A stretch of DNA of 63,875 bases, the filler included, from Nemertoderma westbladi (taxonomy: Eukaryota; Animalia; Xenacoelomorpha), in assembly GCA_032718475.1 (NCBI GenBank). It is 3 parts of 3 records of this genome, joined end to end, with 100 filler letters (N's around TTAATTAATTAA, not from the genome) between each part and the next. Parts side by side here need not be neighbours in the genome. Positions count along the whole stretch, not along the records: positions 42,322 to 63,875 come from JAUCBJ010006068.1; 2 more parts are not named here. The stretch is one strand, 5' to 3'. Below the pieces are notes generated by a model, which was given only the letters and a program-made list of their open reading frames with translations, was not told the origin of the DNA and did not search any database. Position numbers and translations under genes: made by a program. Of the stretch, positions 1 to 63,875 are shown piece after piece (the stretch's first letter is position 1; every line of letters begins with the position of its first letter).

Positions 1-1455
1 CAAATAGCAGTATGCAGTATTCACAGATCAATCGTGCCAGTTTGTTTTGATATTTACAGAGTTTAAAGCCAGGTTGTTTGATGCGTAATTGCAGCCAGGT
101 CAGTCCGGTATGACCATCAGTCAGTTAAAGGATATATGTCCTTGTAATTAAACCTACTAGTGTTGAGCTAAAAAGCATAAAACATAAAACACTAAAAAGC
201 CGTTCTTTCGTGGCTTTTGAAAAACTCGTGACTACTGCTCTATACGAGGATACCAACTCCCTTATTCCACGAAGCTCCCGTTCAACACAGAGAAAGAGCA
301 GTGAGATAGGAAATTTTCAGTTCAGTACTCTGTGATAGGTCAACATCAAGGATAACTCAAATTCTATTGGGAGATACAAAACAAGGCTATGACGCAACCT
401 CCCTAGGCTTGTTGGCCGATTAAACAGAGCCCAGATGCCTGCGTACAGCAAATCAGCCAATAAGCTGGTAACTTGCACTATTTTTAGCTGTAGATCACTT
501 TGAGAGTATTCTTAGCGACTGGGGGGGAACTGGCCAACAAGGCAAACGAATCAGTTATCCCACAAAAGCTTTTACAACCCGAGTAAGACAGTAAGAGTAG
601 GACACGAGTCCAGTTTGCCCTTATCCGAGGCGCATCCCATTGCGTTCGTTGGTCACGCATCAAATGGAGAAGTGGGCTTGGACTGGAAGATGGTGCTGGG
701 CTGCCATAAGGCCAGACAGGATAGGAACGTCATATGCAGCAACTAGCTAATTAATCTACATCGCCTCTTCTGTACTTAACTCTATTTTATAATTTTTAAC
801 TGATATTTGTGCTGTGTGGGGGGGTTTCTCTATAGTTCTCTACCTATTAATTATCAGTAAATGTTTGTCTCTTTATACTTTTAATTAATAGGGTACTATA
901 CCATTAATAGTGCCGGTGTGTCGATTTTTGTATTAAATGTTCCAGAATTTTTAGCACCACCCATGAAACTTTCTACTTTTTTATATTTTATTCATCAAGA
1001 CATGATTGGAGCAAAAAATAGTTTTCATGTATTGGGTAACATCCTTTGTTAAGGGTAATAATATTTAGTATTAAATAAATAATTAAATAGCATTTATATT
1101 AAAAGCCACCCATTTGCCCGAGTAAACAATCTAATTAAACTTATAACATTATTATTACTAATGAGGTGTATTCTTAGAAGTATACTATATTACAGAAAGG
1201 TGAAAGTTCTTCCTAATAAAATTACAGTTTATTAAATATAAGAAATAATTGTATATTATTATTAAGAATTCAGTGCATTAAGCGATATCGAAAGGGGTAC
1301 ATAGATTACACTTTGATTGCCTATTCCTATATGAGACTGTGTGAGACTTGATTTGATTTTGTTGGACTATATGCATGCAATATAAGCAGCCAGAAATTTG
1401 TATAGCAAATTATATTTATATTAAATTTAATATATTTTAAGCAATATGCTCTTTA

Positions 1456-2474
1456 GGGCGGTGCGTTTTTTACTTTTTTTCGATTTCATTGTTCTACCGG
1501 TGCACAAAAGTTGCCAAATGGTAAATAAATTTCAATCTTTCTTTAAATTTCATCTATATCTTCACGGATCCCAAGAGGGTTGAAATTTTGTGCCATCGCG
1601 ATGCACCATAATGAAATGTATAACAATATAACACATTGATGAAAGATCAATGACCCAAAAAAGAACTTCCTGCATGCATCAAATGTCATAAATTGGGTCC
1701 AAACTTAGTTAGATACCAAAATTTTAATTTTTGGATCAAGGGAAGTTGTGCCACAGGCACATGACCAGAACCTACTCTTTGGCGCAAGTGATGATTATTC
1801 TCAATTTTGGTGGACAACTTTTAGTTCTCCTACGGCATTATTATTATGCTCATTAGAACCGCAATGACCGATTTAGTGGGGGTAGACACCATCAAAATAA
1901 GCATAGAGCGAATTTGATTCCTTGATATAATTCAAAATATCATTTATTGTGTATTTGTCCATATCACATCAAGGCGGTAATGTAGACTTGTGCCGGACTT
2001 CACATTTTCTGCGATATCTCAAGAACTATTCGCTCTACGTTTGTTTTGAAGGTGTCTACCCCCACTAAATCGGCCATTGCGGTTCTAATGAGCATAATAT
2101 AAATGCAGTAGGATAAATCAAAGTTGGCCATCGCGAAAATTGAGAATAATCATCACTTGCGCCAAATGGTAGGTTCAGGCCATGTGCCTGTGGCACTAGT
2201 TCCCTTGACCCAAAAGTTAAAATTTTGGTATCTAACTAAGTTTGGACCCATTTGATGACATAGGATGCATGCAGGAAGTTCTTTTTTGAGTCATTGATCT
2301 TTCATCAATGTGTTATACATTTCATTATGGTGCATCGCGATGGCACAAAATTTCAACCCTCTTGGGATCCGTGAAGATATATGTAGATGAAATTTAAAGA
2401 ATTTTTTTTTGCCTTATTACTTTTGTGCACCGGTAGAACAATGAAATCGATAAAAAGTAAAAAACGCACCGCCC
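1456..2474. mobile_element. Foldback/MITE-type non-autonomous DNA transposon with ~430-bp inverted arms
   Basis: 1456-~1890 (GGGCGGTGCG...GTAGACACC) is the near reverse complement of ~2051-2474 (GGTGTCTAC...CGCACCGCCC). The spacer is ~160 bp, TA flanks both ends, and there is no coding capacity. Confidence 0.85.
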
Positions 2475-2588
2475 TAAGTAAGCTCTTATGTCTATCACAA
2501 CATTACAATCGTCATGTTTACGAATATGGCAACGAAATTCTCGAGAACCTACTCAAACTATTATTAAATTTTAAGAAAATAAGTGTAG

Positions 2589-3278
2589 CCCTTTGTGTAC
2601 CAAAGATAAATTACGTAAGATTTTTACTTCCAAGAAAGTATATTTGATCGTACCAAGGTTTATTTTGTTGTTATATATAAAGAGGATAACCATATTATTA
2701 CTTATCCTACCCTCAAAGGCGGCACACTTCCGCCTTTAACCATTTTCGAAATTTATAAATCTTTCATTTGAACTCCGGGGGGCACACTGCAGCCTTAATC
2801 ATTTGTAACGTAATTATTGGCTAAATTTAAATTAAATTGCATAAACTATGTAATTTAAAATTAATCAAACCAATAGGAATCCCTTCAAGCAATAAATTAA
2901 TTTTTCTAGACCAGTTTTTCCTGCACGACACGAATATGAACTCCATTTATCCGCCCCAATAGTTATAAGAAAGTTATAAGAGGTTTTTATAAAGAGGCGG
3001 CACCCTGTCGCCATGGGAGTCAGGATAATATATGTAAAGGCGGCACTCTGCCGCCATGAGGGTTAGGTTATAATTATATAAAGGCGAAACACTGCTACCC
3101 TGGGGATCAGGATAATATTATATATATGTAAAGGTGGCACTTTGCTGCCATGGGGGTTAAGTTATAATTACAGTATTTAAAGGCGGCATTATGAGCATTG
3201 TCATGAATTATGAACACGAGTACGTGTCGTGAAAATACGTATGATGAACTCGTACCGTGTTGGTACGCAAAGTGTTAA
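2589..3278. mobile_element. Degenerate piggyBac-like MITE with internal ~55-60-bp repeats
   Basis: The right end TTGGTACGCAAAGTG-TTAA imperfectly mirrors the left CCCTTTGTGTACCAA. The motif AAAGGCGGCACAC..GCC.CCATGGG recurs about 6 times in 2715-3190. Confidence 0.4.
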
Positions 3279-3938
3279 AGGCAAATAGGTCTATGATACA
3301 GTTGCTGAAGTTAGTAACGTTGTAGCAGGACGATATAGCTGGTTTTCTGCTCTTGTATCTGGGTCAGTACAAAACGAAGACCAAGGACTTACAAAACTAA
3401 GAGGTAAAGTAGCGTTAGGTCCCAAAGAGCGTTAGGTCTCATTGGCATTTAAAGGAGCAGGTTAGTAAAGGAGCAGGTTACATAGTCATAGTTGGGGGAA
3501 CCAAAACAATAAACGAAAGTTATCACATGTGTTTCGTACAGGTCTTAAGTCTTTTGGGTCTTGTGTATTTGTTTTGTACTCACCCTTTTGTATTTATTAT
3601 TGCACGATTGTAGCAAATTATTATTGCCAATCTGTTGTTCTATGTACTAATACCGTTGTGGACACCCAAGAGTCTATAGATCGGATTAGAGACCAAGTTT
3701 ATTTTGCAAATTTTTTGACAATAATGCATTACATGCTACGAGATGGGGGGAGGCATGATTATACGAGATAGGGTGTTAAAAGATTGGATGTTACGATATG
3801 GAGTAAAACGAAATATTACAATAATCCTTTTCTTTTATTTCGTGAAGCAATGATTCAAATTTCTAATGCCCTGCTGCTGTACATTCAATATAGAAGAAAT
3901 GTAGAATTCACAGCTCTGAACAAGTACATTTGTTGGGT

Positions 3939-4165
3939 GAATTCTTAGCCCGCGAGTATTCTTTGCCCGCGAGTTAGTAAAGGAGCAGGTTAGCAAAGGA
4001 GCAGGTTTCAGAGGAGTATTGGGGGAACCAAAACAATAAACGTTATTGTTTCGCGGGCTAAGAATACCCACGGGCTAAGAACGCAAGGCTAAGAATACCC
4101 ACGGGCTAAGAATGCAAGGCTAAGAATACCCACGGGCTTAGAATACTCGCATGCCAAGAATTCCT
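3939..4165. repeat. Small inverted-repeat element with GGCTAAGAATACCCAC tandem units
   Basis: GAATTCTTAGCCCGCGAGTATTC at 3939 mirrors GAATACTCGCATGCCAAGAATTC at ~4141-4163. GGCTAAGAA recurs about 6 times in 4055-4145. Confidence 0.5.
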
Positions 4166-4621
4166 GAGACCGTACATTTACAAAGAAATTGAGCCTGGAA
4201 ATTGCTTTATCGACCACCTTATAATAAAAATATAATAAGAATAATTTCCCATTCAGCATTCATATAATTTGTTCAACAACTTATACAATTAAAAATTAGT
4301 GATATTCGATGTTTCATTAAAAGCACTATAATATAACATCGCGATCTTAAATATTCAATTTGTTATTCCCCTCAATTATACACGATATATGATGTTTCCG
4401 GACACCAAGTTGTGCCTACAATCAAAGGAACTTAATATCAATAAATAACCAAAGACGAAAAAGCAATATCACACTCCCTCACATTACCCTCACATTATAC
4501 ACCACACCCCCTAGTGGTAACACAGGAATTGATGTCACCACAATTTTCAAATAATCAGTCCCACTGAAAGGGCACAACTCTGAACAAATAGTGCGTCGGC
4601 ACAACTAGCAATCGGCTATCT

Positions 4622-4808
<187 letters not shown>

Positions 4809-5050
4809 GAATATCCAACTGGCAGTTGTGTTGACATTTGGCTATCAAAAATGGCAGTTGTGGTGACAAAAAAAATAGTGGTAACAAGTTGAGCTGACAT
4901 TTGATCAGGGACATGTGTCCGAAGTTTTGATCGGGTCCCCATGTACTCTTTGTAATGTTAGCACAAGTGCCACTTTGCAATACCTGAAATGAATGAAAAA
5001 AAGGGACTGTTCAGCAGTTAAAGGGAACAGTAAGAGAGGGTAGGTTAGAG

Positions 5051-6445
5051 TTGCAAGAAGTGCAGCAGAGTATCGCGTTAGAACGCGATAAATTGGTAAA
5101 TATAAAAAGGGGTATAACACCACCCCCTGTAACAATGTGTCAACCTGTTAGGTCTGAAGTATTTCATGCGCAAGGTGTGGAGCCTACACGCATCTATACT
5201 GCTAGCGAAGTAGAAACTCCCATAGTAAACCCTATTAAGGGTATTTATAATCCTGTTGATAATGATATTCCACACAGATCTGATAATAATCCGAGAAATT
5301 TATATACCGATAATTCGATATTAAATAATACGATGGCTCAAGAAAGTTTTACATGTCAAATGGCTAGAACCGAAGCCCGTCAAGCGGTAAAAGTGGGAGA
5401 GGTCGTCAAGTTCAATGGAGATGAGATGAAATGGTTACCTTTTAATGAATATTACAAGGATAACATACAGAACTCCATACTATCTAACGGAGAGAAACTA
5501 AGATTCCTCATCGAGTGCTTGGAAGGACCTCCCAAGTTAATGGCGTTAAAGTTTATTGGACATCCAGATGGATTGAGACAAGTTTGGGATACATTAAACA
5601 TCAGGTATGGTAATAGGACTAACATAGCTAGGTATCTGTATGCGAAATTAATGGCGCCCCGAAAGTTTCTTAGCAGCGGGATTATAGAGTTTTCCGACGA
5701 GATTCAGGAGATCTGTAGACAGTTAGACTGGTTGGGTAAGTCTCATGAATACCAGAATTCTATGGTTGTAGGAGCCTTAGCATCAACTTTGCCAAAGGGT
5801 GGAGTAGGTACTCGCTGGGACAAAAAGGTTCTCTATTTGATGGACCAACAACATAGAGATCCAACCATGACGGACCTTCTGTCATTCTTAAATAGAGAGG
5901 TAAGATTACAGTTCCTAAAGCAGTCCAGAGAGAAGACATCGGAAAGTAAGGTAAGTGAAAAACCCGTTACTAGGAGAAAGGTAACACCAGTGTGTTATAC
6001 GGACGATGGCGAAAGCCAAACTTCCTATGACGAGAACAGCGGCAAGGACACCGAAAGATCTTATTATGTCAATAAACGTAAGTAAGTCTAATAATACGTA
6101 AGTAAATCTAAGTCTCGAACCAGTGACAGGAGAGAACAGGTAACAACTCCCCCTATGTCTCCTAAGAGAATTCATGGAAGGAAGCCCAAAGAAAGAGCTA
6201 GCGTACACAACACGATGCAGGTTAAGGTAAGTAACATCAAACCTAAATGTGTATTGTGCGACGAGCCACATCGCTTGAGTGGGTGTGATGAATTCTTAAA
6301 GAAATCCCTGAAGGATAGACATGATGTCATGTGGGATAAGCGGTTGTGTTATAATTGCCTCAGACGAGGACATCAATGACGGAACTGTTACTCAGACGCG
6401 AGGTGTGCTAAGTGCGGCGCGAAACATCATATCTTGCTGCGCACA
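5051..6445 (+). pseudogene. BEL/Pao Gag (DUF1759-like) with C-terminal CCHC zinc knuckles
   Basis: Motifs KFNGDEMKWLPF, EKLRFLIECLEG and WDTLNIRYGN. Knuckles CVLCDEPHRLSGC, CYNCLRRGH and CAKCGAKHHILL, interrupted by stops. Confidence 0.9.
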
Positions 6446-6508
6446 GAATTTGACAGGACCCGTACGAGTCAGGTAAGTGAACCCTGACTACATGTCCAAT
6501 TCAGTGAT

Positions 6509-7215
6509 GTGAACGACACTGACCACAGTTCGGAGATGGAAGGATTCTACACGGACGAATTCTCAGATGAAAATGAATCCTGTTATATGATCAACACAAC
6601 TGTGTATCGAGCGCTTACGTATGAGACCGAAACAGAAGGAGAAGATCCTCGACTGTCTATTCCGGATCGACAGCCCTCTTGGAAAGCGCCAACTTCATCT
6701 GTCGGTATCCGAGAATTCCCGGTGGTGCAACTGAGGGTGCATGGAATAGGGAGGAGCTTAATAGTAAACGCCCTCCTTGACTCCGGCAGTACAGGCACCT
6801 TTATCGACAAAGACCTAGCCGAAGATATCTTTGCTGGTCAACAAAAGTTCCGAACCAAACTGAACCTTTCTGGAATTATGCAGGTTTGGAAATCCACAGT
6901 AGCCACAGATTACTATGTGGGTGCGTTGTCCACTCCCCAGGATGAACTAGGAGAAAATAGTGTAAGGTCGGTCAAGATGGTGGCGATAAAGAACTTTGCA
7001 ACTAGCCAAGTGGAGCCTTACAACTGGAATGAAGATCATTTTACCCAGCAACACAACATACCTAGATTCAGTACGGATTATCCAGGGGTACAGATTTTAC
7101 TCGGCCAAAGTGCGCACGAGGCGCTTGAGACATTATAAAAACGGCCTGCTCGACCGCGACCACTCCAGACATATGCGGGAAGAACGAGAGTAGGTTGGTA
7201 CTTCACTGGACCTTC
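6509..7215 (+). pseudogene. BEL/Pao aspartic protease region
   Basis: ALLDSGSTGTFI catalytic motif, QILLGQ, and downstream RTRVGWYFTGP. Confidence 0.88.
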
Positions 7216-7473
7216 CCATAGGACCTTACTAGAAAGACTCCCAAGTCAATGAGTCCACCAGGTGAGTGAATGGAGGAAGATATAAGTGAAGAAGAAATTC
7301 CAGCTGAGGAAACTCCATACTCCTCAGATAATGATGGCATAAGCAATTTATATGACGAGGAAAATACTATCGATCTCCTCACTGAGAACTAAACTTGGTT
7401 AAACCAAGTCAACCTATGTAACCTTATCAACCAACATAGCGAACAGTTCACGTATAATGATGAATTAAACGCA

Positions 7474-9280
7474 GTGATAGATCTGTCTGTACTACACACC
7501 CCCGGTGACGACGCTGTGTATCTAAACTCACCCACGGATGTTACAAGAAATACAAGTAAATCCGTTATAAAAATCAGGGAAAGTGACTGGAAATCTGGAA
7601 CACCAGACGTCTCGCAAGGACTCTCTCCTCTCCTACAAAGAGCAATAGATCATTATAGCTCCTGGAATCGGCTTTGCAAGGCCGTTGTGTATCTGAAAAG
7701 GTGTTTCCATCATCACTATTCCAGGACAAAGATCGCTAGTGATACCACTCCGATAGTATCTGAACATGTCCATGCTATTAATAACCTTCCCACTTATAGA
7801 GTGTCTGATAGGTTTCTGACTGAGAAGATCAGTTACCAAGAACATGATGATACCAATAAGCAGATACTGAGACTCCTGCAATGTTACAAAGATTCCGATA
7901 AGTATTTCCTGTTGTTGAGAAATCCACAGATGCGCTTAAGGGATCGATTCTCTAGTACAATGATAGATGGGTTAATACGTGTTGGAGGGAGATTAACCAA
8001 TGCTCCATTATCCTTTGACACTAAGTTTCCCATACTCATTAGAAATCATGAAATACAAATCAAGATGATTGTAGATGTTCACAGTAGGCTTTACCATGCT
8101 GGTAGAGAACGAGTTCTTAGCGAAATTCGAACTCGCTATTATTTCCACAAGCCCCGTAGAGCTCTGAACCAAGTTCTTAGGAACTGTATACCCTGTAGGA
8201 AAGCATTTAGTAGGCCTTTAACACAGCGAGAGGCAGAATTACCTAGGGAATGAGTAAGCTGTTATGAAACACCCTTTACTAATACTGGTGTGGATTTATT
8301 TGGCCCTATTGAAGTATATCGTGCTATGACTATAGTCAAACGATGGTGTGTCATCTTTGTCTGTATGACTTGTAGAGCGATCCATCTAGATATGGTGAAC
8401 GATCTATCTACCAACAGCTTCATATTGAGTTTACGCCGACAGATCGCTCGTTTTGGGACTAGCAACACTATGAGATCTGACAAAGGAACAAACTTCATTG
8501 GCGCCAATAGTGAGATCAAAGCTTATGTGAAAGATTGGAACCAAAGACAGGTGGATGATCAGCTAAAGGTAAAAGCATCTAGCTGGACCTTCAACGCTGC
8601 CGACGCCCCTTGGTGGGGAGGAAGTTGGGAGAGACTAATACGAAGCGTGAAGACCGCATTTCACTTTATAGGGCCGTGCCGCGCGTATCTCACCGACGAA
8701 CTTTTGCGGACGTTAATGGAAGAAATCGCCGCCTATCTTAACGAGAGACTGCTTATGCCAGTCTCATCGAGTCCCGACTCCCTGGAAGCGCTAACACCCG
8801 CGCATTTCCTACTAAAGAAACCTGTAGCCATGCTCCCGCAATCGGAAATCACAGACGGAATCGAATACTGCCGACAAAATGCAGTTATTATCCTGTCGTT
8901 TCGCTGACCATTTTGAAAAACATTATCTTCCTACGCTACAACTTCGAACAAAGTGGTTTGCGCAGCAAGAAAACGTCAGCGCCGGAGACATGGTCCTTAT
9001 CATGGAATCAGATCTTCCACGTAAGAGGTGGCGGACAGGTCGTAACATCGAGACTCATATATCCGATGATGGTTTAGTGCGATCGGTAGAACTTGTCGTC
9101 ATGCGACGTAACTTTAAGAAACCTGGAATTGTATTCGAAACACAACAACTTAATCGCCCAGTTGGTCGTTTATGTTTACTGGAAAGAGACCGAGAGTTAT
9201 CCGGTAACTATGGAAGGCAAGAGACTCTTCCCACGACCACCTCCCTAATCCAACAAACATCTAGGGACTCCCCAATGTAG
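7474..9280 (+). pseudogene. BEL/Pao integrase (H2C2 finger, DDE core, DUF5641-type tail)
   Basis: YSSWNRL, GLIRVGGRL, HAGRERVLSEIRTRYY..CIPC, DLFGP, SDKGTNFIGA, PWWGGSWERLIRSVK, YLPTLQLRTKW, RPVGRLCLLE. One stop and one frameshift. Confidence 0.93.
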
Positions 9281-9871
9281 TGTGTGACTACATTATTTTA
9301 TTTTTTTATTTTTTTACTTATGTATGCATTATTATGTAATTTTAATATTATAATCGTTTTCTTTAATTTTATTTAGTAGAATAATATTTTAACGATTATT
9401 CAGTAGATTAGTGCAATATATTCGTGTTTTATTACTTAATTACTTAGTACAATATATTTCGTTTAACGGCGAGAAATAATTCATTTTCTCTTTCCTTACT
9501 GTCCGTATCATACTATAAATACGTGACTACAGTAAGATGAAATGTCCGTACTTATTAAAAGTACAATATACCACCCCTACTATACTCAAGTATTATTGGT
9601 AAGTAGAGTATTAGGAATGCGAAGTTCAGATCCTCATGTCTCGGCTAAACCAAGCTCTGGGTAGACCTTGGAAACGACTTGCCTCTTCTCACTGACATTG
9701 CTTCATGCAATATTGCTCTCATACCGTATATTAAATAATACATATGGTAGAATGATGTCCATTTAACAGTAGCATTGAAGTTCAAAATATTAACAAATAT
9801 TATTAATATAATATCAAATCAAATCTGTATAACAAATCTGTTAATAAATCTTCAAATAAATCTGTTAAACC

Positions 9872-10205
9872 CTTTGACCATCTGAAATTCTAGTCGATTA
9901 AGATATCGCGGCACCCACCGATATACTTGAAAGACAAAATTCTAGAATCAGTGGTTAATGTCCCCAGACATGTTCTGGAATAAATCGGTGCCCATCTTAA
10001 ATATTTATAACGTTTGTTATAACAAATGTTAAAATAGAGGAAATGCTAACAAATTAACTCTAGAAAATCTATAAATCAAATATGTTAAAATTTTCGATCC
10101 TCTAAAATTCTAGTCAATTAAGATATCGTAGTACTTACCGCTACTCTTAAAAGACAAATTTCTGGAATTAAGGATCCTAGTACCCAGACATGTTCTGGAA
10201 TAAAA
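9872..10205 (+). repeat. Diverged ~110-bp direct repeat pair, period ~220 bp
   Basis: AAATTCTAGTC.ATTAAGATATCG...CCCAGACATGTTCTGGAATAAA at ~9885-9984 and ~10105-10204. Confidence 0.7.
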
Positions 10206-11027
10206 CTGTGTCTATTTTAATACCAAATAATAAAATTCACGGGAATAAATTTTAAATTTATATCCTCTCATGAATTTGATAAATTGACATTGTATACAAT
10301 TTATAAACATTCCCAAAATTCCATTAATTAATAGATCATGGGAGCGGAGATTCACCCTATTAAGTATATTAGTGTAAGAGAATCTCCAGTGTACAGTCAA
10401 TAGCCGATAAAATTCATAAAATCATGTATAAGGGGAATATTGACAATTAAAGAATCACTATTAAATAGCATCCCAGATCTGTATGCATGAGAATTACCCT
10501 AATTCTACCACTAGCTTTCCATAATGTCACCATAGTAACAACCATGCTAGAATTAGAAGCGAGTTAAAAGAACAATAGAAAGCTTGCCCCATTGAATAGC
10601 ATGCGGAATAAATAGCACCTTGCTAGTATCCAGGGATACATAATAATAACGTGGCATTCTGGAAGGCATTTGACTAACGGACAAATGGCCCTAATTTGTA
10701 CAAATTGTGACAGGAATGTGGAATTTGTGTATTTATAGGTGAATGTTACTACTAAAGTGTGTTTACAGTAGCGAGTCGCAGTTGTGAAAGTTACCCTGCC
10801 TCTGTAGCAAGTACCTCCAGTATATCTAAGCCCTTGGGACGGACAGTGGAGTGACTCGCGCTGGTTATTGTTGTCGTTGTGTAGCTACTACGTTGGCGAG
10901 AGGCACAGTGACGACAGTACATCAGCGCTGAGGATCTTGCGCTGTCCGGGGGCACTGAGGGGGAGGCAGCGACGACCGCTAGCCTGATTATTATTAACTC
11001 AAATATCAATAAACTCATATAGCAGCT

Positions 11028-12530
11028 ATGACTGAGTTGATAGAAGATGATCTTGGTATCAGGGAGCAATATACCCTACCACTGCAAGCATTTGTTGATA
11101 GTTTGATAAGCGGCGACGCTAGTCAACATACTACGGAAGACGATGGCCATTATATCGAACCGCCAATGTCAAAAGAACAGCTCAAGCGTGAATTGGACTA
11201 TCGGAAATTCACCGCTCGCTATACGCATCGTAATGGTACGTATATGGACTTCTTAACTACTGGTCATCCTATCGATTTATACGACATGGATGATGTAGAT
11301 ACAGAAAGAGAAATGATCCTATTTAAATATCATACCCAGTGGAGTCAGAATGATAAAATGAGAATCGAACATAAAAATTATATTCGAAACCGACTCGAAA
11401 GAGAAGATGTTGAAGAGCCGGATAAATGCAGTGACTTCAACGAATATTTGGAATTCTTGAGAGAAACTTATCTCAATGTCGCCAGTCAACAAAATCTAGA
11501 AACTCGATATCCTCAATGTATACATCATAACCCTATGATAGAACTCAAACGACTCTATTTTACTATGATGTATCTTACCGCCGATCGATCGCTACCTGTT
11601 GTACTGGATAGCTTCGAACAGATGGAGGAATATTGTAAAACTGAAGAAAGATCACCAGCGTTCCCCCTACAAGATGTGCGTCTTTGGTATTACTGCGATG
11701 AATCCCCTAGACCCAACCAACAAACGGAAAGACATAAACATCCGCGGAGACATTGCGCTAAACACAGTTTTACTCGCTATACTTACGGGAGTTTTGAACG
11801 TAACTTATTCGACGTATCACCTACGCTCGCTCGACTCAAACGATCCTTAAATAAACCTATGATCAGAGTTCTGGAATACTTGGTCAGACCTCCTCATTCT
11901 CTGGTGAGACCTCAGACTATTGATCCTAATAGTATGACAGATCCTCCTGAACTGTACTCATTGTTCAAAGATCTAGTGTTACCCGAACAATTAGTCGGTG
12001 GCACTCCGGTTGTGGGCTCTCTAGATATTCGCCCCTCTTACCTAGCCGGATTGGGACGCGGACATCTAATATCGCCGTTCAACGCGTATAATTGTCCTGG
12101 TTTAACTCCGATACAACCCGTCACCGAGGTGGAGGAGAGCGTTGTAAGAAATGCGTTAGACGCTATTCGACAAAAGATTGGAAAAGGAACCTACGATTGT
12201 TTATACAAATGTAAATTGCAACAACAAGTCCAAGCAGTAAAATAATTAGCTTTACCCCAGTTCGATTGGGAAATCCAGAATCTCGAAGAAGATATCGAAC
12301 TTGGACAAACATACTCTTTACAAGAGTTATTGGACGAATGCTTCCAACGACAAGCGGAGGAATATCAGCTCGAGGAGAAGCACATCGAAATGGATGAGAG
12401 AGAGGAAGCAGCTTTAGCCCAGCCAGAAGCCCAAATCCTTATGACTGATCTCTATTCCAAAACCAGCATTCATCCTTCGATGGTTCCCCGGAGACAAACT
12501 CTTCGCCCCGGTACAATCCCAACTGGTTGA
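11028..12530 (+). CDS. Unknown ~500-aa protein at the env position of the BEL relic (one in-frame TAA at 12243)
   Basis: A 405-aa ORF continues in the same frame into the 12330-12530 ORF. It has globular composition and no obvious signal peptide or TM segment. Confidence 0.6.
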
Positions 12531-12727
12531 TATCAACTTAAGATCTAGAGATCTTATCGCTGACACTCCTATGTTACAACGTCCGCCAATCGAGGCCGCT
12601 CGTGTCTACGGTATACTCGTTGAACCTCCGGACAATCGAGCAGATCTTGTCCGTCGTATGGTACACGAGGTCAACCTACGCGCTAGACCTTTACCAAACT
12701 CATTTTACGGGATCAAAGATTTTTACG

Positions 12728-12962
12728 GGTTAAACAATCTTACAATACCGCGGTCGGTTTGGTTAAACAATCTTACAATACCGCGGTCGGTTTGGTTAAA
12801 CAATCTTACAATACCGCGGTCGGTTTGGTTAAACAATCTTACAATACCGCGGTCGGTTTGGTTAAACAATCTTACAATACCACGGTCGGTTTGGTTAAAC
12901 AATCTTACAATACCGCGGTCGGTTTGGATAAACAATCTTACAATACCGCGGTCTGTTTGGTT
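12728..12962 (+). repeat. 33-bp tandem repeat x7 (GGTTAAACAATCTTACAATACCGCGGTCGGTTT)
   Basis: Head-to-tail, near-identical units without spacers. Confidence 0.97.
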
Positions 12963-14302
12963 ATCATACAAATTAGAACAATGGAGAAAACTCAAGATGT
13001 GTTCTAGAAGTTTATTGATTCTAAGTTATTGTAAAAGCTTTTGCGGACATAACTAGTCATTTTCACGCAATGCGCAGAATACTCTAAAATAGCCCTAAAA
13101 TTGTTCAACTACGCGTCGGAAAGAAGTTAGAACCAGGATGACGAAATCTGTCAGCTGATTCTCTGTGTATGTGGAGGTTTCTTTGTTCCGGCTTTTAGCC
13201 AATCAGAGCAATCTTCGCTGTCAGGTAAACTGAGACCTACCTGAGAAACTAGCGCAATGCATTATGGTTATTATTTTTCTGAGAATTAGATTCAGCTCAG
13301 AATTCTGTGCTTCTGTACAAAAGTTTCAGACTTTGGCCCAAGGAACATATGATGGCTTTAGTTATAAGACGTAAATCTAATAACCTGAATCACTGAATCA
13401 CCATTTCTCATTTCATCTCTGCATCATACTGGTCATATATTTTCATATGACTCTCATTTCACATCTATTCACCGCACTGTTTTACTTCTGATTAATATAG
13501 TATTAATTGTTGTTTATACTAATGGATGTTATATTTGGAGAATACCGATGAATAATCATAAACCCCTCAATCTTATTGATTACTGAGGTAAGAGGAAAAG
13601 AGTATACCGGTAGCAACTACGACTTAAATTATAGTGGTTTTGTGTGAATTAAATGCTATTTAATAATCCCTACGTGTGTCAGTTGCAATCCTCCTTATAT
13701 ATGATCAAATTCAGTGACGGTCGGCAAATTAGTGTGAAGTAGTGTAAAGTAGTGTGAAGTCGTGTGAAGTAGTGTGAAGGTTAATAAAGCATCTCCTAAA
13801 GAATGCGCTATTTACGAAACTCTGTGGCCATCTAGTTGTGATTAGTATAAGTCATAACTCTGTTTTTATACTTAAAGCGCCACGTCCTAAAGGAACTGTT
13901 AATATTTCCCTGAAAGTAAATATAGTTGTCAGAGATTATATAGTAGCGATCAATCGAATAATACAGTGTAGTCTACACTGCAATACTTCCTAAGGAACCC
14001 GAAGCCAGTCTCCCACACCGTGGGTCATACGCCGCGCACGGACTGGCTTCGGCAGATGTAACTTCAGTACACCAGGTAATTGGTAAGGGCTAAAGTCGAT
14101 TTATAAACAAAAGGACAATTAAAATTGGCAGGTTAAACTGCTAAAGGTCTGAAAGCGTGAACAGTTATTGATTACTTTACAGCGTTAGGAGGAGAGCGGC
14201 GATAAGTTGATATATAATGTAACAAAATATGTTTTAGTAAAGAAATACAAACCGGTATTAGTTAGTTAGTTAAACCTTAAAGTATAAGTGGAGCTGATTG
14301 AG

Positions 14303-15232
14303 TTAGTATTTTATATAAACCAAACAGTTATGGACAGTTTCGTAAACAAATAATCCTTTATTGGCTACAGCCAACCCACCGAACCCGTCTACCGGCACCG
14401 CACCCAATAGGGATACTTTCCTTCCATCACCAACCCGATCATAAACACCGACATATTGTTTATCATCTTCTTCTAAAGGAACTAAGAGATACCAATATCC
14501 ACCTTGGCACAGCCACTTCACTTTCCCGATAGGGACGGATTTACCGCAATCTAGTACATTTAGCGTTCTATGCAATACAAGGGGGACGTTGGGGGGGGAG
14601 TCGCAAATCGTATAGTCGCAGACGGATATCTTCCGTTTGTCGGGTTGGAATAGAAAGGTGGTTAATGCGTGGTAGAGGTACCAGATACCAGTACCAATAA
14701 GTCTCCCGGGTTGATCGATACGGGAAATCCAACTAATCGAACAATCGTTTGGGTTAAATCGAATTATGTAATTATATTCAGTAATTACAATTACATAACG
14801 ATCCCAATACCGTGACACCCCATCTATAGACCCTAGAGGTCTACCGAGGTGCCTCTCGTTACCCAGACAACGATGTCGGACTTTCCCTCCAACCGCCTCT
14901 GTATCTATAAGAAACAGACAAACATCCGTCGCGGCGATCCAGATTGTATCACTGCGACCCTCCAAGAATAGAATCGGTTTCTTTGCGGCGTTGCAGTCGC
15001 TTTTTACCACCATGGGTTCTCCATGTAGAGATAAAGATTCATCGTCATTGGCGTTATAGAAACGAATCAGGTTGTTTACAGAGTCGGTTATCCCCAGGAT
15101 CATCCCGCCACAACCAATCGGGCCGACTTTACCGATTCCCATTCTCCGACAATCGATCCGACAAGTTTCCTTTAGAGTCGGACGTTTTAGTAAAACTTTC
15201 TCGTGTTGGTGGAGATCAAATCGCCTCTCCAT
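14303..15232 (-). CDS. Intronless 309-aa beta-rich protein, possible NHL-like beta-propeller
   Basis: Uninterrupted ATG-to-stop ORF with blade-like segments GITDSVNNLIRFYN and GLAVANKGLFVYETVHNCLVY. Confidence 0.6.
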   Translation of the reverse strand: MERRFDLHQHEKVLLKRPTLKETCRIDCRRMGIGKVGPIGCGGMILGITDSVNNLIRFYNANDDESLSLHGEPMVVKSDCNAAKKPILFLEGRSDTIWIAATDVCLFLIDTEAVGGKVRHRCLGNERHLGRPLGSIDGVSRYWDRYVIVITEYNYIIRFNPNDCSISWISRIDQPGRLIGTGIWYLYHALTTFLFQPDKRKISVCDYTICDSPPNVPLVLHRTLNVLDCGKSVPIGKVKWLCQGGYWYLLVPLEEDDKQYVGVYDRVGDGRKVSLLGAVPVDGFGGLAVANKGLFVYETVHNCLVYIKY

Positions 15233-16525
15233 TTATTTATATTTTTTTATTCCTCAATCAAAACGAAATATTACATGAAAGTAGTAGGGTCTTGGCCGGC
15301 TCGGCGACAGTTAGACCTCACTCATGACTCATCACTTAGGAATGTGACACCTAGGGTGTCATTGGCGCCAGACTGTCTGAGCGACACATCCCAATTAGGC
15401 TAATTAGACCCTAATTGACGGGTGTCATCAATTAAATAGTAAATTTAATCCCTAATAGGTGTCTGACGACTCCTAATTAGGCTTTAATTGATAATCCTAA
15501 TTAATCAGACCGATTAGCACCCTAACAACCAATGGGTCATGAGTGATGTCTAACTGTCACCTAGAGGCCCAAGAGGGTGTCATAAGTGACACCTCTGCTC
15601 TTTTATTCATTGATACTTATTTATTTGTATTTGATTTGAATTTATTTAATTGTATTACTTTTACTTTATTTAATTGATTTCTATTTTTAGAATTACCAAT
15701 AAATAGTTTTATATATTACTTACCGAATGACGTCATTTTTGGCATAGACTTTCAGCTCACTATACTTAGCCGTAGGGTATAGGTCCTATACTAGTAACTA
15801 ATTACTCTTATCTATATCCAGACGCCTTCAAGGCCTTCAAGCTGATCATTTGCTTAGTTTTCTAATTAGAAGGTCGTGAGTTCGAACCCTAGAAGAGCAT
15901 TATTCTTTTTTCCTAGCTCTTGGCTGACTCTAGTGTACAGTAGCTTCGAAACTCCCAGCTATAGTGATAGTATGCAACCTTGGGAGTTAATACGCTGTCT
16001 TATGAGTAAAGGCCAAGAGATTAGACTTCAGGTTGCTTCTGTTGGTTCACTCTTCTTAACTTTACAAAAGAGTTTGCAAGCGCAGGTTCAAATCCAACTA
16101 AAGCTCTATTTATTTTGCACTGAAGTGGAATACTTTAGATGTTGGGGGAATCTGGTTTGAGAGGGAAATTTGAATGGTAAGTATAACTATCCTTGGGAGT
16201 TAGTGTGGCATTATCTCACCACGGATTGGCTTTACCCCTGAAACGAATAACGGGAAAAGAAATTAAGCATGTACTCGCATCTGCTCTCTCATTGGCTGCT
16301 TTCATCGCATCTGCTCTCTGATTGGCTACTCCAAACTAAGTTTCCTCTATATAGACCCTTGATTACTGCTTTCCCATTCATTTTATCTAATTTTTATTAT
16401 TGAAAAGTTTTATTTATTTTCATAAAAGTTTTATTTATTTAAAATTTACAATTTTACTCATTATAATTATAATTTGTAAAATCATTTAGCGAAATTTCAA
16501 TACTATCAATTGATATTCTTATATA

Positions 16526-17960
16526 ATGCATAGACATGAAAGTTGTTTGGTTTGTAATAAAGAAATGAGACAGGACAATCTATCTCTTCATATGGAAAGA
16601 CATAGAAAGGATAAACTAATCGATCCGTTACGAAAAGAAATTTAAAAAATCTGCAAGATATTTTTAGTGAAGATGAAAAGAAAAACAGAGATGAGCGTGA
16701 TATATTAAAGATAAAACAGACAATGGAGAATAAATTTCATAAAGTTATGAATATTTTGAAAGGGATACAAAAACAGTTACCCCTAGAAAATGAGGAAAAT
16801 TTGAGTGAGAAAGATGGAGAAGAAGAGGACAATGAGATGGAGAATTAAAATAGTGAGTGTCAGGATAAAGTTGAAGAGAGTGAGGTTGAGAACGAAGAAA
16901 GTGAAGGTCAGGAAGAGGAATAAGAAAGTGAAGAACAGGAAGAGGATGAAGAAAGTGAAGGTCAGGAAGAGAATGAAGAAAGTGAAGAACAGGAAGAGGA
17001 TGAAGAAAGTGAAGAACAGGAAGAGGATGAAGAAAGTGAAGGTCAGAAAGAGGGTGAGGAAAGTGAAGGAGAGGAAGAGGATGAAGAAAGTAACGGTCAG
17101 AAAGAGGGTGAGGAAAGTGAAGGAGAGGAAGAGGATGAAGAAAGTGAAGGTCAGGAAGAGCATTAAGAAAGTGAAGAACAGGAAGAGGATGAAGAAAGTG
17201 AAGGTGGGGAAGAGGATGAAGAAAGTGAAGGTCAGAAAGAGGGTGAGGAAAGTGAAGGAGAGGAAGAGGATGAAGAAAGTGAAGGTCAGAAAGAGGGTGA
17301 GGAAAGTGAAGGAGAGGAAGAGGATGAAGAAAGTGAAGGTCAGGAAGAGCATTAAGAAAGTGAAGAACAGGAAGAGGATGAAGAAAGTGAAGGTCAGGAA
17401 GAGGGTGAGGAAAGTGAAGGAGAGGAAGAGGATGAAGAAAGTGAAGGTCAGGAAGAGCATTAAGAAAGTGAAGAACAGGAAGAGGATGAAGAAAGTGAAG
17501 GTGGGGAAGAGGATGAAGAAAGTGAAGGTCAGAAAGAGGGTGAGGAAAGTGAAGGAGAGGAAGAGGATGAAGAAAGTGAAGGTCAGGAAGAAAGTGAGGA
17601 ACAAGAAAATAAAGAAATTGATGAAAAAGAAGGAAAATGATAATAATGAGGAAATATTCAGGCAATTACTCGGAAATAAGAATAAATTGTGGAAAATTAT
17701 TAAACATTTGAAGGAAAATGAAGAAAATAAAGAAGAGATATTGAGACAAATATTAGTAAATAAAAATCAAATGCATAAATTTATTAAACAAATGGAAGAA
17801 AGTGAAGAAAATAGATAAGAGATATTAAGACAAGTTCTGGGAAATAAAAGTAAATTACTGAAAATTAATGAACAATTGAATAAAATTAAGAAACAGTTGG
17901 GTAATGAGGAAGATGAAAGTAAAGTAAATCAACCAGCTTTTACTAATTTTCGAAGACCTA
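16526..17960 (+). pseudogene. C2H2 zinc finger, coiled coil and acidic repeat protein, disrupted, inside the Polinton-like element
   Basis: ATG 16526 gives MHRHESCLVCNKEMRQDNLSLHMERH. After a stop and frameshift it reads (EESEGQEED)n, then three ~25-aa EEI.RQ.L.NK repeats. Confidence 0.6.
16895..17600 (+). repeat. 27-bp purine-rich minisatellite (GAAGAAAGTGAAGGTCAGGAAGAGGAT), ~26 units with higher-order structure
   Basis: Read directly. Variant units (GAGCATTAA, GGTGGGGAAG) recur in blocks. Confidence 0.95.
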
Positions 17961-18037
17961 TGATAAAAAAACTCTCGTTCAGTATATGCCCGCGCAGGAC
18001 GACGCTATTGACATTTGTTTGTTTGAGTTCCTTTCAT

Positions 18038-18195
18038 ATTAGTATTAGGGCTATTTATCCAAAACAATTATATTAGTATTAGGGCTATTTATCCAAAACA
18101 ATTATATTAGTATTAGGACTATTTATCCATAATAATTATATTAGTATTATAAATGTATTTACCCCACAATATCTATTACTATTAGGTCTATTTAT
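18038..18195 (+). repeat. 34-bp tandem repeat, ~4 decaying copies
   Basis: ATTAGTATTAGGGCTATTTATCCAAAACAATTAT units. Confidence 0.8.
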
Positions 18196-18535
18196 TCAAC
18201 AAATTTTATGTTTTTATAATATACTTTGGAAAATTGGTCGACTAAGTCATAATTTTTAAAAAAATTTAAATAAGGGTTGAGTTATTTTATAAAGTTAAGA
18301 AGAGTGAATCAATGGAGGCAACCTGAAGTCTAATCTCTTGGCCTTTACTCATAAGACCGCGCATTAACTCCCAAGGTTCATACTATCATTATAGCTGGGA
18401 GAGTCGAAGCTAGTGTACTCTAGAGTCAGCCAAGAGCTAGGAAAAAAGAATAATGCTCTTCTAGGGTTCGAACTCACGACCTTCTAATTAGAAAACTAAG
18501 CAAATGATCAGCTTGAAGGCCTTAGACCCTTAATC

Positions 18536-19052
18536 TGAGCCTCAGTGCTTCAGTGAGGCATAGTCTGTGCCTCAGTGAGGCATCGTCTGTACCTCAGTAA
18601 GGCATAATCTGAGTCTCAGTGAGGCATAGTCTGTGCCTCAGTGAGGCATAGTCTATGCCTCAGTGCCTCAGTGAGGCATGGTGCATGCCTCAGTGAGGCA
18701 TAGTCTGTGCCTCAGTGAGGCATAGTCTGTGCCTCAGTGCTTTAGTGAGGCATAGTGTGAGCCTCAGTGAGACATAGTCTGTGCCTTAGTGCCTCAGTGA
18801 GGCATAGTCTGTGCCTCAGTGAGGCATAGTCTGTGCCTCAGTGAGGCATAGTATGTCCCTCAGTGAGGCATAGTCTGTGCCTTAGTGAGGCATAGTCTGA
18901 GACTCAGTGAGGCATAGTCTGAGCCTCAGTGAAGCATAGTCTGTGCCTCAGTGAGGCATAGTCTGTGCCTCAGTGCCTCAGTGAGGTATAGTCTATGCCT
19001 CAGTACCTCAGTGTGAGGCATAGTCTGAGCCTCAGTGAGGCATAGTCTGTGG
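18536..19052 (+). repeat. 22-bp palindromic satellite (CAGTGAGGCATAGTCTGTGCCT), >20 units
   Basis: Read directly. Junctions form the TGCCTCA-G-TGAGGCA palindrome. Confidence 0.95.
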
Positions 19053-19105
19053 CTCAAACCTAAAACTCGAGACTTTAGGAGTGCCTCAGGTCTTAAATCT
19101 GAGTC

Positions 19106-19575
19106 TTTAGCAGCAGACTGGAGAACTGCGGGCCAATCAACCTCCTCAGTAAAGTATAGCCTATGATATAGTAGATGTCTACCAAGTTTCAGCCTAAATG
19201 GTTAAAAACAATCAAATGAAATCAGGTTTTCACTATCAAACATTTCGCCCTCTAGCGGTAGACTGGAGAACTTCGGGCTGGTCAAACTCCTCGGTAAAGT
19301 ATAGCCTATGCCATAGTAGATGCCTACCAAATGTCAGCCTAAGCCGATTAAAAACAATCAAATGAGATCAGGTTTTCATTTGGAGACTATTTGCCCTCTA
19401 GCGGCAGACTGGGGAACTTCAGACTACTCTGGTACTCCGTAAAAGATATAGCCTATGCCGTAGTAGATGCCTACCGAGTTTAAACCTAATCGGAATGAGA
19501 ACAACAAAGTTAGAGAAGATGTTAATTTTCAGCTAATACGCCCTCTAGCGGCAGACTATAGAACTGCAGACGGCT
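19106..19575 (+). repeat. ~147-bp tandem units, Helentron/HINE-type central repeat
   Basis: GCCCTCTAGCGG.AGACTGG.GAACT recurs at ~19106, 19247, 19394 and 19540. The same unit occurs at 39619-39780. Confidence 0.7.
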
Positions 19576-20586
19576 GGATATAGGTAAGAGTAATTAGTAA
19601 ACAGAGGTCTCATGAGACGGGGCGGGGCGCTTGGATACAACTATTATTAAAAACCTGTTGCTTGGTTAAAGCTAATTGGGGGTCAAATGTCAACGATAAA
19701 GCTGTCTGGATATAGATAAGAGTAATTAGTTACTAGTATAGGACCTGTATACCCTAGGGCTAAGTATAGTGAGCTGAAAGTCTATGCCAACAATGACGTC
19801 ATTCGGTAAGTAATATATAAAACTATTTATTGGTAATTCTAAAAATAGAAATCAATTAAATAAAGTAAAAGTAATACAATTAAATAAATTAAAATTAAAT
19901 ACAAATAAATAAGTATGAATAAATAAAAGAGCAGAGGTGTCACTTATGACACCCTCTTGGGCCTCTTGCTGATAGTTAGACATCACTCATGACCCATTGG
20001 GTGTTAGGGTGCTAATCGGTCTGGTAATTAGGATAATCAATTAACCCCTAATTAGGAGTCGTAAGATACCTATTAGGGATTAAATGCACTAATTAATTGA
20101 TGACATTGACTAATTGGGAGGTGTCACCCAGACAGTCTGGCGCCAATAACACCCAATGACACCATAGGTGTCACATTCCTAAGCGATGAGTCATGAGTGA
20201 GGAATAACTGTCACCGAGCCGGCCAAGACCCTACTACTCATGAATAATTGCACAGCAGAAATCTGCTGGGTACTGTGTGGGTGGTCCTCCGCTATAGCAT
20301 ATCGCCAGTTCAGCTTCGGAACACCCACACCCTGCATGCCAAGGAGGAAAAGGGATGTTTATATTTATTTTAGAGCCCATGACTGAGACCTAGCATAACT
20401 AGTATAAACTGGTGTTGGCTGAAATTGTGGCAGCATAAATGTTGAATATTAAAATATAATTAGCAAAGGCAAAGGTATGTAAAATCAGCTGTTTTGAGTA
20501 TATTATTACAGATTTGTATAAATATTCTAAAATCGAGTTTGGCGGGAAATACTAATCTGAAATGAAATCTATGGCAGTATGTGGTA

Positions 20587-22676
20587 TTAAAAGGTTTGGA
20601 GCAAGTAATTCTTAAGTTTTGATTTAAAGATATTCAGCAAGGAGCTGCTCTGGATATTTTGTGGCAAGGAGTTCCAGAGTAAAGGGCCTTGAACAGATAC
20701 AGGCTGGTGATGGACAAACGATGGTTCGACAACATTTGTGTCTACTGTTGACGGTGACACAGAACCATTTGAAGTGTTATGGGGCGTCCTCCAGGGAGAC
20801 ACACTTGCACCATTCTTGTTCATAATTGTGGTTGACTATGTTCTACGCATGTCCTTAGATCATCATAATAATGATGGGGTGATGATAACTCCACCTACTG
20901 GCTCCAGAAGTCGAGGAAATCCTGCCATGTACCTAACTGATCTAGACTTTTCTGATGATTTAGGCGTACTCTCAGAATCACTAGAGGGAGCCCAACGGCT
21001 CCTCAGCTCATTAGAACATGCTGCTTCTAGTTTTGGTCTTTTTATTAACTCCAGAAAGACCAAAATTTTGACAGTTAACTTTGAAAGTCCTCAGCAAGTC
21101 TCTGATCGGATGAGTATAAGCTCAAAAGATGGTATGCTTGAGCATGTGGATGACTTCTGTTACCTGGGATCATGGATCCGGAAGTCAGGTGAGGACCTTC
21201 GAATACGTAAGGGAAAGGCATGGGCAGCCTTGAATAGGCTTTCCAGGATTTGGAAGTCACCGAGAATTAATCGGAAACTTAAGGTCCGATTATTTAGAGC
21301 AGCAGTAGTTCCAGTACTCCTCTATGGGAGTCCATGATGCTGGGCTCTAACTGCTGAGGACACCAAATCTCTGGATGGCACATTCACAAGAATGCTATGC
21401 CGGGTTCATTATGTCAAGTACAATGCACACATCTCCAACCAGACACTATAAAACATTGGAGGTGTCTCATTGGTTCCCCCAAGCTTGACACTAGAACAAA
21501 ATCGCCTCCTCTTTGCAGGACATTGCTTTCGCCGTGAGGACCAGCCAGTGCATAATCTTGTACTTTGGCAGCCTCATGGAGTGAATAAGCATGGTGGACA
21601 GCCCATGACATTTTTGCGGCGCATCTTAAAGGACACTGGCCTTGATGAGATGCGGATGATCTAGCAAATGCCATGGGTGATAGGGAGTTGTGGCGGCGCA
21701 ATTTTGTCAACAAGCAGGCACAGCATTCTTAAAAATGCATCTGCAATGTCGCAAAACCGTTCCTAGTCGTAGACGGAAAATAAGACAGACATGTGGCAGG
21801 TGGTACTGACCAGCGGAGGCAGAGGGTGTTGTAGGAATGCACTGAAGAAGCCTTAGTAAACAGGAGAGAGGGTGGGTTGGGTTACTATAAATGTCGTACA
21901 TTAGTGAGAGGACCTGGAATTGTAAAAGTTGATCTAGAGGTAGTATACGTAGTTGTTGGTAGATTGGAAAGGCGGAGGACCGGTAGTGGCTAAATGTCTG
22001 TACAACGTAGAATTTTATTTAGGATGATGAGGTGATAGAATTGTAGGTGCCACCCCAGACAGTGAGACCGTAGTACAGTAGATGTATGGATATATTAACG
22101 AGTAAAATAGCATCTGTGGGCTGAGAATATGACGTAATTTATAGAAAAGAGCTCCGGTTCGAGGTATCTTTTTAATAACGTAGCTTATTTGGTCGCGAAA
22201 CGTTAAAATATTGTCGATAAATACATTTAATACACTACAATTGTAGATACCTATGTACTTAAATGCGGATGTAAATTTTATTGGTTGGCTAATGGATAGA
22301 CCTTGCGATTGAGATTGGAATCTGGACCTTTTAAATAGGGAGTATTCTGTCTTATCAATGTTTAACGTTATCCGGTTTGTCACATAGCCAGTCATAGTAC
22401 AGGCTTAGCGTCGTAGTTCATAGAGTGGATTAGAGGAGTCAGATTGCGGTGGCGTCGCATGGGAGTGGTGTCATCGGCAAAGAGAGTTGCGTGGGAGGAT
22501 GTGCAGTTAGGTAAGTCATTAATATAGAGAAGAAAAAGGCCTGGCCCGAGAACCGACCCTTGTGGGATACCACAAGAAGTAGACCTGAGAGAGATATAGT
22601 GTTATCTATAGATACACACTGCCACTGCCTACGGTTGGTGAGATAATCAGAAAATAGCGAAACAGGCGTGCCACGA
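20587..22676 (-). mobile_element. CR1/L2-type LINE ORF2 3' portion, interrupted by an RTE fragment
   Basis: Minus strand reads GIPQGSVLGP..YINDLP..LFADDT (~22485-22575), LNIDKTEY, FKYIGI and YSLIYPYI, with the terminal GPLLWNSLP...FKSKLK at 20587-20700. Confidence 0.85.
20719..21710 (+). mobile_element. RTE-type LINE RT 3' fragment
   Basis: GVLQGDTLAPFLFII, DLDFSDDL, FCYLGSWI, LKVRLFRA, FAGHCFRR. Confidence 0.9.
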
Positions 22677-22776
22677 NNNNNNNNNNNNNNNNNNNNNNNN
22701 NNNNNNNNNNNNNNNNNNNNTTAATTAATTAANNNNNNNNNNNNNNNNNNNNNNNNNNNNNNNNNNNNNNNNNNNN
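22677..22776. other. Assembly gap with artificial TTAATTAATTAA linker
   Basis: N run containing a six-frame stop spacer. Confidence 0.97.
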
Positions 22777-23306
22777 GCCTAAATGCTGCCTTACTCAATG
22801 TTAAATAATTTATTGTTCTCGAATATTTATTTCGTAACTAGGGAACCGCGTAACTACAAACCTATATTGGATATGGAGTTCCGTTTCGAAGTTCGCCTTG
22901 CAGAGACTAAAGTTGCAATAACTTTTGAGTGTGTGAATGTAATTTACTCAAATAGGGTAGGTGCGCGAAAAAATAGTTGGGCTAGAAGTATTACGTGCAA
23001 ACCTTTTCATTTCGATGCTCTTTCAACACAACTAATAAAATTAACCAACAATATTTTTTTCACTCATTGTAATTATATTTACTGTTTGCTTAATCTGTTT
23101 GTGTTTATATCTGTTTATGTGCAGTATTTAGTGCCCTACGTCAAAGAAACTAATATATTTATAGCATTATTTACATTTCTAATTAAATTAAGGAATTAAA
23201 AACGTGTTGGTGTTATTATATTCATTTATCGGAATTTATATTATAGGAATTTATTATTCGTTTATGCATTCTAGTTAATTAATTGATATAATTAACGACA
23301 TAATTA

Positions 23307-26300
23307 TATTTATAAATACTTGAAATAAAGTAACATTATTCTTTCAGTATGATTGTACCGTGCGGAGATATCACGAGACCGCTGATAAGTCGTCATAATA
23401 ATATAACAAAATACATAATATGTTCTAGAATGGTTTGTATCCGATGGCAGAGGTACGATAATGAAAATGGTGTGAATGGGTGTCGCCTGAGTCCTGAGTG
23501 CCTTGTAAATAAATACCTTATACTGTATTACCTATACTGTAAGTAACTTGTAATAAATACCGTTGTTTATATTATCCTCCAAAAATTCCATCCCCCATTT
23601 TCTTTACTCTCCCCCAAACAAAACTCTTTTAGAATTGTTAACTTTCTCAGGGAGACAACACATTTATTGAACTGTTATTTGTTAATTTGTACGGTTATTT
23701 TGTACGAGTAACTATTATAACTAACTAACTAACTAACTAAGTAACTAAGTAACTAACGTAATAATAGTTACGAATAGTTTAACAGTTCATTAGATAGTTG
23801 TCTCCCCTAAATCCCGTAATAAATTCTATATCATAATTTCCGTACTAAAAGTGTTATTTATTTCTTACGCAAATTGTGTTATATTGTACGGAAATTTGTA
23901 GCATTCTTGAAATCGTCAAGTTGTATTAATTCTACAGTATAATATTAGCTACCGCATTGTTACATAAATTATACTAAGAAAGATTCCCTATGAACATTAT
24001 GAAATAGGCCTACAATCATTCTAGAAAATATAAGTTTCCCGTTTCATTTAGCGCAATGTAGGCTACTATACTACATCTTGTCCTGGAATATAGTGTCGTT
24101 ATTCTGGTACATGGACCCCCCCCCCCCAAAATTTTTCTACAAATCTTAATGAGATTGCATGAAATTTGAAACAGAGATAGTTTCACCTCCCTCCTCCTGA
24201 CTGGGTGAGCCAGAAATTTTATTTTCGCTTTCGTTGTTTAGCTACAAACGTTTAAAAAAAGTGTCTCCGTCGATATAGCGCCAGTTACAACGTAGTTATT
24301 CTTCAAACTTTAAAGCTGCTGCGGCCGCTCGCCGCTGCCGCTCGCCGCTGCCGCTCGCCGCTCCTGTGGTGTATCATGGCCTTTAGTGATTTTTTGGTAC
24401 TATTGGAAAGCTGAAGAAGCAAAGATTCCAAATATGTAATAACATTTGAATTTGGTTGGGAAATAGCTGAGATATGGGTATTCGAAATTTGCATGTATTT
24501 GCTTCCGCTGCAGGCCATTTATTCCTTTTAATAAATACACAATGTTCTAGAATATTTTGTTTATCTCATAAGTAGCTTGGCAATAATGAATGCAATGCCT
24601 AAATGGTAATACTAGTATATGGATATTCATACATAATCAAAATGTATTTATTTTCCCTTTTGATGGATTTCAATATTTTTGGTGTTATCACCATATTTTG
24701 CATCAACATTGATGGTTACTGGCAGCCTCTCGCGTTTTTCAGCAAACAACTAAGACCTCCAGAACAGAGGTATAGCGCATTTGACAGGGAACTATTGGCC
24801 CTATACTTAGGTATTCGACACTTTCGTTATTTTCTGGATGGCCGAGAGTTCACGGCCTTTACAGACCATAAGCCTCTAACTATGGCAATCTCCAAAGCTT
24901 CAGACCCCTGGTCTCCTCGACAACAGCGACACCTGGCCTATGTCTCCGAATTTACAACAACAATCAAACATATATCAGGGAAAGATAACCTGGTCGCAGA
25001 CGCACTTTCACGAACAGGGGTCAATGAACTTTCTCTGTCAGTTCAGTCTGGTTTAGACTATATATCCATGGCAGTTGACCAATGTACTGACCCTGATATT
25101 CAGGCTTATCGCACTGCAATCAGCAGTTTGGTATTACAGGATGTGCCGTTTGAGCCAGGGGGCAATACTATACTATGTGATGTCTCACTGGGCCACCCTC
25201 GTCCAGTGGTTCCAGAGCCTTGGCGTCGCCAGGTATTCGATGTTATACACGGATTGTCACACCCCTCTATACGAGCCACACGTAAACTTATAGCTGATCG
25301 TTTTGTTTGGCATGGTATCCATAAACAAGTTGTAGAATGGGCCAAGTCATGCATTCCCTGCCAAACTGCAAAGATACAGCGCCACATAAAGGCTCCTATA
25401 CAACCAATCGCCATCCCTGAGAGACGCTTTGATCGCATACACGTGGATCTCGTGGGGCCTTTACCAGTCTGTCAAGGTTACTCACACCTCCTTACCATTG
25501 TTGACAGAACTACTAGATGGCCCGAAGCCATTCCTCTGTCTGACACCTCAACACCAAGCTGTGCGAGGGCTTTAATACTCAACTGGATAGCCCGTTTTGG
25601 AATCCCCACTGACCTATCATCTGATAGAGGATCTCAGTTTACCTCGACACTGTGGGGTGAAGTGACAAAACTGTTAGGTGTACAACACCACAAGACCACC
25701 TCCTATCACCCACAGGCCAATGGCCTAGTAGAACGTTTCCACCGATCTCTAAAAGCATCACTAAAAGCCCGACTTAGTAGCCCCAATTGGTTAGATGAAC
25801 TGCCCTGGGCCCTCCTAGGTTATCGAACTGTACCAAAGGAAGACTTAGGCTGTTCCACGGCAGAACTCGTGTATGGATCGCCATTAACTGTCCCTGGGGA
25901 CTTCGTTCGCTCCTCTACAGCTCCGTCAGACCCACAGGCACGGTTGACAGAAGTGAGGGAACAGGTGAAGCATTTTCTCCCACCCCTAACTACTCAACAC
26001 AGTAACACTTCCGCCTACGTTCCTTCAAAACTCCATAACAGTAATTATGTGTTCATCCGTAGAGACTCACATCGAACACCCTTACAGTGACCGTACGAGG
26101 GTCCATTCAAAGTTATTTCAACTGGACCCAAAACGTTTACTGTAGATTTCAGCGGGAAGCCTCAAACCATCTCAATAGATCGATTGAAACCTGCCCATTT
26201 AGACTCTGATCACCCGGTTACGGTTTTTATACCACGTCGCAGGGGCCGCCCGCCTATGAAACATAAAATCGAACTTAGAGCGCCACCCAGCGCCAATATA

Positions 26301-27349
26301 CCTCCCCAGACTTTCACTAGACCTCTAGCCCCACGTAGAACTGACAGAGTTGCATGCCCTCCGAAATACTATGGATTCACTTAGAGGTTTTGGGGGGAAT
26401 ATTGTGGTGGTCTTGAGGAGTAAAACCTCTATGGGACTGGATGGCTCGCCCCAAGCAGGACTGTCGTCTGTTACCGGTACTTATTAGTAGGCCTAGTTCT
26501 CAGTCATGCAATATTGAATCTATGAATTTAGCAATATATGTTCCGCCGATATTGAAACCGCTACAGCACCCACTTCCAAAAAAATAAGTTTGAGATGTCT
26601 CGTTAGATTTTCATTTATTCTATTGAATTCAGAACTGCCATAAACCTGTAAAATGCAGAAATAGGTTGTGACATTCAATTGAACTATTGGATGGCTTTTC
26701 AAAATTTCGTGTTTGCACCAAATTTTGCACCCAGGATCGAAAAATACAAGTGTGATGTCTGGTGCAACTCATATATTCCATAAAAATCATCACCCTGAAA
26801 AACTCTTTTACGCAAAAAGCAGATTCACACAATCATTTTACAATATTGACATATTAAAATTTTTGTGCTAGCACCAAAATTTGGCACCCGCCTAAACAAA
26901 GAAGTTTGAAATTTCTAGCACATTTTATGTATTCCATCACATTGCGAACACCAAAAAAACCGATGTAATTCAAAAATAAAGGTGTTACAAATCATATACC
27001 ATGAAAAGTAATTTTCCAAAAACGTCTCATAAAAAGTGTCAAAAAAGGTGCCATAACTCGAAAAATTATCAATATTTTTAAAATCGTTTTCTAGGAAGAC
27101 AATAGATTCTTAAAGTCATAAATTTCAGATTCCCAACTGTGTTTGTTTCAGAGTTACAGTATATAACAAAAAATCCACGGTGGGATCATATTGACCCCCC
27201 CCCCGTGTTTAATAGGATTAGTAAGTAATATGTATATTCTTACTGAAAGAAATGTTATATAAATTATAGACAAGTACAGTCGACTATGTTCGTTACCTTA
27301 TTGTATGCCTCTAAGGCTTTCGATAGAATCAATCACGATGTTATTTTTG
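23307..27349 (+). repeat. Copy 1 of a 2.1-kb local duplication, interrupted by a Gypsy fragment
   Basis: 23307-24702 plus ~26566-27349 are near-identical to 32020-34117. Confidence 0.93.
24703..26500 (+). mobile_element. Ty3/Gypsy pol fragment (RNase H, integrase) with PPT and start of 3' LTR
   Basis: RYSAFDRELLALY, FTDHKPL, HPSIRAT..CIPC, HVDLVGPLP, SDRGSQF, NGLVERFH and a GPF module after a TGA at 26088. GGGGGGAATAT is followed by TG at 26403. Confidence 0.92.
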
Positions 27350-28200
27350 CCAGTGGAGTAGATGGTGTTCCCCCTGAGGTCTTTAAAATACCTGAGTGTT
27401 TAAAGCTCATCTATCCCATCATAGTAGACATGTACCGTACAACAAGAGTCCCACAAGAAATGAAAACAAATAAGTTGGTGCCAGTTCCCAAGAAGGGCAA
27501 CCTAACACTCTATGGTTCTTTTCAGGGAATCTCATTGATCTCAATTGCTGCAAAGCTATACAATAGAATTCTATTAAATCGCATCAGAGATCCCATTGAG
27601 AGACTGCTCCGTGGAAATCAGAATGGGTTCCGTAAAGGTCGTGGGACCATGGAGCCCATTTTGGCACTTAGAAGGATAATTGAAGAGTTATCAAAAAAGA
27701 AAGACAGCATCTGGCTGTTATCTTTGTTGACTTCTTCAAGGCCTTTGATTCAGTCTCTCGCTCACGTATGTTCAGCATACTTTCATTATATGGGATTCCT
27801 GATGAAATTATTGCAGCAATCAGATCTGTATACGATGGTTCGACAACATTTGTGTCTACTGTTGACGGTGACACAGAACCATTTGAAGTGTTATGGGGCA
27901 TCCTCCAGGGAGACACACTTGCACCATTCTTGTTCATAATTGTTGTTGACTATGTTCTACGCATGTCCTTAGATCATCATAATGATGATGGGGTGATGAT
28001 AACTCCACCTACTGGCTCCAGAAGTCGAGGAAATCCTGCCAAGTACCTAACGATCTAGACTTTGCTGATGACTTAGGAGTACTCTCAGAATCACTAGAGG
28101 GAGCCCAGCGGCTCCTCAGCTCATTAGAACATGCTGCTTCTAGTGTTGGTCTTTTTATTAACTCCGGAAAGACCAAAATTTTGACAGTTAACTTTGAAAG
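27350..28200 (+). mobile_element. Second RTE-type LINE RT fragment, same family as 20719-21710
   Basis: GVDGVPPEVFK, PVPKKGNL, QNGFRKGRGT, QGDTLAPFLF. 27832-28200 is near-identical to 20719-21088. Confidence 0.9.
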
Positions 28201-28254
28201 AATAGGGTGTATTTATTAAATAGACTAAAATTTCCTCGCGCAGGTGCAAAACCA

Positions 28255-28560
28255 TGCCACTTTTGAACGCTCATATCTCAGCTATTTTACGTCGAAATTC
28301 AGATTCTGTTACTTATTTGGAATCATTGTGTAACTGGTCTAATATCGCTGGGGACACTTTTTTTAAACGCTTGTAGCTAAAGATTGAAAGCAAAAATAAA
28401 AATTCTGGCTCACCCAGTCAGTGGTCGGGAGGTGAAACTATCTTTGTTTCAAATTTCATGCAATCTCATTACGATTTGTAAAAAAATTAGGGAGGGGGGG
28501 GGGGGGGGGGGGGGGGGGGGCGTGTCACTGAATTACGACACTATATTCTGGAACATGGTG
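28255..28560 (-). mobile_element. MITE-family copy, inverted relative to copies at ~24075 and ~32775
   Basis: TCTGGCTCACCCA..GGGAGGTGAAACTATCT.TGTTTCAAATTTCATGCAATCTC, a poly-G tract and CGACACTATATTC are reverse complements of 24080-24250. Confidence 0.7.
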
Positions 28561-28706
28561 TAGTGTGATCATAAATGTGATTATTATTCTTGCACAATAT
28601 ATTGTTCTATATTTCATGGAAAACTGTCGTCAATTATAATTTATAATAAATAACATTCAGTGGTTTGTTATACGTTATACATAACGATATGTGATGTATG
28701 TGATAC

Positions 28707-28950
28707 ACATACAATATTGCAATGTTCTAAAGTTAATATACGGAAATAATAACCTGAAGCGAATAAAACTGAATAATCACTGATGCCGTTCCAGAAGCAA
28801 ATTATCCTGTATAATTACCGAGGCCGCAGGCCGAGGTTATTATATTAGGTTAATTTGCTGAAGGATAAGGCAGAAGTGATTATTACAGTTTTATTCGCTT
28901 CAGGTCTTTATTTCCGTATATTAACTCTAGAACATTGTAATATTGTGTTT
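28707..28950. mobile_element. Palindromic ~245-bp MITE-like element
   Basis: Arm ACAATATTGCAATGTTCTA..GTTAATATACGGAAATAA..CCTGAAGCGAATAAAACTG is mirrored around a central CCGAGGCCGCAGGCCGAGG. Confidence 0.75.
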
Positions 28951-30313
28951 ATTGTTAATTAGAGCATATTGAACGAACAACATAACAGCATACTGTACTT
29001 TGTACTTTTAAGAAACCTGTTCTAATACATATTCAATTTTTTCAAGCCTTGCGTAGCATTTAAATCCATTTCCTTGAATTAATATCGCTCCAGAGGTCGT
29101 GGGGTTCTACCCATGCAGGCGGGCCAGGATAGTTTTCGTTTTGGCACAAATGCTAAGGGACTAACCAAACCAGGGCGCATATTTGCTTTGTTAATTAAAT
29201 GGTCGTTAAATGAGTACCAGTTATCTCTTTGCCTGTAAGAAGTATAGTTCTGCGGGGTCTATACTGGAAATGAGTCGTGAGACCTTTTCTATTTTTCGTA
29301 CTTGTTTCAAGGAGGTCTCCTTGTCTTTTATTTTCATTTCCGCACTCATTGCCTCTATCATAAGAAGGACGACCGAATCTGTGCAACTACTGTATATTTT
29401 TTTCATTATCTATTTTATAAATTGTTGCAGAAATCACGTTATTATAGATTCTTCAATACTAGACTCTTTTCACTGATAAATTAGTAAAGATAAAGCCAAC
29501 TTTACTATGGATATTCATAATAATAATACGATTTGTTGGTATTTTTAATAACACTAGCTACTGTACCATTTTTATGAATGCACTAACTACCATTGAAAAC
29601 ACTAGCTACTGTACCATAAAAATTAAACATGTACCGAGTCGGAAATATGTTCCAGAACATAAATCAACAGCCAAAACAGCTATAAAACAGTTATACAAAG
29701 GCAGAATAATTGTCACACGGGTTACACTAGTAAGCCCCCCCCCCCCCCCCCCCCCCCCCCCCAGTAAAATTTAATGAAATTAGTAAGATGGCAAACAACG
29801 AAAAGATCTTAAGTTATTTTTATCCCGTTTCTATCTAATTTAATGATGCTCGATTGGGTTTTGGTGAGGTCTGTTTGTAATAAGAGTTTACGAGTTAATA
29901 AGAGTTAAGAGTTTGATCATTCTTACGAATACTGGAGTAAAATTTAAAGTGCCAATCTGTTAATGAAATGCTTCTTGAGATGGTCATTTTGCTTAATGTG
30001 AAATACAGTATATACAATACAGTAGCTACAGTAGGTCTACATGTGAAAAACCGTATCAAAATTGATATATTGCTGTACCATAGGATAATAAATAAAATTA
30101 TATGAATATACTGCAACATATATTTTCTAGAATCCCGTATCAGAGCAATTTCTAAGATAAGAGTATAATTTTAGGAAAAAGCAACATTTATAGAACATTT
30201 TTTTAAAATTATACGATTATAATTTTAGCTAGTTTCCGTAGCAATATGCGAAAATTAACAATAAACAATAATATTTGTTAATTTGTTCTGTTAGGTTAAA
30301 TATAAAGTTCAAG

Positions 30314-31549
30314 TTACTCATTTATAACTGTTATCTTACTAATATTGAAAAGTTCTGCCCAATATCGTCGAAATGGTCCATTGAGTAACAATTGCGAATT
30401 CTTCTTCTTATTCAGATGAAGATAATCTAGATGTATTTGCATATCCATCTCTCTCAATTGTAATTGATACTCCTTAATCTTTTCCAAAGCCGTATCTAGT
30501 AATTCCTTCACAATATTTAACCTACTCGTATTACTCGTCACGTTATCCATCATATTCTGCATTATTGTCGCCTCCATCTCACTTTGCCTTATCATTTGAT
30601 TCAAACTTTGCACAACAAAGAGATGAAATAATTTTTTGCTATTTTCAATTTTGATTTGTTTGACATGTTTTAACACCTCTTCAAGATTATCACTCAGTTT
30701 ACATGTTCGCCCATCGATATTATGTTGACTTTCAATTTGGGCAAATAATTTATTCGTAAAATTCGAAATGATTAAAAATAATTTCAATATATTCTTGTCC
30801 ATTACATCACTCAGGTAATGTTTTTGCGAGTATTTTTCTTTCTCATACTGGGTGTCAATTTCTTCATGCAAAAACAACATTTGCCTTTTCAAACAATCAA
30901 TAACATCGGCGTTATCTAGTTGCTCCAATTCTTCCATTGTCATTACTTTAAGGTCTTCTGTTATTTTATTAAATATTTTTGTTTGTTTCTGGAATTTTAT
31001 TACAATTCTATTGATTACGTAAAGTTTGACTTTTTTCATGTCTTCATCAATATTGTTTGTAAGTTTGGCAATTATATGAATAGCACCGCTAGGTTGACAT
31101 ATACAAGGCAGCGTATTGCCACTATCTTCTTCTTGAGAGTGAGGCTGCGACTTCCAGTACTTCATCAGTAATATAATTTTCCGCCCAAAGTCTCCACTAT
31201 CAGCACTGTTTACAAATTTAACTTCTACTTTACTGCCAAACTCATCTGCGTCACGGATAACAATATCAAAAGCCTTACGCGTCGATCCTGCTGAGAAATC
31301 AAAATATTTGTTCTCAGTAATGAGTGGATAATATTTTATATTGGTGAGTATGCAACTGGAACTGGTAGAACCTGGTTGGTCTGCTGTGATTGTACCGTCG
31401 TCTGTGTGAATGATACGAATTGGGTTATTGGTGGAAATACAACTGAATAATTCTTCTTCTTCCACATCTTGAGCGCGAGTGTTGTAGCGAAACCGAACAA
31501 TTCGAGACGCCTTAAGTGAAACGCAATAAGGAATGATGAGTCGCTCCAT
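30314..31549 (-). CDS. Intronless ~411-aa protein of unknown function (beta-rich N-terminus, helical/coiled-coil C-terminus)
   Basis: Long stop-free ORF in AT-rich DNA, first ATG at 31549. No recognised motif. Confidence 0.6.
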   Translation of the reverse strand: MERLIIPYCVSLKASRIVRFRYNTRAQDVEEEELFSCISTNNPIRIIHTDDGTITADQPGSTSSSCILTNIKYYPLITENKYFDFSAGSTRKAFDIVIRDADEFGSKVEVKFVNSADSGDFGRKIILLMKYWKSQPHSQEEDSGNTLPCICQPSGAIHIIAKLTNNIDEDMKKVKLYVINRIVIKFQKQTKIFNKITEDLKVMTMEELEQLDNADVIDCLKRQMLFLHEEIDTQYEKEKYSQKHYLSDVMDKNILKLFLIISNFTNKLFAQIESQHNIDGRTCKLSDNLEEVLKHVKQIKIENSKKLFHLFVVQSLNQMIRQSEMEATIMQNMMDNVTSNTSRLNIVKELLDTALEKIKEYQLQLREMDMQIHLDYLHLNKKKNSQLLLNGPFRRYWAELFNISKITVINE

Positions 31550-32019
31550 CGTAAACCGACGACACAAAACCGAAATATATCATTGTTTCATTATATTAAA
31601 CTACGGTTGCAGTGATAGCTCACCCTAATAGTTACTTGGGAGGTACCGGTACACCATTGCCTGGAATGTAGTGTCATATTTCAGGTACACCTTAGATTGT
31701 TTGCAATCAAATACCCACGCGCAGATCTGATGCTAAAACATGAAACTATCGAACGCTTAATCTCCTCTATTTATTATCAAAATTCCTATGTTTTGCACAT
31801 TTGTAATGGCAGAAAATCACACGGAAAAGCGATATATAAACTTTTTAAATTGAAAGATTATAGCTAAAATATTAATTCTTTCACACCCGTAAAACAGAAA
31901 ACAGAGCATGAATTAAGCACGAGAGGATATGAAAATAAGGTGTACCTGAATTAAATAACTATATTGCCATGTCGACGTGAAATAAAGTAAACTAAATGAT
32001 GGGCTACGGGGTGTTATAC

Positions 32020-34117
32020 TATTTATAAATACTTGAAATAAAGTAACATTATTCTTTCAGTATGATTGTACCGTGCGGAGATATCACGAGACCGCTGATA
32101 AGTTGTCATAATAATATTACAAAATACATAATATGTTCTAGAATGGTTTGTATCCGATGGCAGAGGTACGATAATGAAAATGGTGTGAATGGGTGTCGCC
32201 TGAGTCCTGAGTGCCTTGTAAATAAATACCTTATACTGTATTACCTATACTGTAAGTAACTTGTAATAAATACCGTTGTTTATATTATCCTCCAAAAATT
32301 CCATCCCCCATTTTTTTTACTCTCCCCCAAACAAACTCTTTTAGAATTGTTAACTTTCTCAGGGAGACAACACATTTATTGAACTGATATTTGTTAATTT
32401 GTACGGTTATTTTGTACGAGTAACTATTATAACTAACTAACTAACTAACTAAGTAACTAACGTAATAATAGTTACGAATAGTTTAACAGTTCATTAGATA
32501 GTTGTCTCCCCTAAATCCCGTAATAAATTCTATATCATAATGTTAGCATAGTGTTATTTATTTCTTACGCAAATTGTGTTATATTGTACGGAAATTTGTA
32601 GCATTCTTGAAATCGTCAAGTTGTATTAATTCTACAGTATAATATTAGCTACCGCATTGTTACATAAATTATACTAAGAAAGATTCCCTATGAACATTAT
32701 GAAATAGGCCTACAATCATTCTAGAAAATATAAGTTTCCCGTTTCATTTAGCGCAATGTAGGCTACTATACTACACCTTGTCCTGGAATATAGTGTCGTT
32801 ATTCTGGTACAGGACCCCCCCCCCCCAAATTTTTCTTCAAATCTTAATGAGATTGCATGAAATTTGAAACAGAGATAGTTTCACTTCCCTCCTCCTTGTT
32901 GGGTGAGCCAGAATTTTTATTTTCGCTTTCATTCTTTAGCTACAAACGTTTGAAAAAAGGGTCTCCATCAATATTACACCAGTTACACCATAGTTATTCT
33001 TCAAAACTTTTAGTGATTTTTTGGTACTATTGGAAAGCTGACCATGCAAGGATTCCAAATATGTACTAATATTTGAATTTGGTTGCGAAATAGCTGAGAT
33101 ATGGGTATTCGAAATTTGCAATGTATTTCCTTCCGCTGCAGGCCATTTATTCCTTTTAATAAATACACAATGTTCTAGAACATTCTCATAAGTAGCTTCA
33201 TCTCATAAGTAGTTTGGCAACAATGCAATGCCTAAATGGTAATACTAGTATATGGATATTCATACATAATAAAAATGTATTTATTATCCCTTTTGATGGA
33301 TTTCAATATTTTTGGTGTTATCACCATATTTTGCACCCACTTCCGAAAATAATAGAGATGTTTCGTTAGATTTTCATTTATTCTATTGAATTCAGAACCG
33401 CCATAAACCTGTAAAATGCAGAAATAGGTTGTGACATTCAATTGAACTATTGGATGGCTTTTCAAAATTTCGTGTTTGCACCAAATTTTGCACCCAGGAT
33501 CGAAAAATACAAGTGTGATGTATGGTGCAACTCATATATTCCATAAAAATCATCACCCTGAAAAACTCTTTTACGCAAAAAGCAGATTCACACAATCATT
33601 TTACAATATTGACATATTAAAATTTTTGTTCTAGCACCAAAATTTGGCACCCGCCTAAACAAAGAAGTTTGAAATTTCTAGCACATTTTATATGTATTCC
33701 ATCACATTGCGAACACCAAAAAACCGATGTAATTCAAAAATAGAGGTGTTACAAATCATATACCATGAAAAGTAATTTTCCAAAAACGTCTCATAAAAAG
33801 TGTCAAAAAAGGTGCTATAACTCGAAAAATCATCAATATTTTTAAAATCGTTTTCTAGGAAGACAATAGATTCTTAAGAAAAGTCATAAAATTTCAGATT
33901 CCCAACTGTGTTTGTTTCAGAGCTACAGTATATAACAAAAAATCCACGGTGGGATTATATTGACCCCCCCCCCCCCCGTATTTAATAGGGTTAGTAAGTA
34001 ATATGTATATTCTTACTGAAAGAAATGTTATATAAATTATAGACAAGTACAGTCGACTATGTTCGTTACCTTATGCCTCTAAGGCTTTCGATAGAATCAA
34101 TCACGATGTTATTTTTG
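32020..34117 (+). repeat. Copy 2 (uninterrupted) of the 2.1-kb local duplication
   Basis: Reads CATATTTTGCACCCACTTCC across the site where copy 1 carries the Gypsy fragment. Confidence 0.93.
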
Positions 34118-34600
34118 ATAACCTAGACCACCGAGGAGTACCGGTGTATATAGTACGCTTAATGCTTTGGTATGTGGATCAATATTTCTGTGTTAATTGG
34201 GTTTCAGAAATTTAATCGTCTTTCTGTTTCGAACGGAGTGCGCCAGGGTTGAATGTGCAGCCAGTATTATATGGATACTTTATCCTCTAATTTAAATAAA
34301 TGCAAAGTTGGCTAATTAATAATAAACTGTGCAACAATTTTCTTTATGCTGACTGACGATTTAGTTTTAGTATCCCCTTCTGAAAAAGGAATGAAAAACT
34401 GTATATAATGTAATTGTCAGTGCTAAGAAATGTGATTTTATATATATTAGATGAGAATCTCAATCCAAGTGCTTTTTCCTTCCTTTAAATAAGTGAAACT
34501 TAATTTCCCATGTATAACTGATACTTTCTGACGATAAGGTTATCTTTGGACAAAGTAGGAACTTATATACAAATACAGTATGCAGGCAAATAGTTTGAAA
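34057..34600 (+). pseudogene. Highly degraded LINE RT fragment (L2/CR1 group)
   Basis: ASKAFDRINH, RGVP, NGVRQG and LYAD/DDLVL remnants across frameshifts. Confidence 0.65.
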
Positions 34601-35273
34601 AGGCGAATCTTTATGTGCTCTATAATGGAGTGGATGTAGTGAATCAATGTATTAAGTTCACATGTGGTCCAATTATACTAAGACAATGTACAACAAATTT
34701 ACAGTTTCTTTAAAAAAAAATGAATACTAATATTGGTTCAGAAAATATTATATAATTATAATATAGTTCTAGTACAGTATAAAACGTGCATGGCAAAAAG
34801 GTATCTCTGACAATTTTAAACTACCTATTTTCCAAAAAAATCATCTTGTTTGAGAAGGCAAATCCCTATACTTCTTCTGGTTGTACATCATTAATTTGCT
34901 ATTAATTAGCTATAAAATGTACAGCCGTAATATGATAGGACTCCGCATAAGTAATACATACCCACTCAAAGTAAATACCAACATCATTTCAAATTCTAGA
35001 ATGAAATAATTATACAAATATAAATGTGTCTATTTAATGAATTAATATTATAAACCACCAACAGCTGAACTTATATTATTAACAAAAATATAACTGCAAC
35101 CTGTGTGCTTTTGAATCTTCTTGTTTATTGTTTTGGTTATAATAGCCAGCCAGTGGAACTTGTTCATTTTAATAGTGATTGTAGGCCGTCCGCTGACGAC
35201 GAAAATAGCGTTTAAAAGAGTATAAACTATGTGTTTGCACTCCAGGTAAGTAAGTTATGTTAACCAGAGATGC

Positions 35274-35675
35274 TTAGCCCATTTTAGCTTGTTCTTTTTC
35301 CAACCAGAACGCATGCATGTAATTAGTTAGTTCAGAATTTACTCTGGGATGGTGCAGTCTGGGGTCGCTTTTATCCATCTCAACCAATGGTTCTACATCC
35401 CAGCCTATTTCCTGGGCCTCTGTCTGAGGTTTGTTTAGCTTCGCTTTGGGACCAAGGTTAGCTTTGTGCAGTTTCTCTAGGAACTCGACATCAATGAATT
35501 CGTCTTTGGGGGCTATCGAATTGGGTTTAGCGGTGATTATATGGACTTTCTGCATTGGGTTCACGTGGTATTCTTTCTGAATCTTTAACGTCCGCATCTC
35601 TTTCTCTATCGTTTCCACTAGTATCGCGTTCTGCGCGATCATACTCATCCCTTCCTTCTCCACCTTCTCACCCAT
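35274..35675 (-). CDS. CFAP144: Cilia/flagella-associated protein of the FAM183 family
   Basis: 133-aa intronless ORF with QNAILVETIEKE, NP..KVH.IT.KP and PQTEAQEIGW motifs typical of FAM183. Confidence 0.88.
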   Translation of the reverse strand: MGEKVEKEGMSMIAQNAILVETIEKEMRTLKIQKEYHVNPMQKVHIITAKPNSIAPKDEFIDVEFLEKLHKANLGPKAKLNKPQTEAQEIGWDVEPLVEMDKSDPRLHHPRVNSELTNYMHAFWLEKEQAKMG

Positions 35676-35723
35676 TTTATATTTAAATTAATTTCACTTC
35701 AATTTTTGTAATTAAAAAATAGT

Positions 35724-36005
35724 ATTGCCACAATATATGGGACGGGGGGGGGGGGGGGGGACTGGACGCAAATACCTTCTTGACGAATTAATATCCCGCC
35801 TCAATGTTAAATTCTCAAGTCGCAGGTTACAGTGGCACGATATTTTAACCACAACAATAAACGAAACACAATAGTACAGGTTATAGTTTTTTTTTAGAGT
35901 AAATCAGCTGTTATTTGCGTCCAATTTCCCCTGGAGAGTGATTAATTTTTATTGCGTCCAGTCCCCCCCCCCCCCCCCCCCCACCCCCCCCTCCTATCTG
36001 CAATA
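35724..36005. mobile_element. MITE-like element with poly-G/poly-C subterminal tracts
   Basis: G-run followed by ACTGGACGCAA is mirrored by TTGCGTCCAGT followed by a C-run. Confidence 0.6.
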
Positions 36006-38426
36006 TATAGGTAATTTACTATATTATACATTTACTATAATTCACACATATTACTGTTATACAGAGGAGTAGAGTACGTTCCAAGAAGGTTTGTATACCA
36101 TGCTTTGTAACATTTAACAAGGTTGAATTACTTAAATAAATGATTTAAGTAAATATTATTTATGTGTATTTTCTATTTTTGTATTGTATACCACTAATAA
36201 CATGGCCGGTAGTAATCATGCATTAAGTTGGTGTTCATAATTAATAACTTGTCGTACACAACTATAATTTATAGTTTTTGGTACCATCTGAATGTCAAAA
36301 TTGTGATGGTTTTTAATAGGACGATGTATACTTTGGGAATGGGGCATCTGAGGAAATACAAAAAAGTTGTGAATGCAGGATTATTGATGTAAAAGTAAAT
36401 ATTAACAAATTGATTTATTATTGTCATTATTGTTGGTTTTGGTTCTTTGGTGAAAACATATTTCATAAGAATAGTTAAGTTATTTCTTACATTCAATAAA
36501 TGTTGAAGATGCACATAATATCATCGAGGTGTCTGATGCCAATAAAATCATCCGAAAATTCAGTTGAACAAAGCGCCATATAGTTCCAATGCTGCTAAGA
36601 GTTACAGTAAGACATACATAGGACGATAGGTAGAGAATGATAAATCCGGGGCAAAATAATTTACATTTATAATAAATTAACTTTTCATTTGATTAAATTT
36701 CCCTCTTAAAGAGCTTTGAATTAAAACTGACATTCTGAAAAATTTCAAATTCAAATTGACATTCTTTCCAATTGTCATTCTGAATGGATTTCTATGGCAC
36801 ATCATAATTAATTAAAAACGTATGCCAAAGTCTCAGGGATTTCGCATCCAGGTGATACCAAAAACTTTAACTAACTTTCTTTGTTTTACGACTTAGATAT
36901 TCAAAAAGGAAATAAAAAAGGATTTCATATGAAATGTTTATGCATAGACGACACACATTCATCATTACCATATAGTCAATTTATGATTACTGTACAAAAT
37001 TAGAAAAGAAGGCAGTCAGGCAGACGTTTGGCGCCGGGCTTAGGATATGGAGCCTGGAGAGGAACTAGTAATTTAGAACCTAGTCTAGGAACTAGTCTAA
37101 TAATTTAGTAGGATTGGTTTTCGATGGGCGTCATTGAATCATACTGACTTTATAATAATATTATATTTATTAAAATCTAATATAATATATAAATTATAAA
37201 AAATTGTAAAACTATTAAGTGATAATAAGTAACGTAATACAATATTATAAATTATGTTAAAAAATTGAATTTAAAATAGCATCACTTGAAAACAATCTAT
37301 ACATCCTGACTTTAGGTATTACAACCTTAAATATTATCAATAGTTACTTTGTTGTTAATGTTGCCATGCCAACACTATCTGAGATAGATAGGATCATGTG
37401 ATTTCTCGCTGCCAAAAACATACGCGGTACATCACATTGCACTATGAGATTGGTAATAGTGGAATGTGACACTTGCATAATGCGGAAGAGGCATTAAAGA
37501 ACCGGAATTTGAAAATTATAGGGTAAGGCGATGAAAATATCCTCATCTGGGGTAATACTGATACACTTAATATAAATATACACTTAAATAAATCCACTTA
37601 AAAAATTTCAAACAATTTAAAAATGATGTGGATAACAATGAAGTTAAAACGTGAAGAAATTATACAAAATTATTCTCGAAACAGCCGGGAAAGTGTCAAG
37701 GAGTTCTAATCATGACTTCACATGTCAACTGTGTGCGGTTTTCAGGATTCCTCCTCAGCAATGGATAGACACAGGGATCTAAGTGATGTTATTAAATACC
37801 TGTAGGTATTGCTACGATTAGAAAGCTTATAGCTGAGTGAGTCCAGTTGCATACTCACAATGATTTTATGATACAGAATTTGTTTTTTAAAATAATAATT
37901 TTTAAAATAATAACTTTTGTTTTAAGATTTATATTAAAGGTTTTGTTAAGATGTTAATATTGTTAAGATTTATGGGTTAAGATATAAGATTTATGGGTTA
38001 GAATATAAGTATTGGCAGTATTACAGCTGAATAGCAAATCTTGTTTCATTGTGTGAAAGAGATACATATTAAGTATGTATTACATATGTTGTTGGATATG
38101 AGCTTAATTGTGTCTTGTCTTAACAACTACGGAATTGGCTGCAGTGGAACCCAGCTGCACATAGCTGCACATAGTTTGGCATGCAGCTGATAAGAAAAGT
38201 GGTTTTAACAAAGTTGGAAAATATTTGAAAACTAGATAGCCACATTGTCTACTGCTATAATTGAATAGTTTAATTTCGTATATGGTATATCATATATGGC
38301 ATATATACATATCAATTAAATACAGTTCGTGGTGTAAATATTTGTCAAGAGTTTACTGCAATGGAGTTCCCATCGAGGCAGTTAATAACCCTCATCCCCT
38401 GATAATAAACAAGCATAACCAATTGT

Positions 38427-39346
38427 TTACATCCATTTAGGTGCCTTAACGAAGGCAACTGAACAACTCCCAGCCATTGAACAAGGCGATCCCACTAATT
38501 CAATTACAACCAACACCTGTCTACCAGATTTGCTTAGTTGTAACGCAGACTTCGGTATAAATAAGGTTAACTGGGGGCCGACTGCTGACCAATACCGACC
38601 TAATACTTTGCCATTGAGAATTGCAATGCCTTTATTCCACCCACTCATGTCTAAGAAGGTATCTTCCATGTCACTTTCATTAATAAAGAACTCATTACGG
38701 TATATGAAGGGAGTGTTGGTTTCCAAATCATAACCTCGATGAATAGATTTCTCAAAAACCCATTTTGAGATGTATTTCAGAAATCCCTGAGAAGCAATTA
38801 TTTGATTAATATGGTTTTTGAATACAAGTGGCTCAAACCCAAGTCGATATATGTCCCAATTCTCTAAAGGTTTCCCATTTAATTCTGCACTTCCTATTCC
38901 CTTTCCTTCGTTTAATGCTTTACCATAACAGATCCGCCCCATGTTCTCAACTAGGATGTCTAGTCTAGTTAAACCGGCGGGTACAGAGATGTTGACTGGT
39001 TTATTCCTGTAGGAGAAACCGAACGATTGTTTATCAATAATGATGTAGGCAATATCCCTGAGGTTGTTGATAGTTAAAGTTTGTTTTTTGTTTATATTTG
39101 TGATATTGGTTCGGTACAGTAGGAATCCATAGTTGAGGTTGAGTTCTTCGAATGATCGCAGGTGTGAATTTCTAGCAGCACGACTGTGAGGCCACAGTAT
39201 ATTCAACATGTCAGTCAGTGAGCCAATTGGCAACAACTTTATAATTCCATAAGAATTCTTTTTAGTTGGAGGAGGAACTGGGATTGGTAATGGTGTATAT
39301 TTGGCTACTTCATTGCGGATCGCATAATATTTGGGTGTTGGATCAC
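38427..39346 (-). CDS. GLB1: Beta-galactosidase (GH35), last exon
   Basis: CAG acceptor then (G)DPTPKY, LDILVENMGRICYG, DTFLDMSGWNKG, LGRYWSAVGPQLTLFIP. Phase matches the previous exon. Confidence 0.92.
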
Positions 39347-39522
39347 CTGTGCGAAGGTAATGACAATTAAACAGCTATCTTGTTTCTTTATAAAAAAAAA
39401 ACTATTGCTACTAACTTTCAACTTGACCAATTATTGCATTTTTCTCGCATAATATAATACCTCACCCCGCAAAATTAGAAAAATATTTTTTCATAGTATT
39501 CTTGGTATCCAATACTAATAAT

Positions 39523-39909
39523 ACACGAAGTGGGGACTTCGCGCAGCACGAAGTTGGCAGAGCCTTAGCGAATTGACACTGTTAGGGGGTAGGTCAATTT
39601 ATGCAAATAGTCACGTTGGCCCTCTAGCGGCAGACTGGAGAACTGCAGATGGATTCGCCTCCTTTGAAAGTCACAGCTAATGGTCTAATACATATCTGCC
39701 AAGTTTCAGCTTAAACGGATTAAAAGCAAAGAAATGGGAGGGCATTTAATGTTTAGACATGTGGCCCTCTAGCGGGAGACCATTGCACTGATGGCGTCTG
39801 AAAGTCTCTCAAAAATCTCAACTTTTGCTCATATTGATACCTACAAATTTTCAACTTTGCAGCTTTAAATCCGACAAAGTTATTAGCATGTCAAAATCGT
39901 AACGACGAC

Positions 39910-39951
<42 letters not shown>

Positions 39952-40050
39952 AACGACGACGACGACGACGACAACTATTTGCATAAATTGACCCACCCCC
40001 TAACAGTGTCAATTCGCTAAGGCTCCGCCAACTTCGTGGCTCGCCCCACA
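39523..40050. mobile_element. Intronic Helentron/HINE-like element with subterminal inverted repeats and (GAC)n microsatellite
   Basis: 39548-39611 mirrors 39974-40038. Central GCCCTCTAGCGG repeats and (ACG)n at 39902-39972. Confidence 0.7.
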
Positions 40051-40988
40051 ATATTGATATTGTGCATAAAATGTCACGCAAAGCACCCAAACTAGCCTTT
40101 CAAAACTAGCTATGGAATTGTTCAAGCCAACCTATAATCTTTCAAATTAAATATCCCATTTCGAGAGATGCATAGGTGTAAATATGGGTAGCACTTCACT
40201 ATTGTTTTTAAACGTCACATCTCAAACTCCATTAATAATAGAAACAAATACTTAATGCGTTAGCGGTTATAGACAATGACACCGTATTTCTAATTTCACC
40301 CTATAAATGCTATTTTCATTGGTCAGATAGCTAAGCGAGGGTTGGCCATTTGGAAACGATCAGAAAATCATAATAAAGTTCCAACAGCACCTCATATTTA
40401 ATTATACTGTTTCCATGGCAATATTATTGTAAACAAATTTAAAGATCAAATATTTTGATAGTGTGGGCTTTTATCAAATTTATTTACCTACCAAATGTTA
40501 AGATGAATTGGAGTTGAAATGATAAAGCAACTACAATAGATTTCGTTCAAAAATGGAAAACACGAGGAAGCACGTCACGGTGTGTTGAATGAACCCTTGC
40601 TATGCGAGTTTCGGTCTATTACACCTCCTGTGTAGCGCGTTAAGCAGTTCACAATGACTCCGTACAATTATATCGAACATTAATCAGTAGGTGCATATCC
40701 TACACTATATCTAACAGCTGACCTATCGGCTTGATGTATCCAACAACAAACTCATCGAACAAAATCATAATTAAAAATAATATTATTAACAGAAACCATT
40801 GTCGTTAAGATTGACTGGGAGCGTGCAAAATTGTAAATGTATACCCTGGTATGATGGAAACAACGAATTATAAATTCTAGACATTTCAACATATCAATAT
40901 CAACAAACCCCAATAAGGATTCCACTGGTAGAGAGCAGAAATCCGGCCTGCGTTAGGAGTTTCATTTGGTATTTGGCTATTAACCAAC

Positions 40989-41271
40989 CTGCTTCATTCA
41001 GTGGTGCATCATAATCATATGAGGTTGTAACAGGTTGGTAATCGGTTCCAGAGATGTCTGCACCATTGCTCAGTTCGAAGTTGGTGCCTCCATGGAACAT
41101 ATATATGTTTACAGAAGCATTAATTTGGAGCATAGCAGCGAGGTTTCGCACTGTGTCTGCAATAGAGACTCTGGAGTGACCTCCATTACCCCAGTAATCA
41201 AACCATCCTGTATAATACTCGCTATTCACTAAGGGTCCATTTGGTTCGACCTCCCGCATATTAGCAAAAGC
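40989..41271 (-). CDS. GLB1: Beta-galactosidase exon with catalytic nucleophile
   Basis: [45 protein letters not shown] boundaries, 283 bp. Confidence 0.95.
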
Positions 41272-41560
41272 CTGGAACATTATAAAGTTCAAATCTTTGT
41301 CACAAGATAAATTTCAAGATTATTGAATATAATATAAAGATTGGTCTGAGTTGGAATAATCAAAGGATTAAATTAAATATAAATTGACAATTCTAGGCCT
41401 GTTTCTAGGAATGTTAGTTAGTAATATACACATGAATAGGATCAACCTTCATTTACAAACATAGTACAATAAAATGGAAGGAAATTTGTATTTGGCACCA
41501 TGTAACGTTGGATTCCAGTGCCGCAGTTTTCTATACAATAAAAATATATAGGAAATTAAC

Positions 41561-41755
41561 CTTAGAGACATCATCAGAAGTTCCAAAATCGATAGTTGAG
41601 TAAAGTTCTGGTAAAGTTCCACATTTAATAAGATTTACCGAGAATCCATCAGTTGTAAATAATACAATATCTTCTCCCAAGTGTTTCCTTGTTAAAGTTG
41701 TCAAGTATTTAAGATAAACTTTGTCACAACCATAAGAGCCATATTCATTCTCAAC
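41561..41755 (-). CDS. GLB1: Beta-galactosidase exon with acid/base glutamate
   Basis: VENEYGSY..YL..L....LG...LFTTDG...CGTL...YSTIDFG. AG/GT boundaries, 195 bp. Confidence 0.93.
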
Positions 41756-42121
41756 CTTAGAAAAGTTTTTGATATTTTAAAGAGACTCAGAACAGTCCCT
41801 CAGTCGAGCCACACAGTGTCTCAGTCTGCATTGTACATACTATATACTACACTATATATTTACGGGTCCTGCTGACCACTGCTATCAAGAACTGAACTGC
41901 CTTTGTGAGAACTTGTTCGATTGCAGCCGATGAGAGGAAACATGGTGGTCATCCATTGACATTTCTGAAGTGACCGCCAAAAGACCCTGGAATGGGTTAT
42001 CATGCTGATAAACTGGGGATTTTCATGAGGCGGGGATGAGGTATAGGCAAGGCAGGCATGTATGGATGTAAATTTGTATGTATATATGACTATAATATAT
42101 TAATACTATTAATATACAAAC

Positions 42122-42221
42122 TTGAACCATAATAATAGGTCCTCCATTGTGGTATAGTAGGGGAGCGATCTTTGGTAGCAGAATGTTGAACCAGCTGGTA
42201 ACATACTCCAGATATACTGCA
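42122..42221 (-). CDS. GLB1: Beta-galactosidase exon, 5'-truncated by the assembly gap
   Basis: YLEYVTSWFNILLPKIAPLLYHNGGPIIMVQ followed by a GT donor. Confidence 0.9.
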
Positions 42222-42320
42222 NNNNNNNNNNNNNNNNNNNNNNNNNNNNNNNNNNNNNNNNNNNNTTAATTAATTAANNNNNNNNNNNNNNNNNNNNNNN
42301 NNNNNNNNNNNNNNNNNNNN
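42222..42320. other. Assembly gap with artificial TTAATTAATTAA linker
   Basis: N run with spacer. Confidence 0.97.
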
Positions 42321-42513
42321 NATAGTAGGCCATGGCACTACCCTTATAATCACTACATACTGTACTGTAGTTTTACTTGTACATACGGAACCTGCTATGT
42401 TTGTTTATCTGAAAAAAAAAAGATGGGCATGGCTGTAAACATTACGCGGCGCAGACAGCAGCTGCAACTCCATTGGACATCCGTTAAAAACAGTAAGGGA
42501 AAGGATCAGGTTA

Positions 42514-43883
42514 TGTTCGCGGTATTTCAACTTTTCTTAACGCGAGTTGAATATTTTTTGGATTTATTTACAATGATTATTCCGATATCACTACTGGGTG
42601 CGGGAACATGGGTTTTGGGCACACTCGATGGACTGGGGGCGATTTCTGGGCGGATATTGGGGCGACTTACGGGGTACGGGACTCATTTCATGTATTTAAG
42701 GGCCAGGGGTGGGAGGCAAAGTTAAGCAGTATTCAGGTTTGCCTAATTACTATTAGGCCTAGCCAACTTCCTGCTGCCTATAGAGGTGGATTTGGTAACT
42801 CGCTAGGTCTAAAGGACAAGGACTGCCCTTACCGGTCCCTGGCCAACAGCAGTTATTACGAGCCTGAAAAGGACATCGGAAAGTCTGCTGCTTGTGTCAG
42901 GGATTTGCGACGGGAACTGACGACAGACCCCTAGCCAAGCTGTACTGGTCCCTGACCGATCCCTTCGGGGTTCGGGAAGGGTGGGACGGACACGCGAATG
43001 GGTCGACTGACTAATGGGGGAAGGGTTCAACGAGGACTGCCTTCCTGAAGTGGGTTCCACGACCGGCGTTAGTACGAGCCTGAATAAGGACTCGGAAAAC
43101 CACCAACCGTTGGGGCTCACGACGGGCTGACAGACCCCCTTGCCAAGCCGTACTGGTTCCTGACCGATCCCTTCGGGGTTTGGGAAGGGTGGGACGGACA
43201 CGCAACGGGGTGTAAAGACAAAGGACTGGACTCTACTGGCCTACCGACTGTTCGGAGCAGCTTCTCGGCTGCCGAAGCGACTACGAGCCTGAATAAGGAC
43301 TCCCCTGCGATGAACCGACGGACCCCTATCCAAGCCGTACTGGTTCCTGGTTCCTGATGACCGATCCCTTCGGGGTTTGGGAAGGGTGGTACGGACACGC
43401 AAACAGGTCCACCGACATGACAGACCCCTAGCCAAGCCGTACTGGTTAGTGATGATCGATCCCTTCGGGGTTTGGGAAGGGTGGGACGGACACGCAACAG
43501 GGTCGACCGACACCGACACTACGGTACCGAGACTAGGACCGGGGGAAAATTGGGGAACATTAGTTAGGCTAAAATCTGATCGAACAGTGGGTAATTAAAT
43601 AATGTACCGTAGGGATTTATATTGTCGTGTTATATTATTGTGAATATTTGGTGTATATTGGTTTGGGGAAGCCCAACTTATTCTCAATCAAGATTCAACT
43701 GTAGGGAAGTTACATTAAAGAGTATATCCAACCAATGAAACTTTTCTCAACTGCAATCTTGCATTTAAGAACGTATTCCTTCTCCACTACCAATATCCGG
43801 TGACTGGCCGGGATTCCGTGGTCTGAAAAGTTCCGCCTCCAGCATCGGCGTTTTCCCCCATGGTGTCGGGAATAACGGCAACA
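42514..43883 (+). repeat. 5' LTR (1370 bp)
   Basis: Direct repeat of 53867-55250, differing by scattered substitutions, a 7-bp duplication and a 21-bp deletion. Confidence 0.97.
43654..43719 (+). promoter_or_regulatory. Putative LTR TATA-like box, transcription start near 43677, and poly(A) signal
   Basis: TATATT at 43654 and ATTAAA at 43714-43719. The TSS is inferred from spacing only. Confidence 0.45.
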
Positions 43884-43885
43884 AA

Positions 43886-43897
43886 ATTGAGAATAAG
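43886..43897 (+). promoter_or_regulatory. Primer-binding site position, complementary to LTR 43677-43688 (candidate self-priming site)
   Basis: ATTGAGAATAAG lies 2 nt after the LTR and is the exact reverse complement of CTTATTCTCAAT. It does not start with TGG. Confidence 0.7.
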
Positions 43898-44090
43898 ATG
43901 CGGCCAACTTCGACTGGTGGAAGTTGGGAATCCTACAATACTCTTCAAATTCTCTCCGTGCTTACCCAGCACCAACTACAAGGAAACTCTGGTATTTGAG
44001 TTAAGACAAAGCTGTGGTTTAATCAATCGACAAACTCGATCTAATAAACTCGTAGTCGGCAGATCACATATAGAGAGTCGTTAACAGGGA

Positions 44091-44282
44091 ATGGAAGTAT
44101 CGATCACACCCATTGATATAATCCAAGTTGAGCCAGGAATCTGGCACGTCGAAGTTGAAGTACAAGGAACGAACGTCGGACGATTCAGGATTACCGTTCG
44201 GGTAGTCCAAGCTGAGTACGAGACCTACGAAGAACTGTTTTACAACATCGCATATCTAGCTATCAACGAGGCGCTAGAATGA
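44091..44282 (+). CDS. 63-aa upstream ORF overlapping the gag start (ATGA)
   Basis: Stop TGA 44280-44282 overlaps gag ATG 44279-44281. The sequence has a protein-like beta-strand then helix pattern. Confidence 0.55.
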   Translation: MEVSITPIDIIQVEPGIWHVEVEVQGTNVGRFRITVRVVQAEYETYEELFYNIAYLAINEALE

Positions 44283-47200
44283 CGACGAACAACGTCTCCG
44301 ATACCGATGAGATGGACCACCACACAGACTCGGAAGCCGACGAGGTACCGAACGTAAAGAACATGACCCGTCGACTAGGCGCTCTCAAGGGCGGAGTCAC
44401 TCGAGCGTATCAACATATAGAGAAACAACTCAAGGGAGTCGAAACCCCCCTCAACGAGATACAAACTCAGCTACAGAATATCCGAAGTATCTTACAACAA
44501 TATGAGAGGATGATACAGGCGTATCAAGAACTCATCCCCGCCACCGATCAAGTAAACTACCCTAGACTAGAAGAACACGTTGTACATCTAGATGAGTTCC
44601 GCAAACAACACCGGAGGACCCTCAGCCTCGTGAGAGGTTACGAGGAGCAGTACTATAAGAGAGCTGAAAGAACAGACGCAGAATCAGTGCGAACCTCCAG
44701 CACCAGAACAGCAATTCATCGAAAGAGAACGGGGTCCTCGAGGCACCAGCACTCCAGCGCTAGGAGCGAGATGTCCGGTTCAGCACGCAGCTCTCAAGGG
44801 GGTCAGCCACTCCGAGATCAGCTACGAGAACAGAGGGCATTGGCCCTCAAAGCTCGGATGGAAGATGAATATGTTCAACTGCGAGTCGAGCAAGATGTAT
44901 TAGCAGCCGAAATGCAAAAACGAGAGGCCAAACAACAGGCCGAACAACGTAGACGAGAGGCCGAACAACAGGCCGAACAACGTAGACGAGAGGCCGAATG
45001 ACAGGCCGAACAACGTGAACGAGAAGCGGAACAGGAGGCTGAACAACGTAAACGAGAGGCCGAACAGGAGGCCGAACAACGTAAACTGGAGGCAGAAATG
45101 CGTAAACAACATGCCAAGGTCCAAGCGATTCTCATCCATAAAAAGAATGCGGATATTGCGAAACTCGCGGAATACGAAGCCGAACTCATAGAACGTGATC
45201 TTCAACTATATGAGGACTGGGAAAGGGGTATAGAACAGAACTATGAACCAATCCCAGTCCCGGAATTAGAGAAGTCATTTACACCACCGGCGGCGAAACC
45301 TCCGAAGCCCGAGTTCCCGCCAACCATACAGTCTACGTTATCGGCCCAAGCACCGGTATTCCATCCCCCACCGGTTACGCTTAAGAATGAGGAACCTTAT
45401 TTCCCAGCCAACCCCACGGTCCCGAGCGTTCCCAAGTACGAGCCTGAAAAGGACTCGGAACGGGACGCCACCCCTCGATCCAACAACCCGTTTACATCCA
45501 CACCACAAATCCGTAACCGCATCATCATTAAAACCCCACCTCTCATCGATCCATCGTGCATGGGAGAGAGTGCCAATAACTATAACCCTCCTAGTCATTC
45601 CAGTTCAGATGACGTCGGCATTATCCGGGCATTGGAAAACCGCCTGGCCATGTCCAAGATGGAGATCCGCACCTTCGAAGGAGACCCCGTCGATTACCTC
45701 AGATTCAAGAAACGGTTCTTCGCTCAGATTGGGTCAACGGATATAGCCGACGCACAAAAACTGGTATATTTATCCCAATACCTTGGCGACAAACCACGCC
45801 GAATCATTGCATATTTTGAGGGAGGAGCTCATGAAGCATATTATGATGCATGGAAAACTCTAGACAAAAGATACAGAAATACCGGGACTATAATTAATAA
45901 AACTCTCGAGAAACTGATACAGGATGCGGGATCCCTAGGGGACCCACAGAATATCCAGGAGTTCTCGGATTCCATGAAAGATGCATACTACACTCTAAAG
46001 CCATTAAATAAGGAGGAACAAGTAAACAACATTCTAAACCTCCGACAGATTGCCCGAAAGTTCCCCGGATGGCTACAAAGTAAGTGGGCGTATAAATGCG
46101 TAGATCTCCGACGCAGACACCCAGATCGAGATCCCAGTTTCCTCGAAATGTCGGCATTCCTGGATGATATCTCCGAAGCCATGAATGACTCGATGTTCTC
46201 CAAACAAAGTCTCACCAAGTTAGATGGAATAGAAAACAACTCCAGGAGCAGGACACCCACTCAGAAACCGAGATTCCGTCCCCCTCCGGTGAGTACGATG
46301 GCTATCACCATGGACGAGGATTCCGACGACGAGGACTACGAGGAACCGACATCACCCGAGGAATGGGCGTGTTATCTTGCGAATTGGGCACCCGAAAGGG
46401 AAGGCACCACAAACTCCCTTCTCTGTCTCTTCTGCGGAGAGAAACATAAGGTGGAATTCTGCAGAAAGTTCCAGTTTGCCAAACTCGTCCCACGCTTCGA
46501 GGCGATAATGAAACACCGAGGATGCTTCCGGTGTCTTGGAACAGGTCACTATGTTCGGGATTGCGACCAAAGATCGTGCTGCGCGGTCTGTAATGACCTA
46601 CGTCATCACACACTCCTCCACATCCCCGCGAACTTTGACTTTACCACCCTCCCCTTTCGGATCGAAGCCAAACGAAGAGGAGAAACGAACCACGTCTCTA
46701 AAGGAACCCGGACGATTCAATGGAGGGAAACCAACCCGTTTAAGACCTTCACTGATGTATCACAAGTGACAAATATCTCGGCCACGATCAACCTTATAAA
46801 TTGCCGTTACATGGTCTTCGCCAAAGTAATCCCAGTAAGAATTCAAGGGGTCGGGAAATCATTGACAACGCTCGCGTTCCTTGATAACGGGTCGGACGGA
46901 ACCATCATCGACCGGGATTTCCTCGAACAACTCGGCCTAGACTACAAACCTTGCAAACGGCCCATACAAACTATCACCGAGCATAGAGAAGTAGAGTCCG
47001 GGGAGGTGCAGCTCCAGATGGAAGGAGTCATGAAGGGCTACGAGACGGTTAAGCTGACGATCAAGAATGCCTTGGTACACACCGATCTCCGAGTGCGGTT
47101 CCGACAATCAGCTGAATACGCCCCTCTCATACAGTTAGACCGGGAAGATGTAGACCTAAGGTGTCCACCGTTGGACGTGAACCACATCACCCTATTGATC

Positions 47201-50200
47201 GGACTCGACACACCGGAATTACACATACCCACAGGAGACGTCGCCCGATCTGTAAAGCAGGATGACGGCTTTTATGCCGAACGTACGATCATGGGATGGA
47301 CACTCTGCGGCATCAAGGAGGAGACTACAGACACCTATACATACCTCCCTAAATGTCAGATTAAAGAGAATGCAACCTCCGTGGGTTATTGTTCAGCTAC
47401 AGACCTGGACGAGGATTTATTCCTTGAGACCGAGAAAACCCAGCAGGAGATGACCAAATACTTTAATCTAGAGACCCAAGAGTTTGCTGAAAAGGACGAG
47501 AACCCGTCCGAGGAAGAACAATATTGTATTGATGTCCTTGATCAGGCCAAGTTCAAAGACGGACATTGGTGTTCACCCATGCTATGGAAAGACCCAGATA
47601 AACCGATGGCGAATAATGCCAACATGGCCCTTAGGCGGCTTAAAGGAATCCTACGCCTGTTGAATGAACAACCCGAGATAAAGGAGAAATATAATAATGT
47701 AATCAAAGGATATCTAGAAGATGGATTGGTGGAAATGGTACCCCGGAATGAACTGCAAGGGGGTAGACGGACATATTATCTCCCAACCCACTATGTGGTA
47801 GAAGCCCGGAAGGGCGGTAAAATCCGAGCAGTCAATGATGCTGCTGCTATGTATCAAGGCGAATCCCTGAACAGCCAACTTTATACAGGGCCCAACATAT
47901 ACAGTACATTTATCGGCGTGTTGATCAGGTTCAGGGAAAACCGGATAGCATTCACATGCGACATCAAAGCGATGTTTCACCAGGTCCGAACGCTACCAAG
48001 AGACTCAGACTGTCTGCGTATATTATGGACGGATAAAACATTAACTCCACAGGAGATCAGTCAACTCACATTGAAGGATGTGGATGTAATGCGCATGATC
48101 GTCAGGATCTTCGGCGCTAAGGACTCGCCAGTAGCATGTAGTGAGTGACATGCTGAAGAAAACAGCGACTATGTGCGAAAATGAGTTCCCTCCAACAGTC
48201 ATAGAAACCATCCGACGATGCTTCTACGTGGACGACGGATGCGCCAGTGCCGATAATGTTGACGAGGCATATCAGCTAGCGATGGGGATGGTGGAATGTT
48301 TAAAGAGAGGAGGTTTCCCTCTCGTGAAGTTCAGATCCCACGACAAAAAACTTATGGAAAAGTTTCCGGTGGAAATCCGACTGGACAACAATAAAATGTA
48401 TTCCGAGGATGTGGATCACCATGTACTCGGCATTGAAATGGGACATAGAATTGGATGAATTCATCTTCAAATATAACACCCTACCCAAGCCCATGACGAA
48501 AAGGGGATGTTTGTCTATAAAAAGTGCAATATTCGACCCACTAAACTTCATATCTCCGGTAACCTTGGCCGGAATGAATTTGATCAAGGAAATGTGGATA
48601 GAAGGACTGGGATGGGATGAAGAACTCCCCCCACACCTCAGTGTCAAATGGAGAAAGTGGACGGAACAACTCGAACATCTACATCTTATGCGGATCCCTC
48701 GACCGTTCTTCCTCGATAAACTACCCACCGATATTTTCCAGCTCCACACTTTCTCGGATGCTTCGAATACCGGAATCGGCGTAGTCACTTTCCTAAGAAG
48801 ACTAAGTCAAGATGGAAACGGCGACACGAGCTTCTTATTTTCTAAAGCTAAGACAGTATCCGGGGAATTCGTAGCAACGATTCCGAGACTTGAGCTACAG
48901 GCCGCAGTTTGGGCAGTGAGACAGAACCGCATGGTCATGCGGAACCTACGAATCCCCATCGAATCGCAACATTTCTGGGTCAATTCGAGTATCATTCTCT
49001 ACTACCTCCACTCACCATCACGGCGATACACCACGTTCGTAGCGAACCGAGCCATGGAGATAAAACAGTGCACCGGCCGAGAACAGTGGCACCATGTAAA
49101 TGGAAAAGAAAACCCAGCGGACTTATTGAGCAGAGGCACCACCCCACGACAACTCGGTAAAAGTAAACTCTGGCTCACCGGTCCGGAATTCCTACAGCAA
49201 CCACAATTAACCTGGAGTACCCGATTTGATCCCGAACTCGATAGCGGAAAATACTCCGAAGACGACAAGGAGATCCGCAAAGTCCATAGAAGCGCCACAG
49301 TGGAGATCTATAGTTGTCTGACCGAGCCTGCAAAGGACTCGGGCAGGCACTATAACGTCGCGACGATCACGCAACCAGCGGCGTCTTTACAACTATTGAA
49401 CGAGCGAACTTCATCAATGAGACGTCTCATCCACCACGTCATAACCCTTCGCAACTTCCTACGGTGGAAAGACAACAAACCGACAGTTCAACGAAGTATA
49501 CAAGAACTCATCATTGGGGAGAAATGTATTGTTAGATATGTCCAGAAAGTAAGTTTCCCCGACGAGTGGGAACAACTCAGTGCAGGCAAGACCTTGAAAC
49601 CGGACAGTCCAGTCTACCAATTGAGACCAATGATGGGAGAGGACGGACTGATTCGACTGAATACCCGGATGGCAAACGCCCCGGTTGAATACGAGGTCAA
49701 ATACCCAGCGCTTCTGCCCGGAACATCAACACTAGCCAAGCTATTAATCCAACAGTGTCACGAGGAAAACCATCACGCGGGACAGAACTGGATTATAGCT
49801 AATATACGGCAAAGATATTGGATCACCCACATCCAGCCACTGATCCGGAAAGTGTTAAAACATTGTTTTCCCTGCAGAAGATATCTAGCGCCACCACTCA
49901 CACAAAGGATGGCCGACTTACCAGCCACGAGACTGCAGTCCGATTCCCCGCCATTCTACGTAACCGGAGTAGACTGTTTCGGACCATTCACAGTCATCGA
50001 GCGACGATCCAACATCAAATGCTGGGGAGCCATCTTTACATGCCTTAGGTCTAGGGCAATCTACCTAGACATCGTGGTGAACCTTACACAACACGCATTT
50101 ATCAACGCCCTGCGTCGGTTCGTGGCGAACAATGGGACATGTCGTCATATGTACTCCGATAATGGTACAAACTTTGTGGGAGGAGAAAGAGAACTTAGAG

Positions 50201-50313
50201 AGGCGATCGAGGGATGGTTTACCGAGGACACCGCATCCCAAGTCTGGAGGGAACACCATATACAGTGGCACTTCCAAACACCCTTAGCACCCCATACGAG
50301 CGGGGTATGGGAG
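44279..50313 (+). pseudogene. BEL/Pao Gag-Pol polyprotein (one stop at 44999, two frameshifts near 48145 and 48430, integrase truncated)
   Basis: Gag FEGDPVDYLRF; knuckles CLFCGEKHKVEFC and CFRCLGTGHYVRDC; PR FLDNGSDGT; RT CDIKAMFHQV and FYVDDG; RH LHTFSDAS, TIPRLELQAA, ENPADLLSRG; IN GVDCFGP, SDNGTNFVG, SGVWE. Confidence 0.96.
44921..45095 (+). repeat. 33-bp coding tandem repeat in gag (EAEQQAEQRRR), ~5 units
   Basis: Read directly. Confidence 0.9.
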
Positions 50314-51166
50314 GTTTTATGTTTCTCAGTCGCGTTATTCTGGTGGGACCGTTGCGTGGATTTTGGGGCGTAGGCGGTGTAACTAGTCCAGCTATAGATC
50401 CCAGAATGTTGAGTAACCCCATCCCACATGACTTCGTCGACTGAGCTTTATGTTGCTGGGAGTGTTATTCTGGTGGGTCCCTGGTGCATTCCACGTGACT
50501 TCACTTCCAGCGTCTTCATTGTCCGTTACGTGTGCAGTTTGGGGCGTAGGCGGTGTAACTAGCCCAGCTGTAGATCCCAGATTGCCGCGTAACACCCCTT
50601 CAACAACGAAAATTTCCCAAAGAAGATGATTGAATGTAGTTGGAAATGATGAAAACAAACAGACAACCCTACTATAAACTGAATGATGACGCGTATGATG
50701 ATGAAAATGTAATGATGCGCACCCTGGTGCTGCGCTTATAACAATGATGAAAGCCGGGGGGCTATAACCCCAATATGATGAAGTGGAAATAAATGAAATG
50801 TGTAATAAATGGTGTAATAAATGATGAAATGGTGGAAATAAATGATGAAATGTGTTGAAATAAATGAAATGAAATGAGAAATAAATGAGAAATGAAAAAA
50901 GACAAAAAAATGTATAAAATGTAGAAAGAAAAGAATCGGAAAAAAGAAGAGGACATAAAAAGTCAAAACTGGTTGGATATTAATGTATAGCTATAGTAAC
51001 TGTAAATGCTGAATGTATTAGCAATAAGATGGTAGAAGCCTATATAGCAATGTTATTTAATAAACTGAACTACAAATAAACTGAATTATTCTGCAGTCAC
51101 TATAGTATCAGACTTTCTGGATTTATAATTAACTGATCTAAATTTTCAACGGACATAATTGAAAAT

Positions 51167-53684
51167 ATGGACCCAAATCGCCAAATTATCGGCAAATTAC
51201 GTAATACGATAGATTTACTGGAATATCCACAACCTGGATCCCCTAACTTTGATATAAATTGGAACGCCCTGATAAATGAGAATGTGCGAGTCGTCAAATT
51301 CTCCGGGCGAGAGGGACCGGATTCCCGGAATCTACGAGCCCTCCGGTTGTCTGATGCTAGTACGAGACTGAAAAGAACTCGGAATGTAAAGGCAACCGGA
51401 GAGGATGAGTTGTCGTACTGGGAAACGTTCCGGCAAAGCGTCTACAAATCCCGATGTTTGATATACGACAACGAGGGAAACGCGACGCCCACCTCGAAAG
51501 CGATTACGTTGGTGCGATGTCAAAGTTTCGTCGATGACAAGAGTACGTACCTCGCCCACTGGGGAAACCTAGCGGAGTGTACGGCAACGCTGCGAGAGGA
51601 ACGTATATCAGTTATCCAGAATCGCGACGACCACCAGGAGAAGTACGGGACGAAAGAATACGGTCGATCCTTGGTCGTCGTCCTCGGAACCCTGGATGGT
51701 TTGGTGTTGGTATGTCGAATATTTCCGACACCCAGACAGGAGGTGCGGACAGCCGGAGCGATCTGGCTACTACCACCCGAGATCCAAAAGATCCTATTCG
51801 ACTTCGACATAGGGCCGGATATAAAGGCGGACGTCCGAAACGACTACGCGAACGCTCCTTTCGGAAGAGACTGTCGAGAAGATCTCAACGCCATTAGTCA
51901 TTGTGTCGACACCCAAACTCTATTAGCCTGGTTACGATCCGCCGAATTCCTGCGAGGATTCCGAGAAGTGAGACAGACGAAATCCAGCATCGGCTACCTC
52001 GCAGTGCTAAACGGCGGCATAGACTTTAAACCCCAGAAATTCCAGGACTATAATAAGATATATGGTGGATACCCGGGATTAGAAATAAAAAGTGAGCGAG
52101 AGAGTCGCTGGAAGGACGTTGAAAGAAAGTGGACGATCCACCACAAGTGGGAGAATCCGGACCGACGGAACTACATCTACGTCATTATGGAATCCTACAC
52201 AGTCGCTAAGTTCATATGTAAAACTCTCGATAGTCTCATTACTGCGGTTCCTAGATCCTTTATCGACTACGGGTGGAACGAGGTCATCAACCACGCGTTC
52301 AAAGAGGTCGAGAATATTACACCTGGAGAGACGAAAACGCTCACCGTCATCGCTTCCTGGGACGAGAATGGGCCGTTCGACATCCCTACGATTACCGATC
52401 TCCTCGGTGCGGAGGAACCACTGATTTCCTCGGAATCGCGTACGAACCGGCCGCCAAACGGGTCGCCTCGGCCAAACCTGCGACAGAAGCAGGCGTTTCC
52501 ACCCCACTTGGCTCCGGTAGCCCCGCGAGGGAGTTAGTCACTACCTTTGCGTTGAACGACTTCGGCGGCATATGTCAGAGGTTATCCCCATATCCGTTCC
52601 CGGGTGGCGAAGACTGGTCGTCGGAGATTCCGAGTACCAGCACCCAACGGACCCGCTCAGCGATACTGGTTGAAAAGGGTCCCAGCGCTGCGCCGACTCC
52701 CGAAGATCTCCTCGGAATCCCTCCATCGAAAACCCCGGCACCTCTTCGCCGACCAGCGGTGGCAACTACCCCCTCCATTCCACAGGATCCTATGCGACTT
52801 ACCCGATGGTACGCCGAGCAGACCGAATGGATCCACCGCCAGAAACGGTCATCCGAGATGAGACTGGCAGGACATAAAGAAGGTTATCGAAACGAGAACA
52901 TACTACGCCAAAGCACCGCTTTTCGCGGGCTACCGCCCACAGCGGATATTCCAAAAAGCGACTGACGACTCGAGTATTACGTCGGCGTCCCGATTCTGAT
53001 ATTCTTCGGCCGGGAGATCCAGTTAGCGGAGACTGTGGTTCGGAGCAGTGCCCACGCGGTAGAAGAAATCGAGTAACCGATTCGTGCCTCCAGCTCCTCG
53101 GGATACTGTATTGTCCCTATTGCACGACATCGGGACATGATGTTTCAGTTTGTCCAACCCTCTATAACCTCTGCACAACATGCGGTTTCCGTGGACATTC
53201 CACTAGCCCCCGCTGCAATATAAAGTGTCCCACGAAGGACGTTACCGCTATGGGAAATATGGTTATGTTCGAAACCTACGCAAACAGCCACATAAAGACC
53301 AAAGTACGGAAAAACGCCCGGAATATCGCGCAAGAGATGGCGTGCGGGTATTTTTCGTTCCCGGAGCGCCTCCATACGACAGCGACGCTACCATTCCATT
53401 ACGTGGATCTGTTGCTAAGCGCAGGATTATTCGGCCCATTCGAGATCCTTAGACGCTTATATTCGTATAAGGAAGAGTTTGGTAACGGAAAGTGGTTCTT
53501 AGAGGCACACAACACTGAGTTAGAAAGACGAACCGATATGATCCCGCTACCATCGAAAGGAAGAGCCGCCAGGAGACAAGCCGAAACGTTGCTCACGATG
53601 GATGTTGACGCTCCCCTACCAGCACTAGCGATCGACGAGAGTCGACGGGCGAAGAGGAGAAAGGCGTATCAGAGCAAGAAATAG
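51167..53684 (+). pseudogene. ORF3: DEDDy/DnaQ-type 3'-5' exonuclease-like domain, basic linker and two CCHC zinc knuckles (disrupted after codon 456)
   Basis: LPPEIQKILFD..IGPDIKAD, VDTQTL, SSIGYLA..GIDFKP and KWENP...IY match the spacing of WRN/EXD-type exonuclease domains. CPYCTTSGHDVSVC (53112-53153) and CTTCGFRGHSTSPRC (53172-53216) lie in the open frame 52878-53684. Confidence 0.7.
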
Positions 53685-53857
53685 AGGACCAGGATATTCC
53701 AGGAACATTTATATCGAACATTTATTTTTTATATATTTACATAAACTAACTCTAGGCCAAATTAATCAAGACTATGCAATATTAAAAATTTTGGGTTTTT
53801 TATATGGGAAATGACCTACGCAAACTCGATCTACCGATAGACCTCACGAAGGTCATT

Positions 53858-53865
53858 GGGGGGGA
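53858..53865 (+). promoter_or_regulatory. Polypurine tract
   Basis: GGGGGGGA one base before the 3' LTR TG. Confidence 0.85.
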
Positions 53866-53866
53866 C

Positions 53867-55250
53867 TGTTCGCGGTATTTCAACTTTTCTTAACGCGAGT
53901 TGAATATTTTTTGGATTTATTTAAAATGATTATTCCGATATCACTACTGGGTGCGGGAACATGGGTTTTGGGCACACTCGATGGACTGGGGGCGATTTAT
54001 GGGCGAATATTGGGGCGACTTACGGGGTACGGGACTCATTTCATGTATTTAAGGGCCAGGGGTGGGAGGCAAAGTTAAGCAGTATTCAGGTTTGCCTGAT
54101 TACTATTAGGCCTAGCCAACTTCCTGCTGCCTGTAGAGGTGGATTTGGTAACTCGCTAGGTCTAAAGGACAAGGACTGCCCTTAGCAGTCCCTGGCCAAC
54201 AGCAGTTATTACGAGCCTGAAAAGGACATCGGAAAGTCTGCTGCTTGTGTCAGGGATTTGCGATGGGAACCGACGACAGACCCCTAGCCAAGCCGTACTG
54301 GTTCCTGACCGATCCCTTCGGGGTTCGGGAAGGGTGGGATGGACACGCGAATGGGTCGACCGACTAACGGAGGAAGGGTTCGACGAGGACTGCCTTCCTG
54401 AAGTGGGTTCCACGACCGGCGTTAGTACGAGCCTGAATAAGGACTCGGAAAACCACCAACCGTTGGGGCTCACGACGGGCTGACAGACCCCCTTGCCAAG
54501 CCGTACTGGTTCCTGACCAATCCCTTCGGGGTTCGGGAAGGGTGGGACGGACACGCAACGGGGTCGAAAGACAAAGGACTGGACTCTACTGGCCTACCGA
54601 CTGTTCGGAGCAGCTTCTCGGCTGCCGAAGCGACTACGAGCCTGAATAAGGACTCGGAAAGCCTAGGTGGTTGGGTCCCTGCGATGAACCGACGGACCCC
54701 TAGCCAAGCCGTACTGGTTCCTGATGACCGATCCCTTCGGGGTTCGGGAAGGGTGGTACGGACACGCAAACGGGTCCACCGACATGACAGACCCCTAGCC
54801 AAGCCGTACTGGTTCCTGATGACTGATCCCTTCGGGGTTCGGGAAGGGTGGGACGGACACGCAACAGGGTCGACCGACACCGACACTACGGTACCGAGAC
54901 TAGGACCGGGGGAAAATTGGGGAACATTAGTTAGGCTAAAATCTGAGCGAACGGTGGGTAATTAAATAATGTACCATAGGGATTTATATTGTCGTGTTAT
55001 ATTATTGTGAATATTTGGTGTATATTGGTTTGGGGAAGCCCAACTTATTCTCAATCAAGATTCAACCGTAGGGAAGTTACATTAAAGAGTATATCCAACC
55101 AATGAAACTTTTCTCAACCGCAATCTTGCATTTAAGAACGTATTCCTTCTCCACTACCAATATCCGGTGACTGGCCGGGATTCCGTGGTCTGAAAAGTTC
55201 CGCCTCCAGCATCGGCGTTTTCCCCCATGGTGTCGGGAATAACGGCAACA
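53867..55250 (+). repeat. 3' LTR (1384 bp)
   Basis: Direct repeat of the 5' LTR, followed by TSD GGTTA. Confidence 0.97.
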
Positions 55251-56537
55251 GGTTACAGTGGCGAGTTAATCTAACCAAAAACACTAAACGATGTTCAGGA
55301 GCGCCGGTTGTCTGCTGTCGGAGTAGCATTTACAACCGTCAACCGTGCCTTATATATAGGTGTATTATAGTATTAGGAAGTAAACAATAAAATATGACAG
55401 GGGGATCTTATTTCCTTCCCTTATATTAATTTCACACAATCCCCCTAAATTCGTGGTTGTCAAACATTATAGTATAGGATTTAGGAGGTGGTGGACAGGT
55501 TATAGTATTAATAATATTGTGTGGGAGTATATAGTAAATGTTTTGTGTGATTTTAGTAGGTAAGTCAATAATCCGATTGATGCACAGCTGGCATCTTTTA
55601 GTATTTTGTGCAATAGCCTTTCAAAAAGGAACTGTTAATACAGTGAATATTGGCCACCAATATTTTGATAAAAAATACTTAGTGATGAAAATGAACGAAT
55701 TTTACGTAATTAATGTTAAATTCAAAATGCGATCATTTATATTAGAACACCGATCTAAGACGCCCTTTTACATTTTTATTATACCAGTCACATCATACAT
55801 ACTGTATTTCTGCTGTGTATGATCTAGAGTCCCGAATAGACGGGATTAATTTTTGGAAAAAAATCCACCCACAAAAATTCCCTTATTCTAGACAGACTAT
55901 TAATTTTTTCTAAAACGTTTGTTCTCATAATAATTTAGAGTGAAAGAAAACAAAAACCGTGTACCGAGTATACCACCGGTCAGGGTTTCTTTTTTCAAAA
56001 TGTTCACTGTGAAAAGTTTCTAAACGGTTAGAGAAAAAATTTAGAAAATCTAAATTTTGTTTATGAAACCAAAATAATTTGCTCAATTGCGAATGAATTG
56101 AGAAAGTGAAAAGTGGGCCATACACATTGGTGCTGTTTATTATTACTGCTTGTTTTCTACTTTATTCAAACATACGATGGTACATTCTGTAATCATAAAT
56201 ATCATCGAAATATTAAAAAATTAGGCCTACTACTGTATTTATTTAATACAGCTTTGGTAAACGAAAGCCATTTATTGGGAATGAATACTCCAACTGATTG
56301 GTGATGGTCACAGTTGAAAGGGACAACGAAAAAAAACATTTTGGATAAAATATGCGTTCAGAGTTTTTGTTGTTGAAATTGAATTAAATGCTTATACAGT
56401 ATTATTCTTGTTACATAAAGAAATGGAGGGAAATTTGATTCAAATTATGATCACGATGCTAAATTAACTTTTCTACTTCAGTATCATGTATTCTGAAGGC
56501 AGATTATTCGCAATTATATCATCATACTGTCATAATT

Positions 56538-56969
56538 AACTAGAAAGCCAGCAAGCTGGCTTCAAACGAACCTGCCCCTCAAACCAGTACCCTGAGTGAG
56601 CGAAAATGAAAACACGAAAATTGCCATCAACTCAATGATAGAAACACCAGCTGCTGGTACTCATGTGGGCCTATTGATTGAATGGATAGGCCCAAACTGC
56701 ACAGAAGTATAATTACTTACTAAATTTATAACTCTCTCACTCTATCCCAGACAGTAATCAAACATCAACTGATAGTTTGTATAATGTACTGTATTACCCC
56801 GCCAGCTGAATAGCTCTTCCCAGTGAATCCTATGGGAATATCATTGTAAGCACTGGGCCGTTCAAAATGTTTTATAGGTTGATGATAATGAATGAGGAGG
56901 GACCCAACTAACACTACGTTTGTCTATATGGACGGCCTCTTTATAGCCAGCTGGCTGGCTTTTCTAGTT
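56538..56969. mobile_element. Non-autonomous element with ~25-bp terminal inverted repeats
   Basis: AACTAGAAAGCCAGCAAGCTGGCT ... AGCCAGCTGGCTGGCTTTCTAGTT. Confidence 0.65.
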
Positions 56970-59807
56970 TAATCATATTATTCTGCAACCAATAATTTTT
57001 AGACGAATTAGTGCGTTTTTTTTTGCCGGAATCACAAATTTTGGCGACGTTATGTGCGAGATTGGCGATATTTGAAAAGATTCTGAGGCTCAAATATGTT
57101 GCTCAGATGACTGAATATATCAAATGAAAAAGTTGCATACTCGACGAGTTTAAATCGGTGAAATTCGACTTTAAATTTTCAAAACCGATATTTTTCAGTG
57201 ACCCCGTGATCGAAACGCCACAAAAAATATAGTCTTGTGCGCAACCAAAATTTATGTAGAGTTTGTTATTACAATTTTTGCGTACCTGCTTGAGTTTTTG
57301 AGATATTGGATGGTTATACACACACACACACAACCACATCGTGTTTTTGAACGGCTCAACTCTTGACAAGAACTACTCTGGCCTATTAATATGGCAGGTT
57401 CGTTATAATTGTAATCGTAATCAATAACTGTTCGAAAGGCATAAATATCGAACTTAAACGGCTTTCTAAATAAATAAAATCCCCCGGTGCTTCATTATTC
57501 AGGCGAATGCAGATGTATTTATATTAAATTAGGATTACCACCCGTCGCACTTTCTGGTCCCTTTCTATTATGAGCAGCTCATCCTCCGCTAACTGTATTT
57601 ATTAAATAATCAACCTCATCCATTATTTTTGAAAAGTGCTCTACAAAGACTTTAAATTACGGGAATGTGAGTGAAACACTCTTACAGACTGTGATGATGA
57701 TTGTATACCATACACACTATGTCAATCTACGTAGAAACAATACCACAAATGAGTTCATTTGAAATTATAGGAGTTGGTACAAATGAAGCTGATGGAAATG
57801 AATCAGATTTGAGGGTTCGATTTTGTTGAATGAACAAACAAAAATTAAATATGGCTGATGTCTGAATGTTAAATTCTGATTTATAGGTGTTTCTATTTAA
57901 CACTTTCTAAATTAAATTTAATTTTAAATTGATTATTTTAAATTTTGAGTTTTAGAAATATTTCTAAACAAGTTTAAAAAATTTAGAAATCACCATTATA
58001 ATTTATAAATTTCACTAACATATTTAGAAAAAAAAACCCTGCCACCGGTAGTCGTAGGTACTACTGTACCTAAACGCATATACTCTATGTTAAGTAAGTA
58101 GGCCTAAGTTTCCTTGATCACCACTTTCTAAACTTATAATTTTCTGAGTTTTTTTTTCCAAATATCCATGATTCTTTCTAGAACCATTTGATTGACCGAT
58201 TGACCTTATGCTAGCAATAATAGCTTTTTTATGACATAATTAAATGGCTTCAATCCGATAACATTTTATTTTTATTTTAATGAAATACGCAATTGGAAAA
58301 AATATTGGAATTATTGAGCACACATAAAAAATAAGCAAACATAGATTTATTGAATTAAATGAAACGGACTTAGCATTATAATTAGTTTTTAACGTTCTAA
58401 TAAGTTAAGAACTTGACTAACCAAATGGTAAGAAACGACCTTATTTATTTTGCAATTTTCTTCGGGGATAATTTATTATTTGGTGGCTAAGAGTCATTGG
58501 GACAGTTGTCCTGTCACAATTGATACTGATGAAATGAATGTTTTTAATTCCATTCACATTTCCGTGGTAAGAAGCTATTATATGCCCGGAGTGGCGAGAT
58601 CTATTTTTTTTATTGCAGAAATTGCAATTAAACCTGAAATTATTTCAGAAAAGAGTCAAGTTAGAACGACGGGAATTAATTTTAGAGAATCGTTCTGCCG
58701 TAATTGGCTGCTTAACATTCGACGTCACAAGTCCACGGCAACTAGAATTTACTGTTTCCCATTAATTTTACTTTCATGTTACCAGAATCAGAACTGTAGA
58801 AGCCGTAGGGTTTATTAAATAGTAGGTGAATTCACACACGTGTAGAACTAACATCTTCAAAGGCACCTACAATCCAAATTAAAATCGAAACCAACCACTT
58901 ATAAGAAGCTGGGAGATCGAAAAAACGCAAGTTGTCCAAAAATGGAATTCAACTTATTTCAATTTAGACCCTTTTTATTTATCCTATTGTATTTGCCATT
59001 TTTCCTCAGCGGGTAAGTTTTGTTTTAGAAATCTCAAGTAATATTATTTATCGTTGCAACTATTTTTTAAATCCATTTTATTAACGAATCATTATTAATT
59101 AACAGTTATATTATTAATATCTAATACTTTTGATGTTTTCTTCTAACTGATATTTATTTGGTTTATTAATTTAATTTGCTAAATTGCGAAATTAATTAAT
59201 AAAATATATATAGTTTCTTGTAGAATATCAATACTGCCGCTCATGATTGACATATTGCATATTTTTTAAACCCAAATAGAATAATATTTTGTTATGGAGT
59301 TTTATGTTCTCCTTACAGTAGAGGATTGCAGTGAATAAAAATGTTACAGGAAAAATACAACGTAAACAAAACAAGTAAACAAAAGGGAAAGTAAACAAAT
59401 ATTCCACTAACAATTATCTAAAAGCACAAACTGAATTGTTTACTTTTGGTGTCATTCAAATAGTACATGGTATTTCAGTAGGACAAAGGGGAGGGAATAT
59501 AATGTTTCAGTTTCTGTCTGCCTATATACAAAATGGGGGTTTGATGCCTCAGAATTCTCAAAATTTTACATGTGTTCCGTCCATAAGGTTGAGAAATGCC
59601 AGAGAAGAGAGTGCTGTGCTATTTTTGATAACTAAATATTGCAAAACAAGTTGTGGAGTGGCATTTGGGGGTGAATAATAATGTAGGAGGGGGTCTATCA
59701 TTTCCGTAAAATAATGTCACGTAATATTTGAATGTTACCGCAGTCATTACGCGACCCAGCCAGAGAAGACAATTAAAAGGTCAATGAGTATAGAGTGATT
59801 GAGAGAT

Positions 59808-60842
59808 TTAGCCAATAAGGAAGCTGTACGGGTAACCATGGTATTTTGATTTGAATATACTGAGTAGCAAACTGAAGAAGATCACGACGATCGCTATACC
59901 GGCGATCGTGAGAATTCGTCGTTTACCCGCGAAGGATTTATTGCCTGCCGAGCCGCTGGGAGTCTCATTGAGCAGGATGAGGCCCAAAGTGATGGCGACG
60001 TTGAGGACAATAACGATGTGTGTCTCCGCGATGAACTGGCTCTGGGAGCCCGTGTTGATGTAGTGCACCTGCCCGGTCCGCTGGTCGGGCATCGCGTACG
60101 GCGGGCCCCGGATATGGTTCCACATCTGTCCGCTGGTCATCACGAAGATCACGGCCAGACAGCCGACCCCCCAGACGGTTTTATTGTAGAGGAAGTCGAG
60201 ATTGTTTCGACGTAGGAACAGGAGCGCGGCTACGAGGCTGAACATGAGACTGAGGGCGATTGTTCCTGAGTAGTTTGGGGGTCGGAAGACCCGAATGTGA
60301 ACGTCTGTTCGCTCGCCGATCCACTTAGAGATCGCTTCCGCAGAGAAACCAACCCGCTGTAGATCCATATTGTCACCTTTCTTCATCTTCCCTTTTGGAG
60401 GGAAGTGGATAAACATTGGTGCGGAATTCAACTTCAAACTGTTGAAGATTTCCTGGCCTTCATCGAAGTCGACGAGTGCGAAGAATAGCTGCGAGTTGAA
60501 GAAGTTCGAGTATCGCCAGGAGTTGGCAACGATCTGGAATTCCTCGTGGGCAGAGCGACAGATCTGGCAGCCGCGTTTTGGGTTGAGCGCCGTCAGCATT
60601 ACGATAACCGAGTAGGGTTTCGGAGAGGTCTTTACGTATTGTTTAAACTTCTCGGAGTTTAACCGGATTACCGGTCGTTTAGCCGACATTTCCTCGAGGA
60701 CTCGGACTCTCTCCTCTACTGGGTTCACTACGGCGCTCGGGTCTTTCCTTGCCGAACTCCGTGCGAATAGATTCACACCAACCAAGACGATCAGGGATAA
60801 ACCCAATAATTTGGCTTTGGAGTACTGCAACATTGGTGACAT
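59808..60842 (-). CDS. TUSC3: Oligosaccharyltransferase OST3/OST6-family subunit (TUSC3/MAGT1 co-ortholog)
   Basis: Signal peptide, thioredoxin-like [39 protein letters not shown], four TM segments and C-terminal [13 protein letters not shown]. Intronless. Confidence 0.95.
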
Positions 60843-61746
60843 GTTCGTTGATTTGATAGAACGTGTACTGGTGTAGGCCTAAGCCGATCAATTAGGCCTA
60901 ACAGTATGAAATACAGACAGTTCGACTTAGAATTGGGGACGTTTCGTTGTCTTTCGATGTCCGGTATAATCCTACACCTACTGCTGTACTGCGCTGTAGG
61001 CCTACTGCTAATACAGTAATAATTCTGTCTATCTAGTGCTGTAATATTACACCGCACCGGCAGTGTGGCTTGAAACAGCGCTACAGCCTATGATGGGGTT
61101 GAGTCAGAGTCATGAATGTTTAATGTTTGTTAATATTAACTTGGCAAAGAAGGGGAAGTTTGTTCTCAAAATTAGCTTTATCGAATAAGGGAAAGGAGAC
61201 GGTTACAGATTGCAGTGGCACGTTATTCTAGCCAAAACAGGAGGCTTAAACCAATCTATAATATATTATTGTTACTACGATAATTACTTTCAGTTTGGTC
61301 TTTCTTTTGGTGTGCACGGGTTCCATAAGCATTATTATCTTTCTTATACAGTACCGGTACCCTAAACTATTAAACATTAAACAAACCACAGTCAATATAA
61401 CAAACAGGTTAGTTATAATTTTATTTTTGGGAGTAATCAGCTTTCATCAGTATTTAGCGAGCTTATAGTTTAGAAAGTTTTCATACAGTCTGACTTCTGA
61501 AGTTCATCTGTCTGGCGCAACGGGGCATAATGTAAAAACAAGCATTTCACTAATAGATAACTAGCTGGTGGAATTTAATAGTATTTGATTTGATACAAAT
61601 TTCAACATTTGTATACAGTAGGAGTAGGTCAATAAAATGTATAGGGCATACGCCGACAGATGGTCAGAGACCCACACCGTCTGTACCAGCCGCTAGAGGC
61701 CGACATAAATTTTTACTACCAGTTTAACGCAAACTTTATATGGGCC

Positions 61747-61880
61747 TCGTGCAGCACGAAGCTGCCACAAGGTGTTTTTCTTTGTTGACAATTCTTGCCA
61801 GAATGGACTCCGTGGTCCCACGACCTTTACGAAACCCATTCTGGTTTCCAAGTAACAGTGTCTCAATGGGATATCTGACC
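61747..61880 (-). mobile_element. Short RTE LINE fragment, third copy of the family
   Basis: Reverse complement of the GNQNGFRKGRGT region at ~27585-27715. Confidence 0.75.
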
Positions 61881-62819
61881 GGGATATTCAGAAGTTCAAT
61901 GACAAACCCGAATTGAAACTGGGGATATAAGAAGGATGGGAGTAATCAGCTGTTATTAGTGTTATTTTCTCCTGGAGAGGGATGAGCTTTGATTAAGTCC
62001 ACAGCCCCCCCCCCCCACCCCCCATATTTAAGTTTAAAATTGAAATGGAAATCTGAGATAAACGCAGTGCGATCGAAATATAAACTAATAATAATTATTA
62101 TTGTAATCAAATTTAGAAAACCACACAATTATAAAATATAATCTATACCGTTTATGAGCAAACGAACCTACTTAATTTTACCAAACTTTTGTATTCTTAT
62201 TACTAATAGAGGGCTCATAGCCCAAATGCTACATAAATATCCTTCTAAAACTAATTAACTGTTTCTGAAACAGCTAACCTTTACATTATACAAAATCAAT
62301 AATAATTATGCACCATTATGTAAAAGTAATATTAGCATGTTTGGCTTGTTGACAAGGCAGGTGTGCTATATATATAAAACCACACAAATTTAACTTACAA
62401 AATTATTAACTATGACACCCCCCACACCAAATCACGGAGAATATGGGAGCCGAAAAACCACAACTTCACGCGTAAATGAAATATTATTATTATTTTTAAT
62501 ATTAAATAATAATAAACATAAGTAAAATGTTATTCTGATGTTTAAATTTTTAATTTTGTTCCATTGCTAAAAATATAAAATTAAATTGACCAATGGGACG
62601 CTGTAGTATAAGTCTCAAACTGAATAATTAAAAATATTAAGAAAAAAATTCATAAACAAAATTTAAATAAAATTCATAAATAAAATTTAAATAAAACTCA
62701 TAATAAACCAATCAGCCAATATAATTAGAAATGCATTTAGTGCTATTCAGCACATACTTCGACGTCTTAAAAGGGGACCAACATACTCTAAATTATTCCC
62801 CCAAATAGTTTGACTATTC

Positions 62820-63875
62820 GGCAGCTCCAAACCAAAACCCAGTATGTACATTTTTTTTCGAAATCGATTTTTTTCGATTTTTTGGGCGCGTAGAATTCAT
62901 CTGACTCAGTTTCGAAACAATATCGCTAACCGTTTAATTAATTAATTAGCTAATTTAGAGCAAATACCACGTTGAAACACAGTAAATGCTATTTAATGGG
63001 TTTCGTTTATCCTTTCTGGTGTTATTTTGAAAAAGTTACTCCATCAAAACCCAGTATGTGCTCAAAAATCCCAAGATCCTACGCCAAAACCCAGTAACTG
63101 CACTTACTGGGTTTCGAGCAAAATTCTTTACTGGGTTTTCACATGGTATTTTCTAAACAAAATCGAGTATCGTTTCCGAAAGACAAATTGTCTTAAGTCA
63201 AAACCTAGTATATTGTCAATGTCAGATTTACCACGTCAAAACCCAGTAAACAGAGTTACTGGGTTTCTAGCAGTTTGAGATACTGGGTTTTGACGTGGGA
63301 TTTCCCAAATGCAGACACTATGCCAGACCAAAACCCAGTAACTCCGGCAACGCAACAGACGTAGACAAATAATTAAATGTTCTAGAATATTATATTCTAG
63401 AATGTTGCCCCTTTGTCTTCGCTAACCGTTGGCGAAGGAAGTCAGAGTTACTGGGTTTTGGCAAAGGGACTTGTCAGTTACTTGGTTTTGGCATGGGAAA
63501 GGTAACTGATTGGAAAAGTTAAATGTTAGTTTACTGGGTTTTGATGTGGGCAAATTAGTTACTGTGTTTTGAAGTGGGAATCATGACGTTACTGGGTATT
63601 GATGCATCAAAAATCGCAATTGTTTTATTTTCTACCATACCAAAACCGTACCAAAACCATACCAAAAGTCGATTTATATGAATAGTAAGGAATAAATTTA
63701 AAAAAACGTTTTGGCACTAATATATAAAAAATGTACAATTTGTAAAGGTACACAAAATTATAACTCATCAAATTAAACTTCAACCAAATGCCAGCTGTTT
63801 AAAGTCCAAAACTTTAAACGCGATTATCTCGAAAAGTCAAAAAATGTACTTACTGGGTTTTGGTTTTGAGCTGCC
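62820..63875. mobile_element. MITE with GGCAGCTC termini, ~35-bp TIRs and iterated AAAACCCAGTA subterminal motifs
   Basis: GGCAGCTCCAAACCAAAACCCAGTATGTACATTTT mirrors AAAATGTACTTACTGGGTTTTGGTTTTGAGCTGCC at the window end. Confidence 0.85.

Follow-up and report, generated by a model that had tools for sequence, protein, structure and literature searches.

Does an LTR retrotransposon of the xenacoelomorph Nemertoderma westbladi prime its own reverse transcription, and does it mark its RNA with repeated hairpins that are read by a protein of its own? The question is raised by an element at positions 42514-55250 of the analysed window, a stretch of 63,875 nt from assembly GCA_032718475.1 in which three parts are joined with 100 N between one part and the next. 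Positions 42,322-63,875 come from JAUCBJ010006068.1, and all coordinates count along the whole window (Table 1).

Structure and affiliation of the element

The element, about 12.7 kb long, belongs to a multi-copy family of LTR retrotransposons of BEL/Pao type, and the present copy is defective. The two LTRs are 97.6% identical (1330 matches, 33 mismatches and 2 indels), and their TG..CA ends, the short target duplication and the polypurine tract are features that mark membership of the LTR elements. Gag and Pol are of BEL/Pao type, with the motif order PR-RT-RH-IN as in BEL/Pao, and Pfam detected DUF1759 (E 4e-13) and Peptidase_A17 (E 5e-38), both over the Pfam cut-offs, along with Integrase_H2C2. 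The integrase is interrupted at about 50312 and its C-terminal part is missing. Pol had 347 relatives at E <= 1e-50, with PF05380 in all 120 of those listed, and no relatives were found in viral contigs. In a Pol tree of 122 rows, built without references named for the sub-lineages Pao, BEL, Tas, Suzu, Sinbad/Sailor, Dan and Flow, the nearest row was a protein of Lineus, with 41% identity and a support of 94. By its Pol the element is BEL/Pao and not of the Ty3/gypsy type that would place it with Tf1/sushi.

The ICTV profile of the Belpaoviridae (PMC8742986) describes tRNA-primed elements whose replication is poorly understood. Their primer-binding site (PBS) spans 18 nt and matches the 3' end of tRNA-Arg or tRNA-Gly; the LTRs are 0.2-1.2 kb long, the genomes 4.2-10 kb, and the third gene is env-like. 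The present element shares with them the LTRs, the knuckles in gag, the order PR-RT-RH-IN, the polypurine tract, a slot for a third gene, DUF1759 and peptidase A17. Unlike them, it has no tRNA-type PBS, its LTRs measure 1.37-1.38 kb, its length is 12.7 kb, and its third gene (ORF3) encodes zinc knuckles, with no env homology found. As the site after the 5' LTR has no tRNA-type TGG start and pairs with the LTR, we filed the element as a variant of BEL/Pao type and not as a typical member. A second BEL/Pao element in the window carries extra ORFs unrelated to ORF3 and neither of the repeat motifs A and B described below.

Table 1. Features of the element, in window coordinates, with the basis on which each was assigned
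Feature	Position	Strand	Basis
Left target-site duplication GGTTA	42509..42513	.	observed
5' LTR, 1370 nt, TG..CA	42514..43883	+	observed
5' LTR array B1 A1 B2 A2 B3 A3 A4	42859..43511	+	repeat search
TATA-like TATATT, ~24 nt 5' of predicted self-primer; inferred promoter	43654..43659	+	motif
Predicted self-primer, 11 nt, predicted RNA 5' end	43678..43688	+	complementarity
ATTAAA, candidate poly(A) signal, 26 nt 3' of primer	43714..43719	+	motif; function inferred
Primer-binding site, 2 nt 3' of LTR, pairs with 43678-43688	43886..43896	+	complementarity
uORF, 63 aa, TGA overlaps gag ATG at 44279 (AUGA)	44091..44282	+	ORF reading
gag N-terminal part, 33-nt coiled-coil repeats, closed by in-frame stop	44279..45001	+	ORF reading
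gag-pol continued: DUF1759, aspartic protease (46880), RT start; frame broken ~48135-48148	45002..48148	+	ORFs/profiles
B copy in gag, GAAA loop	45439..45457	+	pattern/fold
Three Cys/His knuckles within gag-pol stretch	46424, 46523, 46580	+	motif search
RT piece with YVDD (48225); second frame break in 48328-48458	48135..48458	+	ORFs/motif
RT end, Pao peptidase A17/RNase H, integrase	48328..50373	+	ORFs/profiles
B copy in pol, GCAA loop	49323..49341	+	pattern/fold
pol-ORF3 spacer	50313..51166	+	repeat/motif search
65-nt repeat, two copies in spacer	50356, 50532	+	repeat search
A-rich tract with 6 AATAAA, in spacer	50788-50885	+	motif search
Splice-acceptor-like TTCTGCAG, in spacer	51089-51096	+	predicted
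ORF3 piece a, 456 aa from ATG	51167..52537	+	ORF reading
B variant in ORF3, codon phase unlike gag/pol copies	51363..51381	+	pattern/fold
ORF3 piece b, Pro/Ser/Thr-rich, overlapping frame	52255..52965	+	ORF reading
ORF3 piece c, two zinc knuckles, basic C-terminus	52878..53684	+	ORF/motif
Polypurine tract G7, 2 nt 5' of 3' LTR	53858..53864	+	observed
3' LTR, 1384 nt	53867..55250	+	observed
3' LTR array, predicted 3' UTR array of RNA	54212..54874	+	repeat search
3' LTR B copies	54212, 54428, 54637	+	repeat search
3' LTR A copies	54276, 54483, 54692, 54787	+	repeat search
Right target-site duplication GGTTA	55251..55255	.	observed

The primer-binding site and its complement in the LTR

The site behind the 5' LTR pairs with the LTR and not with a tRNA 3' end, as a sequence-only reading of the locus had claimed. 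Positions 43886-43897 are the perfect 12-nt complement of LTR positions 43677-43688, no TGG start is present, and a comparable match arose in 1 of 2000 shuffled LTRs. Family variants trim the shared pairing core to 11 nt (43886-43896 with 43678-43688), and the 14-of-15 pairing of the present copy was rejected as a family trait as positions 43897 and 43899 vary. An intron-split primer need not be invoked, since the primer is contiguous and neither of two splice patterns sought occurs in the LTR. At 1795 and 2139, TTATTCTCAAT recurs as part of an unrelated palindromic repeat.

Variation among the sequencing runs was drawn from a table of which 40 of the 46 rows were examined. In run X5, one LTR contig carries C>T at 43685 and the sole contig over the start of the internal region has an A where its pairing partner at 43889 is otherwise G, a compensatory change from a C-G to a U-A pair that is seen in X5 only, is absent from the listed X1 and X2 variants, and sits on two separate contigs joined by the run only. 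A further X5 contig has A>C at 43686, which breaks one primer-PBS pair. Runs X1 and X2 showed no variants among the 22 paired positions, which is weak alone given about 26 variable places in 311. The 11-nt core and the X5 pair support the earlier proposal of a self-priming BEL/Pao element, and from these sequence patterns we consider it quite likely that reverse transcription is primed by the first 11 nt of the element's own RNA. The RNA would start at about 43678, its 5' end would fold onto the PBS and the RNase H of the reverse transcriptase would free the primer, as in Tf1. The 3' LTR copy of ATTAAA would terminate the RNA, and no AATAAA occurs in the LTR. Alternatively, an internal tRNA fragment may serve as primer.

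An 11-nt LTR stretch complementary to the PBS is described in Tf1, Tf2 and Tj1 of the Tf1/sushi group (Ty3/gypsy), and self-priming is predicted for plant Tcn1 and copia TAR as well (PMC7175516, PMC4600332, PMC5341516, PMC6317226). The present element is like Tf1 (PMC7175516) in having a PBS complementary to 11 nt of its own LTR, and unlike Tf1/sushi and copia TAR it belongs to BEL/Pao and not to gypsy or copia. Literature searches found no report of a self-priming BEL/Pao element. If true, self-priming of the Tf1 kind, with a compensatory change arisen in nature, would reach a third LTR superfamily.

Repeated motifs and the folding of motif B

Two families of repeated structured RNA motifs had been proposed, and both families are present: motif A, with eight copies of about 87 nt (four per LTR), and motif B, with six LTR copies (three per LTR) and three internal ones, the B3 copy of the 5' LTR being truncated where a 21-nt gap opens against the 3' LTR. 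The hairpin fold of B is supported, and a defined structure of A in part. Motif A is conserved, its predicted fold shows covariation in none of 24 pairs, and its folding z ranges from -2.05 to +0.52 in hand-chosen windows, with one copy no better than shuffles. Ribozyme readings of A (hammerhead, HDV-like and twister, by eye against the consensus) were dropped because their topologies misfit and Rfam matched neither A nor B; the Rfam scan of 13 kb for known structured families such as ribozymes, SECIS and snRNAs gave a single chance match (E 2.9, below the gathering score) outside the repeats.

Motif B is predicted to form a short stem with a bulge, capped by a GNRA-type loop and set on a longer stem, in which the sequence would be free and the pairing kept. 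Its pattern gave five exact matches against none in 100 shuffles, and two internal matches against none in 300 shuffles, and the loops GAAA, GCAA and GAAUA interchange. The cores are 96-100% identical among the U3 units and the flanks 40-63% (random 46%), yet every 5' flank finds its best pairing partner in the 3' flank of its own copy (1-4 of 720 permutations for each of four flank lengths). Folding z was -1.6 to -6.1 at six of six loci in hand-chosen windows, and the internal copies in gag, pol and ORF3 stand in two codon phases. None of the 7 core pairs shows a two-sided change, and the near-invariant core sequence suggests sequence-specific reading. We consider a function of the hairpin at the RNA level fairly likely. 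The exact pattern had no match in viral and prokaryote collections, and a structure-only B-like match at 52518 was set aside as possibly due to chance, six other non-family matches occurring in the window. Motif B, a compact and well-defined RNA signal that recurs in the coding as well as the non-coding parts of one element, offers a handle on RNA selection by such elements. It resembles, in form only, the dispersed packaging signals of MS2-type phages (a short repeated stem-loop with a bulged A) and, in the interchange of GNRA tetraloop and five-base loop, lambda boxB; unlike in those phages, the hairpins here are candidate tags of an animal retrotransposon, with a putative protein partner.

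With an RNA start at the primer, the 5' LTR array lies upstream of the transcript and, we infer, in U3, so that the RNA would carry the LTR array once, as a 3' UTR array of three B and four A copies, in addition to the three B copies in gag, pol and ORF3. In the weakest step of this scheme, the three-knuckle Gag nucleocapsid or a host protein would read the tags for particle assembly or RNA transport. We give an even chance to the overall reading, in which a defective self-priming BEL/Pao copy bears predicted hairpins as multi-copy tags, most likely for its own Gag, and hold Gag as the reader to be a tentative assignment. As only 2 of the 10 motifs would be specific to the unspliced RNA, a packaging role is weakened as well as an RRE-like role.

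The hairpins may also act without any element protein, either through a host reader (localisation, stability or translation) or by docking of the B loops into RNA receptors, perhaps A, thereby folding the 3' UTR. B and A alternate within a 208-nt unit, the B loop is of GNRA type, AGUA/GAA around the B stem in three of six loci matches the loop E pattern, and two A copies are able to form a kink-turn-like bulge. Host adaptors are described as transporting retrotransposon RNAs via hairpins (PMC13186709). However, no A motif adjoins the three coding-region B copies, Rfam matched neither motif and the near-invariant core favours sequence-specific reading, and we regard action without an element protein as unlikely.

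ORF3, the uORF and the hairpins

ORF3 is spread over three overlapping frames and covered in all four sequencing runs, with one X5 contig spanning pieces a and c, and is a family-wide accessory gene that probably has a message of its own, made by splicing or from an internal start. The CCHC knuckles ascribed to it are two, CX2CX4HX4C at 53112 and CX2CX4HX5C at 53172, whereas the exonuclease-like fold ascribed to it was not borne out. Piece a had no match in Pfam, only unknown families at E >= 0.01 in PHROGs, nothing but one chance match (E = 1) among PDB sequences, and no homologue among 5.8 billion proteins of 250-798 aa, 1.84 billion representatives or phage records; its Atlas matches (MTaX1 and restriction-enzyme clusters, 0.82-0.89) were below the useful level. 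Piece c had no match among longer proteins or in the PDB. Two metagenome loci obtained with piece a were false matches, the one examined (L002) being a phage helicase, and a search for families related to the element in metagenome and viral contigs and in viral and prokaryote collections found no locus.

A 12-sequence subset of the exonuclease profiles does detect WRN, EXD2, mut-7, Egalitarian and EXD1; the score of ORF3 was reached by 63 of 500 and 38 of 500 shuffles (glocal z 1.1-1.6). HHalign aligned ORF3 residues to the initial strands and helix of a WRN-type exonuclease profile, matching the register found by eye, with a probability of 0.1%, and in this non-significant register the first two acids (ExoI) of the catalytic D-x-E, D and Y-x3-D motifs are absent. 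AlphaFold models made without an alignment were unusable (pLDDT 31 and 34), and uninformative fold searches on the second, low-confidence model gave a best Z of 4.5 with no exonuclease listed. In the bdelloid LTR elements Juno and Vesta, ORF3 is a DEDDy exonuclease with strong homology and intact catalytic residues (PMC5408684). The present ORF3 is likewise a non-env gene downstream of pol; unlike theirs, it has no detectable homology, is longer and bears two terminal zinc knuckles. By that precedent an exonuclease ORF3, if real, would be of a known kind.

We consider it improbable that the product of ORF3 or of the uORF is the cognate protein of hairpins A and B, serving export, localisation or protection in a Rev/RRE-like manner. 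The HIV RRE, which pairs with Rev, is a single element within an intron and marks unspliced RNA only. Hairpin signals in a retroelement RNA and a possible protein reader are common to Rev/RRE, Egalitarian-BicD and the present case, and ORF3 accompanies the family, carries two zinc knuckles and a basic tail, contains one B copy and has the HHalign register at its 0.1% probability. Egalitarian acts on hairpins through an exonuclease homology domain that works with domains of three other types (PMC13186709); unlike ORF3, in which no similarity was detected, it is a host adaptor. There are, moreover, ten motifs as against one RRE, and with a transcription start at the primer eight of these lie 3' of the predicted ORF3 splice acceptor and would therefore also be on ORF3's own message. 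The exonuclease likeness stays at shuffle level, the HHalign register misses the first two catalytic acids, the extra ORFs of the second BEL/Pao element in the window are unrelated to ORF3 and come without the motifs, and nothing was found to tie the hairpins to ORF3 or the uORF. The locus is less of a system than the sequence-only reading proposed: there is support for self-priming and for a hairpin repeated as an RNA tag, but none for the cognate accessory protein, and the value of the case is tempered by this and by the defective state of the copy.

Slighter still is the prospect that the repeats act at the DNA level as duplicated U3 enhancers or arose by template switching, with incidental hairpins and coding copies that are stray or DNA-binding sites. 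Tandem U3 duplications are common among LTR elements, neither A nor the B core shows two-sided change, the B core is an inverted repeat whose flanks pass the permutation test for the minus strand too (3-13 of 720, with weaker energies), and blind 120-nt windows of the plus strand do not mark the LTR as unusually stable (z < -2 in 1 of 37). Yet nine of nine B copies are on the sense strand, the loops are of RNA type on that strand only, and unrelated flanks still pair with their own partners, the three coding regions included. Equally doubtful is the complete chain, in which a self-priming BEL/Pao lineage would have evolved an RNA code made up of a loop E/GNRA hairpin in the 3' UTR, gag, pol and ORF3 and of the 87-nt motif. 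Its reader would be an accessory protein of the element that joins a catalytically dead exonuclease-like domain to two zinc knuckles, forming with the hairpins a Rev/RRE- or Egalitarian-like pair for export, localisation or shielding of the RNA.

The uORF with its AUGA overlap is present as the earlier reading described, and an ORF as long ending at the same place occurred in 21 of 5000 shuffled leaders, in a test picked after the observation. No homologues were detected in Pfam and further protein searches. In calicivirus-type termination-reinitiation (TURBS), a UGGGA motif lies upstream of the stop-start overlap, and none was found here within 150 nt upstream of 44279. The uORF probably tunes the translation of gag.

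Identity and condition of the element

The stretch 42514-55250 was found to be a single LTR retrotransposon, whose LTRs have TG..CA ends and, over 1363 aligned letters, show 33 substitutions and 2 indels relative to each other. It is flanked by a GGTTA target duplication, one copy at either end, and inside it a G7 tract precedes the 3' LTR by 2 nt. The Pfam domains (DUF1759, aspartic protease, Pao peptidase A17 and integrase zinc domain) follow the order of BEL/Pao, a metazoan group (PMC8742986), and inspection of motifs located three Gag knuckles, YVDD and the integrase motifs in the expected places. The search with Pol retrieved 347 relatives at E <= 1e-50, the best at 36-39% identity, with PF05380 present in all 120 of those listed. 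In a tree made up solely of these 120 and two elements of the window, the nearest row was a nemertean protein (41% identity, support 94).

The copy is defective, as gag holds an in-frame stop codon (44999-45001), the frame of pol breaks near 48135-48148 and within 48328-48458, the integrase reading ends abruptly near 50312 and ORF3, the third gene, located after pol, is split over three frames. ORF3 was covered by all four DNA sequencing runs (X1, X2, X3 and X5, from one organism), a single X5 contig reaches from piece a to piece c, and other copies differ from this one at the overlap of pieces a and b, so that the breaks of ORF3 look like lesions of this copy. Contigs of the four runs cover the internal region (30/30 bins in three runs, 28/30 in the other) and yield 1689 variant rows, which makes the family one of many diverged copies. 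The metazoan range of BEL/Pao and the beta-galactosidase and OST3/OST6 genes around the element point to an animal host. The element may sit in a beta-galactosidase intron; upstream exons were looked for and not found. For the decayed BEL/Pao element of the window no RT-length ORF was listed and no long LTR pair was found.

Features of the element and of the rest of the window
Feature	Position	Strand	Remark
Palindromic MITE-like repeat	1453-2477		1 kb, 83% self-complementary
Second BEL/Pao element, decayed	4997-13056		DUF1759, integrase zinc domain
Long extra ORFs following it	11013-12245, 12445-13056		Unlike ORF3; first without Pfam or PHROGs match
ORF, 309 aa	14303-15232	-	No significant Pfam match
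LINE-type RT fragments	20711-21337, 27247-28200
Gypsy-type element with long repeats	23307-27349, 32020-34117
ORF, 421 aa	30314-31579	-	No significant Pfam match
Beta-galactosidase exons	38427-42265	-	Flank the element
LTR pair	42514-43883, 53867-55250
Perfect 8-bp hairpin	43904-43927		Directly after the PBS
uORF	44091-44282		63 codons
Motif B, internal copies	45439 (gag), 49323 (pol), 51363 (ORF3)	sense	Two codon phases
65-nt repeat, two copies	50356-50420, 50532-50596		pol-ORF3 spacer
Six AATAAA	50788-50885	sense	Between pol and ORF3
Acceptor-like site	51089-51096		With A-rich spacer, precedes ORF3
ORF3 pieces a (456 aa), b, c	51167-52537, 52255-52965, 52878-53684
Hairpin of motif B shape, other sequence	52518-52536		At stop of piece a; may be chance
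Stable hairpin region	54080-54199		3' LTR, directly before repeat array; 5' counterpart ~42727-42846
Intronless OST3/OST6 gene	59808-60878	-	Flanks element on other side

Primer site and leader

The sequence-only reading had proposed a primer-binding site (PBS) complementary to the LTR rather than to a tRNA, and this was borne out: no TGG start is present directly after the 5' LTR, where AA is followed by a perfect complement (43886-43897) of LTR positions 43677-43688, comparable 12-mers arising in 1 of 2000 shuffled LTRs. As position 43897 is variable (17% of depth in run X1, 30% in X2) and 43899 differs nearly everywhere in these two runs, the pairing shared by the family is 11 nt (43678-43688 with 43886-43896). 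Run X5 shows C>T at 43685 in an LTR contig of depth 133 and A replacing the partner G in the sole contig that covers where the internal region begins (depth 27). Together these changes turn a C-G pair into U-A, though on two separate contigs, depth being an unreliable copy number; in the latter contig the LTR end, the AA and the 11-nt site with its change all lie in the loose end. Neither change was among the variant rows shown for X1 or X2 (40 of 46 rows shown in all), and another X5 contig has a change at 43686 that breaks a primer-PBS pair.

The putative primer is contiguous in the LTR, requiring no intron-split arrangement, and a TATA-like box 24 nt upstream and ATTAAA 26 nt downstream are spaced as would suit transcription that begins at the primer. 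Tf1, a known self-priming LTR element, is primed by the first 11 bases of its own RNA after an RNase H cut, according to PMC7175516; the element shares the 11-nt pairing. By analogy, its RNA would likely start at the primer, the first 11 nt would fold back to pair with the PBS, and the RNase H of RT would free this stretch as primer. The ICTV profile, in contrast, gives tRNA-Arg or tRNA-Gly as primers of the family BEL/Pao (PMC8742986). Self-priming is named for Tf1/sushi, Tj1, Tcn1 and copia TAR in PMC6317226, PMC4600332, PMC5341516, PMC3601003 and PMC5443660; no report of a self-priming BEL/Pao element was found in the open-licence literature, judged mostly by titles listed, nor any statement on the primer in the accessible text of PMC6238403 and PMC3118150. 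Judged from its sequence, the element joins proteins of BEL/Pao type to what is likely a primer of the Tf1 type, and it carries an undescribed hairpin in repeated copies. A subfamily in X2, X3 and X5 has a different LTR end, which together with the PBS forms an inverted repeat spanning the LTR boundary (43870-43896, in loose ends of contigs) and could compete with the self-primer.

The proposed AUGA-coupled uORF also held, its stop overlapping the gag ATG and its start lying in a strong context; equally long ORFs ending at the overlap occurred in 21 of 5000 shuffled leaders, in a test chosen post hoc. Three further ATGs lie upstream, no UGGGA motif was present within 150 nt of the overlap, and homology searches found no homologue. 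The uORF may couple or damp gag translation; no link between it and the hairpins was found.

Repeated motifs in the LTRs and the spacer

Each LTR array runs B1 A1 B2 A2 B3 A3 A4 on a 208-nt unit, and all 9 copies of motif B, a short bulged hairpin, lie on the sense strand; shuffle controls gave no matches. Its predicted fold has a 4-bp stem that is separated by a bulged A from one of 3 bp, capped by a loop of GAAA, GCAA or GAAUA; AGUA and GAA around the stem in 3 of 6 loci form a loop E pattern. The cores are 96-100% identical between U3 units and the flanks only 40-63% (random 46%), and yet the best partner of every 5' flank is the 3' flank of the same copy (rank 1-4 of 720 permutations, for four lengths of flank). 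No other result speaks as strongly for selection on structure. The same test passes on the minus strand with weaker energies (3-13 of 720), and two-sided changes were seen in 0 of 7 core pairs.

The copies of motif A (~87 nt) are 88-93% identical and all end in a C(UUCG)G hairpin; the fold is a prediction, with 0/24 covarying pairs and folding z from -2.05 to +0.52. Copies 3 and 4 (54717-54765, 54812-54860) have a three-base bulge beside tandem G-A pairs, presumably a kink-turn-like layout, and copies 1 and 2 have such pairs without the bulge. Both structured-RNA families suggested earlier stand as repeats, with a predicted hairpin supported by the flank test for motif B and a defined structure partly borne out for motif A. 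Neither motif found a match in Rfam, and when the literature was searched for LTRs with motifs of this kind, judged by title listing, a viroid review was all that turned up. Among blind windows 1 of 37 gave a strongly stable fold, the hairpin region before the array (z -5.8). With an RNA start at the primer, as predicted, the LTR repeats would fall in U3 and the RNA would carry ten motifs, seven in the 3' UTR and three coding.

In the spacer, the second 65-nt repeat has a stable plus-strand fold (z -4.3) and has 12/14 letters in common with the head of motif A; the repeat forms a tandem array in contigs, with far greater depth in run X5. The LTR lacks AATAAA, and a full-length transcript would need to run past the six in the spacer.

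Candidate readers of the hairpins

The hairpins would likely tag the element RNA many times over, for which Gag with its three knuckles would be the simplest reader, followed by a host protein or RNA-RNA docking. ORF3 is a possible reader for which no support was found. The CCHC knuckles claimed for it are present (two in piece c, with a basic tail), and no support was found for the exonuclease-like fold, which may still be real. Profiles were built from 28, 70 and 12 bacterial PF01612 domains, of which the last detects WRN, EXD2, mut-7, Rrp6, Egalitarian (E 1.6e-5) and EXD1 (E 0.004) in PDB. Piece a scored at shuffle level (63/500 and 38/500 shuffles as high with the 28- and 70-sequence profiles; glocal z 1.1-1.6 with three profiles), HHalign gave a probability of 0.1% for a by-eye register with the first catalytic acids absent, and structure models built without alignment were unusable for fold search. 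Were the fold true, the DEDDy ORF3s of the bdelloid LTR elements Juno and Vesta, described in PMC5408684, would be its precedent. The analogy with Egalitarian is loose, as this protein belongs to the host, where it acts as an adaptor, and has additional domains (PMC13186709).

No relatives of ORF3 were found in Pfam, PHROGs, PDB, large protein collections or phage records, and no related locus with ORF3, Pol or motif B in metagenome loci, viral contigs or viral and prokaryote collections; the other BEL/Pao element of the window lacks both motifs, and its extra ORFs bear no relation to ORF3. A protein-hairpin pair owned by the element is improbable. An export switch of the RRE type fits poorly, as 8 of the 10 motifs would also lie on the predicted ORF3 message, and a pure packaging role is likewise weakened.

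Follow-up and report, generated by a model that had tools for sequence, protein, structure and literature searches.

Does a short hairpin that recurs along one LTR retrotransposon of Nemertoderma westbladi act as an RNA signal, and if so, what might read it? The retrotransposon lies on the plus strand at positions 42514-55250 of the 63.9-kb window, by which we mean the whole stretch of DNA analyzed. LTR-LTR alignment placed a 5' LTR with TGTT...AACA ends at 42514-43883 and a 3' LTR, with a purine tract just upstream (53858-53865), at 53867-55250, both on the plus strand. The pair is 95.6% identical over 1391 aligned columns, and a target-site duplication, GGTTA, can be read directly from the sequence at 42509-42513 and 55251-55255; such TG...CA ends with a short duplication are those of BEL/Pao LTRs. 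The gag-pol region (44279-50310, plus strand) is also of BEL/Pao type, with DUF1759 (Pfam E value, 4e-13), three Cys-His boxes in Gag, and then an aspartyl protease, RT, RNase H (Peptidase_A17; E value, 5e-38), and integrase (Integrase_H2C2; E value, 2e-8) in the BEL/Pao order; PF05380 is present in 120 of the 120 homologues listed. From its LTR ends, domains, and domain order, we assign the element to BEL/Pao (Belpaoviridae). In the window copy, gag-pol is broken by a stop codon (44999-45001), by frame breaks at about 48140 to 48450, and by unrelated DNA from about 50310.

The hairpin, here called motif A, has a core of 19 to 20 nucleotides that we found in nine plus-strand copies, three in each LTR and one each in gag, pol, and ORF3, and nowhere else on either strand of the window; a second element with a DUF1759 gag, whose additional ORF matches nothing in Pfam, contains no copy (n = 1). 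The core pattern gave 6 matches, whereas none was found in any of 100 dinucleotide shuffles (mean, 0.00; maximum, 0). In the 5' LTR, copy 1 (42835-42904; core, 42859-42878) has a GAAA loop and ATTA/GAA flanks, copy 2 (43050-43120; core, 43075-43094) has a GAATA loop and AGTA/GAA flanks, and copy 3 (43264-43302; core at 43284) has lost its 3' flank to a 21-nt deletion, which lowers its model score to 20.5 bits from the 46.6 bits of the intact form. That intact form, with a GAATA loop and ACTA/GAA flanks, is present in the 3' LTR (54617-54675; core at 54637), together with copy 1 (54188-54257; core at 54212) and copy 2 (54403-54473; core at 54428). The gag copy (45426-45468; core, 45439-45457; GAAA loop, AGTA/GAA flanks) lies within a proline-rich stretch upstream of DUF1759, the pol copy (49315-49349; core, 49323-49341; GCAA loop, no AGTA/GAA) sits in the RNase H-integrase linker, and the ORF3 copy (51343-51399; core, 51363-51381; GAAA loop, AGTA/GAA flanks) has A/A in place of one C-G pair. 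The original prediction had placed six cores correctly, to which our search added the positions of the three in the 3' LTR, and it was also right about the three loop sequences, the six basal stems, the variant core in ORF3, the intact third copy in the 3' LTR, and the number of sites with each kind of flank. We located the three AGTA...GAA flanks at gag, ORF3, and LTR copy 2 and the two ANTA...GAA flanks at the other two LTR copies; pol has neither. It had also described the core as exact in all three LTR copies, which does not apply to copy 1, where the 3' strand of the core contains an extra A in both LTRs.

The sequences flanking the core are unrelated between sites, and they pair more than in shuffles, with a Fisher-combined P of about 6e-7 over six sites. 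The basal stems taken alone gave P values of ≤0.003 at LTR copy 1, pol, and ORF3 and of 0.03 at LTR copy 3, and were weak at LTR copy 2 (0.05) and gag (0.09). The many G-U pairs had been taken as a sign of plus-strand RNA; each basal stem contains 1 to 5 of them, and the plus strand folds better than the minus strand in 7 of 8 intact copies; at the gag copy, the plus-strand fold is no better than the minus-strand fold. Covariation had been proposed as a further check, and here the outcome was negative: 0 of 7 core pairs had two-sided covariation, because the core scarcely varies.

Constraint on the gag copy was measured in family contigs from three runs, using a single absolute depth threshold and a motif span of 45431-45468. 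Silent changes, which the original prediction had singled out as a test, are suppressed, with variation at 0 of 12 third-codon positions inside the motif compared to 9 of 17 outside (P = 0.0024). In a long contig from run X5, which is 12 to 13% diverged, 1 of 38 positions in the motif is changed, compared to 12 of 49 in the flanks (P = 0.004). The AGUA/GAA strands are invariant in the family contigs, the sole core change (45450, A to G, Lys to Arg) converts a U-A pair to U-G with the pair kept, and a basal stem change (45427, C to T) converts C-G to U-G. Since the coding copies use two reading frames, that of the ORF3 copy differing from that of the gag and pol copies, and the third frame contains a stop, no shared peptide accounts for motif A. 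The pol copy falls within residues 321-340, an insertion-like segment with 1% identity and 84% gaps among 40 homologues. Selection on RNA structure, earlier deduced from persistence inside coding frames in general, was supported at gag, the sole coding copy tested at silent sites, and the flank pairing, plus-strand folding, and pol insertion agree with it. These data support selection acting on the nucleotide sequence of a plus-strand hairpin at the gag coding copy. Given nine copies and the resistance of the gag copy to silent change, motif A is likely an undescribed RNA signal, and it is very probably a functional RNA hairpin; these findings cover one family in one species and are based on sequence.

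When we asked whether motif A resembles a known RNA, Rfam (including 5S rRNA, hammerheads, and CTE-like and RRE-like families) gave no match to it at E ≤ 5, the single match in the scan (E value, 2.8) being elsewhere and under the Rfam cut-off, and no description of it was found in the literature searched. The base of motif A is like the sarcin-ricin or eukaryotic loop E motif, with AGUA opposite GAA closed by C-G, and the first 8 nucleotides at the start of the E. coli sarcin-ricin loop, AGUACGAG, are the same as this base. In place of the GAGA tetraloop of the sarcin-ricin loop, motif A has a 7-bp helix, a bulged A, and a GNRA-type loop. Three of the six sites have AGUA/GAA exactly, two have ANUA, and pol lacks it, and the loop E reading of the original prediction fits by sequence at only the first three; a loop E fold, with its non-canonical pairs, S-turn, and base triple, is putative. 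All motif A loops are GNRA or GNRNA (GAAUA, GAAA, or GCAA), and a closing U-A is found at 6 of 6 sites. Lambda boxB has the same CCU-loop-AGG apex, closing U-A, and GNRNA/GNRA loop, but its stem contains five uninterrupted pairs, whereas motif A has three base pairs followed by the bulged A. This likeness is short and most likely convergent, and motif A, unlike boxB, belongs to a eukaryotic element. The boxB-type GNRNA loop is read by a protein (PMC12027372); a search of the element for an N-like arginine-rich partner found none, the best arginine-rich 12-mer having only 5 Arg.

In the LTRs, motif A is interspersed with a second hairpin of about 80 nt, hairpin B, present in four plus-strand copies in each LTR (42926-43504 and 54279-54871) in the order A-B-A-B-A-B-B, the motif A copies having arisen via tandem duplication of a unit of roughly 208 nt. 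A cUUCGg loop is found in 8 of 8 hairpin B copies, the lower loop varies between units, and two-sided covariation was detected at 0 of 24 pairs. Copies 3 and 4 have a 3-nt bulge followed by tandem GA/GA and are thus k-turn-like, as a kink-turn has a 3-nt RNN bulge and then tandem G-A pairs between two helices (PMC12510878). The GAU bulge occurs in 4 of 8 copies, with the flanking helix intact in 3. A hammerhead ribozyme has a CUGANGA...GAAA core with an NUH site in a three-way junction; hairpin B was rejected as one, as it lacks both an Rfam match and GAAA, has CUGAUGA in 3 of 8 copies, and folds into a single long hairpin. The LTR copies of motif A had been placed in U3, which now appears doubtful. 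A pattern scan found the sole TATA-like word of the LTR, TATTTAA (42693-42699, plus strand), upstream of the hairpin array as a putative promoter and ATTAAA followed by a G/T-rich stretch (43594-43673, plus strand) downstream of it as a putative poly(A) signal and U5 start, with another ATTAAA at 43714 in the 5' LTR. Read in the promoter/poly(A) order of PMC3601003, this layout makes it somewhat more likely that the array lies in R rather than in U3.

The ORF3 region (51167-53684, plus strand) consists of three successive frames (51167-52537, 52255-52965, and 52878-53684), of which the outer two both match one protein, P0124; the frames are likely one gene that is broken in the window copy. 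ORF3 contains two tandem CCHC-type knuckles, whose family profile best matched Lin28 and nucleocapsid knuckles in PDB, with weak E values of 0.04 to 0.4. Its profile aligned to RNase D/PolA over 104 collinear columns with an HHalign score of 21.8, above those of 120 of 120 column shuffles, at a probability of 2%; no match for the domain was found in Pfam at E ≤ 10 or in NCBIfam, and both structure predictions had a pLDDT of about 30. This alignment weakly supports a putative RNase D-like domain in ORF3. A DEDDy exonuclease has four acidic catalytic residues and a Tyr; the D-x-E stretch of P0124 aligns to a gap in the window copy, and the exonuclease domain may be dead, or this may be a lesion of the window copy. 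One acceptor-like word was found upstream of ORF3 (51089-51096), and no splice donor was found in the leader. The nature of ORF3 and hairpin B are both new beyond the original prediction, which also left the binding partner unnamed.

By analogy with Rev, Rex, and CERV, the leading reading, to which we give a chance of roughly one in three, is that motif A is recognized as RNA by the element's own ORF3 protein. In vivo, the motif would have a bulged A, an apex of the GNRA type, and, in the majority of copies, a loop E base with its bulged G, and the basal stems would serve as scaffolds of free sequence on which the invariant core is presented. The ORF3 protein, presumably made from a spliced mRNA, would bind the copies, which lie at about 1 to 5%, 22%, 54%, 70%, and 94 to 97% of the transcript, and would coat the genomic RNA lengthwise, thereby licensing its nuclear export or protecting it. 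A precedent is CERV of Cer1 in C. elegans (PMC10309623), and RexRE and RmRE, which lie within or overlap the 3' LTR, are shared by unspliced and spliced transcripts (PMC12789967). Within the window, the presence of an accessory gene with tandem knuckles, and the lack of the motif in the second DUF1759 element (n = 1), favor an ORF3 partner. CCHC knuckles usually bind single-stranded G-rich RNA and not mainly paired hairpins, and this usual preference counts against such a partner, as do the three Cys-His boxes of Gag itself, the weak exonuclease fold, the 0 of 7 covarying core pairs, the pol copy without AGUA/GAA, and the gag copy that folds equally well on the minus strand. It is a tentative and rather doubtful extension that a BEL/Pao lineage has its own Rev-like system, made up of an exonuclease-fold zinc-knuckle protein and an rRNA-mimicking hairpin with a boxB-like apex and a sarcin-ricin-like base. 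With hairpins in the LTRs and in the linkers between domains encoded by gag, pol, and the accessory gene itself, such a system would coat genomic RNA throughout, and the accessory gene copy would allow feedback on the accessory mRNA.

Gag provides another potential partner, if the motif A copies act as scattered signals for packaging or assembly through which its nucleocapsid compacts the 12-kb genomic RNA. The spread of copies over the whole genome fits this idea, Gag has three Cys-His boxes, no extra gene is needed, and RNA virus assembly through multiple dispersed sequence-structure motifs that share a recognition motif has been described (PMC6281560). However, if the array is in R, 7 of the 9 copies (those in the LTRs and ORF3) would also be present in the spliced ORF3 mRNA, and genomic RNA would therefore not be singled out. 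Retroviral packaging signals normally form one cluster in the 5' leader, whereas the leader here (43884-44278) lacks any motif A copy, and we regard a Gag packaging role as unlikely. A retroviral Psi signal, which is confined to the 5' leader and to unspliced RNA, was rejected as a candidate given the copies in the LTRs and ORF3 and the empty leader. We consider it similarly unlikely that motif A recruits a host RNA-binding protein, be it for NXF1/CTE-like export or as a reader of loop E or GNRA surfaces, with export, stability, or translation set by the number of copies and the k-turn-like hairpin B as a second host-factor site. CTEs bind host NXF1, are found 3'-terminally in every viral mRNA, and are more active when several copies are present (PMC12789967; PMC4829213). 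The 8-nt identity to the sarcin-ricin loop and a near-invariant core, which suits a partner unable to co-evolve, favor a host factor; it is harder to reconcile with the lack of an Rfam family at E ≤ 5, a loop E base that only three of the six sites have exactly and pol lacks, and a k-turn-like bulge in 4 of 8 hairpin B copies.

Tandem repeats in LTRs are typical of U3 enhancers, the U3/R border here is putative, the core does not covary, and silent-site suppression would also be expected if the core were a DNA element, namely, an imperfect palindrome for a dimeric transcription or chromatin factor that serves as an LTR enhancer and was seeded internally. This is improbable, as all motif A copies share one orientation (1 in 8 by chance, given about four independent origins), their unrelated flanks pair, the tolerated changes are plus-strand U-G wobbles, and the cUUCGg loop is present in 8 of 8 hairpin B copies. 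That every motif A loop is GNRA or GNRNA and that the LTR array switches between A and B could reflect RNA-RNA tertiary contacts, for example with hairpin B, that fold or dimerize the genome with no dedicated protein. Yet docking would need no invariant stem sequence, hairpin B is not beside the internal motif A copies, and it has no evident conserved internal loop like the receptor consensus, which makes such contacts quite improbable. Finally, the LTR copies did come from the tandem duplication described above, but it is most improbable that template switching or conversion inside the element left the motif A copies as neutral by-products, since the core was kept while the flanks diverged past recognition and still pair, and the silent-site suppression largely refutes this reading at the gag copy.

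As would hold here, the RRE, RexRE, RmRE, and CERV systems combine structured cis RNA partly in the LTR with an accessory gene 3' of pol whose product could recognize that RNA (PMC12789967; PMC10309623). RRE, RexRE, and RmRE are single large retroviral elements, whereas motif A is a 26-nt module at six sites, three of them in coding frames, and the available CERV text names no RNA element, response element, or stem-loop (PMC10309623). In this BEL/Pao element, binding of the hairpin and a role in export are putative. The MPMV CTE is likewise a structured RNA, near the 3' LTR and in all transcripts, that is stronger in multiple copies, but motif A is much shorter, has no Rfam match, and is also found in gag, pol, and ORF3. 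The packaging signals of single-stranded RNA viruses studied by Twarock and Stockley, like motif A, are stem-loops with a common recognition motif along the genome (PMC6281560); those signals are many and degenerate, whereas the motif A copies are few, near-identical, and long and lie in an LTR retroelement, with capsid or Gag binding putative. For ORF3, the closest parallels are the bdelloid elements Juno and Vesta, whose third ORF is RNase D-like (DEDDy), in some cases with a Cys-His motif (PMC5408684). Their catalytic residues are intact, and the available text mentions no hairpin (PMC5408684); in contrast, the host element here belongs to BEL/Pao and has a far diverged domain whose first acidic motif is unaligned in the window copy.

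The literature searched contained no defined cis-acting RNA structure for any BEL/Pao element, and motif A is a clear case of a single RNA module set repeatedly in protein linkers. One element supplies both a 26-nt, easily synthesized RNA and two candidate zinc-knuckle partners, so selection or export of its genomic RNA is directly testable. The role of exonuclease-type third ORFs was left open in the available text of the paper that describes them (PMC5408684). If true, the Rev-like reading would give the exonuclease-type ORF3s of LTR retrotransposons their first RNA target and hence a function.

Motif A, a hairpin with a 19- to 20-nt core that is dispersed through a BEL/Pao LTR retrotransposon (42514-55250), is a real, repeated, one-stranded sequence that is constrained at the nucleotide level. 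A fuzzy search found nine cores, all on the plus strand and none elsewhere in the window: three in each LTR and one each in gag, pol, and the accessory region ORF3. A covariance model trained on six cores recovered the same nine, with eight copies scoring 38.6 to 47.5 bits (six of them the training copies), a deleted copy scoring 20.5 bits, and the next match reaching only 9.7 bits; both searches found the six cores of the original prediction where it had placed them. The core pattern matched six times in the window sequence and 0 times in 100 shuffles. The four outer core pairs had probabilities of 0.98 to 1.0 in the six regular intact copies; in the two copies that carry an additional A, this held for three of the four. 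A candidate seventh site at 53303 (AGTAC...GGAA) was rejected, as it had neither a basal stem nor a model match, and the loose AGTAC...GGAA pattern by itself was not enriched in the window (9 matches versus a mean of 5.5). At 54230-54260, a joint in sequencing run X3 connects a gag-type core with the 3' flank of LTR copy 1; a regular core is suggested at the LTR copy 1 site in other family members.

All six basal stems, the outer helices of unrelated sequence predicted beneath the cores, were present in the sequence. When the core and the 4+3 flanking bases were held fixed and the remainder was shuffled 300 times, the folding-energy P values were <0.004, 0.053, and 0.030 for the 3' LTR copies, 0.093 for gag, 0.003 for pol, and <0.004 for ORF3, while the count of cross-pairs alone gave P values of 0.05 to 0.27. 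Fisher combination of the six energy values yielded 6e-7, a figure to be read with the common origin of the three LTR copies in mind, although their stem sequences are unrelated. Seven of the eight intact copies fold better on the plus than on the minus strand, the exception being gag. In a sliding scan with fixed window starts, z was below -3 in 9/334 plus-strand windows, two of which overlapped a motif A copy, and in 13/334 minus-strand windows; since strong structure also occurs outside motif A, folding energy alone does not single the motif out. Other strong plus-strand local hairpins (z of -3.9 to -4.6) lie at 45199-45274, 52609-52684, and, where R putatively begins, 54091-54166.

Selection on RNA structure within coding frames, which had also been proposed, was supported at the nucleotide level at one coding copy, that in gag, by a suppression of silent changes. 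We aligned contigs of runs X1, X3, and X5 to 45375-45525 and scored differences over 45407-45493. With a 1% threshold, one of the 26 positions of the core and its AGTA/GAA flanks varied, compared to 25/61 outside (P=0.0002). Because contigs of other motif copies inflate core depth several-fold and so raise the 1% threshold, we redid the count with one absolute threshold and found 1/26 variable positions versus 15/61 outside (P=0.017), and 0/9 versus 9/20 for third positions (P=0.017). When the inner basal stem was included (45431-45468), the same threshold gave 2/38 versus 14/49 (P=0.005) and, for third positions, 0/12 versus 9/17 (P=0.002). A single long X5 contig differed at 1/38 motif and 12/49 flanking positions (P=0.004), or at 1/26 and 12/61 within the narrow limits (P=0.051). 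These P values are guides, as sites are non-independent and contig alignment favors similar sequence. The sole core change, 45450 A>G, alters an amino acid but leaves the pair that closes the loop intact as U-G. In the basal stem, 45427 C>T likewise retains a pair as U-G, and 45430 T>A, frequent in the family, leaves a base unpaired. Two-sided covariation did not appear: in the six copies compared, no core pair had both of its bases changed.

We rejected a conserved peptide, the EPxKDS of gag and pol, as the cause of this constraint, since the ORF3 core is read in a different frame and silent sites do not vary. The gag and pol cores share a reading frame and identical codons, and the third frame contains a stop. 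Within gag, the copy falls in a proline-rich stretch 5' of DUF1759; within ORF3, it sits at residue 66, ahead of the region matching protein P0124. In pol, the hairpin sequence encodes some of residues 321-340, which form the least conserved block in an alignment of the 40 best among 120 listed homologues (1% identity, 84% gaps).

The host element is bounded by LTRs at 42514-43883 and 53867-55250 (95.6% mutual identity); GGTTA lies on both sides, and a purine tract precedes the 3' LTR. Its Pfam domains (DUF1759, aspartyl protease, Peptidase_A17, and integrase) follow BEL/Pao order, and its closest pol relatives are 37 to 41% identical, the named ones among the homologues listed all being animal. 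This copy is damaged by a stop at 44999-45001, by breaks of the frame around 48140-48450, and by unrelated DNA from about 50310, and the family is abundant, with 10103, 12638, 7158, and 170 matching contigs in runs X1, X2, X3, and X5, respectively. The unrelated, repeat-like DNA (50310-51000) splits the integrase frame. Its contents include a 65-nt direct repeat (50356 and 50532) along with an A-rich tract, and X5 contigs cover it at high depth. A 33-nt tandem repeat in gag (44873-45130), encoding charged, coiled-coil-like EAEQQAEQRRR, varies in copy number among family contigs. No TGG-starting primer-binding site was seen by eye directly 3' of the 5' LTR (43884-43935), and a short hairpin, CCAACTTC/GAAGTTGG, lies ~20 nt downstream. 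Elsewhere, a second, decayed LTR-type element with DUF1759 (4997-13056) contains no motif A copy, and after it come two extra frames (410 and 203 residues) lacking a Pfam match; a piece of another LTR element (24603-26090) has RNase H and integrase in a non-BEL Pfam order typical of gypsy-type elements; and pieces of a host beta-galactosidase gene (38427-41313, minus strand; Pfam BetaGal domains) lie just upstream of the insertion.

Within each LTR, motif A and a second, ~80-nt stem-loop, hairpin B, form a unit of ~208 nt that is repeated in the order A-B-A-B-A-B-B, giving four hairpin B copies per LTR (42926-43504 and 54279-54871). All eight have a cUUCGg loop, and four of the eight have a GAU bulge before tandem GA/GA, which is k-turn-like by the definition of PMC12510878. 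In seven aligned copies, seven cells change one side with the pair kept, four break the pair, and 0/24 pairs covary. Hairpin B had no Rfam match and was rejected as a hammerhead. The array had been placed in U3. Upstream of it lies the LTR's sole TATA-like word (42693), and downstream an ATTAAA (43594) with a G/T-rich stretch, a layout also given in PMC3601003. On this layout the array would belong to R, which would then span about 890 nt, well above the 11 to 150 nt quoted there. A second ATTAAA at 43714 keeps the U3 placement possible, and on these signals we slightly favor R; under either placement, the 3' LTR copies would be transcribed.

ORF3 (51167-53684), which consists of three successive frames, is predicted to encode a far-diverged RNase D-like domain (a weak match) and CCHC knuckles. 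A profile-free search with its last frame (52878-53684) found five proteins at E<=0.001, one of them spurious (P0123, a low-complexity false match left out of the alignments); the proteins P0121, P0122, P0124, P0125, and P0130 form a small family with no Pfam name. A word search with the first frame found no homologue. P0124 matches this frame at 27% across 264 residues (pairwise E of 2e-10) as well as the knuckle part (E of 7e-14), so the frames are likely a single gene. Atlas matches for both outer frames were all <0.9 and serve as leads only. The knuckles (CX2CX4HX4C and CX2CX4HX5C) gave weak best PDB matches to Lin28 and nucleocapsid knuckles. The N-terminal domain had no Pfam or NCBIfam match; when that of ORF3, P0124, and P0130 was compared with E. 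coli RNase D/PolA exonuclease, the alignment spanned 104 columns and scored 21.8, above 120/120 column shuffles, at a probability of 2%. Single-sequence structure predictions for ORF3 and P0124 reached pLDDT values of 30 and 33. DEDDy ORF3s are described for the bdelloid Juno and Vesta elements in PMC5408684.

Interchangeable stems beneath an invariant core are, we infer, what a protein-binding site would be expected to show. The apex resembles lambda boxB (PMC12027372) in its closing U-A and GNRNA/GNRA loop, a likeness that would explain the alternation of GAAA and GAAUA, and the beginning of the sarcin-ricin loop recurs in the base. As the partner, we tentatively favor the ORF3 protein (probability of roughly 0.35), since it is the element's unusual feature, has RNA-binding-type knuckles, and is itself encoded by a region whose 5' part holds a motif A copy, and since there are precedents in CERV (PMC10309623) and in RexRE/RmRE, which PMC12789967 locates in or over the 3' LTR. 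Binding by Gag to packaging signals (compare PMC6281560) and binding by a host factor (compare PMC4829213) are close rivals, each doubtful to the same degree. A DNA element is improbable and RNA-RNA docking slightly more so. The remaining reading, neutral copies, has the silent-site suppression at the gag copy against it, and we consider it very improbable.

Motif A had no Rfam match and was not found outside its BEL/Pao family in the viral and metagenome contigs searched. An exact-pattern scan of viral contigs gave eight loci, which we took as chance matches because they all lacked a GAA flank and had no additional copy within 3 edits, and the pattern scan of metagenome contigs gave 0 matches. 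In a literature search that covered few subscription journals and main texts rather than supplements (possible places for LTR alignments), we found no description of motif A or of a dispersed BEL/Pao hairpin. Motif A appears to be an undescribed cis-acting RNA signal of a generally known kind, the LTR-element RNA signals, and the ORF3 protein of this family may bind its hairpins after the manner of CERV and RexRE/RmRE.

Follow-up and report, generated by a model that had tools for sequence, protein, structure and literature searches.

A BEL/Pao retrotransposon of Nemertoderma westbladi with a primer-binding site complementary to its own LTR, suggestive of Tf1-like self-priming

We describe a 12.7-kb BEL/Pao LTR retrotransposon, bordered on either flank by the 5-bp target duplication GGTTA, in a 63,875-nt stretch of DNA from Nemertoderma westbladi (the window, made of three joined parts of assembly GCA_032718475.1), and we propose that this element likely primed minus-strand DNA synthesis with RNA encoded in its own LTR and not with a tRNA. 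The proposal comes from sequence analysis of this copy and of its relatives. The 5' LTR is followed by AA and then by the primer-binding site (PBS) ATTGAGAATAAG (43886-43897). The window has just two copies of its complement, CTTATTCTCAAT: one at 43677, the other at the equivalent 3' LTR site, 55044. A sequence-only reading of the window had drawn attention to this PBS as one without TGG and perfectly complementary to 43677-43688; its letters and distances (the 12-mers, the TATA-like box, ATTAAA and the hairpin arms) all hold in the sequence (Table 1), and the match itself is rare in controls. When the whole LTR was shuffled by dinucleotides 10,000 times, a perfect anchored 12-nt match arose twice; 10,000 such shuffles of its last 300 nt likewise gave 2, and 1,974 pseudo-PBS control positions in the internal region gave none.

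Table 1. Positions, in window coordinates, of the parts of the element and of signals in its LTRs and leader
Feature	Position	Strand	Remarks
5' target-site duplication	42509..42513	.	GGTTA
5' LTR	42514..43883	+	1370 bp, TGT...ACA; against the 3' LTR: 33 substitutions, 28 gap columns, K2P 0.025
GC-rich tandem units in the inferred U3	42928..43514	+	no Rfam match
Putative TATA-like box	43654..43659	+	TATATT, non-consensus; starts 23 nt before 43677
Alternative stem, 5' arm	43655..43671	+	partner 43779-43796; blocks the primer:PBS duplex in the predicted fold when RNA starts upstream of ~43658
Candidate self-primer	43677..43688	+	exact complement of the PBS; ends AY, as in relatives
Predicted hairpin from the first base past the primer	43689..43761	+	spans half of ATTAAA; z -3.0; not general among relatives
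Candidate poly(A) signal	43714..43719	+	ATTAAA; sole A[AT]TAAA 3' of the primer in the LTR; starts 37 nt after 43677
PBS	43886..43897	+	2 nt past the LTR end; without TGG
Post-PBS hairpin	43904..43927	+	8 bp, arms 43904-43911 and 43920-43927; not conserved in relatives
gag-protease-RT	44279..48145	+	DUF1759, zinc knuckle, aspartyl protease, first part of RT; in-frame stop 44999-45001
RT piece with YVDD motif	48135..48455	+	different frame; breaks near 48145 and near 48430
RNase H (Peptidase_A17) and integrase	48328..50370	+	
Orphan ORF within the element	51137..52534	+	466 codons
Second orphan ORF, Cys/His-rich	52878..53681	+	weak zinc-knuckle match only, E 0.2
Polypurine tract	53858..53865	+	G-rich; 1 nt 5' of the 3' LTR
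3' LTR	53867..55250	+	1384 bp; identical 12-mer at 55044-55055
3' target-site duplication	55251..55255	.	GGTTA

By its Pol the element is filed as BEL/Pao-type, and its priming is called atypical. Pfam matches to DUF1759 (E 4e-13), a zinc knuckle, a protease, Peptidase_A17 (E 5e-38) and an integrase zinc domain make up the BEL/Pao set, the domains follow the order gag-PR-RT-RH-IN as in BEL/Pao, and PF05380 is present in all of the 120 homologues listed. Among the matches listed, the closest proteins share 33-38% identity, and every named source is an aquatic animal. The element has the LTR hallmarks of Belpaoviridae, namely two LTRs of the form TG...CA (95.6% identical here), a target duplication and a polypurine tract (PPT); it lacks the 18-nt tRNA-end PBS of that family, there being no TGG within 4 nt of the LTR end, and it exceeds the family's size ranges both in its LTRs and in its total length. 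A PBS complementary to the element's own LTR is instead a trait of Tf1/sushi elements. The element is not a member of that group, since its Pol is of BEL/Pao type and no chromodomain match was found by Pfam in the element, whose integrase end is missing from this copy.

An alignment of 30 homologues was used to fetch 99 loci, the metagenome part of which was the best 80 of 558, and a direct repeat lay around the coding region in 39 of the 99. We left out 18 of these 39, in which the repeat reached the contig end, and from the 21 kept L006 was then dropped likewise, leaving 20 relatives; the LTR end of L005 was shifted 6 nt so that it fits that of its relative L038, and L035 was trimmed by 1 nt. 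The 20 relatives, 30-37% identical over RNase H-integrase, amount to 17 LTR families, with LTR similarity within three pairs. No TGG stands within 4 nt of the LTR end in any of the 20, in all of which that end is fixed by the direct repeat. Under the strict splice rule, a match of 10-15 nt to the relative's own LTR is present in 17 of the 20, against 8 of 414 cross pairs, counts that are not independent of one another given shared ancestry and the many relatives from similar samples; the loss of complementarity in relatives, which the sequence-only reading had named as fatal to its idea, is not what most of these elements exhibit. A pyrimidine filter set at 9 of 15 instead of 10 brings in L015 and raises the figure to 18 of 20, of which 5 matches are contiguous and 13 are spliced, the latter being required to have canonical donors and acceptors (GT-AG). 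The two relatives that fail, L010 and L057, look by eye like near misses and were not counted: L010 has one mismatch in its junction match, and L057 fits 11 nt when its LTR end is moved. A de novo scan of 56 further loci, which used features learnt from the first relatives and many of which may be without an LTR, gave 13 with at least 11 nt, as against 6 of 168 control pairings. Viral contigs gave 26 pattern matches, with no relative among them. L001-L020 are animal BEL/Pao elements on contigs of prokaryote genome bins, likely through host contamination.

The relatives also bear on whether the match in this element could be a chance inverted repeat in the AT-rich leader of a decayed element. 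The copy is indeed broken, and the window was chosen from a large scan, but the shuffles, the control sites and the recurrence of the same feature in 17 of 20 relatives already largely refute this explanation, and we regard it as scarcely credible.

Most of the relatives would form their primer only once a predicted LTR intron had been removed. A match across an exon-exon junction cannot be an inverted repeat in DNA, and so the pairing in these elements would take place at the level of RNA. Compensatory changes between the repeat and the PBS in related families, which had been suggested as a check, were found in one pair, belonging to a family other than this element's: two of the three primer bases that precede a homologous donor differ between L002 and L003, and at both of them the PBS changes to match. 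In a quick unrooted tree of 50 rows, built without named reference elements, contiguous forms stand in four places among the spliced ones, and their introns may have been lost repeatedly; this element lies there on a long, unsure branch (2.18) with no close relative. It carries its candidate primer ready-made, possibly via the loss of an LTR intron. A search for an intron in its own LTR found no GTRAG donor and a best spliced match of 5 nt, and a possible GTAATT-to-AAG intron at ~43590-43671, which is without a pyrimidine tract, was dismissed by eye.

The PBSs themselves argue against any outside primer common to these elements. The 17 PBSs carry 16 different 11-mers, and there is thus no tRNA that they share. 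A PBS that binds a host tRNA half or fragment, with the LTR match being incidental or a copy of the PBS, would have precedent, as half-tRNA priming is known in Copia lineages (excerpts of PMC6317226), but the PBSs vary by family and track their own LTR, and matches at splice junctions suit spliced element RNA and not a tRNA, so that we consider this explanation very unlikely. The two tRNAs found in locus L019, the sole tRNAs compared, match at best over 4 nt, which is uninformative.

We examined the surroundings of the primer and PBS in a set of 16 elements, consisting of 15 relatives and this one, from which the two failures and three family duplicates had been dropped. The 3' end of the duplex is AY in 16 of the 16, this element included (2.0 expected; one base of latitude was allowed for L002), and in 12 of the 16 there is a CA near the 5' start of the primer (3.7 expected, in a window chosen after viewing the data). 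The TATA-like box on which the sequence-only reading had leaned fares less well: of 16 elements, 5 have one at the distance predicted, where 3.1 would be expected (P 0.17), which is no enrichment, and in this element TATATTGG departs from the TATA-box consensus and shares the AT-rich part of the LTR with other TATA[AT] matches, four in all. The hairpin after the PBS, which the same reading had noted, has a mean z of -0.22 across the 16 elements and by itself is not significant in this copy (z -1.4). The idea of self-priming in BEL/Pao as first put forward for this DNA keeps its core, backed by relatives without TGG, matches to the own LTR and co-variation, and its TATA, hairpin and start-site details are weaker than it implied; it overlooked the splice junctions of most relatives and the defects of this copy.

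Folding of this element's RNA gives a sharp prediction of the start site. In the predicted minimum-energy fold of 43677-43935 the first 12 bases pair with the PBS (z -3.3; none of 200 shuffles was equally stable). For RNAs starting at 43658-43676 the predicted probability of the primer:PBS pairing is 0.79-0.97, and it is 0.58 for a start at 43678; for starts at 43650-43656 it is 0.03-0.13, the stem 43655-43671/43779-43796 taking over. The CA near the primer start in most elements and this predicted folding both point to a transcript start at ~43677.

Self-priming might still take place other than from the RNA 5' end, either because the primer lies inside a longer leader or because another transcript, a second one or one that ended early, provides it in trans. 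The TATA placement, which is not enriched, and the 4 of 16 elements without a CA near the primer start fit this variant, as does the size of the first exon, only ~5-13 nt, that a 5'-terminal primer would imply in the spliced relatives. Against it stand the frequency of CA near the primer start, with the reservation already given on how that window was chosen, and the drop in the predicted duplex for starts upstream of ~43658 in this element. We think this variant unlikely, a judgement that applies to the variant only, since it shares its core with the explanation that we prefer.

It is also conceivable that the pairing is selected but structural or regulatory, serving for instance in a leader fold, dimerisation or site masking, while priming falls to a host small RNA or a protein. 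There is no sign here of the three-duplex arrangement described around the PBS of Tf1, and the leader has several competing stems, both of which would suit such a role. This element's predicted fold has a U5 stem, and an 8-bp candidate third duplex exists; the third duplex showed no excess over controls among the relatives (length 5.75 own vs 5.86 cross, pseudoknots being gauged via complement length alone). The duplex, however, always starts 0 to 4 nt past the LTR end, the very place at which DNA synthesis has to begin, its AY 3' end is conserved, and the diversity of the PBS 11-mers leaves no common outside primer, for which reasons we find a purely regulatory duplex decidedly improbable. 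Other structural candidates were rejected: a hairpin just upstream of the primer is apparent here and has a mean z of 0.06 in 17, folds after the primer were no better than shuffles across the relatives, and the post-PBS hairpin, the post-primer hairpin and the third duplex as conserved features did no better than controls. The region of the 3' arm of the post-PBS hairpin (43921-43933) is also complementary to 43667-43679, around the primer 5' end, and 43715-43725 is complementary to 43938-43948; both pairings are possible competing folds.

If self-priming from the RNA 5' end is correct, then the transcript would begin at 43677 or within a few bases upstream of it, with the CA at 43674-43675 as the best candidate, and the first bases of the RNA would fold onto the PBS. 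The element's own RNase H would then cleave behind 43688, as RNase H does in Tf1, and reverse transcriptase would copy the two-base spacer and U5, reaching 43689, before it jumped to the 3' repeat. Points against self-priming are the PBS offset from the LTR end, which ranges from 0 to 4 nt, the two relatives that fail, the TATA placement and the lack of an excess of flanking duplexes. A wider reading, which we find plausible if a little short of probable, is that a large and widespread BEL/Pao branch in aquatic animals has given up tRNAs in favour of an RNA self-primer, usually put together by the host's splicing from a micro first exon with an LTR intron, that intron-less forms recur when splicing removes the intron from the copy in the 3' LTR, and that in this element the alternative stem restricts primer formation to correctly started transcripts of the 5' LTR.

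Were the self-priming explanation right, self-priming would be found in all three LTR superfamilies and would be common in animals, splicing would be directly tied to the start of reverse transcription, and annotation tools that demand a tRNA PBS would miss or misjudge such elements. This copy would be useful mainly as an intron-less case with a sharp start-site prediction, as it is defective: it has an in-frame stop, its frame is broken near 48145 and 48430, and the end of its integrase is absent, similarity to relatives stopping at ~50331 with the last ~190 residues missing. Some of the frame breaks could be assembly errors, the draft having gaps.

The 3' part of the element inside the LTRs (50331-53690) is filled by an AT-rich spacer and then by the two orphan ORFs, a region that is possibly an accessory gene or captured DNA. 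Searches with the second ORF gave no relative, and for the first no homologue was found in Pfam, PDB sequences, phmmer or the Atlas. A resemblance of the first to a 3'-5' exonuclease was rejected, being unsupported by Pfam, PDB sequences and phmmer; its Atlas hits are all <0.9, and a single-sequence fold with pLDDT 29.5 is unusable for the purpose. In the U3 there are about four GC-rich tandem units (42928-43514, and 54281-54881 in the other LTR), two of them with CTGATGA-hairpin-GAAG, which is reminiscent of a hammerhead core; the core is non-canonical and Rfam gave no match, and a hammerhead ribozyme was rejected. A motif of ~20 nt, possibly a small bulged hairpin, occurs in the U3 at 42859, 43075 and 43284 and once more in the gag coding sequence at 45439.

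Elsewhere in the window, 5213-9208 holds a second, more decayed BEL/Pao element with no detectable LTR pair, and 24603-26090 a Gypsy-type RNase H-integrase ORF bordered by duplicated sequence (23307-24311/32020-33010 and 26566-27349/33333-34117) without the look of TG...CA LTRs. Two host genes lie on the minus strand, an uninterrupted TUSC3/OST3 frame at 59808-60878 (66% to amphioxus, the nearest TUSC3) and a beta-galactosidase segment at 38427-39374.

The ICTV profile of Belpaoviridae (Semotivirus) gives an 18-nt PBS for tRNA-Arg or -Gly, LTRs of 0.2-1.2 kb and genomes of 4.2-10 kb, in agreement with the earlier remark that BEL/Pao elements are generally described as tRNA-primed, and calls their replication poorly understood (PMC8742986). 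Achilles, a BEL/Pao element of the olive fly, has a tRNA-Tyr PBS according to excerpts of PMC4580426, and tRNA priming thus holds for at least some BEL/Pao. This element resembles Belpaoviridae in domain content and order, LTRs and PPT (PMC8742986), and differs from them and from Achilles in having no tRNA-end PBS, LTRs of 1.37 kb, a length of 12.7 kb and the orphan ORFs. In the literature searched we found no report of self-priming in BEL/Pao; subscription papers, Repbase Reports, GyDB pages and supplements may hold a prior mention. A word search in PMC3118150, PMC554778, PMC6238403 and PMC2774666 gave no discussion of PBS or tRNA, and the excerpted parts of PMC3601003, PMC5445492 and PMC8220671 contain no self-priming for BEL/Pao.

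Outside BEL/Pao, the fungal Copia element GalEa is like this one in having no tRNA PBS, and its authors report a conserved hairpin site and no LTR complement in excerpts of PMC5445492, whereas in this element an LTR complement is central and relatives do not share the hairpin. Self-priming has been predicted from sequence for the plant Ty1/Copia TAR lineage (Houba, Osr-1), which lies outside Ty3/Gypsy, and for plant Tcn1 (PMC6317226, in part); the same prediction is made here, for another superfamily and other hosts. The closest parallel is with Tf1/sushi elements, the Ty3/Gypsy chromoviruses Tf1/Tf2 (Schizosaccharomyces pombe), Tj1 and Tosmo/Tcry, which likewise have no tRNA site and a PBS of ~11 nt against their own LTR-encoded RNA (PMC7175516 and PMC4600332, both in part). 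In Tf1 the PBS pairs with the initial 11 bases, and cleavage by RNase H follows base 11 (excerpts of PMC7175516), for Tj1 self-priming is predicted (PMC4600332, in excerpt), and a three-duplex pretzel around the Tf1 PBS is described in excerpts of 10.1101/2022.12.06.519325; compared with these, our element has a BEL/Pao Pol, no chromodomain match and no sign of a pretzel. Most of its relatives, in contrast to Tf1, need a splice junction, and priming has been shown for Tf1 where we infer it here. What would be new is the occurrence of a known mechanism, Tf1-like self-priming, in a superfamily described as tRNA-primed.
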